Origin: Rebecca billardiae RCC1528
Lineage: Eukaryota > Protista > Haptophyta
Assembly (NCBI GenBank): GCA_965240325.2
Contig: OZ251223.1
Coordinates: forward strand, 248,001 to 312,000
DNA: 64,000 nt
Direction: 5' to 3'
Part shown: positions 1-64,000 of the stretch, piece by piece
Numbering within the stretch: position 1 is the first letter of the stretch
Layout of the letters: each line of letters starts with the position of its first letter
The notes under the pieces: generated by a model
What the model was told of the DNA's origin: nothing
The model's input: the letters and a program-made list of their open reading frames with translations, nothing else
The model's database searches: none
Program-made: the position numbers and the translations under genes

Positions 1-1889
1 GCGACGCGCGTGCCACCTTCCTGCTCGCGAAGCGTGCTGAAACCGGCGATGGTGTCGCCCAAGACGTGCACGAGGCTGCTCGGCTGCACAATCTCGCGGC
101 CGATCGCGGGCTGGCGGACGCGCAGGTAAGGATGGGCGAAGTGTGCACGCATGGACAGCTTGGGCAAGCCAATGACGTTGGGGAGGCCGCGCGCTGGTTC
201 AGGCTGGCTGCCGAGCAGGGCAGTGCAACTGCCCAAAACAACCTGGGCGTGTGCTACGAACGAGGCCAGGGCGTGCCGCTGGATTGCGACGAGGCTGTGC
301 GCTTGTACCGGCTGGCGGCCGGACAGGGCCAAGCAGGTGCACAGCACAACCTGGGTAAGTGCTACCAACTTGCCAAGGGCGTGCCGCAGGATTGGGTGGA
401 GGCGATGCGCTGGTACCGGCTGGCGGCCGAGCAGGGCGAAGCAGATGCACAGCTCACGCTGGGCTTGTGCTACATGGAAGGTGAGGGCGTGCCGCAGGAT
501 TGTTACGAGGCGGTGCGCTGGTCTCAGCTGGCGGCCGAGCAGGGCGACGCAGCTGCGCAGTGCGCCCTGGGCACGTGCTACGGAGATGGCAAGGGCGTGC
601 CGCAGGACTGGGCGGAGGCAATTCGCTTGTACCGGCTGGGGGCAGAGCAGGGCCATGCAGGTGCGCAGTACAAGCTGGGCATGGGCTACGCACACGCCCA
701 GGGCGTGCCGCAGGATTGGGGCGAGGCGGTGCGCTGGTACCGACTGGCGGCCGCGCAGGGCCAAAAAAGCGCGCAGTATATGCTGGGAGTGTGCTACGCA
801 TTCGGCGAGGGCGTGCAGCAGGATTGGGACGAGGCTGTGCGCTGGTACCGACTGGCTGCCGAGCAGAGCCACGCAGCTGCACAGCACAACCTCGGCAGGT
901 GCTGCAAAGAAGGCAAGGGCGTGCCGCAGGATTTTAACGAGGCGGCGCGCTGGTACCGACGGGCGGCCGAACAGGGCCACGCAGATGCACAGAACAGCCT
1001 GGGTCTGTGCTACGATCGAGGCGATGGCGTGCCACAGGATTGGAACGAGGCGGTGCGGTTGTACCGGCTGGCAGCCGAGCAGGGCGAAGCAGCTGCACAG
1101 TGCAACCTGGGCATGCGCTACGGACTAGGCGGGGGTGTGCCGCAGGATTGGGGCGAGGCGGTGCGGTGGTTCCGGCTGGCGGCCGAGCAGGGCGAAGCAG
1201 CTGCACAGTGCAACCTGGGCATGCGCTACGGACTAGGCGGGGGTGTGCCGCAGGATTGGGGCGAGGCGGTGCGGTGGTTCCGGCTGGCGGCCGAGCAGGG
1301 CGAAGCAGCTGCACAGTGCAACCTGGGCATGCGCTACGGACTAGGCGGGGGTGTGCCGCAGGATTGGGGCGAGGCGGTGCGGTGGTTCCGGCTGGCGGCC
1401 GAGCAGGGCGAAGCAGCTGCACAGTACAACCTGGGCATGCGCTACGCACGAGGGGAGGGCGTGCAGCAGGATTGGGATGAGGCAGTGCGCCTGCTTCGGC
1501 TCGCAACTGCTGGCGGCTCAGCCATCGGGCACAATCAGCTGGGAAGGCTGCTGCTGGCAGGTGAGTGTATGGAGCGCAATGTCGAGGAAGGAGCAGAGCT
1601 GCTGCGCCGTGCACTCGAGCTCGATAGCTCGTTCCACCCGAGTGCAGTCCTGGCGGATTTCGCCGGGGACGGCGAGGTGGTCTCCCAGTGCTGCATCACC
1701 TGCGGACGTACCGGCCGTGGTCTGAAGAAGTGCGAGCGATGCCTCGTGGCGGTCTTCTGCTGCCGCGAGCACCAGCGATCCGCATGGAAGGCGCACAAGC
1801 CGCACTGCCGCGTGTGGAGCGGCGCAGATTCGTCGGACTCAAGAGTGGCCGCACACACAACGGCAGGTTCCAGTACCGATGACGGATGA
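1..1889 (+). CDS. Sel1-like repeat (SLR) protein with C-terminal MYND zinc finger, 5'-truncated by the window
   Basis: More than a dozen 36-aa repeats (AQxNLGxCYxxGxGVPQDxxEAVRWYRLAAEQG). C-terminal CITC..CERCLVAVFCCREHQRSAWKAHKPHC is MYND-type. The frame is open from base 3, upstream of the listed GTG start. Confidence 0.9.
   Translation, partial: DARATFLLAKRAETGDGVAQDVHEAARLHNLAADRGLADAQVRMGEVCTHGQLGQANDVGEAARWFRLAAEQGSATAQNNLGVCYERGQGVPLDCDEAVRLYRLAAGQGQAGAQHNLGKCYQLAKGVPQDWVEAMRWYRLAAEQGEADAQLTLGLCYMEGEGVPQDCYEAVRWSQLAAEQGDAAAQCALGTCYGDGKGVPQDWAEAIRLYRLGAEQGHAGAQYKLGMGYAHAQGVPQDWGEAVRWYRLAAAQGQKSAQYMLGVCYAFGEGVQQDWDEAVRWYRLAAEQSHAAAQHNLGRCCKEGKGVPQDFNEAARWYRRAAEQGHADAQNSLGLCYDRGDGVPQDWNEAVRLYRLAAEQGEAAAQCNLGMRYGLGGGVPQDWGEAVRWFRLAAEQGEAAAQCNLGMRYGLGGGVPQDWGEAVRWFRLAAEQGEAAAQCNLGMRYGLGGGVPQDWGEAVRWFRLAAEQGEAAAQYNLGMRYARGEGVQQDWDEAVRLLRLATAGGSAIGHNQLGRLLLAGECMERNVEEGAELLRRALELDSSFHPSAVLADFAGDGEVVSQCCITCGRTGRGLKKCERCLVAVFCCREHQRSAWKAHKPHCRVWSGADSSDSRVAAHTTAGSSTDDG
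1081..1404 (+). repeat. Three apparently identical 108-bp tandem units, each encoding one Sel1 repeat
   Basis: AGGGCGAAGCAGCTGCACAGT recurs at 1081, 1189, 1297 and 1405. Confidence 0.9.
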
Positions 1890-2156
1890 GCAGGCAGTTG
1901 CATTCACTGCGAGCAGTGGCTGAGGTCACAGATTGGGCGACGACTGCCATGTGGCATGTAGATCATGACGATCATCAGAGCATGAGTCCCATGACGCAGA
2001 CCCGAGACCTGTGAGACTGAGAGCGGTGGTCACGGCACTCGCGCAAGGCCACTCCCTGTGCCAGCCTGTGGTCAGCACTTCGGACAGTCTGTTGATGGGG
2101 CAGCGTCAGGCTTAGCGCCAATGTAGCCATCACTCGGAGTAGGGCTATACTCCCGC

Positions 2157-2682
<526 letters not shown>

Positions 2683-3184
2683 CCGGGGGCCGCGGGGGAA
2701 TCCAGCCGCCGCCATCGTCTCGATCGAGCGCGCGCCTTCGGCGATACTCGGTTCCTCATAGAAAGCACGCCAAAAAGGGCCAAAACATTTCGTCGCCTCG
2801 GGCCGGCGGGGCGACCCCCCGCTGTGGGTCCGGGGGCTGGCGCCCCCGGACTTCCGGTGCAGCGGGGGGGGGGTGCTACCACCTCGCGGGGCGCCAGACG
2901 TTGCAGAGTGCAGGGGGGGTGCAACCTGATCATCGTCAGACGATACTCAGAAGGCCCCACAGAAGGGCGTGGGATGCTGTAGTCGTATTATATATATTAG
3001 TCTCAGCAGTACGTAACTTATTTGTCAATTGTCTCAATAATTGATGAGTGGCCTGTGCTGGGCCCGTGTGGGGCGGCGGCCGGCGGCTGCTCGTCTTCAG
3101 TCGCATATGATAATGCGCCCGCGCTGATCAGCATCGTCGACCACCCTTGAATAAGCAGCTACCATCAGCATCATCATCATCTCA

Positions 3185-5307
3185 TCAGTCATCGCCGAGT
3201 AGGGCTGCGCGAGCTTCCTCAGACTGGCGGAGCAGCTGGCTGACCGCGCGGCCGTAGCGCACGGGCGTGGCGCCGCACGCCGGAGAGCAGCGCCGCCCGC
3301 CCGCGCGGCGCAGCTCGCCAACCTCCGCGGGCGCGAGCGCGCGCGTGCACGCGCTCAGCCAGTCGCGCCGGCCGCCCGCGCGCGGCCGCGCGCCCGGGCT
3401 CCCGCCGTCGGCAGCGGGCGTCCGCCCGCTCGCGTTGGCCGGGCGGCGCAGCGCTGCGCGCAGCGGCTCGGTCGGCTCCCAGCAGTCCTGGTAGCAAGGG
3501 ACGTGCTCGAAGTCGCCCTTGTACGCGGGGTTGGGCGCGCGCGGCGCGTGGTGCCACGTGCGCGTGCACGTGAAGCACGACTCCTCGGGCTCGAAGAACA
3601 GCCAATCCGGCCAGCAGCCGTCGAGCTGGTTCTTGGGCGTCGTCCCGCACCGCACGCACGTGGACGAGTGCGCATGCCTGCGGTCGGACTTGAGCTCAGC
3701 CTCCAGCAGCGCCGCCTTGGCGTGGCGCAGCTGCTCGAGCTCGGCGGCGAGCGCGGCCTCGCCGAGCGCCGCGAGCCGCGCGTCCAGCGCGCGCACCGCG
3801 CGCTCGTGCAGCTGCGCGTCGAGAGATTGCATCTCGAGCAGCGGCGCGCTCAGCTCGCTGTCTGGGACGGCGGCGCACATGGCCGGCTGGAACACGCCGC
3901 CCGCGCGCGCCATCTGCTCGCGGCAGCCCCACCAGCGGCAGTTCGCGGGCGTGCGCCGGCGCGCGGGCTTGGTGCGCAGGTACTCGCCGCCCAGCCGGCT
4001 CAGCTCGCGCAGCTCGCGCACCGCCTCCGCGCGCGCGCCCGCGCCCGCCTCGAGCAGCTTGACCGCTCGGCGCGAGCAGCGCGTGATCGCGGTCTCGCGC
4101 GTGTTCGCGTTGCGCGCAACGTAGGTGAGCCCTCGCAGCCCGCCGAGGCGGCCGAGCACGGCGAGGCTCTCGTCGAAGCGCTCGAGCACGCCGACGAAGT
4201 CGAACACGCCGAGCACGCCGTCCAGGTCGCGCTGCGTGAGCGCGGTGGGCTCGCGCGCCGCCGGGTGGTTCACGTTGGCGGCCGCGAGGCCAAGCAACAT
4301 CCGCAGCTGCAGGTTCGCCACAGGCAGCCACTGGCAGAACGGCGTGAAGTCGAAGACGCGCCAGTTGTACAGCGACATCATCAGCGGCACCGGCCGGCGG
4401 ACGAAGGTCACGAGCAGCACGGGGCACACGCCGCGGTACCGCTCGCGCACGTGCGCGACCTCGCGCACCGCCTGCGCGTGGAGGCCCCACGGGTTGTGCA
4501 TCTCCACGAGGGTCCTCCGCGCGCGCGGCGGTGCTGAGAGCAGCTGCCACAGCAGCGCGTGCCACATGGGCGAGTCGAAGTGGGTGACGTAGTAGAAGCT
4601 GGCGCCGGCGAGCTGCGCCTGCCGCTGGAAGATGCTCCGCAGCGTCGTGCCCCCCGTTTTGATCGTGTGCCACACTAAGCGCGCGCGCGCGCGCGCGCGG
4701 CCAGGCGTTGGACGCGAGCGAGGCGCACGCGCGGCGCGGAGCGCGCGTGAGCACGCCTCGGGGCAGCGAGGCACGCGCACGCGCGCGGAGCGCGCGGATG
4801 CCCCCGCCCCCGTCTCACACCAGCTGCAGCCGGCCACCGCCGTCCGCACTCCCGTCCGCGCGGCGCGCCTCCCGCCCCGCGCGCGCCGCGCGCGCGCGCA
4901 CGGAAGATGACAGAGCCGTTCCGGCCGTCGTACGACATGTCGGCCGGCCGCCGCGGCGCATAGGGCGAGTGGTCGGGTACGTTCTCCGTGGGTCGCGGGG
5001 CTCGAGGGCGTGATCGCTTTGGAAGTGCGGCGTCGCGCCTCGACGTCGCGTTCCGCGCCGCGATGCTGGGACTCGCGCGCGCCGCGGCCGACACGAGCTC
5101 CGGCACGCCAGCAGGTTCAGCCGCCGACAGATCGCCCTTGCCGTCTTGGGCGAAGGCGCCGTCGTCCGCCACGCGCGGCTCGTCAGCATCCGGTGCGAAG
5201 CCTGGCACCGCCACCGCCGCCGACACCTCACGCCGCCAGAGCAGGCTCGACGCCGTCAGGCCGAGAAGCGTGCACGTCAGCGCGGCTTGCCTCCATCGAG
5301 TCGCCAT
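3185..5307 (-). CDS. Type II membrane sulfotransferase-like protein; predicted exons 5307-4902 and 4674-3185
   Basis: Splicing a GT-AG intron (4901-4675) restores VIFLWHTIKTGGTT, a 5'-PAPS-binding-like motif. Also TFVRRPVPLMMSLY (3'-PB-like) and FDFVGVLERFDESL. N-terminal hydrophobic anchor AALTCTLLGLTASSLLW. Confidence 0.75.
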
Positions 5308-5357
5308 CGTGCGCTCTCGCCCCTTGGACGTCGCGGACAAACGTTTGAACCGTTGCG

Positions 5358-5915
5358 ATGTCCGCCGCCCGCCGGCAGACGGCGTCGCAGCAGGCCGTGG
5401 TTCAGCGCGTCCGGCGCGCGCCGGTGGGTGTGCCCGTGGACAGGAAGCCCGACGTGGTGACGTACGCGTCGTTCGACTCGCCCTCCGACGAGTTCTGGGC
5501 GAACGGCCCGACCACTTCGCTCCCGTCGCGCGCGCAGCCCTTCCCGCACACGGACCTCCGCCGCCTGCAGCTGCTCGGCATGATCGACGCGATGGTGCAG
5601 TCGACGCCGCCGCCGCCGATGTACGCGCTGTACGAGGTGCTTTCGCTGCTCGAGCGCTTCCACGCAGGCTCTGCCGCCGGGCCGGACGCGCGCACAAAAG
5701 CCTCCTTCGGGGCCACCGAGTCCGCCTATGCCGGTGCCAGGGTGCCGGCCACACAGCCGGCCGCCACGAAGCGCTCGGTCACGGTGGTCACACCAGCAGC
5801 GGCTGCGCCATCATGGGGCGGAGCCACTCGTCCTGGGACGCCTGGTGCGCGTCCACAGACGCGCGGAGGCTCTCGCCGGGTGGCGAGCGCGTCGGGGCCT
5901 GGTTTCGGGCTGTGA
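5358..5915 (+). CDS. Hypothetical protein, 185 aa
   Basis: ATG-initiated ORF with GC3-rich codons like neighbouring genes. No recognisable domain. Confidence 0.45.
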   Translation: MSAARRQTASQQAVVQRVRRAPVGVPVDRKPDVVTYASFDSPSDEFWANGPTTSLPSRAQPFPHTDLRRLQLLGMIDAMVQSTPPPPMYALYEVLSLLERFHAGSAAGPDARTKASFGATESAYAGARVPATQPAATKRSVTVVTPAAAAPSWGGATRPGTPGARPQTRGGSRRVASASGPGFGL

Positions 5916-6264
5916 GTGCTGGCGCGAACCGACAGTGCCAGTGGTCCCAATTCGCGTAGTTCGACAGACAATTCGACTGCCGACGACGCAGCGGCCTGCA
6001 GACTCGGAGTGAGTCGACCGTAACTGATGATGATCGGACTGCTGTCAGCTTATACTGTGACTCAGACTCAGAGTGGCAGACTGCCCACTCGGGCTGACTC
6101 GCCAGTGCCACTCTCCGTCCCGCGTCCGGTCTCCAGTCCAATGAGTGGCTCCGCTGAGACCGCTGACCGCTGCCGACTACCCGCTAGTCGCTAACTGCTA
6201 CCGCTAGGCGCTACCGAGTAACTAGTTACCCGAGTACCGTACGGTCCGCCGTATCGGTACCGTA

Positions 6265-7455
6265 CTACGCCCCAGGCGCTGATGGCGGCGGAACTTTCAT
6301 CGACTTGGCAAAGTGCAGCATCGCGGCGTCGGCGACCAGGGACTCCGCTGGAGGCATGGCGCCGAGGCCGCTTGCCTTGCGCTTCTTGCGCTTGGCCGGC
6401 TGCAGCGCAATCGCCTGCGCGGAGGGAGGCGCCCGAGCGTCGTCGTCCCGAGCACCGACCTGGCCTCGGGGCGCCTCCGCAGCCGCCGCAGCCGCGGGCT
6501 CCCAGTTGGGCCAGTCAGCGGGCTCGAGGCCGAGCTCGGGCCACACGCGCTGCACGACCTCGCGCATGTCGGTGGGCAGCGGCGCGCGCACGCTCAGCTC
6601 CGGCGTGGGCGGCCCGGCCGGGTGCGCCACCGCCATGCTCCACGCGTGCAGCAGCGGGCGGCCGCGCATGAACGGCCCGTGTGCCGCGCGCAGCGCCTCG
6701 TTCGACTCCCAGTCGCCGTACCCGTCGTCGTTGGCGACGGGGGCGCCGAGCGCTGCGGTGTGCACGCGGATCTGGTGCTGCCGCCCGGTGAGCAGCTCGA
6801 CCGTCACCAGCGAGAGCCCGTGCGCCGCGCTGTGCGCGTGCACGTGCACCACGCTCTGCGCAGTCTTGCCCTCCAGCCCCGCCGCCTCGACCACGCGCAT
6901 CTTGCCGGGCCGGTCGGGGTCTCGTCCGATCGGCAAGCTCACGTAGATGCGGTGGGCCGGGCCGTCGTGCCGGCCGGACGGGGGCCGCGGCAGGCCGGCG
7001 AGCAGCGCGACGTACCGCTTCTTCGCCGAGCGCCCCTTGAAGTGCGCCGCGAGGTGCCGCTCGGCGCGCGGCGACTTGGCGACGAGCATCACTCCGGTCG
7101 TGCCGCGGTCGAGCCGGTGGACGATCGCCCGCGGGATGATGGAGTCCTTCTCGCCGGTGGAGGCCGTGCGCTCCTTCATCATCGCGGGCGGGATGCGCCC
7201 CTGCAGCGCGTGCACCACCGTGCCGTGGTCCCAGAACCCCGGCGACGGGTGGCACAGCAGGCCAGCCGGCTTGCTGATCACCATCACGTCGTCGTCCTCG
7301 TGAAGCGTTTTCAGCTCGTCGGGCTGGTCGGTCGGCGGGCGCGGCGGTGGCGGCGTAGCCTCGGCGGCGACGGGCTCGGCGGCGCGCTGCGCGTCCTGGC
7401 GCCGCTTGCGCTCGCGATCCCTCTTGCTCAGCCGCTTGCCCTTGCGCGACTTCAT
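6265..7455 (-). CDS. RluA/RluD-family RNA pseudouridine synthase
   Basis: KPAGLLCHP, catalytic IVHRLDRGTTG, KRYVAL, LLTGRQHQIRVH, LLHAW. Start could lie slightly upstream. Confidence 0.92.
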   Translation of the reverse strand: MKSRKGKRLSKRDRERKRRQDAQRAAEPVAAEATPPPPRPPTDQPDELKTLHEDDDVMVISKPAGLLCHPSPGFWDHGTVVHALQGRIPPAMMKERTASTGEKDSIIPRAIVHRLDRGTTGVMLVAKSPRAERHLAAHFKGRSAKKRYVALLAGLPRPPSGRHDGPAHRIYVSLPIGRDPDRPGKMRVVEAAGLEGKTAQSVVHVHAHSAAHGLSLVTVELLTGRQHQIRVHTAALGAPVANDDGYGDWESNEALRAAHGPFMRGRPLLHAWSMAVAHPAGPPTPELSVRAPLPTDMREVVQRVWPELGLEPADWPNWEPAAAAAAEAPRGQVGARDDDARAPPSAQAIALQPAKRKKRKASGLGAMPPAESLVADAAMLHFAKSMKVPPPSAPGA

Positions 7456-7764
7456 GCTGTTGGCCTTACGTCCACGCGCACAACAAGGTACAGAAGGCGG
7501 GCGCAGCGGGATTCAGCCGGCGGCCACGATGGCGGCGGCGCCAGCGCCCAACATTCCAGCAAGCCATTACCCCGGTTACCCCCATACTGAGTATTCATAC
7601 TAACCTGCGCTGGCGCATTGTAGTATCAAGGCGGCAGATCGCCATCAAGATCACCGGCGCGCAGGGCAGGCAAGCGGTGCGGAGCTGGCCTTCTTGCCCA
7701 GGCGGGTGATCCGTGGGCGGGTGGTCGCCGAGCCGAGACGGGCGCGAGGCGCGCGGGAGGCACG

Positions 7765-10700
7765 ATGACCGAGCCGCGGAGGCCGTCGCTCATGAGCATG
7801 AGCGGCATGGGCGGCTCGCTGAGCCGCCTCGGCCTCTTTGGCAGCCGGCGGGCCAAGGACCAGTCACAGTCCTCGTCGCGGCCGACGCAGTCCTCGTCGC
7901 GCCGCGTCGGCCCCGTGCAGGACCTGAGCCGGCTGCAGCAGATCGACGACCAGGTGGTGACGGAGGTGCTCATGCAGCGCTTCGCCGAGAAGAAGATGTA
8001 CACGCGCCTCGGCGACTCCATCCTGCTCACGCTCACGATCCACCAGCCGTCCGAGTCGAACTACGCGGAGGACATCAAGCAGAAGTACCGTGACAGCCAG
8101 TCGTCGGACATCGCGCCGCACCTGTACGCGCTCGCTGAGGAGGCGTACCGGCGGACGCGCGAGAAGCCCGTCGTCGTGCCCCTCCTCATGCTTGGCGAGA
8201 CCGGCTCGGGCAAGACCGAGTCGGCGAAGGAGGTGATGCGCTACCTGCTGTGGCGCGCGAACGCGCTCCCGACGGACACCGAGCGCGGCACGCCGCTCGG
8301 CCGCGCGATCAACGCGTCGTTCGTGGTGCTCGAGGCGTTCGGCAACGCGCGCACGCTCCGCGGGCACAACTCGAGCCGCTTCGGCCTCCTCCGCCGCCTC
8401 GTCGTCACGCCGACCGGCCAGCTGAGCGGCGCGTCTTACCGCATCTTTGGCTTCGACCGCTGGCGCGTCGCCGGCCCGGCGGTGGGCGAGTACAACTTCA
8501 ACGTGTTCTACACGCTGGTGGAGGGCGCGCCCGAGCAGGTGCGCGAGTCGATCGGGCTGCCCGAGCTGCGCGGCTCGCGCCAGTTCAAGGCGCTGCGCGT
8601 CGGCCAGGCGCGCGCGGGCAAGTCGACACCGCTGATGCCTGGCGTGTCCAAGCGCGACGAGGCGGCGTCCTTCGCCGCCCTCTTCGAGGCGATGGAGGTG
8701 ATGGGCGTGCCGAACGCGTCGCGGATCTCGATGCTGCGCTTCCTCGTCGCGCTCGCCCACCTGGGCAACGTCGACGCCGCGCGCATGTCCATCCACGGCG
8801 CCGCGGTGCCGGTCAGCGCGCCGGGCGCCGCCGGTCCGAGTGCGATGGCGTCCGACGCGGCGGCGGGCGCGATGGCCGCAGCCGGCACCGCGCCGCGCCG
8901 GCGGTCCGTCACGCTGACCGCGACGGCGAACGACCAGCTGGTGCGCCGCGTGGCGCAGATGTTCGAGCTCGACCCGGACTCGCCCGCGGGCAACCTCCGC
9001 GCCGCGCTCCTCGGCCGCTCCGTGATGCTCCGCGGCGAGTCGGTCTCGATCCCGCACTCGGCCGAGCAAGCGGAGTGGTGCAAGCGCCAGCTGATGTGCG
9101 CGCTGTACGAGCTGGTGTTCCGCTGGCTGGTGGGCAACGCGAACGCGGAGTGGGCGGCGACCGACCTGAGCGTCGACGGCCCGATCAAGCGCACCTTCGG
9201 CCCGCGCAACCCCGCCAAGGGCTCGTTCATCGACGTATACGACATGCCCGGCTTCGAGGCGCTTGCGTACCCGGGTACACACAACGGCCTTGAGCAGCTG
9301 TGCGCCAACACGCTGGCGGAGCTGATGCAGGCGCACTTCGTGCGCGACACGTTCGTCGAGCGGAAGGCGGTGTACACGGCGGAGAACCTCCCGCCGCTGC
9401 CCGAGGAGGCGAGCGCCACGCCCAACCACGACGCGGGCCGGCTGAGCGCGATGCTGCGCGGCTCTCCGGACGGCGTGTTTGCGCTGCTGAATGAGAGCAC
9501 CGCCTCCTTCGGCGGCGACGCGGAGGTGGCGGCGGCGAACTTCGCGTCGGCGGTGAACGACCACCACTCGGGCGGCTTTGCGATCCGGCTGCCCGCGCGC
9601 GAGTCCGACGTCGAGGTGCTCTTCACCGTGCGCCACTACGCGAAGGAGGTCGCATACTTTGCGCGCGACTTTTGCGTACGCAACAACGCGGCGCTGCCGG
9701 CACACATCGCCAAGGTGCTCTCGCGCTCGAGCGCGCCGCTGATGCGCGAGCTGCTGCAGCTCGACCCGGGCGTGGTGCAGTGGGAGCCGAGCGGCGGGCG
9801 CGACGGCGCCGCCGTCGGCTTCGGCTTCGGCTCGGACGGCGGCGCGGGCGCGATGCGCGCGGCCGACCTCGCGACGACGACGCGACGCGGCTTCATCGCC
9901 GACAAGGCGCACGCTCCGCCGCTCGGGTACATCGGGTACTCGGACCGGTTCGAGCGCGAGCTGCGCGCGCTGGAGAAGCAGCTCGCGCTCGCCGCGCCGA
10001 CCACCACGCTCTTCGTCGTGTGCATCAAGTCCGCGCCGCTCATCCACGTCGCGCAGGGCGCGGACCGCACGACGGTGCTGCGCGGCGTGCGCGCGCGCGG
10101 GCTCGGGCTCGCGACCAAGCTCGTGGCGCACTCGTGGTCGCGCTCGATCGAGTACTCGTGGCTGCACCTGCGGCTGTCGGCGGAGCTGCGCAAGCAGCGC
10201 GGGCTCGACTGGCGCACCGCCTCCACGCTGCGCACCTTCAACACCAAGGACTTCGCCCTGCTCCTCGTGCGCGCGTACGAGGTGCCGGAGCACCAGCACG
10301 CGCTCGGCAAGACAAAGCTGTGGCTGCGCGGCCCGCGCGGCAACCTCTTCTACGCGCTGGTGAGCTCGGAGCTGGTGGAGTGCCTCCCGCCGCTCAAGAC
10401 GGCGCTGCTCGAGTTCTCCAAGCGGCGCCAGTCGCTCGAGCTCCTCGGCCCCTGGCTCCTCGCCTACCGCGAGCGCGTGCGCTTCCAGCAGGTGAAGCGC
10501 GCGGCGATCCAAATCCAGGCGCACGCGCGCGCGGCGCGCGCACGCAAGCAGCACCAGCTGCAGCTGGAGGAGCGCGAGCGCGGCAAGCCGGTGCACCGGC
10601 TGGGGGTGGTGGCGAAGCGGTTCGGGCTGCACTCGCACCGCACGATGACCAAGCTCTTCGGCATCGAGCACAGCCGCGAGGACGCCGCCGTCGAGCGGCG

Positions 10701-12627
10701 CGCCAAGCGGCTGCGCTCGCAGATCGACCGCCGATCGTCGACGCTCGTGACGACGGCGGTCGGCAGCGCGTTCAGTAAGCTGGAGAAGGCGGCGATGATG
10801 AACGAGGTGGAGCGGCGGTGGCAGTCGCTGGTGGAGCAGACGCTCGCGCGCGCGCGCGCCGAGGAGCGCGAGTACCAGATGCTCAACACCTACCTCTCGC
10901 GCTCGCGCTCGATGGCGCGCGACACGTTTGGCGGCGGCGGCGCGGACGAGGAGGCGGGGCGCGCGTCGCTCGCCGGCCGTTACAAGGGGCTGCGCCGGCG
11001 CGGCAGCTCGACGCTGTACCGGCCCGAGGCGGCCGAGGAGGCGCAGCAGCGCAAGCAGCTCGGCGTGCTCATCGGCGGCAAGACCATCGTCGCCCTCGAG
11101 ACCGAGCTCACCATGCACAACACGTCGAGCACGCGCCGCAAGCAGATTGCCGCCGAGCTCGAGTCGACCGCGTTCCGCACCGGTCTGCGCGAGATCGTGC
11201 GGTACATCATCTTCCTCGCGCTGTTCCTCGCGCAGCTGTTCCAGTACTCGCTGCGCGAGGGGAACGACGTGCAGCGGCTGCTCCGCCGCGCGCTGCACGC
11301 GCGCGAGCCCGACGCCTTCCGCATGCTCGCGTCGATCGAGCAGACGTGGGAATGGCTGGAGGGAACTTTCCCGGAACGGGTCTTCCGCCCGCCCGGCTCC
11401 AACACCGACTCGATCGGCCGCGTGCTGCGGATGCACTCGCTGATCGGCGCGGTGCGCGTGCAGCAGGAGCGCGGCGTGGTCTCGAAGGAGTGCGTGCCGC
11501 CCATGTACAACGACGCCATGGTCGGCGTGTGCTACCCCGGGTTCACCGGACTCACGTACTTCGACCACGTCTCCAACCCGCGCTCGACGCTCGTCGATGA
11601 CCCGAGCCGGTGGGAGCGCTCGCTCGAGCCGTTCGGGTACGGCATGGGCTTCACGCCGACGGAGGTGGAGGAGGACCGGATGCTCCGGCGCGTGCGCCGC
11701 ACCTACTTCATCCGCGACCTGCCCTCCGACCTCACCTCCGAGCAGGCGCTCGACGCGCTGATCCGGCTCAAGCGCGGCAACTGGATCGACGTGCAGACGC
11801 GCCGCGTGGACATCCTCTTCACGCTGTACACGCCGAGCGTGCGGGTCTTCACGGCGGTGGACCTGCAGCTGCGCTTCCCCGAGACGGGCGGCGTGCAGGC
11901 GTACTCGTACTACAAGCAGTTCCTCATCGACCGGCACTGGCTCGTCTTCGACCGCGAGAACACGCTGCTCTTCCCCGCGGAGCCGGCCGACTGGGCGATG
12001 CTGGGCGCGGAGATCATGTTCTACTACCTGGTGGCGATGCAGCTGTACCGCGAGCTGCGCGCGCTGCGGATGCTCGGCGCGGAGGAGTACTTCAGCAACG
12101 CGTGGGCCGCGATCGAGCTCGTCAACATGGCCCTCTTCGCCGTCACCTGCGCGCTGCGCGTGCGCCAGATCGAGATGATGCGCGCCAAGGACTGGGCGGC
12201 AGACGTGGACGAGTTTGTGGACTTGCTCTCGATCGGAGAGATCCGCTACTTTGTGCAGTGGCTCACGGCGATGAACGCGCTGCTCTCGTTCATGAAGATC
12301 TTCAAGTACCTGACGATCTCGCCCAACCTCTCGATGCTCAACTCGACGCTCTCGCACGCCGCCGAGGAGCTCGTCACCTTCATCATCCTCTTCATCTTCG
12401 TCTTCCTCGCGTTCATGCAGGCGTTCACGATCGCCTTCTCGACGCAGCTCGCGTCGTGTCAGGATCTGATCGCTTCGTTCAACACGCTCTGGCTGATCGT
12501 GATCGGCGTGTTCGACTTCGTCGCGTTCCAGGAGGCGTCGCCCGAGTTCGGGCCGTACCTCTTCTTCATGTTCGTCATCATCATCTTCTTCATCTTCATC
12601 AACGTCTTCATCGCGATCGTCACCGGT

Positions 12628-12694
<67 letters not shown>

Positions 12695-14043
12695 GCAAAA
12701 GCGCGGCGGAGCGCGTGTGCGAGCGGCCGCGGCCGCGCGCGCGCGGTGCGCTCCGTGTGGAGTGCACGCCGACTCACCTGCTGCTCGCTCGCGCGCGCGC
12801 CCACCGCGCGCCCGACCGGCCGCGCGTCCACTCTCTGCTCTGTCTGCTGCCCTGTCTGCCGCCCCGCGCGCGCTCGCCTCGTGCGCGGCTGGCCGGCTAC
12901 GCGCCTTTGTGTCCGCGCCTCCTGCCCCGCGCTCGCAGAGTCGTTCAAGTTCATCAAGGAGTCGCGCAAGAACTCGGACCTCGGGGCGGACCCGCTCGCG
13001 ATCGCCATTCGCAACGGGTGCGCGCCGTGCGCGCCGAGCGGGCGTCGCGCGCGGGAGTGACGCCCGCCTCGCGGGCGCGGCTTCAGCGCGCGCACCCTTG
13101 CTCACGCGCGCGCTGCGCGGCGCGTGCGCGCGCTCGCTCGCGCGTGACTGCGCCTGCAGCCTCGCGCGCCGCTTCAAGGCGCTCCGTGGCCTGGCGTACG
13201 GCGAGAGTGCCGTGGAGATCGCGCAGGAGCGCGCCGAGAAGGAGGACAAGATCGACACGATGGGCGGGCGCAGCTACGTCACGCGCGAAGGGCTGAGCAA
13301 GGTGCGCGCGCGCGCGCGCGCGCGCGCTTGCAGCCACCAGGCGTCCGCGCCCACCGCGGCACCTGGGCACACTGACGCTCGCGAGCGTTGCGCGCGCGCG
13401 TGACCCGCCGCAGGTGATCGCGTCGGAGGGCGGCGACAAGCTGACGGGGCTGCTCGGCATCGAGGGCGAGGACGATGTCGACGCGATCATGCGCATGTTC
13501 GACAAGGACAACGACGGCGAGCTCGACGCCGAGGAGTCGCAGATGCTGCTCGAGATGATCCAGAAAAGAGCGACACAGGCGGAGCAGCGCACGCGGCGCG
13601 AGGACGAGGAGGCCGCCGCGGTGGTGTGGCCGGAGGTGAAGCCGCCGCCGCCGCCGGACGTGATGTACGCCCAGATCGTCGGGCACTTCAACAAGTGGGG
13701 CACGCGGCCCAAGTACGTCCCCGGCGAGATCACGCTCGAGGACCGCGTGAGCACGCTCGCCACGCAGTCGTCCGCGCTCGCGACCGCGATCGCGCGGCAC
13801 AACACCGACACGGTCACGGCGATCGACGACCTGGACAACATGCTCAACTTCCTCGCGTCGCACTTCGAGTCGCAGAACGTGTCCTCGAACATCGTCGCCG
13901 CGATCAGCAGCGTCGACGTCACCAGGCCGTTCTCGCTCAGCGGCTCGGAGAGCGCGGGCGACCCGACGCTGCCCATGCTGCTCGACCGCACCGCGAGGCA
14001 ACGGCGCATCACCGGACCCGGCGGGCGCCGGCTCTCGTTGTGA
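7765..14043 (+). CDS. Myosin motor-IQ-polycystin-2(TRPP)-type channel-EF-hand fusion protein; predicted exons 7765-12625, 12939-13017, 13160-13301, 13414-14043 (~1903 aa)
   Basis: Myosin motifs: PHLYALAEEAY, P-loop GETGSGKTE (8194-8220), LEAFGNA, switch-1 NSSRFG, switch-2 DMPGFE (9241), LEQLCAN, FTVRHYA, LGKTKLW, IQAHARAARAR. Polycystin motifs: S1 REIVRYIIFLALF, LIGAVRVQQER, CYP, LKRGNWIDVQTR, FTLY, FPETGG, MKIFKYL, S6 FFIFINVFIAIV. EF loop DKDNDGELDAEE (13501-13536). Three GT-AG introns keep the frame. Confidence 0.9.
12640..12692. repeat. (GA)n microsatellite in intron 1 of the myosin-TRPP gene
   Basis: Directly visible; explains the spurious ERERER in the ORF track. Confidence 0.95.
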
Positions 14044-14314
14044 GAAGGATCCGTGCTGCTGTCTGCTACTGCTGGAACGCGCAGCAGCAGACTCATCAGG
14101 TCACGATGCGCGCACTATATTGCTGACGATGCTGACTGAAGCCATCATCATCCGCCTGATCCGGAGTGCTCGTGAGACTCCCGAGAGGCTACCAGGCTCA
14201 GACGTAAGACAGCCGCGTCTGAGTAACTAGCGGCAGCGCGCCTCGGGAAATCACAGCTGGCCTGCTCAATCGTCCGCCGGAAATCCGGTGCCGAGCTGGT
14301 CCTCTGCTGCTGGC

Positions 14315-14347
14315 TTTTCCCGCCTTCGACCGAGGCATTTTCCCGCC
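14315..14347 (+). promoter_or_regulatory. Two TTTTCCCGCC motifs (E2F-site-like) upstream of the Sel1-MYND gene
   Basis: Copies at 14315-14324 and 14338-14347, ~155-190 bp before the ATG. They match the TTTSSCGC consensus; function not shown. Confidence 0.25.
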
Positions 14348-14502
14348 TTGCTTTCGTTCGGGTCGCGGACGGTGGCAGGCGAGCGGTCGCGACTCTTGCT
14401 GACGAACTCGCGACGCTTGGCTAGCACGCTCACGGAGTCGCACTGGCCAACGGACTTCCTTCCCCCTCGACGAGACGAACCGCGACGCGCGCAGCAAGCA
14501 AG

Positions 14503-15864
14503 ATGAGCACGCCAGACCTCCTTCACAAGCTGGCGGCACGCGGGAACGCCGAGGCGCAGTACAGGCTTGCAGTTGAGCTCATGGCCTCGGACGAGCCGAT
14601 GGCCCGTGATCTCCCAGCGGCGGTCGAGTGGCTGCGCAAGGCGGCCGATGCCGGGCACGCGCCTGCCATGCGCGACCTCGGCATCTGCTACATGAACGGC
14701 AAAGTCGTCGCGTGCAACGGTTCGACTGCGCGCGAGTGGCTCGAACTCGCCGCAGACCGCAACGACACCAAGTCGATGATGCTTTTGTCTGGATTCTTCG
14801 CGGATGGCAGGAGCGAAGTGAGCGTGCCGAAGGATCTGCCTCGCGCCTTTGAGCTCATGAAGCGCGCTGCAGATCTGAACGTCCCCGAGGCGCAGCAGAT
14901 CTTGGGCAACTTCTACTATGAGGGAACGGGAGTCCTCCGCGACACCAAGCAAGCCGTGACGTGGTGGCGCCGCGCTGCCGAGCAAAGGCACGCGCCGGCG
15001 CAGTTCGAGCTTGGCGAGGCATATCGGCGGGGCGAGTGCGTCCCGCAAGACACGAAAGAGGCGATGCGGTGGTTCCGCCGCGCGGCCGCGCAGGGCCACA
15101 AGATGGCGAAGGCCCTGCTGACGAGCCACGGTGGCACGAGATACGGGGAGGCGCCTGACGCTGCCATCGAGGCAGAGGCCACGCGGGCCGCAGCCGAGCG
15201 CGGGTGCGCGAAGGAGCAGTGCAACCTCGCTGGCCACTACCTCTCCGGGAAGCACGGCCTGCCACAGGACCACGCACTGGCTGCGCACTGGCTGTCGAAG
15301 TCGGCCGACCAAGGCCACAAGGAGGCGATCATGCCGCTGGCCAAGCTGTACATGGACGGGCACGGCCCTGTCGACCTCGACACAGATGAGAAACGTGCGT
15401 GGGCCACAACCGTTCTCGTTGCGTGCGCTGCAAGTCTCGGTGACGGTCTGGCTGTCAAGTTCCTTTGGAACATGCGAAAAGGCGGAGATCACGATGCCTT
15501 CCTGCTGCAGTCCGTGCGCGAAGCAGCGACGCAGGGCGACGCGTGGGCGCAATGCAAGTTGGGCGAGGAGCTGCTGGCCACGGGCGCGGCTGCCGAGGCT
15601 GGCAAGTTCATCGCTGCGTCGGCGCGCCAGGGCTACGCCGATGCGCTTGCGCTGCTGAACTCGGACACGGTGGCGACGGAGCGTGCCATCGTCACCGCTG
15701 TTTGCGCTGGCTGCGGCAAGACCGAGGAGCAAGCCACGAAGATGTACGCGTGCAAGACGTGCAGCATCGCGCGCTTCTGCAGTCGCGCGTGCCAGAAGCG
15801 CGCGTGGAAGACATCGCACAAGGCGGCCTGCTCGGCATTCGTCAAGGCAGCAGCAGCGGAGTAG
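14503..15864 (+). CDS. Sel1-like repeat protein with C-terminal MYND zinc finger
   Basis: Sel1 repeats (e.g. AQFELGEAYRRGECVPQDTKEAMRWFRRAAAQG) and CAGC..CKTCSIARFCSRACQKRAWKTSHKAAC. Confidence 0.92.
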   Translation: MSTPDLLHKLAARGNAEAQYRLAVELMASDEPMARDLPAAVEWLRKAADAGHAPAMRDLGICYMNGKVVACNGSTAREWLELAADRNDTKSMMLLSGFFADGRSEVSVPKDLPRAFELMKRAADLNVPEAQQILGNFYYEGTGVLRDTKQAVTWWRRAAEQRHAPAQFELGEAYRRGECVPQDTKEAMRWFRRAAAQGHKMAKALLTSHGGTRYGEAPDAAIEAEATRAAAERGCAKEQCNLAGHYLSGKHGLPQDHALAAHWLSKSADQGHKEAIMPLAKLYMDGHGPVDLDTDEKRAWATTVLVACAASLGDGLAVKFLWNMRKGGDHDAFLLQSVREAATQGDAWAQCKLGEELLATGAAAEAGKFIAASARQGYADALALLNSDTVATERAIVTAVCAGCGKTEEQATKMYACKTCSIARFCSRACQKRAWKTSHKAACSAFVKAAAAE

Positions 15865-16503
15865 TTAGAGCAGTGCTAGGTTGGTAGCGCTAGCAGTGCC
15901 TAGTAGCGCTTCCGGCGCAGCTTCGTTCGCAGTGAATAGCAGTGATGATGACGATGATGATACGATCATACGATATTACGAACTTCGGATGACGAGCAGC
16001 TGTGATGCAGTGATGACTGATGTCACTTAAGAGTCCGAGTGAGAGCAGTCAATTCCAACGAGTTCCGGCGGTCGTCGTAATGCCAGTCAGTCACAGCGCT
16101 CGCCGGCTGACAGCAGTGATGCGGGCGCGCATGACTATCATCGTCATATCCATCTTAGCGCACGCAGCAGTCATCGCATCATCAGACATCAGCGAATGCA
16201 GCAGCAGCATTAATGCATCATTGGCATGACGACGCGAGCATCTCTTTCTCTCTCTCTCTCGCGTCTAGAGCTCGTGTCTCTCTCTCTACTGACTCTAGCT
16301 GCTGCTGACGCGACAAATCGCGCAGCGTCGTCAGCAGCAGCAGAAAGTACGTGAGCAGCAGTCGGCCGTGCGGCGCCTAGACAAGCTCAGCCTAGCAAAG
16401 TAGCCGAGTCTGTAGTATGTATGTAGCATCAGTCATCATCACCATTATCACGGGCGCGCGCAAGTGATGATGCCGCGCGTGTCATCATCATCGTCATCGA
16501 TGA

Positions 16504-16506
<3 letters not shown>

Positions 16507-16577
<71 letters not shown>
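16507..16577. repeat. (CT)n microsatellite
   Basis: Directly visible. Confidence 0.95.
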
Positions 16578-16581
<4 letters not shown>

Positions 16582-17605
16582 CTACCGTCCGTAGTACTAG
16601 TAGTGGCGACACCCTCGATGTAGTTCTAATGACGACGACGAGCGCAACAACATAGTAGCAGCACTTAGTATAGTCCGATGATGACGCACAACGTACACTT
16701 TCACCCGATGCTCCCCACCCCCGACTCCTCTACCGTATTATTGATGGCAAATACGGCAAAGTGTTCGCGCGCGCGATCTCCAATACACTGTATTCGTATG
16801 TAGGGGGCTGGCCTGAGTAGGGCTGGAGGCTTCGGCCGCCGGTCTGATCACCCGGAGCCCGTTATTATAAAGGGGAAATATTTTTTGGGAACTCGCGTTT
16901 ACTTTCATACAAACGGGCCTCATAGGAGCTCCTACAGATGTCTATCTCTGGCGGGTACCCACATTCAATTGTGAGGCTACGCCTCGTGAGCTGCGGGCCA
17001 ACGGGCTGTAAAAAGTTCGCCTTCTGCGAAATTGCCCTTCTGCGAAATTGCGCTGCGCGCGCCGTGAGCCGGCGAGAAGAACGAACAACCAACAATCCGA
17101 ACAGCCGAACAGACTGGAGACTCGGCGGCGAGTACGACGAGCTCTACGTAGTGACGTACGTACGTCATAGTCATAGACTGCTACTACTACCGAGTAGTTA
17201 CCGTTGCAGTCCGTTGCTGCTTTTCTCAGTCTACAGGTACTGCCGCCCGCAGACTGACTGATGTGGCTCAGGCCGCACTAAGTGACGAGAGCCGACTGCA
17301 GCCCGAGTGTCCCTGTGACTGTCACCGTTGTTTGTCCGAGCCCGAGGCGGGCGCATCGTGCACGAGCCGACGGCTATCTCCCTTCCTTGGTGGCCTTGGT
17401 GTCGCCGCAGCCCGCATGCTGCATCAGCAGGCTGTTCATGGCCGGGGCGCGCCCACGATTCCGGATTCGATGCCGCAGTCCGATGATGATTCGCCTGATC
17501 AGTCAATCCCGGAATGAAGGCATCATGGCGTCATCACTGGCACTGCTGAGTGCTGCATGAGGCTGAGCCATACTGGTAAGGCATGCTGATGAAATGACGA
17601 CGCGA

Positions 17606-17701
17606 CTACAGTTTACTATGATTTAACGTGCACACTTATATTGGTTAAGGCGTGATTGACGCCATCCAACACTGCACAAAGACACCGCCACAAAACAGAC
17701 C
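17606..17701 (-). mobile_element. 5'-truncated copy of a dispersed retroposon-like repeat ending ...GCACGTTAAATCATAGTAAACTGTAG
   Basis: Near-identical to 33763-33853 and, in the opposite orientation, to 56020-56070. All three share the same terminus. Confidence 0.7.
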
Positions 17702-17738
17702 ACAGTAGCAGCTTACATGCGCTATATATATATATATA

Positions 17739-26173
<8,435 letters not shown>

Positions 26174-26300
26174 TATATATATATATATGTGTATGTATGT
26201 ATGTATGTATGTATGTATGTATGTATGTATGTATGTATGTATGTATGTATGTATGTATGTATGTATGTATGTATGTATGTATGTATGTATGTATGTATAT
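26174..26300. repeat. (TA)n then (TATG)n microsatellite
   Basis: Directly visible. Confidence 0.95.
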
Positions 26301-26540
26301 GCCGATGACGCTATATGTAATCATCGTGAGCCGTGATCTGTCCTGCTCGATGTGCTGATGACAATATTATGACGCAGCCACTGAGCCCGCTGATCTGTGG
26401 CAATTTGCGTCGATCTGCTGTACGACACTGACTCGAGACTGATGATGACACCGCCTCACGACGGCTGTGGCTCACGCAGCGGCGCAGCGGGCGGCATGGC
26501 GCGGGAGCGCGCCGTCAGCGGCTTTCGATCGTCCCGACGA

Positions 26541-27377
26541 TCAGAGCTTTGCTCGTAGCCGCAGCACCCCCTCCTGCACCATGCTCGCCACGAGCACGCC
26601 GTCCGTGCTCCAGATGCGCCCGTGGACGAGCGCCCGATCGGCGCCCGCGACGTCGCTCCAGAGCTCGAAGAGGTGCCAACCGTCGGCGGCGATGACGGGC
26701 TCGTGGAAATGGATCGAGTGGTCTAGCGAGGTGATCATCTGCATCTCGTGCGTTGCCGTGTGCGGCCAGAACGCCGCCCAGAGGAACTGCAGGTCGCTCA
26801 GGAAGCCGATGGCTGCGGCATGCTCGGTTGGCGAGGTCGCGGCGCCCGCGTCCCACGCCACCCAGCAGAGCTGGCCGAGGCGGTCGACGCGGCGGATGCG
26901 CCAGCACACCTGGTCGACGCCACTGATCTTCGCCTCCTCCCACGCCTTCATTGCGCCCGGCTCGCACGTGCTCGGCGGCGGCACACTCGGCATGACTGGC
27001 GCGTGCAGCCGCTCGCCCGCCCACGCGCTGCCGCTGGGCGTTGGCGCCTGGAACCCAACGATCGCGGTCGCGATCAGCGTGTCGCTGCCGTCCTCGACGG
27101 CACTCACGGCGTACAGCTCGAAGGTCCTGCCCTCGCGCAGCGAGCGCACACGGTAGTGCGTTCGCACCATGTTGGAGGGCGCGACAAAGTGCACATGGAC
27201 GGCGTGCACGCGCTTGAAGCGCGAGACTTGGCTCGCCGCCATCATCGCGTGGGCAATAATCTGCCCGCCAAACGCACGCTCCGAGCTACGCCACCACCCG
27301 TTCGGCGGCGTGGAGAATGCGACTCCATCCTCCTTCGGGATGAGTCTCAGGAATGCGTGTCCTGCATCCGCCGCCAT
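26541..27377 (-). CDS. Acyl-CoA thioesterase II (TesB/ACOT8-like, double hot-dog fold)
   Basis: FGGQIIAHA, VHVHF, REGRTF, FLSD, SLDHSIHFH, DGVLVASMVQEG. Confidence 0.9.
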   Translation of the reverse strand: MAADAGHAFLRLIPKEDGVAFSTPPNGWWRSSERAFGGQIIAHAMMAASQVSRFKRVHAVHVHFVAPSNMVRTHYRVRSLREGRTFELYAVSAVEDGSDTLIATAIVGFQAPTPSGSAWAGERLHAPVMPSVPPPSTCEPGAMKAWEEAKISGVDQVCWRIRRVDRLGQLCWVAWDAGAATSPTEHAAAIGFLSDLQFLWAAFWPHTATHEMQMITSLDHSIHFHEPVIAADGWHLFELWSDVAGADRALVHGRIWSTDGVLVASMVQEGVLRLRAKL

Positions 27378-27750
27378 CGTGGCGATGCGTCCTCTCCTCC
27401 CCTATGCTGGCTTCCGCTGGGCTGATGCGGTGCAGTGCCCTCTGCGCGCTACTGCTTGCCACGATGGCGGCGGTCATCCGCGATGGTGTGAAAGGATCAC
27501 ATGATGAATGAGTCGCATCGGCTCCCGACGGCGCTACCGCGATGCACTCAGACGGATGCACTCAGTCGGATGGCACACAGGCGAGCTCGACGAGGCGCTC
27601 CGCGAGCGCGATGCCGCGAGCGCGATGCCGCGCGCACTTGTGACCACACTGACGGTCATGGCTGGTGAGGTGACGACATGCGGGCAGATCTTGAAGACGG
27701 CGTGATTGGCCATGGCAGCGCGCTCCCAACGCGCGAGGACGGGCGTTGGC

Positions 27751-30700
27751 TCACGCGCGCGCGGGCGCCGTGCCAGCGCCGCCACTCGCGATAGCGATGC
27801 GCTTCGTGGCGAGCTTCTGGAACTCGGAGCGGTGGCTGATGGCGAGCACCTGCGTGCGCTGCGCGATGCGCGCCATCAGACGCGCGACCACCTCCGTGTT
27901 GCGCTCGTCGAGCGCGGCGTCGAGCTCGTCCATCACGAGCAGGCTCGCCGGGTTGCGCAGCGAGCAGCTCACGAGGAGCGCCACGCTCAGCAGCGTGCGC
28001 TGCCCGCCCGAGAGCTCGCGCAGCTCTGAGCTCCACGCGAACGCGTCGGGCTCGGGGCCCGGCGGGCGCGCCGGCCGCACGGCGACGCGCAGCTCGTGCT
28101 GCAGGGCCGGCGCGTCGCGCGCGGCGGCGGCGGAGGCCGCTGCTGCCTTGGGCTTGGCCGCCTCCTCGACGATGGTCGCCCGCTTCGACGGCACGAGCTC
28201 CTCGTAGATGGCGCCGAGCGAACGGCGCACGTCGTCGAGCGTCGCGTCGACCACGTTGCGCGAGCATCGGTCCACGTCGCTGATGCCGGTGCGGAGGGTC
28301 TCGATGGAGTGCTCGATCGCGAGGCGCTTCTCGTCGAAGCGGCCGAGCTCGGCACGCGCCTCGTCCAGCCCCGCCGCCTGCGCGAGCACCGTCGGCTCGT
28401 CCACGTGCGCCGCGCGCTCGTCCAGCTCGCGCAGCTCTGCGCGGCAGCCATCCGCCAGAGTCTGAATCTCAGCCTCGAGCGCGCGCCACCGCTCGCCGCC
28501 GCCGCCGGCAGCGGGCGCGCGCTGCTCGTGGCCCTCGTCGGCGGCGCCCGCGTCGCCGGTGATCGGCCTCGCTCGTGCTGGTGCGCGGACGTCCGATGCG
28601 CCGCCATCGTCGCCGAGCAGCAGCGCCTCCGCGCGAGCGACCACAGCACCGGCCGCGGCAGGCTGAGCGGCGCTGGCGCGCACTGCATCGAGGAGCTCGC
28701 GCGCGCTCGGGGCAGCGGCGCGCGGCGCGCCATCGGCGGGCGCGTCACGTGCGGGCGCGTCGGTAGCGTCGTCGTCGCCCGCCGTGTCGGCCGGCGCACG
28801 CGCGCGCAGCTCGCGCAGCTCAGCCTGCAGCTGGTGCGAGCGCGCGCGCGCCTCACTCCGCTCCTGCTCAAGCGACACACGTGCGGCGCGCGCCTCGCGC
28901 AGCCGAGCGGCCGCGGCGCCGGCGGCCTCGCGCTCCTCGCGGTGCTTGGCGTGCAGCTCGTGGAGCGCCGCGTCGGCCTCGCGCATGCGCGCGTGCTCCG
29001 CCGCCTCCGCCGCGTCGCACTGCCCGATGCTCCACTCGAGGTGCTCGCAGTGCGCGCGCAGCAGCTCGGCCTGGCCGTGCGCGCTCAGGTCTGTGCGCTC
29101 CGCGCGCTCGAGCTGCGCGCCCAGCGCCTCGCGACGCTGCGCGCACGCGGCGCGCAGCCGCGCGGTCGCGCTCTGCATGGCGCTCGCGGGGCCCTGCGCC
29201 ACCGCCGCCGAGGCGCGCTCGAGCACCTCCAGCGAGCCGCTCGCCACCTCGAGCTGCAAGGCGGCGACCGCCTCGGCGGCGCGGCACGCCACCAGCTTGT
29301 CAGACTCAAAGGCGACGCGCGCCGCGCTCGCCGCGACGCACTCGTCGGCGGTGGCGAGTGTGGCCTCGAGCGAGCGCACGTGCTCGCGGCGCTCGTGCGA
29401 CTGCCGTGCGCGCGCGAGCTCGGCCTCGCTCGCCGCGAGCTGCGCACGCGCCTGCGCGAGCTCGCGCTCGGCGCGGCGCTGCGCGCGCTTGCTCTCGAGT
29501 GGCAGACTGACAGCTGAGCCGTGCGCGGCTGGCGCGCGGTAGCCGCCGCTGACCTGGTGCGCGCGGTGCCGCGTGCCGTCGCGCGTGATGCACTCGTCCA
29601 CGCACGGCCGGCCGCCGTCGCCACGCGCCTGCGCCGCGCTCGCCGCCGCCGCGAGCACGCGCTGCGCCGTCGCGCCGTCTCGCACGAGCGCGGTGCGGCC
29701 CACGGCCATCCCTAGGGCTGCGGCGTGCTCGCCCGCGCACTCGAGAAGGTCGAGCGGGCACGCGGCGTCCGAGGTCGCGCGCGCGCGCGCGAGGACCGCG
29801 CGCTGCGCGCGTACGAGCGCCTGCGCGTCGAAGCGCGCGAGCCGATCCGTCGGCCAGATGCGGACGGGTGCCGCGCCGCGGCGGCGGTTGGCTGCGACGA
29901 GCAGTCGCTGCGCATGCGCGGACGTGCTCACGAGAAGCACGGGGTAGCTCGGGCGGAGCAGCTCGTCGAGGGCGCCCGCCCAGCCCGCGTCGGCGCTCTC
30001 GGCCATCGTGAGCACCGTGAGCAGGCGCGGTACGCCCGGCGCGGAGCTCGCGTCCACACCCGCCCCGGCTGCGGCGGCTCCGGACTCGGCCCCCGCCGCG
30101 CCCGGCGCCGCCGCGTGCGCCGCTCGATCGAGCGGGTGCAAGGCGGCGAGCGCGCGCGAGTGCGTGTGCTCGAGGACGGTCGCGCGGGCGCGCAGCTCCG
30201 CGTGCGAGCGCTCGAGCGTCGCAAGCGTCTCGCTCGTCGCATCCTCGCCTGGTGCGCCGCCGCTCGCGGCGGTGCAGCCGGCGCTGCCGTGGGGCCCGGC
30301 CGGCGCGCGCGCGTCAGGTCCCTGCGCCTGCGCGCGGAGCTTGCACAGCCGCGCGCGGAGGCGGGCTGCCTGGTCGTGCGCATCGGCGAGGGCCTGGCTG
30401 GCGTGCGCGTGCTGCGCGCTCGCTCGCGCCGCGCCCTGCCGCGCCTCCTCGCGCGTCGCCTTCTCCCGCTTCGCCTGCTGCGAGAGGCTGCTGGCCTCTC
30501 CCGCGAGCGCGCGCGCCGCGCATGCGCCCTCTGCGCACGCGCCGATGGCTAGCCAGCGCTGCTCGAGCTCGGCCTCGAGCTCGTCGAGCGCGAGCTGCTG
30601 GCGCTGCAGGGACGCGACCATCGCCATGTGCTGTGCGGCCAGCTCCTCGGCGTCCGCGTTCTGCGTGCGCGCCTCCGCGAGCTGGCGGCGCGCGCGCGCG

Positions 30701-31510
30701 CCCTCGGCGCTCGCGAGCGTGAGCGCGCACGCTTGCGACTCGGCCGTTGTCGCGAGCTGCTCGAGCGCCTCGCGGCGGTCGTCGAGCGCCTGGGCGGCCT
30801 CGCTGTGCGAGGTGACGAGCGCTGCGAGCTCGCGCTCGGACGCGCCGAGCTCCGTCGCCAGCGCGCGCAGCCGCGCGTCGATCGACTCCGCCTCGGCGCT
30901 GCCAGCGGCGCGGCGCGACTCGATTCGGGCGCGCTCCGCCCCCTGGCGGCGCGCCCGAGTGCATGCGACGAGCTGGCCGAGCGTGCCGACGAGCTCGCGG
31001 CAGTCCGTGCGCCGGCCAACGAGCTCGCGCAGTGCCTCGACGCGCGCGAGCTCGCCCCGAAGGTACGCGATGTCCTCGTTGATCTTGTGCAGCTTCTTCG
31101 ACTCGGTCTCGAGCCGGCCGACCGCGTCGGTGCGCGCTGAGAGGTAGGTGGCGCAGCCGGCGGCCTGGACGATGAGCGGGCGCACGTTGCGTGCGTCGAC
31201 GGCGCTCGCGACGGCGGCCTGTCGGATGCAGTACAGCGCCTCGTCGGACACGAGCTGCTGCCGCTTGAGCCAGGCGCGCACGTCCTTGACCGTCGCCGGC
31301 TGCCCATCGAGCCGCCGCTCGCTCCGACCGGTCTTGAGCTCGACGGCGATCTCGTGCGCTCGAGCGCCGTCGCCTCCGACGACGCGGATGCGGGCGACCA
31401 CCGCGCACCGCGCGTCGCCGTCCGCGCCGTTCGAGCTCGTACGCAGCTCGTCGAGCCGCGCCGCGCGGAGCTTGGTCACGTCCTCGCCGAACGCCCAGAG
31501 CAGCGCGTCG

Positions 31511-31543
<33 letters not shown>

Positions 31544-31638
31544 TGGAGCACGCAGAGGCCGCGGTCGAAGTGGATCGTCTGCGAGCGCGCGTATGACTTG
31601 AAGCCCGTGATCGTGAGCGATTCGAGCCAGCTCGCCAT
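27751..31638 (-). CDS. Divergent SMC-family ABC-ATPase (SMC2-like), ~1295 aa
   Basis: GFKSY, Walker A GPNGCGKSN, LRAARLDEL, coiled coils, hinge-like CITRDG...VSGG, signature LSGGQR, Walker B/D-loop VMDELDAALD, ISHR. Confidence 0.88.
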
Positions 31639-31851
31639 CGCGCACGGCGGGCGCGTTGGCGGCGGCGGCAGCGGCAGCGGCAGCCAGCTACAGCGCTCGC
31701 AGGCGTGGGCGCTCAGTGCCGACCAACGGCAGCTCTGGGCAGCGCAATCATTGCCCAAACCATGACGCCCAGTCCGATTTCTGCCCGGCCGGGGCGGAGC
31801 CAGGATCGCATCAACGAGCGAGCGTGGCGGACGTGAACACAATGCCGACGC

Positions 31852-33679
31852 ATGCCAGCACTTGAGCCCGCGTCAGCGCTGGCAGAGTGCGTCGAGACTC
31901 CGTCCGGCTCGGCGAGGCCAGACCTGCTGATCAGACGCGAGCGCGCCTTCGCCGCGTACACGCCGCACGGTGGCTGGAGCAATCAAATGCGGCAGCTCAC
32001 TTTTGCTCTGGCGGTCACGACGAGGTGCGCGCGCGCGGCGCGCTTGGCACGTGCGCGTGCCCGCCCGCGGTGGTCCCGCTGACGCACCACGTGCCCGCCT
32101 CGTCTGTCGTCTCTGCAGGCTACGGCTCCCGCTGCATGCGCCGCCCGTCCTCACGAAGAAGACGTACATGGTCGGGAGCAGCGTGGCGCGTGCGCAGAGC
32201 ATGTGCTCCGGCGCGAGCATGCGCGGCGAGTCGAGCGGCGCGCTCAGCCGACGTGGCGACGCCGTGGACATCTTCGACGTGCTCGACGGCGAGGCGCTGC
32301 GTGCTGTGGGCGTCTTCCCGGCCGACGGCCCGCCCAACGCCACGGCGCTCGCGGCCAGCGGCTGGCACCGCCTCGACGTGTGCATCTATGGGCTCAGCAC
32401 AGTGCGGCTGAGCCTGCACGCGAGCTGCGCGCGCGGCGGGCTGCCGCCTGCGAGCGAGGTCGAGGCGAGCGCACGCTCGACGAGGCCGTATGAGGTGCCC
32501 CTCGAGTGCCTGCGACTCGAGCTCGACCGCGCGCTCCGCGCGCACGAGCGCGTGTGGCTCTCCTTCAGCTCGACAGACATGCTGGTCGCAGGCTGCAGCC
32601 GCGCCAGCGCGGCCTCGCCCGCGCTACATCTCAGGCCGGGCCTGCAGGCTGCCGCTGCGCGGATCGTGGACGGGTTCGGCGCCGTGGCCCAGCCCTCGGG
32701 CAGCGCTCGCCCTCGGCTCGCGTGCGCGCACGTGCGGTCCGGCCTGGGGGCCGGGTGGGACGCGGTGGGCGCATCCCCCTTCAAGAAGCAGCTGCGCGAG
32801 TCGCTCGCGGCGCTGCGGATGTGGCTGGAGGCCGTGCTCGGCGGCGGCTTCAGGGTGCTCATCTCGACGGACGGCGGGCGCGAGAAGCTGGGCCGGCGGC
32901 TGGGCGTGGTCGCGCGGGACTGCCTCGCCGCGGGGCGGTGCGCCTTCGTCGAGGACCTCATCCGCGCCCGCGGAGCACAGCCGCAGCTTCGCGCGCACCC
33001 AAGCCTCGAGGAGGCACTGCTCTCACAGGAGGCGTGCGCACTCGCCGACGCGCTCTTCCTCACGCGCGGCTCGTCCTACTCGCGCATGATTGAGGACAAG
33101 GCGCTGCTGCGAGTGCGCCGACGAGCCGCAGCCGGCCCCGGCGGAGGTCGAGTCGAGCGTGCCACGGCGCACATGCCGCCGCACCCCGACCACACGCTGC
33201 TGAGCTCGTGTTGGAGCCATCGTGCTGCTGGTGGTGCAGAGCCGAAGGGTGCCCCGGCGTCGTCGAGGGCGGGGCCGGGGTACCGCCTTGCCACCGAGGG
33301 CTCGACGCCATCGGCGTCCGCGCGAGCCATCAGCCACACAACGCCGCCCGTGCGACGCGTGATGATGGCGGCATCAGATCCTGCTATCGTGACTCACTCA
33401 TCGGCGGCGGCGAAGACGGCGAAGACGGCTCCAATCATCGGCGTGAATGACGTCAATGACGACGACGACAGACACGACTACGACTCCTCAGAGCAGCACA
33501 AACGCGTCGTCATGCAAATGGAAACGCCACGACCGCCGCCTGCGTCGCGAGCAGCAGCCGCGGCGGCGGCACCGGGCCACGTGAAGCAGCTGATGGCAGC
33601 GAATGTCACCGCCTACTCGTCGGCGGCGGTGACGACGGCAATTTGCAGCATATTCATCACTGCGACGACTGCAGCGTGA
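31852..33679 (+). CDS. O-fucosyltransferase-like (POFUT-type GT-B) protein; predicted intron 32025-32118
   Basis: HGGWSNQ, spliced RLRLPLHAPPVL, CAHVR, LISTD, SQEACALADALFLTRGSSYS. The C-terminal tail after ~33250 and the true start are uncertain. Confidence 0.65.
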
Positions 33680-33762
33680 CAGTATGTATGTACAGCAGTA
33701 AATGAGCCGCACCAGCTAGCTATATCCGATATCGTCGTTGCAAGTCCTGAGCTAGTGAGCTA

Positions 33763-33853
33763 CTACAGTTTACTATGATTTAACGTGCACACTTGGTTAA
33801 GGCGTGATTAACGCCATCCAACACTGCACAAAGACACCGCCACAAAACAGACC
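33763..33853 (-). mobile_element. 3' end of the same retroposon-like repeat; may extend to ~34390 or further
   Basis: Matches 17606-17701 and 56020-56070. The 5' limit cannot be set from this window. Confidence 0.7.
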
Positions 33854-35097
33854 GGCGCAGGCAGGTGAGGGGCGCGTTGCCGCACCTCATCGAGGCGGCC
33901 ATTGCAGCAAGCGGCCGCCCCGCGCTCGGAGGCACGCGCTCGAGAGCGCGCTCTGACACCACACGGGGAGGGTGCTGCACCTGGATGTTGTATCCCAGCC
34001 ATCTCGAGAGTGCAGCCACGCCAAACACCTGCCTGCGCTGTGAGCGACGCCGCGTCGACTGATCGAGCCCCAGCCGAAGGGAAGAACTGGAAGATGAAGG
34101 GTGGGCAGGTCCACATGCCCGGCGTAAACTGCGCGCTGCTCGCCCGCGGAGGCAAGCAGCGCACCCCCGCCGCCTTCGCAAGCAGCGGGGGCGGGGGAAA
34201 GCGGCCCCTCTCGGTTGCCGCCAGCCCCTGGCTGCCCACCTACCCCGGTTGCGGCACAGAGCCTTTGCCTGCCTCGAACACATACACCTTGTGAGCAGGG
34301 CCAGGCGCGGCCCCACGCCCCATCGGGGCGAGTGGGCCCGCGAAGAGCGCGCCCACGACCTCGTCGGTCGTCGCCGACGCCGCACGACACGCGTACGTAC
34401 TACAATCGTTTAGCCGCTTCAATAAGCCAGTGGTGAGCCGGTGCCCGTGAGTCAACTCCGTGATATGCGGGGCTGACAGCGCATATTTGACCGCCCGACA
34501 TGGCGCACTGCGCAGTGGCATGGCCCTCGGCCGCCCGTCGGTCTTAGCGCACTGTCGGTGTCATCCCGGGCACGTACATTGCCGAGAGCACAACAATCGC
34601 CCAGCGCGGCCCGGGCAGCATCCACCAGCCGCCGCGCGCTCGCCGAGTCAACCCTCGCGCTCCGCACATTGCCATGCCGCATGGCAGGTGACACCGCGTC
34701 TTCGCTAACAAAAGCTTCGGGCAAGCAGGGAGGTGGCACGCGCGTCGCATCGCGCAGATCTGCGCCGAAGGAGCTTCAGTTCCCTCCTCCATCGTGCGGG
34801 TGGGCGGAGCTCGGGCCGTGAACTCGTGATGGCGGCGTGGCGGGAGAGGGCATCCGTTCAATCCGGTGCTACTGCTCTAATACTGCACCGGACTGAGCAC
34901 TGCTAAATAGATCCCTCTGGTCTGGTTTCGTCAGTCGTCCACTCGTCTGGCCGGACGACGCCACTCGCGACTGGGCTGCTGGGCGAGTCTCATCACTCCC
35001 GGACTCATCGGGCCCGGCCCGAATCGCCAGACATCAGCCCGAAGGCCGCAAGCAGCAGGGAGGGGCCTCGCCGAGCAGCAAGGGCGGACAGGGAGCC

Positions 35098-36222
35098 ATG
35101 TCGGGCCAGAACCGCCTCAACGTCTTCCCGACGCGCCAGAACCTGGGCGTCATGAAGGCACGTCCGCAAGCGCGCGCGCGGGACCCGTGGCTCGTCTGAT
35201 GCGTTGCCAGTGTCTTCGGCGCGTACGCACGGGCAGCGCGGCTGATGGCTCTGGGATTGCGGCGGCCGCACCCCGTGCACACGCGCGCGCAGATCAAGCT
35301 GGTCGCGGCGAAGAAGGGGCACTCGCTGCTTAAGAAAAAGGCGGATGCGCTGACGATGCGCATGCGCTCGCTTCTCCGCCAGATCATGGAGGTGCGTGCC
35401 TGCGCGAGTGCGTTGGGGCGGTCCGGCACAGCGTGCTCGCGGCACCTGCTGAGACGAGCTGGTGTGCTGCACGCGTGCGGCGGGATGGGGTGTGCGCGCG
35501 ATGTGCGGCGGCGCGCAGTGCAAGGACACGATGGGCTCCGCGTTCACCGACGGCATGTTCGCCCTGGCCGAGGTCAAGTACGCGGCCGGCGACATCAAGC
35601 CGATGGTGATTGAGAACGTGACCAAGTCGACGACCAAGATTGAGCTACAGGTCGACAACGTCGCGGGCGTGAAGGTGCCCGTGTTCACGGCGTACTCGGA
35701 GGGCCACGACGTGGGCACCGAGCTCATCGGCCTGGCGAAGGGCGGCCAGCAGATCGTCAAGGCGCGCGAAGCCTTCAAGACGGCCGTCGACGTGCTCGTC
35801 AAGCTCGCCACCCTGCAGACATCGTTTGTCACTCTCGACGACGCGGTGAAGGTGACCAACCGGCGTGTGAACGCGCTCGACTGCGTCGTCGTGCCGCGCC
35901 TCGCGAACACGGTCGCGTACATCAACGGCGAGCTGGACGAGATGGAGCGCGAGGAGTTCTTCCGGTGCGCGCCCGGCTCGCGCCCCCTGCCCTGCCCTGC
36001 CCTGCCCCCCCCTCGCCGCGCGCCCGGCCCAGGGCCCGCACGCATGCTGGGCCGACCGCTGACGCGGGGCCTCGCAAAACATCTGCGCGCCCGGCGCTGC
36101 GCAGCCTCAAGCGGTCGCAGAACAAGAAGAAGAAGGACATCGCAGTGAAGAAGGCGGATGACGCGGCGGCGGCGGCGGCGGCGAGCCTCCTCGAGAAGGC
36201 CGACGCCGATGTGATCTTCTGA
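35098..36222 (+). CDS. ATP6V1D: V-type H+-ATPase subunit D; predicted exons 35098-35157, 35293-35391, 35519-35964, 36105-36222
   Basis: RLNVFPTR, GHSLLKKKADAL, DNVAGVKVPVF, GLAKGGQQ, LATLQTSF, KVTNRRVNAL, ELDEMEREEFFRLK. The first intron is GC-AG. Confidence 0.96.
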
Positions 36223-37331
36223 ATGCGCGCGTGCCCCGACCTCTTCCGCAATTGATCATGCCGCATGCCGAATAATGTGTGCAGCTCGGCCGGGCTCGAT
36301 CACGGGTCGCGGGCCTGTCGGTCAGCAGCCAGCCAGCCGCAGGATCGGGCTGGCGGCCAGCTTGGCTTCGCTGCAGTAATGAGCCCAGAGTCAGCAACGC
36401 CTGCATGCAGTCTCGCGTCGTCGTGGTATAGCAACTGGCTCCGCCGGCCGGGCTCCGCGTCCGGGCCCGCCGCGGGGCCGGGCCCCGGGGCGCCACCCGC
36501 CGGCGGCCGGCCCGCCGCGGCGGCGCCGGCGGCCGACCGGCCCCGGGCCCGGGCCCGGCCCGCCCCGGGCCCGGCCCCAGCTCGCCAGCTCCGTTACGTA
36601 GCCTTGGCGGCCCCGAGCCGAAGTCAACCAAGCGGACCATGCAGCAGCCAGTCCCTTCCGACTCCCCCGATTGATGTGACTTCGACCACCTCCCGAGACC
36701 CGACGATGTCGAATATGTCGATACTCGATAGCAGCTAGCCCGATAGGTTCAGACCGTCTAATTCTATTTTTACTATGTAATTTCCCGTCTCTTACTCAGA
36801 TTTCAGCACTCACTGCACTCACCGTGCACAATCCGGCCATCCGGCCCCGGGGGCGTTCCGGACCTGGTCCTGAATACTCCGCGACCGCGGTACACTTACA
36901 CTGCTGAGTGTCTGCTCGGACAGAGTCCCGACGTCGGACGTGTGTCGGTGTGACTGTGAGACTGAGAAGTGAGAGTCCGGCCTCCCGGGGACGACTCAAT
37001 CAACGAGTCACGACTACGAGACCGTCGTTGTTAAGATCGAATAATCCCACTAGCTACGATAAATGACGGCAGACCAGAGTCAGCGGAGTCGCAGCTGGCC
37101 GCCCGGCTGGTCATGTGACAGCATTCTGAACTGACTCGGGCAGCCGCCGCATTGGCCGGGGCCCGGCCCGCCGAACGTACGGACCGTCCCGCCGCCCGGC
37201 CGCCGCCCGTCGCGGGTCTGTTTCGCACACACATCCCGTGGGTGCGCTAGAACGATCTGCCCTCGGGGACAGCATCGGGATGCGCCTGCGCGCCATGGCT
37301 GCGCGCACCACAGCCGGCTCGCCGCTTGCAC

Positions 37332-38267
37332 TTACTTCAGCTTCTTGAAGGCGTAAGTGTACGCGGCCGCGATGGCGACGGCTCCGGCCACGGCGTTGCC
37401 GAGCGTGACGGGGATGAGGTTGTTGAGGACGAACTCCTTGATGGTCACCGGCGCGTTGAGGAACATGCCGAGCGGCACGATCGCCATGTTCGCCACCGAG
37501 TGCTCCAGCCCCATCGCCACAAACGCCGAGATCGGGAACCAGATGGCGACCATCTTGGACGCGAGGTCGCTGCAGCCAGACGCCATCCACACGGCCATGC
37601 ACACGAGCCAGTTGGCGAGGATGCCGCGCACGAAGGCCTGCATCCACGGGAGCGAGCACTTGGCCTGCGCCACCGCCGTCACGCCCGCGTGCATCACGCC
37701 CGAGACTGCGAACAGGTACGCGATCAGCAGCGAGCCGACGAGGTTACCCACGTACGAGCAGCTCCACGACTTTGCGAGGTTTTTCCAGCTCGCCTTGCCG
37801 TTCATGGCGGCGGTGGTCACCAGCGCGGTGTTGCCGGTGAAGAGCTCCGCGCCCGTGACCAGCGTCATCATCAGCCCGAGCGGCAGGCCGAACGAGCCGA
37901 AGATGATACGCTGCAGCCCCGGGTTGGCAGCCTTGATGCCCGGAACAGCGCCGCCAATCATGAGCGCGAGGCACGAGCCGAAGGCGATGTGGCAGCCCGA
38001 GATGATGCCGAGGAAGAAGATCTTGGCCGGCGACTGCGACGCCTTCGCGGCGCCCGCGGCGATCGCGCCGTCGACGATCGCTGGCGGCGCCTTCAGCGGC
38101 GGCGGCAGGATGTCAGACGCCTGGATCGCCGGCAGGCCACCGCCGCGCGTGAGCGGCAGCTTGTGCACCGAGCTGGGGGTGACGGACGAGCCCAGCGCGG
38201 AGGAGGCCAGGCGAGGCTGGTATCCGGCCGCGAGCACCTGCAGCACGAGGAGCAAGCCGTTCTGCAT
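37332..38267 (-). CDS. Formate/nitrite transporter (NAR1-like), probably plastid-targeted
   Basis: GAELFTGN, YVGNLVGS, GILANWLVCMAVW, FVAMGLEHSVANM, NLIPVTLGNAVAG. Signal-like MQNGLLLVLQVLAAG|YQP followed by a Ser-rich transit-like stretch. Confidence 0.93.
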   Translation of the reverse strand: MQNGLLLVLQVLAAGYQPRLASSALGSSVTPSSVHKLPLTRGGGLPAIQASDILPPPLKAPPAIVDGAIAAGAAKASQSPAKIFFLGIISGCHIAFGSCLALMIGGAVPGIKAANPGLQRIIFGSFGLPLGLMMTLVTGAELFTGNTALVTTAAMNGKASWKNLAKSWSCSYVGNLVGSLLIAYLFAVSGVMHAGVTAVAQAKCSLPWMQAFVRGILANWLVCMAVWMASGCSDLASKMVAIWFPISAFVAMGLEHSVANMAIVPLGMFLNAPVTIKEFVLNNLIPVTLGNAVAGAVAIAAAYTYAFKKLK

Positions 38268-38488
38268 CGTGAGCGTCGCGCGAGGACGGCAAAGGCACGC
38301 ACTTCGGCTCGCACTGCCGATCGAGGCGCTGTCGTCGGCGACCGCAAGCCAGCCGTCTGTCGTCTCAGACGGGCGTTTCTCCAAAGATCGAACACTGATT
38401 CAGCTGTCCGAGACGGTTACACGGACGCCTCCCGCCAAGTTATTACCGTTTGCCACCGGACGCGTGCGGGCCCGACGAGCGCGAGACA

Positions 38489-39142
38489 ATGGCGGACGAC
38501 ATCGATAGCGCAGCGTTGCCTCGGGGACACTTCGGGGGCACGTTTGTCCAGCTGGAGGCGCATGTTGCCGAGGCGATGATGCGGCTCGCTCGTGTGCAGC
38601 GAGAGGATGTGGTCGCCGACCTTGGCTGTGGGGACGGCCAGCTGCTTGTCGCGGCGGTGGAATCGGGCGCGCGCCGAGTGATAGGCATCGAGCTGGACAA
38701 GGCACTTGCAGCCTCCGCACGGTCTCGCGTCGCTGCGGCACGAGCAGTCCAGCCTCCTGGTACGGACGAGGGAGATACCGTCAGTGAGGGCGACGCCGCA
38801 GACGCCGCTCTCCTGGGTGCAGCCGGCGTGCTCGCATGTGCAACCGTCATTGCCCTCTTTGTGACGCCGCAGCTGATGGGCGTGCTTGCGCCGCTGTTGC
38901 AGCAGCACCTCCCTCGCGGTGCGCGAGTCGTCGCCGCCACGCACGAGTTCCCGCCCGAGTGGCCTCCTGAAGACGTTGAGACCGTGATGCCACCATCGGC
39001 AAAAACGGCACTCCCCCGTCGCACGATCCGCCTCTACCGGGTGCCAGCGGGGCAGCGGCAGTCGGCAGCTCAGCGAGTCAGCTGCTGTCAGCGGGATGGG
39101 CCCAGTCACAGTGCCTGTGGCCAGTCCGACGGCCAGACCTGA
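38489..39142 (+). CDS. Class I SAM-dependent methyltransferase
   Basis: Motif I VVADLGCGDG, GIELD, ATVIALF, LPRGARVV. Confidence 0.82.
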   Translation: MADDIDSAALPRGHFGGTFVQLEAHVAEAMMRLARVQREDVVADLGCGDGQLLVAAVESGARRVIGIELDKALAASARSRVAAARAVQPPGTDEGDTVSEGDAADAALLGAAGVLACATVIALFVTPQLMGVLAPLLQQHLPRGARVVAATHEFPPEWPPEDVETVMPPSAKTALPRRTIRLYRVPAGQRQSAAQRVSCCQRDGPSHSACGQSDGQT

Positions 39143-39361
39143 CGGCCTGGGGTACAGTACCGGCAGAGCTTGATTGCGCCGATGATAATGATGCTCGGGT
39201 GTCAGTCGTGACATGCGCAATGATTGCGGTCGTTGACCGTATAGTCTAATATAGTCTTTCGGTACATGACCGATCAGCTAATAGTTAGTAGATGATAGCA
39301 GAATCTTGATAGAATCCGTCGTCGGAGCCCGGAGCGGCGGAGCTGGTCGTCGGAGCAGCTG

Positions 39362-39363
<2 letters not shown>

Positions 39364-39454
<91 letters not shown>
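39364..39454. repeat. (CT)n microsatellite
   Basis: Directly visible. Confidence 0.96.
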
Positions 39455-39458
<4 letters not shown>

Positions 39459-39546
39459 ATTGGTCCGTTGTTTGTGTCAGCGCGGGCTCGTCGGCGCGCG
39501 CTCTGCCATCACCGACAGTTTGAGTTGGCGGGCGGGCTACTCCGAC

Positions 39547-39839
39547 CAAGGGGCTTACAAAATACCACTGGGGGCGAAACACAGTCGTCGCCACCCCGGC
39601 TCCTCAAACGGAATGTGTCCGGTGAGTGGAAAACACTGTGCGAGAAGTTTGAATCCGGGAAAGCGTTAAGCGGGTAATCTGTCGACACATCTCGTACGTA
39701 TTCTTTCAAGGCATTCCGGTCAAGATTTTTTGAATTTTTCATAAGAGCTACCGGACACTTTCCGTTTATGAGGAGCCGGGGTCGCGACGGGGCTCCGCAC
39801 TGGCGCTTTCGCCCCCAGTGGTATCTTGTAAGCCCCTTG
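39547..39839. mobile_element. MITE / non-autonomous DNA transposon (293 bp) with 7-bp TSD
   Basis: 33-bp TIR CAAGGGGCTTACAA(A/G)ATACCACTGGGGGCGAAA with one mismatch. Inner inverted block ACCCCGGCTCCTCA..AACGGAA.GTGTCCGGT. TSD CTCCGAC at 39540-39546 and 39840-39846. Confidence 0.9.
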
Positions 39840-40346
39840 CTCCGACGCGACGGGCAGCCCGCCGCGGCTAACCCGTAACTCCGGTTCCGATCCGGACCGC
39901 GGGCGCGGGCCCGCGGCCGCCGCCGCATGTCGTAGTGACAATAATAAATGTACGTGCATATATATATATATATAACGACGTGGCAGCATCCGGGACAAGC
40001 GTCAGGCTCAGAGTGCAACAGACACATAGAATGCGTCCGATATAATATTAGCTAGTAATCGTCGCGCGATTATAAGTGTCAGCGCACGTGTCATAAACTC
40101 GCCGACGGACCCTCTGGTACTGGTAGCCGTAGCTGCATGGATCGCGCGCTCCGCCCGGGGCCGGTGAATCTGAAACTGAAGCGCTCCGCGGGCTGGCCGT
40201 GCCGAGTAGGAGCCCTGTGTCATCTTAGAATTGCCAGGCGTTCAGCTCCAGAGTGAGTGAGGGTGGCCTCCCCCCAGCCCAGGACCAGACGGAATGCCGC
40301 ACGGATGCGATGGTGCCGGACCTCCTTTGCGGGCCCCGGCCCCTGC

Positions 40347-41495
40347 TCATGCCTTCACCGCCTTGAGGGGCTTTGTCTCCTTGGTGGCCGAGCGCGCGTT
40401 GGACCGCTCGGCCGGCGTGTGCGCTGCCTCCTCCTCGTCGTCCTCGTCGACGATGGAGAACGCGTCCTTGCTCGGCAGCACCGGCTCCTGCTCGCCCTCC
40501 TTCGCGGGCATCTCAAACTGCTCCGAGATCTCCTTGAGATCGGAGAGCGAGTCTGAAGGTTTCGTCGAAGGGAAGACTTTGAAGTACGTGTACGCGGCCG
40601 CGGAGGCGAAGGTGAGGAAGGAGCCAATGATCTGGTTGGTCGACCAGTCGCGCAGCTCGCCCAGGGTCAGGTGCGCGATCAGCAGCAGCAGGATCACCTT
40701 TGCGTTCCCGAGCACCGCCGCGCCCACCGCGGAGAAGCAGCGCAGCGTCTGGAAGAGGACGACGTTGTACAGCACCGCGAGCGCGGAGCCGCCGCCGATG
40801 ATGAGCAGCGCGGCGTCCGGCCTGCGCCATACGTAGTTCGCCACGCCACCGGCCTCGCCGAACGCCAGCGCCATCGGCAGCAGCGTGACGAACGCCACCG
40901 GCCCCGTGTACAGCGTGATCTGTATCGAGTCGAGGTGCAGCCCCTGCAGCATCTTCGACGCGACCGACATCTGGATGGACTGCAGCACGAGGGAGGCGGC
41001 GACGAGGCCGATGCCGAGGGCGGAGCGGCGCTTCCACTCTTCGAAGACGGCGACGGCGACGCCGAGGCACACGCCCACCAGCGCCACTGCCTGCCGCCTG
41101 TCGGGCACCTTGTACTCGATGCACACCGAGAAGAGCGCAACGATCACCGGGATGAAGGCGCGGATGACCTGGTTCATCGAGAGCTCGATGTACACCAGGC
41201 TCGCGTTGTTCAGCGCGATCTGCAGCGCGTTGAAGACCCCCACGATCGCCACGCCTCGCCACACCGACTTTGAGTCGAGCAGCTCGTGGTGTTTCTGCTT
41301 GTAGTGGTCACTGCATCGCACGATCGGCGAGAGGCAGAGCACGCTGAAGACCATGTGCATCGCCGTCATGAAGAGCGGGAAGTGGAAGTCCGCGGTGCCG
41401 AGCGCCCATCGATTCAGCAGGTTGAGCGCCGAGTTCAGCGTGAGGTACGCCGCGACCACGAGCGCCTTCACGCCGACGCCCGTCCCGCGCGCCAT
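40347..41495 (-). CDS. Triose-phosphate/nucleotide-sugar transporter family (SLC35-like) protein
   Basis: LNLLNRW..FHFPLFMTAMHM, LNNASLVYI..NQVIR, AVLGNAKV; about 10 hydrophobic segments. Confidence 0.88.
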   Translation of the reverse strand: MARGTGVGVKALVVAAYLTLNSALNLLNRWALGTADFHFPLFMTAMHMVFSVLCLSPIVRCSDHYKQKHHELLDSKSVWRGVAIVGVFNALQIALNNASLVYIELSMNQVIRAFIPVIVALFSVCIEYKVPDRRQAVALVGVCLGVAVAVFEEWKRRSALGIGLVAASLVLQSIQMSVASKMLQGLHLDSIQITLYTGPVAFVTLLPMALAFGEAGGVANYVWRRPDAALLIIGGGSALAVLYNVVLFQTLRCFSAVGAAVLGNAKVILLLLIAHLTLGELRDWSTNQIIGSFLTFASAAAYTYFKVFPSTKPSDSLSDLKEISEQFEMPAKEGEQEPVLPSKDAFSIVDEDDEEEAAHTPAERSNARSATKETKPLKAVKA

Positions 41496-41832
41496 GTTGC
41501 CGCGGAACACAGCGCGCGCGATTTCCTACATCAAGTATGGCGGCCTTCCCAGGCTTTTACTGCGGTGCTGCCCAAAGCGTGGCGGAGTCGGGAGTGGCGG
41601 CGCTGGCGACCTCGCAGCGTCGCTGACTAGCTCGTCTCTCGCGTCACCTAAATCCTAATCGTTTCGCCTTTCGGGCGGTCATCAATCGGGCGGGCAGCCG
41701 TCAGTCAGGTCAAAGTCGTAGCACGTGCCGGCGTTCCCAGTCGTACCCGGAGGGCGCCGACGGCGACGGCTGATATCGGACATTGTCAAAGTTGTCATTC
41801 CGGGACGGCCTGCCGTGATCGCCAGGCGCGGC

Positions 41833-42476
41833 TCACTCGATGCGAAGCGTCTGCGTGTTGTCGGAGTAGTTGCGCAGCGCGCGAGGGGCGCCCTCGCTCT
41901 CGGGGACCCACGCCTCGTACTTGGGCCCCACCCGCCCGCGCATGACCGTGTTCTTCCAGTGGCCCGGGTTGGTGTAGTGCGTCTCGCGCTCGCAGGACGG
42001 GTTCTGCTTGTGCGGCTGGATCCACGGCTGGTCGAACTCCGCCTTGATGGCGCCGGCCGGCTTGTCGGTGGTGTAGTGCAGCCAGCCGTGCCATTCGGGC
42101 GTGACCGAGCTCGAGTCGTAGTGGGCGTCCATCTCAAAGACGCGCAGGGGCAGCTTGGGCTCCACCCAGCGCGAGCGGCCTGCGCGCGCGGTCGCGAGGC
42201 GGTTGGCGGCGGCCCGGTCACAGACGCGTGCGGGAACTGGCGCGCGGCGCGGGCGTGAGACTCACCGTACGGCGTTTTCGTATCCTCATAGTATTTGTTC
42301 CCGTTGTGATCCTCGCCCATGAACCGCCCCGACCGCAGATGGTTCATCTGCCGGATGCGGCAGATCGCCTGCCACAGGCCGCCCGCCCGCATCTCCGTGA
42401 AGAACTTTTTGAACTGGCCGGCGAGCGGGTAAGTGATGGCATTGTAGCCTGCCGGATGCGTCGGCTTCAGAGGCAT
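41833..42476 (-). CDS. NDUFA12: NADH:ubiquinone oxidoreductase subunit A12; predicted exons 42476-42266 and 42179-41833
   Basis: GRFMGEDHNGNKYYE, spliced YGRSRWV, VTPEWHGWLH, YEAWVP. GTGAG donor. Confidence 0.93.
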
Positions 42477-42754
42477 GATGCTTCGCCGAGCGCCTCTCGC
42501 TCGGCTCGCTCGGCCGGTGCTCTCGCCCGCTGCCTCTTGCGCCCCAAGTGGTCAGCACCCCCGCCGTCGTCGGCCCTGCTGATCGACGAGCGAGGCCGGA
42601 TTTCTCGATCTCGGTCGTGGTCCGGACTCATGATCAGCGACCGGCCAATGAGAGATGCGAATCTCACCGCTGGAGTTCGGAGTAGAGTGCTGGACCAGCC
42701 GGTTGACTTTTGAAGCGAGGGCGGTCGGCCAGGAGGGCGTGGGTGCGCAGGGAC

Positions 42755-44823
42755 ATGTCGGGTCCCACGCCGAAGCGCGGGATGGAGTGCGACTCGCCGC
42801 CGACGCCGGAAAGCCGGCATGCGGCGAAGCGTGCTATGCTCTCCAACTCGCCCGCCACATCGTGGGAGACCGCAGGGCGCGCGCCAGGGCCCCTGTCGCC
42901 CGTGCGCGAGTGCGACGACAACTCGACTGAGCCCGAGCCCGAGACGACTGGGTGCGTGCGCGGCACCACGTCGGGGGTGCAGGGGCGAGGGCGTCCGCGT
43001 CCGCGGCATCGTGTCGGACGCCTATCCTGTGGCCAGCCCAGGGCGCACGCTGCGCCATCTGACGCGACACGCGCGCGCGCGGCGTGCGCACGCGGGCGCT
43101 CTGCTGTGTGCTCGCCGAGCAGGAGCCAAGGCATGATGCTCCCGTCCACGCCGACGCCCAAGCGGCCGGCCGGGCACGACAGAGACATGTTCTCTATCCG
43201 GCGGCACAAGTCGCCCGTGCCCTTCCCGGGCTCGATCTCCTTCGACGTGCGCGCGGCGACGGGCTGCACCGCGCGCGGCGGTTCCGCCCGCGCCGGCGCG
43301 TCGCTCATGCACGCCGGCGTGCGCGCGCCCATGCCTCGCGGTGCTGGCTCCACGCGCGCAGGGCCTGAATTGCAGCAGCCCGAGCCCGGCAAACCTCTCG
43401 CCGGCCTCCCCCGCGCGCAGGCCCCTGCAGCCGCACACCGCGTGCAACGTGAATCCCTTCAGCCCCCTCGCCTCTGCACCGGTGCGCGCGCGGCCCTGGC
43501 GGCGGAGGCGGTGGCCTTCGGGCTGAGCACGGGCCCGCCCGAGAACCTGGTTCCCGCCCCGCGTGCACGGAGCAGGCCTCGGCCGAGCCGCGACACTCAG
43601 CCCAGCCGCCCGCGCCTCGCGCGCGTCGCTCGCTCGCGTGCGCGCAGAGCGCGCGGCAGTCGTGCCAAATAACGTTCCCAGCCGAGTCGCTGAGTGGCAG
43701 CGGCTCGCGGTACGTGGACGACTTCGAGCAGCTGGGCAAGATCGGCGAGGGCTCGTTCGGCACCGTGTACAAGTGCCGCAAGCGCGTCGACGGCTGCATG
43801 TACGCCGTCAAGGTGACGCGCAAGCAGACGCGCTCCGACCAGCAGCGGCAGGAGATGCTGCGCGAGGTGTTCGCCCTCGCGACCGTCTCGCAGTCGGCGG
43901 GGCGCGAGTCGGCGCACATCGTGCGCTACTTCAACGCGTGGTGGGAGGACGGCCGGCTGTACATCCAGACCGAGCTGTGCCAGCAGTCCCTGCAGGACGT
44001 CGCCCACGAGGCGGCGGGGCCGCTCCCCTCCGAGCTGTGCGCGGCGGTGCTGCAGCAGATGCTGCTCGGCCTCTCGCTCATCCACTCGCACCAGATGTGC
44101 CACCTCGACGTCAAGGTGCGCGCGCCGCGGCCGGAGACGCGCGGGCACGCGGGCGGGCGCGCGCGCGCCGCGGCCGGAGACGCGCGGGCACGCGGGCGGG
44201 CGCGCGCGCGCGCAGAGCCCACGACGCGCCGCGCGCTCCCCGTGCCTGCCACGCCTCACGCACCCCCGGTGCCGCGCGCCGCGTCGCACCGCGCACCGCG
44301 CCGCACCACACCGCCGCAGCCCGCCAACGTGTTCGTCTCGAGCAAGGACGGCGTGACCACGTACAAGCTGGGCGACCTCGGCCTGGCGACGCTCAACAGC
44401 GACGCGCGCGACGTGATTGAGGGCGACTCCAAGTACCTGCCGCGCGAGCTGCTGCTCGAGGACTTCTCGCAGCTGCCGATGGCGGACATCTTCAGCCTCG
44501 GCGCGACGGTGCTCGAGCTCGCGCTCGGCCGTCCGCTGCCGGGCCACGGCGACGACTGGCAGGCGATCCGTGACGGCCAGCTGCCCCTGGACGAGTTGAC
44601 CTCGTGCACGGAGGAGCTCAAGGCGGTGATCCGCTGGATGATGCACCCGGAGGCCACGCAGCGGCCCACCGCCGCCGAGCTGCTCCGCCACCCGCTCTTT
44701 CGCTCGGAGGTGGAGACGCTGCTGCACCGCGAGCGCGCGCTCGCGTCCGGGCTGCAGAAGCAGCTCACCGAGGTGATGCAGGCGCGCGGCGGGTACAAGC
44801 TCAAGCGCACAGTCACGATGTGA
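42755..44823 (+). CDS. WEE1: Wee1-family kinase, multi-exon
   Basis: Wee-box-like NVNPFSP; SRYVDDFEQLGKIGEGSFGTVYK, YAVK, REVFALA, HIVRYF, LYIQTELC, HLDVK|PAN (intron 44116-44319), YKLGDLG, EGDSKYL, ADIFSLG. Upstream exon limits are approximate. Confidence 0.9.
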
Positions 44824-45577
44824 CGCGGCGCGCACTGCGCGGCACACTGCGCGGGCGAGGCGTCGTGGCCATGCGCGGCGAGCGCACGCAGAGACAGGGC
44901 TCAGGCGCTGCGCACGCAGATTCCACTTCCACTCAGTCACTTCCAGCGCGAAGCTGAAGCTCCACGCACGTTGCGCTACTCGTTGCACGCCCTCAGGCCG
45001 CTCACGGTCGCACGAGCTGGCAGCTGCGATCGTCTGCATTGTCATTTGGTCCGAACCCGGGCGGCCCGCAGGCCACAGTCTCAGCAAAAGGCAAAAGTAA
45101 GCTGTGCTACGCAGCACTTCGTAAGCGACGTTACATTCGTAGTTACAAGCTGAGGCGCGCAGCATCATCAATCAATCATGACATTCATGACTCATGTCGC
45201 GTCGACCGCGGCGTCGCGGACGCTGACGAGTGACGACGGGTCATGACGCGGACCGGGACGCCTGACGGCGTCGACGACTTCCCGGATCCGTATATAAGTA
45301 TTCACCGCGCAACGCTGATGACAGTAATGACGAGTAGTCGTCATCAGTAGTGGTAACTCGTGTGACGCCGGCGCAGTGCAGATGAGTGCTGACTGTGCTG
45401 AGCCTACGGCTACTGAGTAGTGAGTACCGCTGCTAGCTAGTCCGACGCTCACGACAACTAATTATAATAAATTATTATAGTAGTAAGTTGCTGACTAAAC
45501 TACTATTACGACTATTAGCAGCAGCTATATTAATTACGACTGCTAACATCAGTCAGTCTTAGTACGTATAGCATTAT

Positions 45578-45638
45578 TAGCAGCGCAGCGAACCGGCGCG
45601 CATCATCAATCAGACTCACACTAACTAGCTTAGATACT

Positions 45639-45681
<43 letters not shown>

Positions 45682-46230
45682 CTAGTTAGTTAGCAGCATC
45701 AGTAGCTAGTACCGTCGGTAACTCGGGCGTCAGACCGCAGACGTCAGTACTAACGGTACGGACTACGGTACGGCCGTCGGCCGGACCGAACGCGAAGCCG
45801 CGCGCGCCCCGAGCAGTCAGCCGCTGTCAGGCCACAATCCCGTGCATGCACTCAGTGTCAGGGCGAGTGCCCGACAGCACTGCCACTGTGGCACTGCCGC
45901 ACTGACCCGTGACCGCCCGGCCCCGGGGGCTCGCCCATAATCAGTCCGATATGCTGATGAGCGAACTAGTCATCGTCTTAAATAGCAGCGTCGCAGCGAA
46001 CTGCGCGGCGCCGGCCGCGCCGGGCGCGCATCATCAGACTCACTAGCACGGTTCACAGGTAGGCGGCAGCATCAGCCACCGTCACACGGTACGGTAGCCG
46101 GGCGGACGAGTGCCCGAGCAGTCAGCCTGTCAGGCCACTCTGCACTCAGTGTCAGGGCGAGTGCCCGACAGCACTGCCACTGTGGCACTGACCGCCCGGC
46201 CCCGGGGGCTCGCCCAATCAGTCCGATGAT
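45578..46230. repeat. Imperfect local tandem duplication (~45578-45955 and ~45982-46230); the first copy contains a (TA)n tract
   Basis: Shared blocks GCGCGCATCATCA..GACTCAC, CCCGAGCAGTCAGCC, TGCACTCAGTGTCAGGGCGAGTGCCCGACAGCACTGCCACTGTGGCACTG, GACCGCCCGGCCCCGGGGGCTCGCCCA. Confidence 0.85.
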
Positions 46231-46252
46231 CACCGAGTGACGGACGTGCGCG

Positions 46253-49200
46253 TCACCGCGGCAGCTGCGCAGCAGCATGCAGCTGGAGCAGGAGCCCCTC
46301 GCCAAGGCCGCTCCCGCGCGGCTCGAGCTCGACCAGCACTTCGCCGCCGCTCGCAGCCCACTCGCCCGCGCGCTGGAAGCCGGCCACCGGCGGCGCGACC
46401 AGCGTGGCGCCCGCGGCGTCGAGGCCGAGCGCCGCCCAGTCGAGCGAGAGGCGCACGCGCGCGCGCGAGAACGCCCAGTTGGCGACGGCGACGGCCATCG
46501 GCAGCGGGGCCGGCGGCGCAGCTGGGCCGGCGCGCGCGGCGGTGGCGTTGAGCGCCGCGCGCCCACCCAGCCGCGGCCTCGTCCGCGCCCAGCTCTCGGC
46601 GACGTACAGCGTCGCCGCGGCCTCGCCCTCGCGGCGCGCGCCAGCGCGCTCGGCTGTCGCCCGCACGAGCGGCTCGCGCTCCCACTCGCCGCGCAGCTGC
46701 GCGCTGCCCAGCCCCATGGCGTCGAGCGCGCGCCAGAGCGGCCGCGGCTCGCAGCGCTGCGGCTCCGGGTAGATCCGGCAGGTCATGCCGAACACCAGCC
46801 CGCGCCACTGCGCCGAGTTGTCGCCGAGCATCTCGGCCTGCACGCCAAACGGCACGCCGGACACCTCCGCCAACCAGCCGTCCGGCTCGAGCGCGGCGTA
46901 CTCGCACTGCTCGCCGAACCAGATCGAGTCGAGGTGCGGGAAGAGCTCCATGTACGGCAGGTGCGGGTTCGCCGCGCACGACGCGTGCAGGTCGAGCGTG
47001 AACGAGCCCGGCTCGGGCCGCAGCCGCTCGACCACGCGCCGCAGCCGCAGCAGCACGCGCCGGTCGTAGGCCACGCCGTCCAAGTAGATGCCGTCGATGC
47101 CGACGTCGCGGATGAGCGCAGCGATGCCCTCGACCCAGAAGGAGTCGAGCCGGCCGCTGAACGCCGAGGTGGAGACCGCCGAGTCCATGCTCCCGTCGCT
47201 CAGCCGCTCGTGCCACGCGGCGTTGTACCGCGCGCGCACGTGCTCGGCCAGCCACGGGTGGCCGCCGCGCGCGCCGGGCAAGATCGCCTCGCCGCCGAGC
47301 GCGCGCAGCGCCCACAGCTCGGGCGCGGCGGTGGAGAGCTCGCGGTCCGTGTAGTAGAGCTTCACCTTCAGCCCGGCGGCGTGCGCCTCGTCCACGTACG
47401 CCTTGAGCACCTCGGTACCCAGAAACGGGTAATTGATATACGGGTTGAGCTCGTGCCCCTGGTGGATAATCACGACCGCGCCCGGCTGGTGCGCGGCCGC
47501 GCGCCGCACCGAGACAAAGCGCTGCATGTGGAAGTGGCGCGGCCGGATCGGCGCGATGGGCGGCGGCGTGCGCGCGGGCGTGAAGAGCAGGCGCATCGGG
47601 AAGCGGAGCTCGCCCGCCGCGCCGCGCGTCAGCTCGAGCTCGCCGGTCGTCACCGTCACCACAACAATCGGCAGCAGCTCGTCCGGGCCGCGCGCCGCTC
47701 GCGCGGCGGCGCCACCGCGCGCCGCGCCCGCGCTGCCCACGGCGGCTGCGTCGGCGCCGCGGCGGTGCGCGCGCGCCGGGAGCCGCCGCACGCGCACGCT
47801 CGAGCCGCGGTCGCCATTGCGCCAGCTCGAGGCGCAGAGCGCGGCCACGTACTGCCGCTCGTTCGCCTGCGCGCACGCCGCCTCCGCCTCCGCCTCCGCC
47901 TCCGCCTCCGCCTCCGCCGCCTCGTCCTCGTCCTCGTCGGCGGCAGCAGCAGCAGCACCCTCCTCGGAGCCCGCGGCCGAGCTCGGGGGTTGAGCCCGCT
48001 CGGCGCGGCGCGCGCCCCGCTCGCACGGCCTCTCAAGGTCGATGCCGCCCAGCCCGGCGGCGTCGAATCCGCGCGCGGGCGAGAGAGAGAGTTGCAGCCC
48101 CGCGCTCGCTGAGCCGAGCCACAGCCGGCCGTTCAGCCCGGAAGGGCCGTGCGCCATCGGCGTCTCCCACGTCCACACCCACGCGGCGCCGCCGTCCTCG
48201 CCGCCGTCGCCGCCATCCTCGCCATCGCCGTCGACGCCGGCAGCGCCGCCGCCGCCACGCCCGTCGGCCCTGGCTGGGTGCGACCAGTCTGATGGCAGGG
48301 TGGGCGAGCCGAAGGCGTTCACGTCCGCGTCGGCGGCGCGTCTGCCACGGCTGCCGCCGCGTGCCGCGCCGAGCACGCGCTCGATGCTGCCCCCGGCCCG
48401 GCCGAGGCCCATCGCGTACCGAGCGACATCGCCGCGCACAGGCAGCTCCAGAGTCAGGCTGCCCACGCGCACGGGCGCCCGAGCGCCTGCGGCGGTGGCG
48501 CCGTGCGCGTCGGCGCGGCCCGACGAGCCGAGCGGCGCGCTCCGCTCTCGCAAGCGCAGCGCGAGCTCGAGCTGCACCACGCCGTCGAACTCGAGCGAGC
48601 CCCACAGCTCGGCGTCGAGCACCTCCGCCTCCTCCTCAGCCTCCACCTCGGGGGAGGCGGTGGCGGTGGCGGTGGCGGTGGCGGAGGCGGAGGCGGAGGC
48701 GGAGGCGGAGGCGGAGGCGGATGGGTGTGGTGGCTGCGCGGCGTCGGGCGTGCCGCTGGACGCCGAGCGGTGCCGCTGCACCGGCCGCCGCAGCTCGGCC
48801 GCCGCCGACCACCGTAGCCTCGCGTCCGTGTGCTCATCCCAAGGGCCGGCCGTGCCGCCGGCTGCATCGCCGGCCGTACCACCATGCGACGTCGGGTCAG
48901 CTCCGGCAGCCTCGCGCGCGGCGGGCGCGCGCGGGCCGCGCACAGGGCGCACGCTCCAGCCGGGCTCCGGCGCCGCAGGCTCGGCCGCACCGGGCGGGCG
49001 TTGCGCCCGCGCGCCCTCGGCCGCGCGCCCCAGCGTGAGCCGGATCGGCCCCGCGAGCAGCGGCTCTGCGCCGACGCTCAGGGCCGCGGGCATGCTGAGC
49101 GCGGCGGCGAGATCGACCGCGCCGGCCGCGGGCGGCGCCGACGCCGCGCCGGCCGTGTCGGCCGGACTGCCGCCCTCCGGGCTGAGGAGCGTGACCCGCT

Positions 49201-50917
49201 TGTCCCCAGCGCTCAGGACGAGCCGAGGCGCGCCGCCGCGCGCCGCATCGCGCCCACTGCCCGCCGCCCCGGACTCAGCCACATGCCACCGGACTTTCTC
49301 GAAGCCGTGCGTGAGTGACGTCTCCTCGCCCAGTCGCGAGTCCAGCCAGCGCAGCCGCGCGAGCCGCTGCGGGTCGCTCTCGCCGCGGTCGGCGCGTGGC
49401 GGCTCGTCGGAGATGGTGAGCGAGAGCGTGGCCGCCTCCGCCCACCGCGTCCCACCCGCGCCGCCGCCGCCCGCACCGCGCTGGGCGCTCACTCTCATCC
49501 GAGCCTCATAGACGCCTGCAGGAAGCGGCAGGGCGTGTGCTGCGCCTGTGGCGCGAGTGCTGCCCACGGGCGGCGTGGGCTCGCGCGCGGCCGCGGCGGG
49601 CGACGAGGCCCCGTCCGCTGCCGCCGCCGCCCCCCCCGCCGACAGCAGGGACGTGGGCAGATCAAGCCCAATCCACAGCGGCGCCACCGCGCCCGGCCGC
49701 AGCGTCCGAAAGATGCTCCGAGCGACGCCGGCGCGCGCGGCGACGCGCGCGGCGGCGCGCGCGCCGGGCTCATCAAGCGCCTCGGCGTGCGCGCCGTGGC
49801 GGTTGATCAGGCTGAACGCCTCGGCGGGCACGTTCGCGCCGCCGAGCGCCACGTCGGCGCCCGCGCGCGCGCCGTCCTCCGCGCGCGCGCCTCCGCCGCC
49901 GGCAGCGCCACCCGCCGGCCGCTGCACCAGCCGCAGAGTCGAGAACTCGATCGTCAGATTCAAGAGCGTGCGCGCGCCGCCGAGCACGCCGAGCTGGAAG
50001 ACGACGTAGTCGCCGCGCCGCGCGTCGAGCGCGAGCGCGGTAGCGTTCCTCGCCCGCGCGCCCTCGCCCGCGCCGGTGCCCGCGCCCGGACTCGCGCCCG
50101 CGCCCGGACTCGCGCCCGCGCTCGGACTCGCGCCCGCGCTCGGACTCGCGCCCGCGCCGGCGCCCGTCACCCAGTGTAGCGGCGGCGCATCGAACATGCG
50201 GATGGGGCGCGCGGCCGGCTCGGCGAAGAGCGCAAAGGGCGGCCCGCCGAGCGCGTCGAAGAGCGCGCGCACCTCCTCCGCCGTCGCGCGCACCTCCATC
50301 GGGAAGAAGGCGTCGCGCTCCGTGCGGGCCTCAAATTTCAGCATGGCCGCCGGCTGCACGCGCGGGCCCAGCGCGCCCAGCGCCCAGCCGCGCGCGCGCG
50401 CGGCGAGGCGCCAGGCGGCGCGCTCGCCACCGCGCGTGGTGTTCGGCGCGAGGTACGGCCACGCCCAGCGCGGCGGCCTCGGCCGCGTGCGCTCGAGCGT
50501 GTGCGCCGCGTGGCACGCCGAGGCCGGCCCGGTAGTCTCGCACCCGGAAGGATCGAACGGCATGTAGTACACAAAGTGCTCGCCCGCGCGGGCGGGCTCG
50601 ATGAGCAGGACGCCTCGGTCGTCGTCGACGTGAAGCTTGTGCACGTGCTTCACCTCCACGCCCCGCGCGTCGCGCACGACCACGCGGTTCTCAGCGACGC
50701 GGCTGCCGAGGGGGAGCCGCCACGGAAGGGTCGCGACGACGGCACCGCCGACCGCCGACCGCGGCACGTCGATGCGCGCGCGGTGGCTGCCGTCATCGCG
50801 GCCGCGCCACCAGCTCACGCTGTACGGCACCGCCGCGGGCGTGCCTCCGGGGACGAGGAGGGCGCCGAACAGCAGCCACCGCAGCGGCCGCTCGCCATGT
50901 TGATCGTCGGCCAGCAT
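46253..50917 (-). CDS. DUF6067-like putative glycoside hydrolase (1554 aa) with low-complexity insertions
   Basis: Blocks recognised as bacterial DUF6067-like: GSHRA, PWR, YYMPF, FFPMEV, RLRWLDS, MGLG, INYPF, KLYYTDRELS, GIDGIYLDGVAYDR, DSIWFGE, EVSGVPFG, WRGLVFGMT. Hydrophobic N-terminus. Family assigned from memory. Confidence 0.72.
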   Translation of the reverse strand: MLADDQHGERPLRWLLFGALLVPGGTPAAVPYSVSWWRGRDDGSHRARIDVPRSAVGGAVVATLPWRLPLGSRVAENRVVVRDARGVEVKHVHKLHVDDDRGVLLIEPARAGEHFVYYMPFDPSGCETTGPASACHAAHTLERTRPRPPRWAWPYLAPNTTRGGERAAWRLAARARGWALGALGPRVQPAAMLKFEARTERDAFFPMEVRATAEEVRALFDALGGPPFALFAEPAARPIRMFDAPPLHWVTGAGAGASPSAGASPSAGASPGAGASPGAGTGAGEGARARNATALALDARRGDYVVFQLGVLGGARTLLNLTIEFSTLRLVQRPAGGAAGGGGARAEDGARAGADVALGGANVPAEAFSLINRHGAHAEALDEPGARAAARVAARAGVARSIFRTLRPGAVAPLWIGLDLPTSLLSAGGAAAAADGASSPAAAAREPTPPVGSTRATGAAHALPLPAGVYEARMRVSAQRGAGGGGAGGTRWAEAATLSLTISDEPPRADRGESDPQRLARLRWLDSRLGEETSLTHGFEKVRWHVAESGAAGSGRDAARGGAPRLVLSAGDKRVTLLSPEGGSPADTAGAASAPPAAGAVDLAAALSMPAALSVGAEPLLAGPIRLTLGRAAEGARAQRPPGAAEPAAPEPGWSVRPVRGPRAPAAREAAGADPTSHGGTAGDAAGGTAGPWDEHTDARLRWSAAAELRRPVQRHRSASSGTPDAAQPPHPSASASASASASASATATATATASPEVEAEEEAEVLDAELWGSLEFDGVVQLELALRLRERSAPLGSSGRADAHGATAAGARAPVRVGSLTLELPVRGDVARYAMGLGRAGGSIERVLGAARGGSRGRRAADADVNAFGSPTLPSDWSHPARADGRGGGGAAGVDGDGEDGGDGGEDGGAAWVWTWETPMAHGPSGLNGRLWLGSASAGLQLSLSPARGFDAAGLGGIDLERPCERGARRAERAQPPSSAAGSEEGAAAAAADEDEDEAAEAEAEAEAEAEAACAQANERQYVAALCASSWRNGDRGSSVRVRRLPARAHRRGADAAAVGSAGAARGGAAARAARGPDELLPIVVVTVTTGELELTRGAAGELRFPMRLLFTPARTPPPIAPIRPRHFHMQRFVSVRRAAAHQPGAVVIIHQGHELNPYINYPFLGTEVLKAYVDEAHAAGLKVKLYYTDRELSTAAPELWALRALGGEAILPGARGGHPWLAEHVRARYNAAWHERLSDGSMDSAVSTSAFSGRLDSFWVEGIAALIRDVGIDGIYLDGVAYDRRVLLRLRRVVERLRPEPGSFTLDLHASCAANPHLPYMELFPHLDSIWFGEQCEYAALEPDGWLAEVSGVPFGVQAEMLGDNSAQWRGLVFGMTCRIYPEPQRCEPRPLWRALDAMGLGSAQLRGEWEREPLVRATAERAGARREGEAAATLYVAESWARTRPRLGGRAALNATAARAGPAAPPAPLPMAVAVANWAFSRARVRLSLDWAALGLDAAGATLVAPPVAGFQRAGEWAASGGEVLVELEPRGSGLGEGLLLQLHAAAQLPR

Positions 50918-51124
50918 GATGCATAATATGCCGTTTTTCCGGAGCCCTTGACCGGACTTTCAGGCTGGGCGGGCGGCGCACGCTGACAACAACAACGCTG
51001 TCGCTGGCCGGCGCCGCCGAGGCCGAGCCCACCGACGCCGCCGTGATCGTCGTCAGACTGATGGGCAATGCTGATGCAAGCAGACAGCAACAGCAGCGTC
51101 ATCTGAGGCACAGACGCACAGTCG

Positions 51125-52438
51125 CTACGAGGCCCCCGAGCGCTGGACCCGCGTCCACACAGGCTGCATAACGCTCGTCGGCCGCACCTCCAGCCGCGGC
51201 AGGCTTCCGAGCTGCACGTTGCCATCGCACTTCACCGGGTGGAAGACCTCTATAATCGAATGGTTCGTCGAGGGACGGGAGCGTGCGCGGGCGCACCGTC
51301 GGAGCCGGTCAAAGGGGTGCTGCGCCTCTCGGCGCACGGCACGCAGCGCCGTGATGTCCTTGTCCGTGAGGAACGTGGGCACGCCAAACACGCCCTGCAC
51401 GCGCGCCGAGCCCTCCGCCCCTTTCAGGGAGACGACGCGACATGCGGGCGCGAGCGCAGGTGGCGCGGCCGCGCTGCCGTGACCGCTGTTGGCGAAAACG
51501 TCCGACCGCGGCGCGGTCATCGAGAGGCACGCCTCCGGCGTGAAGATCTCGTGGTGCGCGGAGATGTTCTGGCGCAGCAGCGCGTCCACGTGCAGCAGCA
51601 GCCCGCGCGTCAGCCCGGCGACCCCCAGCGTGCACTGCACGTGCTGCGCCCACTCTGACAGGCCGGCACAGTACGAGCACAGCTCGGGCCGCGCCCACGA
51701 CTTGGCGTGGTGCACCTTGCAGCGGATGGAAACGAGCTGCTCGCGAGGTCTCCAGCTCGGGTCGAGGCGGTCGGACTCACGCACGGCCGTAGTCGCCCAC
51801 GCCGTGCCCGGCAGCGCGGGCCGCCCCGTCAGATGGACCGGCGTGCCAGCCGTCCGCCTAGGCGTGCGGATTCGCGCGTGCCAGATGAGAGGCCCGATGC
51901 CGCACGGGATGATCACGTCGTCCTCGACGTACCAGAACATTTCGAACGCCTGCTTCGCGCCCCACGCAATGCGTGCCACCTGCGCGAACCCCGAGGTATA
52001 CGGTGAGAAGCTGACGAGCGCCGAGTCCGGGTATCCCGCGCGCAGCAGCCGCAGACCGTCCACTTTCGCCGAGTAGCCCACGACAGTGGCAGTGCTGCTG
52101 CGCGGCTCGAGCATGCGGCGGACGGTGCTGGCGTAGGGCGTGCTTTGGTCCGTCCGATCGTACAGGACCACCACCTGACACATCTGCGGCGCCGTCTGCA
52201 CCGTGAAAAAGACCCGCCGTTGGTCGCACGCCGTCCACGACCGTTGCGTCACGACAATGGCGCAGCTTCGCGCGGTGTGCACGCGCTCGTGAAGGCGGTA
52301 GACGCGGCGCTGCAGATGCACACCGGCGGGAGCGGTGGGGCCGGCGGCCTGGACGAGGACGAGCAGGGCAGGCCCCGCTGCCAGCATCCATCTGCGCTGA
52401 CTCCCACGACGCCTGAGCGGCAGCAGCGCCGCCGCCAT
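51125..52438 (-). CDS. Hypothetical membrane-anchored protein, possibly GT-A glycosyltransferase-like
   Basis: N-terminal hydrophobic stretch, FWYVEDDV (DxD-like), HHEIF, C-terminal FHPVK. Confidence 0.55.
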   Translation of the reverse strand: MAAALLPLRRRGSQRRWMLAAGPALLVLVQAAGPTAPAGVHLQRRVYRLHERVHTARSCAIVVTQRSWTACDQRRVFFTVQTAPQMCQVVVLYDRTDQSTPYASTVRRMLEPRSSTATVVGYSAKVDGLRLLRAGYPDSALVSFSPYTSGFAQVARIAWGAKQAFEMFWYVEDDVIIPCGIGPLIWHARIRTPRRTAGTPVHLTGRPALPGTAWATTAVRESDRLDPSWRPREQLVSIRCKVHHAKSWARPELCSYCAGLSEWAQHVQCTLGVAGLTRGLLLHVDALLRQNISAHHEIFTPEACLSMTAPRSDVFANSGHGSAAAPPALAPACRVVSLKGAEGSARVQGVFGVPTFLTDKDITALRAVRREAQHPFDRLRRCARARSRPSTNHSIIEVFHPVKCDGNVQLGSLPRLEVRPTSVMQPVWTRVQRSGAS

Positions 52439-52601
52439 TGCTGATGCTGTCGCGCCGGCCCAGCGCTCACGGACCTCCCGGACCTCCCCGGGTCTCGGAC
52501 GCACTACGGAGCGTGTTGAGGACGTCCGTTGGCCCAGGTTTGGTCATCCAGCTAAGCTGCGACTCAGGAGGGACGACGCAGCGGCGGGCGCACCTCGAGC
52601 G

Positions 52602-55600
52602 ATGAGCAGTGACAAGCGCCCGCTCGACGACGCGAATGCGGCGAATGCGCCGGACGACGTGCAGGTCGTGGCGCCACCGGTGAAGGTGGTCAAGACAGAG
52701 GCCGTCCCGCCGCTCGCGCGCGACGCGGACGTCGAGGCGGTGTGCGCGTGGCTGCAGACGGCGCTGCCAGTCGTGGGCATGCAGTTTGTCGACACGGCGC
52801 GCGCGAAAGCGATGGACGCGGCGACGCTGCTCGCGCTCGACAAGGATGGCATCAAGAAGGCGTTCAGCGACTGCGCTAAGGTGGGCCCGCGCATCAAGCT
52901 GCACGCCCGCCTCGAGGAGCTGCGCAAGGGCGGCGCGCTCGTGTCGAGCTCGGCGGCGCCGTCCGGCGCCGCGGCCGCGGTTGACCTCTCACTCGAGGAC
53001 GGCTCGCAGGACGGCGCGCCCAACGAGGAAGACGACGCGGGTGCGCTCCCCGAGATCGACGACAACGAGGCGGAGGCCGCCATGTCGCGCGAGTCCGACG
53101 CGCTCGGGCGCATCATCTGGGTGTGCAACAAGCTGGAGGCACTGATCAAGCAGCGGAAGGACTTCGCCTCGGCAGAGGGCGTGGACGCGCGCCTCGGCGA
53201 GCTCAAGGCGCTCCAAGCGAGGCTGAAGCTGCCCACGTGCTCGGTCGTATTCGTCGGCAACACCGGCGCCGGCAAGAGCACCCTGCTCAACTCGCTGATC
53301 GGCGAGGCGGCCGTGCTGCCCACGTCGGGCGTGCGTGCGTGCACCGCGACCATCATCGAGCTCGCGCACGATGGCGACTCGAAGAGCGACTACCGCGGCG
53401 AGGTGGAGTTCATCTCGCAGCAGGAGTGGCTCGACGACGAGGAGGCGGCAGTCGACGAGCTCACGCAGGAGGACGGCACCGTGATCCTGCACGTGCAGCC
53501 CGACCAGCCCAGCTACAAGTCGTGGTGCAAGCTGCTCGCTGTGTACGGTGACGACTACACAAAGAGCAAGCAGTGGACCGGCGGGTACCACCCGAGCACG
53601 GGCGCGAAGGTGTACAAGGCGCCGACGCGCGACGAGATGCTGGGCATCTTCCAGAGCTTGCACAGGAGCCAGCACGGCATCACGCGCCACCTCGGCCGCA
53701 CGGTCGAGCTGAAGGCGGACGAGCCGGAAGCGTTCCGGCGCGAGGTGCATGCGCGCGCGCGCGCCCTGCGCTGCGTCGGCGCCGCTGCGGCTGACGTGCG
53801 CGCGCGCTCCCGCCCTGCCTCGCGCCCCGCGCCGCGTGCCGCCGCAGGTCGAGCGGTACACGGACTCGAGCGACGAGGTGAGCGCGGGCGCGTACTGGCC
53901 GCTCGTGCGGCAGGTGCGCCTCTTCTCGACGCGCTGGAGGGCGCTGCGCGCGGGCACCATCCTCGTGGACGCGCCCGGGCTGAACGACAACAACGCGGCG
54001 CGCGACGCGATCGTGAAGCAGCGGCTGCGCGACGCAGACGCCGTCGTGATCTGCTCCAACATCACGCGCGCGGTGAACGACCGCACCGCGAAGAACCTGC
54101 TCGGCGACTCGTTCCGCCGGCAGCTGCTGATGGACGGGCAGTACAGCTCGCTCGTCTTTGTCGCGACGCAGACGGACAAGCTCTCGCGCCAGGAGGTCAT
54201 CAAGTCGCTGAACCTCTCCGCGCAGGCGAGCACGGTCGAGTGCGCGCGCGCGCGCAACGAGAACGTCAAGAAGCAGAGCGAGCTGAAGTTCTACGCCGGG
54301 CTCAGGGAGATGGCGGCCGCCTCGGGGGAAGTCACGTCCGACGCGGCGCTGCGCGCTGCATACCCGCCGCTGCCCACGTTCTGCGTCTCGTCGCGCGCGT
54401 ACCAGCTGCTCGAGGGGCTGGTGCCGCCCGCGAAGGGCGCGCGGCGCGCGACGTGGCGCAAGAAGCTCGACACCGAGCTGCCGCAGCTGCGCAAGCACCT
54501 GTGCGACCTCACGCTGCGCCGGCGGCACGCGGCGGTCGAGCAGACGTGCGAGGGCGTGCTCAGGCTCGTCGAGGCCGTCGAGGCCACGGCGCTCACCACC
54601 TCGGCGAGCAAGGACAAGCGCGCGGCGCAGGAGGCCTTCGACGCGGAGAGCGCCGAGCTCGAGCGGCTGATGCAGCAGGCGGCCGAGGGCTTCGGCGAGT
54701 TCTTCGCCCAGCAGGTCGACGCCGTGCTGCGGCCGCAACTCGAGAAGGGCGCGTCCGAAGCGGCGGCCGAGGCGCTGCGCACGGCGCAGGCGTGGGGCGA
54801 GTCCGCGAAGGCCGGCGGCATGCACTGGACCACGTTCAAGGCCACGCTGCGGCGCATGGGCGTGTTCCGGCTCAACATGAACGCGCTTCTGGGCGAGCCG
54901 GTGCTCAGGTGCGTGGCGTCGCACTGGCAGAGCGTCTTTGGCGTCGCGCTCGCGCAGCAGATGCAGAAGACGCTCGATCAGTTGAGCAAGCTCGTCGGCG
55001 GCTTCGACGACGCGTTCCGAGCGCGCATTGCGGCGAACCTCGCGCCGCCGCCGGCCGCGGGGCCCGAGGCAGCGCCGCAGGCCGCCGACGCGAGCTCCGC
55101 GGCCGGCCAGCTCGTCGTGTACGCCGGCAGCGCGGGCAGTGCCGTGCCACCGGCGTTGACGGCGCCCGCGCCCACGAGCGTGGTCCGCGGCGTCGAGACG
55201 CAGCTCAAGGCCATGGGCGACAAGCTCAAGGCCGCCGCGCAGCAGCAGCAGCGCGACATCTCGCGCGATCTCGAGCCGCTCGTGCTCGCGCACATGAAGC
55301 CCGCGTTCGAGCGCGGCGCGGCCGAGGCGGGCGTGGGCTCGCACCAGCGGCGGAAGGAGCACGTCGAGGGCCACATCAAGGCGATCTCGAGCACGTGCTT
55401 CCGCACCTCCGCGCTCACGCTCGTCGACAAGCTGGGGCAGCTCAACAAGAGCCTCGTGGCGGAGATGAAGACCTCGATGGCGCAGCACGTGGTTGGCAGC
55501 CTGAGGGTGCGCGCGCGCACGCGCGCTCGGACACCGCGCCGCGCCCGTCGCGTGGCGTCTGCTCAGCCCGGCCCACCGTCCATCGCGCGCGCGCGAATGC

Positions 55601-55998
55601 GCTCGCAGGTGCACTACAGCGCACTCTGGGACGACCTCACGCCCGCCGTGCTCAGCGCGCGCGCGAAGATGCAGAAGCCGCTCGTGGACTGTCGGCTCGA
55701 GGCGGGCAACGCGCTGCGCGCGCTCAACAAGCCGCCCGCTGCCGCCGCCGCCGCCGCCGCCGCGGGTGATGGCAACGCGTCGGAGCCGGTGGAGATGGAG
55801 GGTGACTTGATCGACGTCACCGCGCAGATGCAGGCGCGCCGTGCTGCGCAGCGCGATGCAGACATGATCGACCTCGACGATCCGCGGTACGCTTCGGCCG
55901 GTGCCGGCTTGTCGGATGGCGCGTGCCCGAGCGCCGCGCCCGCTGCTGACGCAGCTGATGGTCCCCCGGCGCAGGTCAAGCCTGAGAAGTCGTCATAG
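52602..55998 (+). CDS. Dynamin-superfamily GTPase (SLIP-GC/NUGGC-like) with N-terminal SAM-like domain; predicted introns 53745-53847 and 55507-55608
   Basis: G1 GNTGAGKS, LPTSGVRACT (G2), WPLV, G3 DAPG, G4-like TQTD, helical C-terminus. The N-terminal VEAVCAWL...MDAATLLAL...GPRIKL is SAM-like. Confidence 0.8.
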
Positions 55999-56019
55999 TC
56001 CTATTATTGCGCAGCAGTA

Positions 56020-56070
56020 CGTTAATCACGCCTTAACCAAGTGTGCACGTTGAATCATAGTAAACTGTAG
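56020..56070 (+). mobile_element. Shortest 5'-truncated copy of the retroposon-like 3' tail
   Basis: CGTTAATCACGCCTTAACCAAGTGTGCACGTTGAATCATAGTAAACTGTAG, the reverse complement of the 33763 copy with one mismatch. Confidence 0.7.
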
Positions 56071-56206
56071 ATTTATTTACGGCGTCCCAATGTGCTGTAC
56101 TCTGTAGCACTACGCCTACGGCAGGACTGAATGACGATAATGATGATATGTACGTACGACATTCAACTTTGTGGCATGCAACGGGCAGGCGTCAGCTAGT
56201 CAGTAC

Positions 56207-56367
56207 GCCGGTCTGTGGCCGAGTGGGAGTACTGGCGTGCTCTTGCGTCTGAGGTCATGGGTTCAAACCCCCAGTTTCCAGGTCTCTCTTCGGAGAGCGT
56301 GCGATGAAGGATGGCGCGGCAACCTGCCACCGTGAGCCTTACGCACGTTAAAACAAATAAACTGTAA
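56207..56367 (+). mobile_element. tRNA-derived SINE (~160 bp)
   Basis: A box TGGCCGAGTGG (56216-56226), B box GGTTCAAACCC (56260-56270), no pairing acceptor stem. CTCTC-TTCG-GAGAG hairpin. 3' tail GCCTTACGCACGTTAAAACAAATAAACTGTA resembles the dispersed repeat. Confidence 0.7.
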
Positions 56368-56961
56368 GCTGCATAGCAGATCGGTCAGCAGGGACAAACA
56401 CCGCGCTAGCAGGATCAGCGCTCCGATCGCAGGATCGTCCGCCCTGCCCCGTCTTAGTCGCGCGCCTACTAAGCTACTATCAGCATATCATCGTCACTCG
56501 TCGTCCATCAATCATCATGCGCATTGCGCGCCGAGCGCGGAAGCCCGACGCACCGCGTCTGCTTACTACTGGCTGCTGGCAAGTGGACCAAGTGGCGTCT
56601 GTCAGTCACTGAGACTCAGTGACGAGCGCGCGCTACCGCGGCACTGATCGATCGCGCGACGATCGTGCCGCACGAGTGACGACGCGACATCGTCGTGTGA
56701 TTGCTGATGTGATCATCTCAGTGATCTCCTGGACCTGATGATGATGATGATCATCATATCAGACATATATGAGCAGGCAGTATATGTGAGCGTGCATATA
56801 TGAGCCGCGTGCTGTTGTACTGTGCGTGCATCGGTCGTGATGCATGAAATATCACGACAGTATAGTCCGGGGTGCATTCGAGTGTGTAGAAGTCATCCGA
56901 CTCAACGGTCACTCAAGCCCCGACCCCCGGGACCGTTGGCCCGCTGGCCGATCGATTTCAT

Positions 56962-59271
56962 TCAGGTCTGCGCTGCATGCCGCAGCTGCGGTGGCGCGCG
57001 GAGTGCAGGAATCCCACCGAGCAGCTCGGAGCTGCGCCGCAGCCGCCAGAGCAGCTCGGTGAAGAGCTGCTCTGTCTGCACCCCGGCGACATCATCGCCG
57101 TACTGCCGCCGTATCTTCGGCGCGATCTGCACCCTCTTGCCCTCGCCCGTCGCGCCCGCCTCGTCCGTGACGTCGGCCGTCACGAGCACGGGCGCAAATG
57201 TTGTGTAGCAGAGCAGCCGATCGACGTCCGGCTCGGCGTAGACGCTGGGGCGCAGCCCGCGCGAGCGCGCGTGCGCGAGGAGCGCGTCGACGGCCTCCAC
57301 GGCCCCCTCGCGCCGTAGGGAGTGCGCGTTGGCAAACGCCCCCCCGGGCTCAACCGTCACGTTGGCCGCCGCTGCGGCGGGCAGAGCCATCCGAACCGCC
57401 AGCACCAAGCGGCGCGCGCGCGCGCCCTCCTTGGCCATCTCGGCCAGGACCAGGTCGATGTTCTTGATGATGGCCGCGGGGTCGGCGCCCAGGTCGGCGC
57501 CCACGGGCACGTACACGACGAGCGCGTCCGCCGGCGCGATCTCGCACTTGCCGGCGCCCAGCCGCTCCGCCAGCAGCTGCGCGATCGCGCGCGGCAGCTC
57601 GCGCGGCCGCAGCGCGACGCCGCTGGCGCCCTTGTGCCCGGTGAGCAGGGCGTGGCCTGGCCAGCGGGTCGGGCCCTCGGTGCGGTTCCCCAGCACGGCC
57701 TCGAGGGTCGGCGGCGCCCGCGCCGCCTGCTCCTCCGTCCTGAGCTCGTACCTGCTCAGCTCGAGCCCGCCGATCGGCTCGCCGTCGAGCGTGCTCGTGT
57801 TGACGAGCGCCTCGCGCAACACGGTCTTCCGGTACTGCCGCCCGCACAGCACGCGCAGCGCGTCCAGCCGCCACTTCGGGCCGCGGGAGAGCGCGATCTC
57901 GGCGAGGCGGTACGAGCCCTGCTGCGAGACGATGGGCACGCGGTAGCTCGCGGCGGCGTCGCCCTCGTGCGCGACGAGCCAGCGGTACCCGTGCTTGCCG
58001 CACTTGCGCAGAGGGTCGATGCAGCGCTTGTACGGACCAGACTCCCACTCCGGGCAAGCGTCGGCGCACGCGCACGCGTGCTTGGGCAGGAGCGAGGCGA
58101 GGCGCACGCCGTCCCAGCTCGGCCTGCACGAGCGGCTGTGGCACGGGAAGGCGAGGCCCCGCAGCATCTGCACGAACAGCGGGAACCCGCCGTGCACGCC
58201 CGTCACCACGTGCGGCGAGAGCACGTAGTAGCACAGGTCGCGGTCCGCGTCCGGCTCGGAGCGGACGCTCGCGCGCAGCCCGCGCGAGCGCACGTGCGCG
58301 ACGATCCGGTCGACCACGTCCGCCGAGAGCCGGTCCTTGTGGGGCTCGTGCGCGTACGCGGGGCGGTCGTTGGCCAGCACATTCAGCGGGTTCGTCGCGT
58401 AGTTCAGCACGCCGCTGATCACCACCTCACGCACCGCGACCGCGCGCGCCGCGCGAGCGACCGCTCGTTTCCGCCGTCCGCTCCGGCTCGTCCTCGCCTC
58501 TGCCTCCGCGCCGCCGGCCGCCGCCCTCTTGAGCCATTCGAGCTCGAGGTCGAGGCGCTCGAGCAGCGGGTCGACGTAGTTGGCGCCGACGGCATCGCCC
58601 AGCCTCGCGTACACCACGACGGCGTCCGCTGGCGCCACCTCGCACCGGCCGCTGCGCAGCCGCTCCTGCATGCGCCGCACAAGCGCTTTGGGCATCAGTC
58701 CGTGCAGCATGGCGATGCCGTTCGGCCCGGACTTGCCCAGCAGCCGGACCTGCCCGCGCACGCCGGGCTCGCCCTCGGTGGAGGCGCCGACGGTCGCCTC
58801 GATCGCGGCGTCGTCCAGCGTGGAGAGCGCCACCGAGCCGTTCAGCCGCGACACCTCGACGAGAGCGTCGCGCAGCAGCGTGCCGCGGTAGCGCGGTTCA
58901 CACAGAATGATCATCGAGTCGAGCCGGAAGCGCTGGCCGCGCGCGCGCGCGAGGTCGGAGATGCGGTACACGGTGTTCCAGTCGAGCAGAGCGAGCGAGT
59001 AGTTCAGCGCATCCGCGGGCCGGCCGTCGTCGCGCGGGGGCGTGTACCAGCGCACGCGCGGCACGCAGCGCGCGATCGGATCAAAGCACGCGGACGGGTC
59101 GGCGAGCGTCGCCGTGTTCTCGCACACGGAGGAGCAGGCGCACGCGTGTGATACCGTCGTCTTCTCCTTGCGCGCGCTCACCACCACGTGCACTCGCGCC
59201 CCGCCGAGGCACAGCAGCGTGAGCAGCGCACCTCGGCCGCGCACCACGGCCGGGCGGGCCGCCGCCGGCAT
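56962..59271 (-). CDS. Membrane-anchored protein with two tandem homologous domains, possibly fucosyltransferase (GT11-like) fold
   Basis: Internal repeat HACAC..C.DP..RW..YR..RG..RLD..LC..YR.T.LR.ALV..CE.APADA.VVY..RSRGLR.SV..EPD.DR.LCY. Copy 1 has VVYARLGD and GGF. Confidence 0.6.
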   Translation of the reverse strand: MPAAARPAVVRGRGALLTLLCLGGARVHVVVSARKEKTTVSHACACSSVCENTATLADPSACFDPIARCVPRVRWYTPPRDDGRPADALNYSLALLDWNTVYRISDLARARGQRFRLDSMIILCEPRYRGTLLRDALVEVSRLNGSVALSTLDDAAIEATVGASTEGEPGVRGQVRLLGKSGPNGIAMLHGLMPKALVRRMQERLRSGRCEVAPADAVVVYARLGDAVGANYVDPLLERLDLELEWLKRAAAGGAEAEARTSRSGRRKRAVARAARAVAVREVVISGVLNYATNPLNVLANDRPAYAHEPHKDRLSADVVDRIVAHVRSRGLRASVRSEPDADRDLCYYVLSPHVVTGVHGGFPLFVQMLRGLAFPCHSRSCRPSWDGVRLASLLPKHACACADACPEWESGPYKRCIDPLRKCGKHGYRWLVAHEGDAAASYRVPIVSQQGSYRLAEIALSRGPKWRLDALRVLCGRQYRKTVLREALVNTSTLDGEPIGGLELSRYELRTEEQAARAPPTLEAVLGNRTEGPTRWPGHALLTGHKGASGVALRPRELPRAIAQLLAERLGAGKCEIAPADALVVYVPVGADLGADPAAIIKNIDLVLAEMAKEGARARRLVLAVRMALPAAAAANVTVEPGGAFANAHSLRREGAVEAVDALLAHARSRGLRPSVYAEPDVDRLLCYTTFAPVLVTADVTDEAGATGEGKRVQIAPKIRRQYGDDVAGVQTEQLFTELLWRLRRSSELLGGIPALRAPPQLRHAAQT

Positions 59272-59453
59272 CGTGCGACTCGACCGGAGCCTCGACTGAG
59301 CGCCGGACCACGGCTGCAATTTGCTTGGTCCGGGAGCAAGGTCGCTTGCGAGCGAGGCAGCGGGCGTCGTCGCGGCGAACAAGCCGAACATCACCCCGAC
59401 CCGCCGACCCGCCCCCCCCTCGCGTGTCCTCGCTGCGAATTCCTACCCTCCCG

Positions 59454-61613
59454 ATGGCGGAGCCATCGCTGCGCATCTGCCTCGATGTGATGTGGTCGAA
59501 GAGAACCGCGATGAGCGCCGCGAAGAAGGGGGCACAGACGAAGGCCGAGGCAAAGACGACGACCAAGAAGAGCAAGAAGGCAAAGACGACGACTATGATG
59601 AAGAAGAACAAGAAGGCCAAGCACGCGCACACGTGCGGCGGGCACCCGCCCGTGTGCCCGCCGCGCGTGCACGACGCGATCCTGCAGGTGTTGAGCGCGG
59701 ACACCGACGACACGGGCGTGCCTGTCGACAAGCTCCCCGGGCTGTACCAGGCGCTTGCGGGTGCGCCGCGCGAGGGTGGCGCGCTGCTGCTCGGCCTGGC
59801 CATGCGCACCGCGCGCGACGGCTCGGCGGAGCTCGCGGTCATCTCGAGCTCTGAGGGCGACCCCCTCGCCATCGACTTGCACGCGCTCGGCCCAGAGCCC
59901 GCCGCCGCGCTGCTGTGCTCCCTCGCGTGCGGCGGAAGCCACGGCGGCGTGCTCGTGGCGACGCACGACGCTTGCAGGCTCGGGCGCGCCCTCAGGGCGG
60001 CGTGCGCAGCGGCAGGCCTGGCCACGCCCGCCCTCGCCCCTGGCGCCCTCGCAGATGTGCAGCTGGCCCATGAGGCGCTCACGGGCGAGCTAGCGGCGCC
60101 GCTTGACGCGGTGGTCGCGGCTGCGGCGGGGCGGGGCGGCGCGTCCGGCGGGCGGCATCAGCGCGGCCGCGGCGCGGCCCGCGGCGGTGGCCGCGCGGCG
60201 CATCACAGTCAGCCCTCCTCCTCGGCCTCACCGACGGCCGAGGAATTGGCACAGGAGGCCCGGAGCGTTCGGGAGCTCGCTGCGCGGCTCTCGGGCGCGC
60301 TCGAGAGGCGCCACTTGCGCAGCGCGTGGCTGAGCGCCGGCGCAGCCGTCGCCGCCGAGGCGGCCGCCGCGCCGCCCGCGCCTCCGAGCAGCGTCTCAGG
60401 CGGCTATGGCGGCGTGCGCGCCGACGAGGGCAACGGCAACGAGAACGACGACGACGACGGCGGCGGCTACTGCGACCATGAGCTCAACGGCTGGCGGCGC
60501 GTGCGCTTCGACACGACGCGTGCGCACGCGCTGAGTACCGGCGCGCTGCTCGAGTCCACGCGCCCGGCCGCCGCCGCGCCCGCGCGCGCCCACGCCGCCG
60601 CAGCGGAGACAGACACACTACTGCCGCTGCTGCGCGCCCCGTGGGTGTACCCGTTCGGCCGGCTGTGTCGGAAGGGGGGCCTCACGGAGCTGGCGCTCGA
60701 CGTCGGCCGCGCGCCGGTGGCGTGGACAAAGCGCGGGCGCACTGCGCTCGCGGGCGCGGAGAGCGCCGTCGTCGAGCACGGGGACGTCGACCGAGTCGAG
60801 CGCGAGCTCGGAGGCTTTGGCGCCGACGGCCGCGCGTCAGTGAGCGGCTCGCTGCACCGCGTGAGCGCGCTGCGCAATCGCGCGGGCGCGCCGGTCGGCG
60901 TGACGGTGCGCGTCGCGCGGGCGGTCGCCGCCGCCGCGGACCCGATCGCCGACCTGATCCTCGCGCCCGCGCTGGGCGGCGTGCTGCTGCTCGGACCGCC
61001 GGGCTCGGGCAAGACGACGATGATGCGCGCGGCCGCCGCGCTCCTTGCCGAGGTCAAGACGGTTGTGGTCGTGGACACCTCGAACGAGCTGGGCGGCGAC
61101 GGCGACACGACCCACCCGGCGCTCGGCGCCGCGCGGCGCATGATGGTTCCGGCCCTCGACCAGCAGGCTGAGCTGATGGTGCAGTGCGTGCAGAACCACA
61201 CGCCGCACGCGCTCGTGATCGACGAGGTTGGGCGGAGGCCCGAGGTCGCCGCGGCGCAGACCTGCCGCCGGCGCGGTGTCGGCCTGCTCGCGTCCGCGCA
61301 CGGGGACTTGCGCTCGCTCGTGCGGAACAGCGCGCTCAACGGGCTGGTCGGCGGCGTGCAGACGGTCACGATCGGCGATCAAGCCGTTGGCAGAAATGGC
61401 TCCAAGCTGCGCGCCCAGCGCGAGGGCGCGCCCGTCTTCGACGCCGTCGTCGAGCTCTTCGCCTCGTCCGCGCCGCACACCCACTGCTGCCGCGTCACGA
61501 CGGACGTCGCTGCCGCCGTTGACGCCATCCTCGCGCGGCGCAAGTACGCAGCGCAGTGGCGAGTGACCGACGCGGCGACAGGCAGTGTGCGCGTGCACGA
61601 TGTGGCCGCGTAA
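59454..61613 (+). CDS. Ycf45/SpoIIIAA-like P-loop ATPase with N-terminal degenerate 3'-5' exonuclease-like region
   Basis: ELALDVGR, LHRVSALRNR, GPPGSGKT, VDTSNELGGDGD, RRMMVP, QNHTP, IDEVG, SAHG. Upstream THDA...DVQLA is exonuclease-like. Start is 59454 or 59511. Confidence 0.8.
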   Translation: MAEPSLRICLDVMWSKRTAMSAAKKGAQTKAEAKTTTKKSKKAKTTTMMKKNKKAKHAHTCGGHPPVCPPRVHDAILQVLSADTDDTGVPVDKLPGLYQALAGAPREGGALLLGLAMRTARDGSAELAVISSSEGDPLAIDLHALGPEPAAALLCSLACGGSHGGVLVATHDACRLGRALRAACAAAGLATPALAPGALADVQLAHEALTGELAAPLDAVVAAAAGRGGASGGRHQRGRGAARGGGRAAHHSQPSSSASPTAEELAQEARSVRELAARLSGALERRHLRSAWLSAGAAVAAEAAAAPPAPPSSVSGGYGGVRADEGNGNENDDDDGGGYCDHELNGWRRVRFDTTRAHALSTGALLESTRPAAAAPARAHAAAAETDTLLPLLRAPWVYPFGRLCRKGGLTELALDVGRAPVAWTKRGRTALAGAESAVVEHGDVDRVERELGGFGADGRASVSGSLHRVSALRNRAGAPVGVTVRVARAVAAAADPIADLILAPALGGVLLLGPPGSGKTTMMRAAAALLAEVKTVVVVDTSNELGGDGDTTHPALGAARRMMVPALDQQAELMVQCVQNHTPHALVIDEVGRRPEVAAAQTCRRRGVGLLASAHGDLRSLVRNSALNGLVGGVQTVTIGDQAVGRNGSKLRAQREGAPVFDAVVELFASSAPHTHCCRVTTDVAAAVDAILARRKYAAQWRVTDAATGSVRVHDVAA

Positions 61614-61680
61614 TTGGCACCACGTGCGATCCTGCGACACTGCGCTGTTGTATTGACTGGTCGTATAACACGTGATGCAT

Positions 61681-61694
61681 AGAGAGAGAGAGAT

Positions 61695-61740
<46 letters not shown>

Positions 61741-61961
61741 TATACGTGCATTATTCGCATTGAAGTGCGGGCTGCGGGCCGGCCGCTGCGCGGGGCCGGG
61801 CTGCCATAGTCAGCTAGTCCGGCAACATATGTAATTTCAGCGCATAGTATAATACGACTGCTTGTCTGCTATACAGACTACAGAGTCAGAGTACAGATCG
61901 ATGATCATCGATCATGACGATATATATCGATCGATCATCGATCGGATGATCGACATCATCA

Positions 61962-62053
<92 letters not shown>
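61681..62053. repeat. (GA)n at 61681-61740 and (TA)n at 61964-62053
   Basis: Directly visible. Confidence 0.95.
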
Positions 62054-62055
<2 letters not shown>

Positions 62056-62157
62056 TCATCATGATGCGCTCATGATGACGACTATATACTCTGCTGCTGA
62101 CGAGTTACAATATAACATCGTCAGCCGTCGGCGTCGCAGTCGCAACGCGCCCAGACT

Positions 62158-64000
62158 TCAGAGCTCGAAGATGCTGTCGGCCGTGCGCTCGACGTCGCGC
62201 GAGTGCACGCGCGTGTTGGTGAGGACGAGGACGGCGCGCGCGTCCGTCGCGAGCAGGGCGAACTCGCCCGCGACGTCGAGCGCGAGCGCGCACGGCGGGT
62301 AGCCGTGGCTCCTCATCGCGAGGTCGACCGTGGCGCGCGGCTCGAGGCTGAGCGCGTCGAGCGAGCTCACCTCTCCGCTGCGGCTGAGCGCGACGATCGT
62401 GCGGCCGCCGCGCGCGTACACGGCGCTGACGAGCTCGCACGGCAGCCGAGCGTCGGCGAGGCGCCGGCCGCGCGGGTCGTACAGCGCGAGCGCGGCCGGC
62501 CAGCGCGAGGGCGGCGGGCGCGGGCGGCGCGGCGCCGGCGCCGGCGGCGTCGGCTTCGGCTCCTCGACGCGCCCCTCGCGCCGTAGACGCTCCCACTCGC
62601 GCGTCTCCTTGGGCGAGCGGCGCGGCGGCTCGGGCTCGGACGCGCGCGCGGCCGACGCGGACGAGGGCGCGGGCGCGTGGACGCAGCCGTCGTCGACGAG
62701 GACGACCGCCCGGCCCGAGATCGGGTCGATGTCGAAGCCGCACGGCGTGCCCGAGCGCGGCGGCTCCGCGTGCCACAGGAGCGCGCCGCGCTGATGGCAC
62801 CAGCAGATAAGCTCGGCCGCGCCGCCGGACAGCACGACCCCGAGGCTCAGGTCGAGCGCCACGGCCTGCACGCGCGCGGCGTGGCCGCTGAGCACGTGCA
62901 GCGGCACGAGCGCGAGGCCCGGCGCCGCGCCCGCCGCGCCGCCGCCGCCCATCGCGCCGCCCGCGCCCGCGCCGCCGCCGCCGCCGGCCGGCGCGGCGGC
63001 GCGAGGGCACACGACCCATGCCACGACGACGCCGTCTGCGTCGCCCGAGACGCAGTGGGCGGAGAGGGCGGCGGCGTCGGCGGCGGCTTGGGGCGGCGGC
63101 GGCGGCGGCGTGGCGAAGGCGACGCAGGTGACGCGCGCGCAGTGGCGCACGCCGTGCGCCACCGCCGCCGCGCCGCCGCCGTCCGCGCCACCCGCGCCGA
63201 GGCGCACGCAGCGCACGGAGCAATCAGCATGGCCGCCGCTCAGCAGTAGCCGGCCGTCCGCCGAGAAGGCGACGTCGCGGGGCGCGACGGTGCCGACGGC
63301 CGCGAGCGCGGGCGGCGCGCCGTCGTGCCCGCCGGGCGTGGCCGGGGCCGCGCCCGCCGCCGCGTGGCTCGCCGCGGCGCACAGCGGCTCGCGCACGCGC
63401 AGCGGCGCGCACGCGGGCTCTCGAGCGAGCTGCGGCCTCGCGCTCAGCGCGTCTCTTCCGGGAAGTTTCGCGCGGTACGCCCAGAGCTCGCCCGCGGCGG
63501 TGGCGAGGACGACGGCGCCGAGGGCGGGCGCGTACGAGATGGCGACCACGGCCGAGGGCAGCGCCTGCCGCTCCGCGCGCCGCGAGCCACCCGAGCCGCC
63601 CGGCGGCGTGGCGGCCGCGCCGTGCGCGCCGGGCGTGCGCGGCGACTGTGCGCCGGCGGCGGGCTCGGCCGCGCCGGGCGGCGCGTGCCGCGGCGCCGCG
63701 GCCGACGGCGGGTCGATGACGAACGGCCCGTGGAGGTGGAGGCGGAGCGAGGCGGCGCGCTGCTTCCGCGCGCCGTGCGACGTGCCCTCGTCCCACGCCG
63801 CGCCGAACAGCGCCTCGGCCGGGGTGGTGCCGTGCGCAAAGCGCGGCGCGGCGGGCGCGCCGGCCGCGGCGCGCGCGCCCGCGCCGCCGCCGCCGCCCGC
63901 GCCGCCGCCGAGGCCGCGCAGCGCGGCGGCGGGCGCCGGCCCCGCGCCGCGCGGCGGGTGCGGCCGCGTGAGCAGCTGCGCGGGGCACTGCCCGAACCAC
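62158..64000 (-). CDS. C-terminal part of a BEACH-domain WD40 protein, 5'-truncated by the window
   Basis: The frame open from 63999 reads FGQCPAQLLTRPHPPR (end-of-BEACH motif FGQxPxQLxxxPHPxR), then WD40-like LLSGGHADCSVR, HCARVTCV, CVSGDADGVVVAW, VLSGHAARV. Confidence 0.85.
   Translation of the reverse strand, partial: WFGQCPAQLLTRPHPPRGAGPAPAAALRGLGGGAGGGGGAGARAAAGAPAAPRFAHGTTPAEALFGAAWDEGTSHGARKQRAASLRLHLHGPFVIDPPSAAAPRHAPPGAAEPAAGAQSPRTPGAHGAAATPPGGSGGSRRAERQALPSAVVAISYAPALGAVVLATAAGELWAYRAKLPGRDALSARPQLAREPACAPLRVREPLCAAASHAAAGAAPATPGGHDGAPPALAAVGTVAPRDVAFSADGRLLLSGGHADCSVRCVRLGAGGADGGGAAAVAHGVRHCARVTCVAFATPPPPPPQAAADAAALSAHCVSGDADGVVVAWVVCPRAAAPAGGGGGAGAGGAMGGGGAAGAAPGLALVPLHVLSGHAARVQAVALDLSLGVVLSGGAAELICWCHQRGALLWHAEPPRSGTPCGFDIDPISGRAVVLVDDGCVHAPAPSSASAARASEPEPPRRSPKETREWERLRREGRVEEPKPTPPAPAPRRPRPPPSRWPAALALYDPRGRRLADARLPCELVSAVYARGGRTIVALSRSGEVSSLDALSLEPRATVDLAMRSHGYPPCALALDVAGEFALLATDARAVLVLTNTRVHSRDVERTADSIFEL

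Follow-up and report, generated by a model that had tools for sequence, protein, structure and literature searches.

The window analysed here is the whole stretch of 64,000 nucleotides taken from Rebecca billardiae RCC1528 (contig OZ251223.1, positions 248,001 to 312,000 of the forward strand). At 7765-14043, on its + strand, lies a gene of four exons, whose coding sequence of 5712 nt specifies a protein of 1903 aa. The order of domains along the chain is: myosin head, lever helix with an IQ-like motif, linker, S1, TOP domain, S2-S6, EF-hand and helical tail. Exon 1, which is intronless and collinear with the proteins of three relatives (P0001, P0004 and P0006), carries the motor, the lever, the linker and the channel core. 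The features of the gene are the following:

7765-12625, +, exon 1, from the start codon to the end of S6 (aa 1-1620 plus 1 nt)
7915-10359, +, myosin motor domain (aa 51-865; Pfam Myosin_head, alignment to MyoE 4a7f, AF2 fold)
8194-8217, +, P-loop GETGSGKT (G144, E145, G147, G149, K150 and T151 invariant in an alignment of 45 myosins)
8368-8385, +, switch I NSSRFG, within HNSSRFG (N202, S203, S204, R205 and G207 invariant in the 45 myosins)
9241-9258, +, switch II DMPGFE (only G496 and E498 invariant)
10498-10557, +, IQ-like motif RAAIQIQAHARAARARKQHQ, within the lever helix (aa ~870-940, ~70 residues)
10558-11076, +, lineage-specific linker (aa 932-1104, ~170 aa)
10765-10920, +, conserved helix of the linker (aa 1001-1052, core ERRWQ)
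11077-11241, +, pre-S1 helix and S1 (modelled helix aa 1105-1159), no hydrophobic segment lying before it
11317-11898, +, Polycystin/TOP domain between S1 and S2 (aa 1185-1378; Pfam Polycystin_dom)
11992-12621, +, PKD_channel, S2-S6 with pore helix (aa 1410-1619; Pfam, sequence and fold matches)
12502-12516, +, selectivity-filter stretch IGVFD (TRPP consensus LGDFD; HMMER alignment to PKD2 and PKD2L1)
12626-12938, +, intron 1 (313 nt, phase 1, GT..AG)
12939-13017, +, exon 2, post-S6 helix ESFKFIKE...AIRNG (tblastn of P0004 and P0006, spliced translation)
13018-13159, +, intron 2 (same splice consensus as introns 1 and 3)
13160-13301, +, exon 3 (tblastn of P0004, spliced translation)
13302-13413, +, intron 3 (same splice consensus as introns 1 and 2)
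13414-14043, +, exon 4, with EF-hand, helical tail and stop codon TGA at 14041-14043 (tblastn of P0004 and P0006)
13501-13536, +, EF-hand loop DKDNDGELDAEE (12 residues, canonical by eye, conserved in the relatives)

Gene structure and distribution of the fusion

The original prediction had described one uninterrupted frame from 7765 to 12625, with neither intron nor stop between motor and channel, followed by three introns that preserve the frame. The frame is confirmed, since its 1620 codons are open without a stop and exon 1 carries both halves. The introns were placed at the same positions: all three have the donor G/GTGCGCGC and the acceptor GCAG/ (the slash marks the splice site), and every exon junction is covered by tblastn alignments of the relatives' proteins. 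Intron 1 contains a (GA)27 tract at 12640-12693.

Because the genome has 70% GC, the length of an open reading frame is by itself weak evidence. GC3 is 0.94-1.00 in one frame over all of exon 1, linker included; over aa 901-1200, which contain the linker, it is 0.96-0.97 in the frame of the gene versus 0.42-0.76 in the other two, confirming the coding-type codon usage that had been claimed for the linker. Domain matches, GC3 signal and collinear homologues all lie on the + frame only, and the motor-channel frame at 7765-14043 is far beyond chance. An antisense open reading frame of 1743 aa (7864-13095) was rejected, since a + strand with GC3-rich codons yields such a frame as a by-product.

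The same architecture, collinear over the full length, is present in Diacronema lutheri (KAG8469622.1, P0004), in a Logan assembly and in an MMETSP strain that is 98% identical to Pavlovales sp. CCMP2436. P0001, P0004 and P0006 come from independent assemblies and, together with the window, make four assemblies that share the join. They are 46-48% identical to the window protein in the motor and 57-60% in S2-S6; among the three of them the motor is 62-66% identical, as conserved as the TOP domain. Protein identity is 47-66% in the available pairs, so that synonymous sites are saturated. In the MMETSP strain, cDNA contigs from two samples (L003 and L004) run from motor to EF-hand in one open reading frame of 1923 aa, have an in-frame stop in the 5' UTR and are spliced at the conserved junction of intron 1 (IVT/G), past which the ORF calls of the relatives and the gene model of CCMP2436 run on.

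The gene could be an artefact if adjacent myosin and channel genes, or a mis-assembly, had been joined because stops are rare in DNA of 70% GC. Long chance frames do occur here, the antisense one being an example; moreover, the CCMP2436 annotation contains a channel-only model (KAJ1629262.1), and in one MMETSP assembly the mRNA is in two pieces, with a break just after the IQ motif (P0009 consists of aa 1-923 plus 11 unrelated residues and P0003 starts at Met959). Searches for sequencing runs of this genome, RNA over 9800-12600 and all types over 10000-11600, listed none. However, KAJ1629262.1 starts inside the IQ motif and reads into an intron, and is thus a truncated model, while we attribute the P0009/P0003 split to a GC-rich direct repeat at which the assembly broke, although shorter isoforms may also be involved. 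The in-frame GC3 through the linker, the conservation of the linker with its invariant residues and the presence of the same join in four independent assemblies all stand against an artefact. In fact, the conserved full-length architecture and the full-length spliced cDNA in two samples of a relative make two genes or a mis-join very unlikely, and we regard an artefact as extremely improbable, close to refuted. The locus almost certainly holds one real gene, which encodes on one chain a myosin head and a complete TRPP channel with an EF-hand.

Searched exhaustively, a set of 1.84 billion representative proteins contained no fusion beyond Pavlova-type haptophytes. The four taxa that share the design make up a small pavlovophyte clade within the haptophytes. 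Several long matches (P0257, P0130, P0164, P0138, P0173, P0181 and P0201) were considered as a possible second, independent fusion, and none has both domains. The neighbours of the gene in the window are not shared with the D. lutheri or the Logan locus; these two loci share GT92, BORCS7 and Syf1 with each other. Elsewhere in the window, Logan contigs of ERR14847148 and ERR14847151 match positions 26272-33789 at 99.8%, ungapped, and are uninformative on splicing.

The myosin head, its lever and the linker

The head matches Pfam Myosin_head at 1.6e-76 (258.5 bits, cut-off 33.3) and aligns to MyoE 4a7f from the N-terminus through the end of the converter. Its AF2 model (pLDDT 80.9, pTM 0.80) was compared by Foldseek with known structures, giving TM values by target of 0.77-0.89 to myosin I, VI and X heads, with an rmsd of 3.9-4.3 Å for the best matches. 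The modelled motor has the full fold, converter and lever helix included.

Motifs were compared with the references GESGAGKT (P-loop), NxNSSRFG (switch I) and DIxGFE (switch II). Switch II reads EMQGAE, DMHGTE and EMHGME in the three relatives, with loss of Phe or Asp, so that G and E alone are constrained in the fusion clade. The relay (EQEEY..EGI.W), the SH1 helix (GVLE.IRI) and the purine loop (NP......Y), which are the elements coupling ATP hydrolysis to the lever swing, are all degenerate in the four fusions. The P-loop and both switches reported by the original prediction are present, and the relay that it also listed is degenerate.

On the side of actin, the fusions agree closely in the CM-loop (hairpin) region, which belongs to their best conserved parts. 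In the lower-50K helix-loop-helix, the consensus LLDEE...P...D..F aligns to LLNESTASFGGDAEV, off the myosin consensus; loop 2 is Gly/Ala-rich and weakly basic, and a basic cluster remains at its end. Given the departure in the lower 50K and the weakly basic loop 2, actin binding itself could be lost.

The head is only 25-28% identical to any other myosin. In the motor tree, which sampled heads of classes I, II, V, VI, VII, IX, XI and XIX, the four fusion heads form their own clade (support 100) on a stem branch of 2.12 substitutions per site, outside these sampled classes. The nearest motor is that of D. lutheri KAG8464572.1 (P0164, SH-aLRT 96), a grouping that may be helped by a shared GC-driven amino-acid composition. 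This protein has a conventional myosin head with C-terminal EF-hands and comes from the same algal class as the fusions; unlike them, it has a canonical head (Pfam 8.9e-196) and no channel.

The lever is a long helix in both AF2 models. An IQ motif had been claimed, and the pattern IQxxxRxxxxR is present, but the match is weak (Pfam IQ 13.8 bits, under the cut-off of 20.3); the motif of the relatives scores about 17.3-20.6 bits. The helical linker of ~210 aa that had been proposed needs a small correction, as the segment following the lever helix has ~170 aa and is predicted to be partly disordered, holding a disordered Gly/Arg-rich stretch with an AF2 pLDDT of 35-65. Residues R1017-Q1020 of the linker are invariant across the fusions; its identity is 32-35% between the window and the relatives and 46-56% among the relatives themselves, and no Pfam family or Atlas cluster was found to be related to it beyond IQ-like features. 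Such a long linker, partly disordered in the model, fits a tether and gives no positive evidence for mechanical gating.

The TRPP channel and its EF-hand

A hydropathy scan detected nothing TM-like before aa 1141. Since no hydrophobic segment precedes S1 and the TOP domain lies between S1 and S2, the N-terminus is cytosolic, as in PKD2. The TOP domain (Pfam Polycystin_dom, 35.9 bits, cut-off 23.6) has the Cys pair C1243 (11491-11493) and C1256 (11530-11532), both of which are present in 43 of the 45 aligned TRPP sequences. The membrane part matches Pfam PKD_channel at 1.7e-25 (90.2 bits, cut-off 22.4) and, by HMMER, PKD2L1 5z1w and PKD2 at 1.5e-29; Foldseek retrieves PKD2 6t9o with an E-value of 5.5e-24 over ~500 columns. 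S5, pore helix and S6 are present in full, and no other part of the protein is better conserved. No stand-alone TRPP is more than ~32% identical to the protein. The EF-hand matches Pfam EF-hand_1 at 3.3e-5 with 23.6 bits, just under the cut-off of 25.4. In the profile check of a single chain that had been proposed, Myosin_head, Polycystin_dom and PKD_channel are thus above their cut-offs, whereas IQ and EF-hand fall below theirs.

The channel half resembles polycystin-2 and PKD2L1 in S1, the TOP domain with its Cys pair, S2-S6, the pore helix, a putative C-terminal EF-hand and the helical tail. It differs in what precedes S1, which is a short cytosolic N-terminus in those channels and ~1100 aa of myosin, lever and linker here, and also in the filter, LGD(F/I)(D/N) there and IGVFD here. 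V1582 occurs in all four fusions; among 41 stand-alone TRPPs, 35 carry D or E at this position. G1581 and D1584 are kept. The conserved change from Asp to Val suggests an altered ion selectivity.

Possible roles of a head on the channel

To our knowledge, fusions of a cytoskeletal motor with a membrane protein are very rare; among myosins joined to a multi-pass membrane protein, only the myosin-17 of Ustilago chitin synthase has been characterised. The window protein is without Chitin_synth_2, Cyt-b5 and DEK_C (Pfam). The transmembrane examples in two large myosin classifications are chitin-synthase myosins, i.e. fungal class XVII and animal class 36 (PMC3942036, PMC5583752). A myosin-TRPP fusion is absent from both classifications, supplements included, and our literature search returned no report in which a motor and an ion channel are fused, in line with the earlier statement that a characterised fusion of this kind is not known. 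Class XVII (Ustilago Mcs1, Aspergillus CsmA) and mollusc class 36 share with the window protein an N-terminal, cytosolic and divergent head and a multi-pass membrane protein on the same chain, but their membrane part is an enzyme whereas here it is an ion channel (TRPP), in a haptophyte lineage. The class XVII myosin-chitin synthase is an analogue in design only and a phylogenetic link is not expected. The myosin-17 head of Ustilago Mcs1 tethers vesicles, with transient binding to F-actin and no motility (PMC3252574). Animal polycystin-2 is likewise a TRPP channel tied to the actin skeleton (PMC3393660); in animals the coupling is non-covalent, via adaptors such as filamin, while the present channel has an actin-binding-type domain on its own chain.

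The best explanation overall, and to our judgment a probable one, is a pavlovophyte fusion gene whose heads would serve mainly as actin tethers for a TRPP channel; the mechanism of an actin-tethered channel, drawn from motif conservation and from analogy, is put forward as a plausible but tentative proposal. The cytosolic head and lever are joined through a flexible linker to S1 of a TRPP channel with a cytosolic EF-hand tail. TRPP channels are tetramers, and as a consequence each assembled channel would carry four heads beneath the membrane. Because these heads keep all the residues for ATP binding and hydrolysis but have degenerate force-transmission elements, they may act mainly as nucleotide-regulated actin tethers, capturing, positioning or retaining the channel at the actin-rich cortex, and possibly loading it mechanically, much as fungal chitin synthase is served by its myosin-17 head. 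That the heads carry the channel over long distances seems less likely. Both ends could respond to Ca2+, the one by a light chain bound at the IQ-like motif, the other by the EF-hand, although any proposal of Ca2+ feedback must allow for the replacement of the filter Asp by a conserved Val.

The original prediction had put the protein forward as a candidate self-motorised channel, in which working motors would bring the channel to its site of action, either by hauling vesicles that bear it along actin or by shifting it within the membrane. The complete motor fold, the converter, the lever helix of ~70 residues with its IQ-like motif and the retention of all ATPase residues are in its favour, and a tetramer, or vesicles with many channels, would supply several heads. 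Nevertheless, relay helix and loop, SH1 helix and purine loop are degenerate in every fusion, switch II has lost Phe or Asp in three relatives, there is a single IQ, the stem branch is very long and the characterised analogue, myosin-17, shows no motility (PMC3252574), so that this reading stands as one option, unlikely and not the best supported. We give the same low probability to a self-contained mechano-chemical transducer, in which four ATP-driven heads would pull on cortical actin via the linker and control how much tension their own pore is under, with Ca2+ entry feeding back on the lever light chain and the EF-hand.

The opposite possibility is a pseudo-motor, that is, a head without actin binding that would work as a cytosolic ATP/ADP sensor or as a protein-docking module regulating gating. 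In its favour are the degenerate mechanical elements, LLNESTASFGGDAEV at the LLDEE...P...D..F site, a Gly/Ala-rich loop 2 with few basic residues and a head with only 25-28% identity to any other myosin; but no catalytic residue varies, motor and TOP domain are equally conserved (62-66% among three relatives), the CM-loop hairpin region is highly conserved and the basic cluster stays at the end of loop 2, and we consider it no likelier than a self-motorised channel. Somewhat less probable still is an anchoring subunit without a homomeric pore, which would join PKD2-type subunits as PKD1 joins PKD2 and bring the actin anchor. The acidic filter residue, replaced by Val in 4/4 fusions and present as D or E in 35/41 stand-alone TRPPs, points in this direction, whereas the complete and most conserved S5, pore helix and S6, the retention of G1581 and D1584 and an own EF-hand tail like that of PKD2 argue against it.

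Public databases list the fusion proteins as 'hypothetical protein' or 'EF-hand domain-containing protein'; with one truncated gene annotation besides, the result is also an annotation correction. For the fusion motor a new myosin class would probably be warranted, and the conserved Asp-to-Val change in the filter is a natural test of TRPP selectivity. If the transducer reading were true, channel and adaptation motor would be on one chain, with a possible role in touch or flow sensing at pavlovophyte flagella or haptonema. Polycystin biology asks how TRPP channels come to be positioned, retained and gated; here the link is covalent and, being present in four related algae, it allows each domain to be deleted or mutated on one chain.

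Reading frame and domain order of the fusion gene

Exon 1 is open from the ATG at 7765 to 12625, 1620 codons without a stop, which bears out the uninterrupted frame from motor to channel claimed by the original prediction. Because the window is about 70% GC, an open frame is by itself weak evidence. Between the start codon and S6, linker included, however, every 300-nt window has a GC3 of 0.94-1.00 in the frame of the ORF, versus 0.33-0.76 in the two alternative frames over the same stretch; the coding signal is therefore unambiguous and, as had been proposed, passes through the linker. A 1743-aa antisense ORF (7864-13095, minus strand) was rejected as a gene, being a by-product of the approximately 97% GC3 coding on the plus strand. 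The start codon at 7765 is credible, since an in-frame stop lies about 50 codons upstream, the relatives align with the RRPS-type motif at the N-terminus, and an opposite-strand pseudouridine synthase gene begins 309 bp from the fusion gene.

Splicing adds three exons through introns that share the extended donor GTGCGCGC (3/3):

12626-12938, plus strand: intron 1, donor G/GTGCGCGC, acceptor GCAG/
13018-13159, plus strand: intron 2, donor G/GTGCGCGC, acceptor GCAG/
13302-13413, plus strand: intron 3, donor G/GTGCGCGC, acceptor GCAG/

The frame is preserved into the EF-hand tail, as predicted, giving a CDS of 5712 nt (1903 aa, TGA at 14041-14043), each exon of which is matched in order by the full-length proteins of relatives (tblastn). 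Intron 1 contains a (GA)27 microsatellite (12640-12693).

Pfam places three domains on this one chain: Myosin_head (1.6e-76; 258.5 bits, cut-off 33.3), Polycystin_dom (aa 1185-1378) and PKD_channel (aa 1410-1619). The order of features is as follows:

aa 1-50: Ser/Arg-rich disordered N-terminus
aa 51-865: motor domain
aa ~870-940: single long helix, IQ-like motif at 912-931
aa 932-1104: linker, with a conserved helix (1001-1052) and a disordered Gly/Arg-rich stretch
aa 1105-1159: pre-S1 helix and S1, the earliest hydrophobic segment in the entire protein
C-terminal to S1: TOP domain with conserved Cys pair, then S2-S6
13501-13536, plus strand: EF-hand loop DKDNDGELDAEE, exon 4

The EF-hand_1 score of this loop is slightly below the cut-off (23.6 versus 25.4 bits). 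ERRWQ, the core of the linker helix, is invariant among the fusions, and a search for relatives of the linker (aa 932-1104) outside the fusion clade found none. The predicted model of aa 901-1620 is confident across the channel (pLDDT mostly >90) and matches human PKD2 (6t9o, E 5.5e-24, about 500 columns). In PKD2 the TOP domain lies outside the cell; motor, lever and linker are by this reasoning necessarily cytosolic, which would be the correct side for actin.

Several other genes and ORFs lie in the window: a Sel1-repeat protein with a MYND zinc finger at its C-terminus just 3' of the fusion gene (14503-15864, plus; Pfam), ORFs of 607 aa (66-1889, plus) and 2217 aa (18960-25613, plus), an SMC-family ATPase of 1363 aa (27751-31842, minus), a GH123_N-domain protein of 1554 aa (46253-50917, minus) and a dynamin-like protein (52602-55769, plus). 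The SMC-family ATPase has no close relatives in the protein collection besides its own copy.

Relatives and transcripts of the fusion

Proteins of similar total length matching the channel part include carriers of both PF00063 and PF08016. With membership set by cluster look-up and Pfam scans, the architecture search suggested by the original prediction returned three further fusions, making a family of four:

P0001: from the Logan assembly of SRR30872636
P0004: Diacronema lutheri KAG8469622.1, 1911 aa, annotated 'hypothetical protein'
P0006: MMETSP transcript ORF, 1923 aa

The four proteins can be aligned end to end, and motor identity among P0001, P0004 and P0006 is 62-66%.

Regional identity between the window protein and the other three fusions
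Motor: 46-48%
Neck: 52-57%
Linker: 32-35%
S1 and TOP: 45-53%
S2-S6: 57-60%
Tail: 41-48%

Two identical cDNA contigs from different samples (L003 and L004) encode P0006; in both, the 5' UTR contains an in-frame stop and the ORF is unbroken from motor to EF-hand tail, with splicing at an IVT/G junction, the site of intron 1 in the window. The fused transcript is thus shown in a relative, not in the organism of the window. At the same junction KAJ1629262.1, a 98% identical model from the CCMP2436 genome, continues into intron sequence. This model spans aa 897-1643 only and, being channel-only, was considered as evidence for two genes; it begins inside the IQ motif, and is therefore a truncated annotation that does not support two genes. 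In a further MMETSP assembly the mRNA is in two pieces, broken at a GC-rich direct repeat just 3' of the IQ motif; we read this as assembly fragmentation, and shorter isoforms may exist. Public records of the gene are fragmented (L003/L004; P0003, P0007, P0008, P0009).

State of the motor and of the pore

The predicted model of aa 1-960 (pLDDT 80.9, pTM 0.80) superposes on the heads of myosins I, VI and X (TM by target up to 0.89), and MyoE can be aligned with its sequence all the way from the N-terminus to the converter end. The P-loop (G144-T151), switch I (N202-G207) and, in switch II, the Gly and the Glu are invariant across an alignment of 45 myosins, which makes it plausible that the head binds and hydrolyses ATP. 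Switch II reads DMPGFE in the window protein and EMQGAE, DMHGTE and EMHGME in the relatives. All four fusions have a degenerate purine loop (NP......Y), relay motif (EQEEY..EGI.W, where a Pro-rich stretch stands instead) and SH1 helix (GVLE.IRI).

Identity of the fused head to other myosins is only 25-28%. A quick ML tree places the fusions in one clade (support 100), whose stem measures 2.12 substitutions per site; within it the window protein is the outgroup of the remaining three, and the clade lies apart from the sampled classes I, II, V, VI, VII, IX, XI and XIX. The nearest neighbour (SH-aLRT 96) is D. lutheri KAG8464572.1, whose conventional myosin head is followed by C-terminal EF-hands; this hints that the motor was recruited from within the haptophyte lineage, and the grouping may be partly due to a common odd amino-acid composition.

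Ca2+ permeation in PKD2 and PKD2L1 is shaped by an aspartate that lines the filter. In HMMER alignments IGVFD (12502-12516) lies opposite LGDIN and LGDFD of PKD2/PKD2L1; of 41 stand-alone TRPPs, 30 have Asp and 5 have Glu at this position, and all four fusions have Val and retain the second Asp. Asp-to-Val is a clade-specific, conserved pore change and, given the role of this aspartate, we would expect altered ion selectivity, or possibly a role as partner subunit.

Proposed role and distribution

TRPP channels are tetramers, and four heads on flexible arms would consequently lie beneath the membrane. These heads are conserved to the same degree as the TOP domain of the channel. The only studied precedent for a fused head, that of Ustilago chitin synthase myosin-17, captures and tethers vesicles, binds transiently to F-actin and is not motile (PMC3252574). 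Because the catalytic residues are intact, the lever-coupling elements degenerate and the heads conserved, and because of this precedent, we favour, at close to an even chance, a nucleotide-regulated actin tether that would position or retain the channel and might also load it mechanically.

The original prediction had put the protein forward as a candidate 'self-motorised' channel; the architecture is real, but self-transport by the heads is unlikely, given the degenerate lever-coupling elements and the non-motile precedent. An actin-blind, nucleotide-sensing pseudo-motor is to be considered just as improbable, and an anchoring subunit in heteromeric TRPP channels still less probable. An artefact is very improbable: the same motor-channel join recurs in two independent genomic assemblies, at the D. 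lutheri and the Logan locus.

In an exhaustive HMMER search (query aa 421-1620; 1.84 billion representatives) only two fusion clusters covered motor and linker, which makes the fusion look restricted to haptophytes of the pavlovophyte type; it also looks older than the split of the window's lineage from the Diacronema/CCMP2436 group. The best match after these clusters is a channel-only protein (159 bits), and the other long matches that were checked are PKD1-like proteins, tandem channels or ordinary myosins. In two paneukaryotic myosin classifications (PMC3942036, PMC5583752), Emiliania alone represents haptophyte genomes, the 2017 classification adding Prymnesium transcriptome data, and the main texts and the supplements searched do not mention PKD, polycystin or Pavlovales. 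Wider literature searches likewise gave no report of a myosin-TRPP fusion, so that its claimed novelty stands for the literature searched: the fusion is real and undescribed there. Its significance is bounded by the narrow taxonomic range, the functional roles given here being predicted, and it is a variant among transmembrane myosins and TRPP channels rather than an architecture without precedent.
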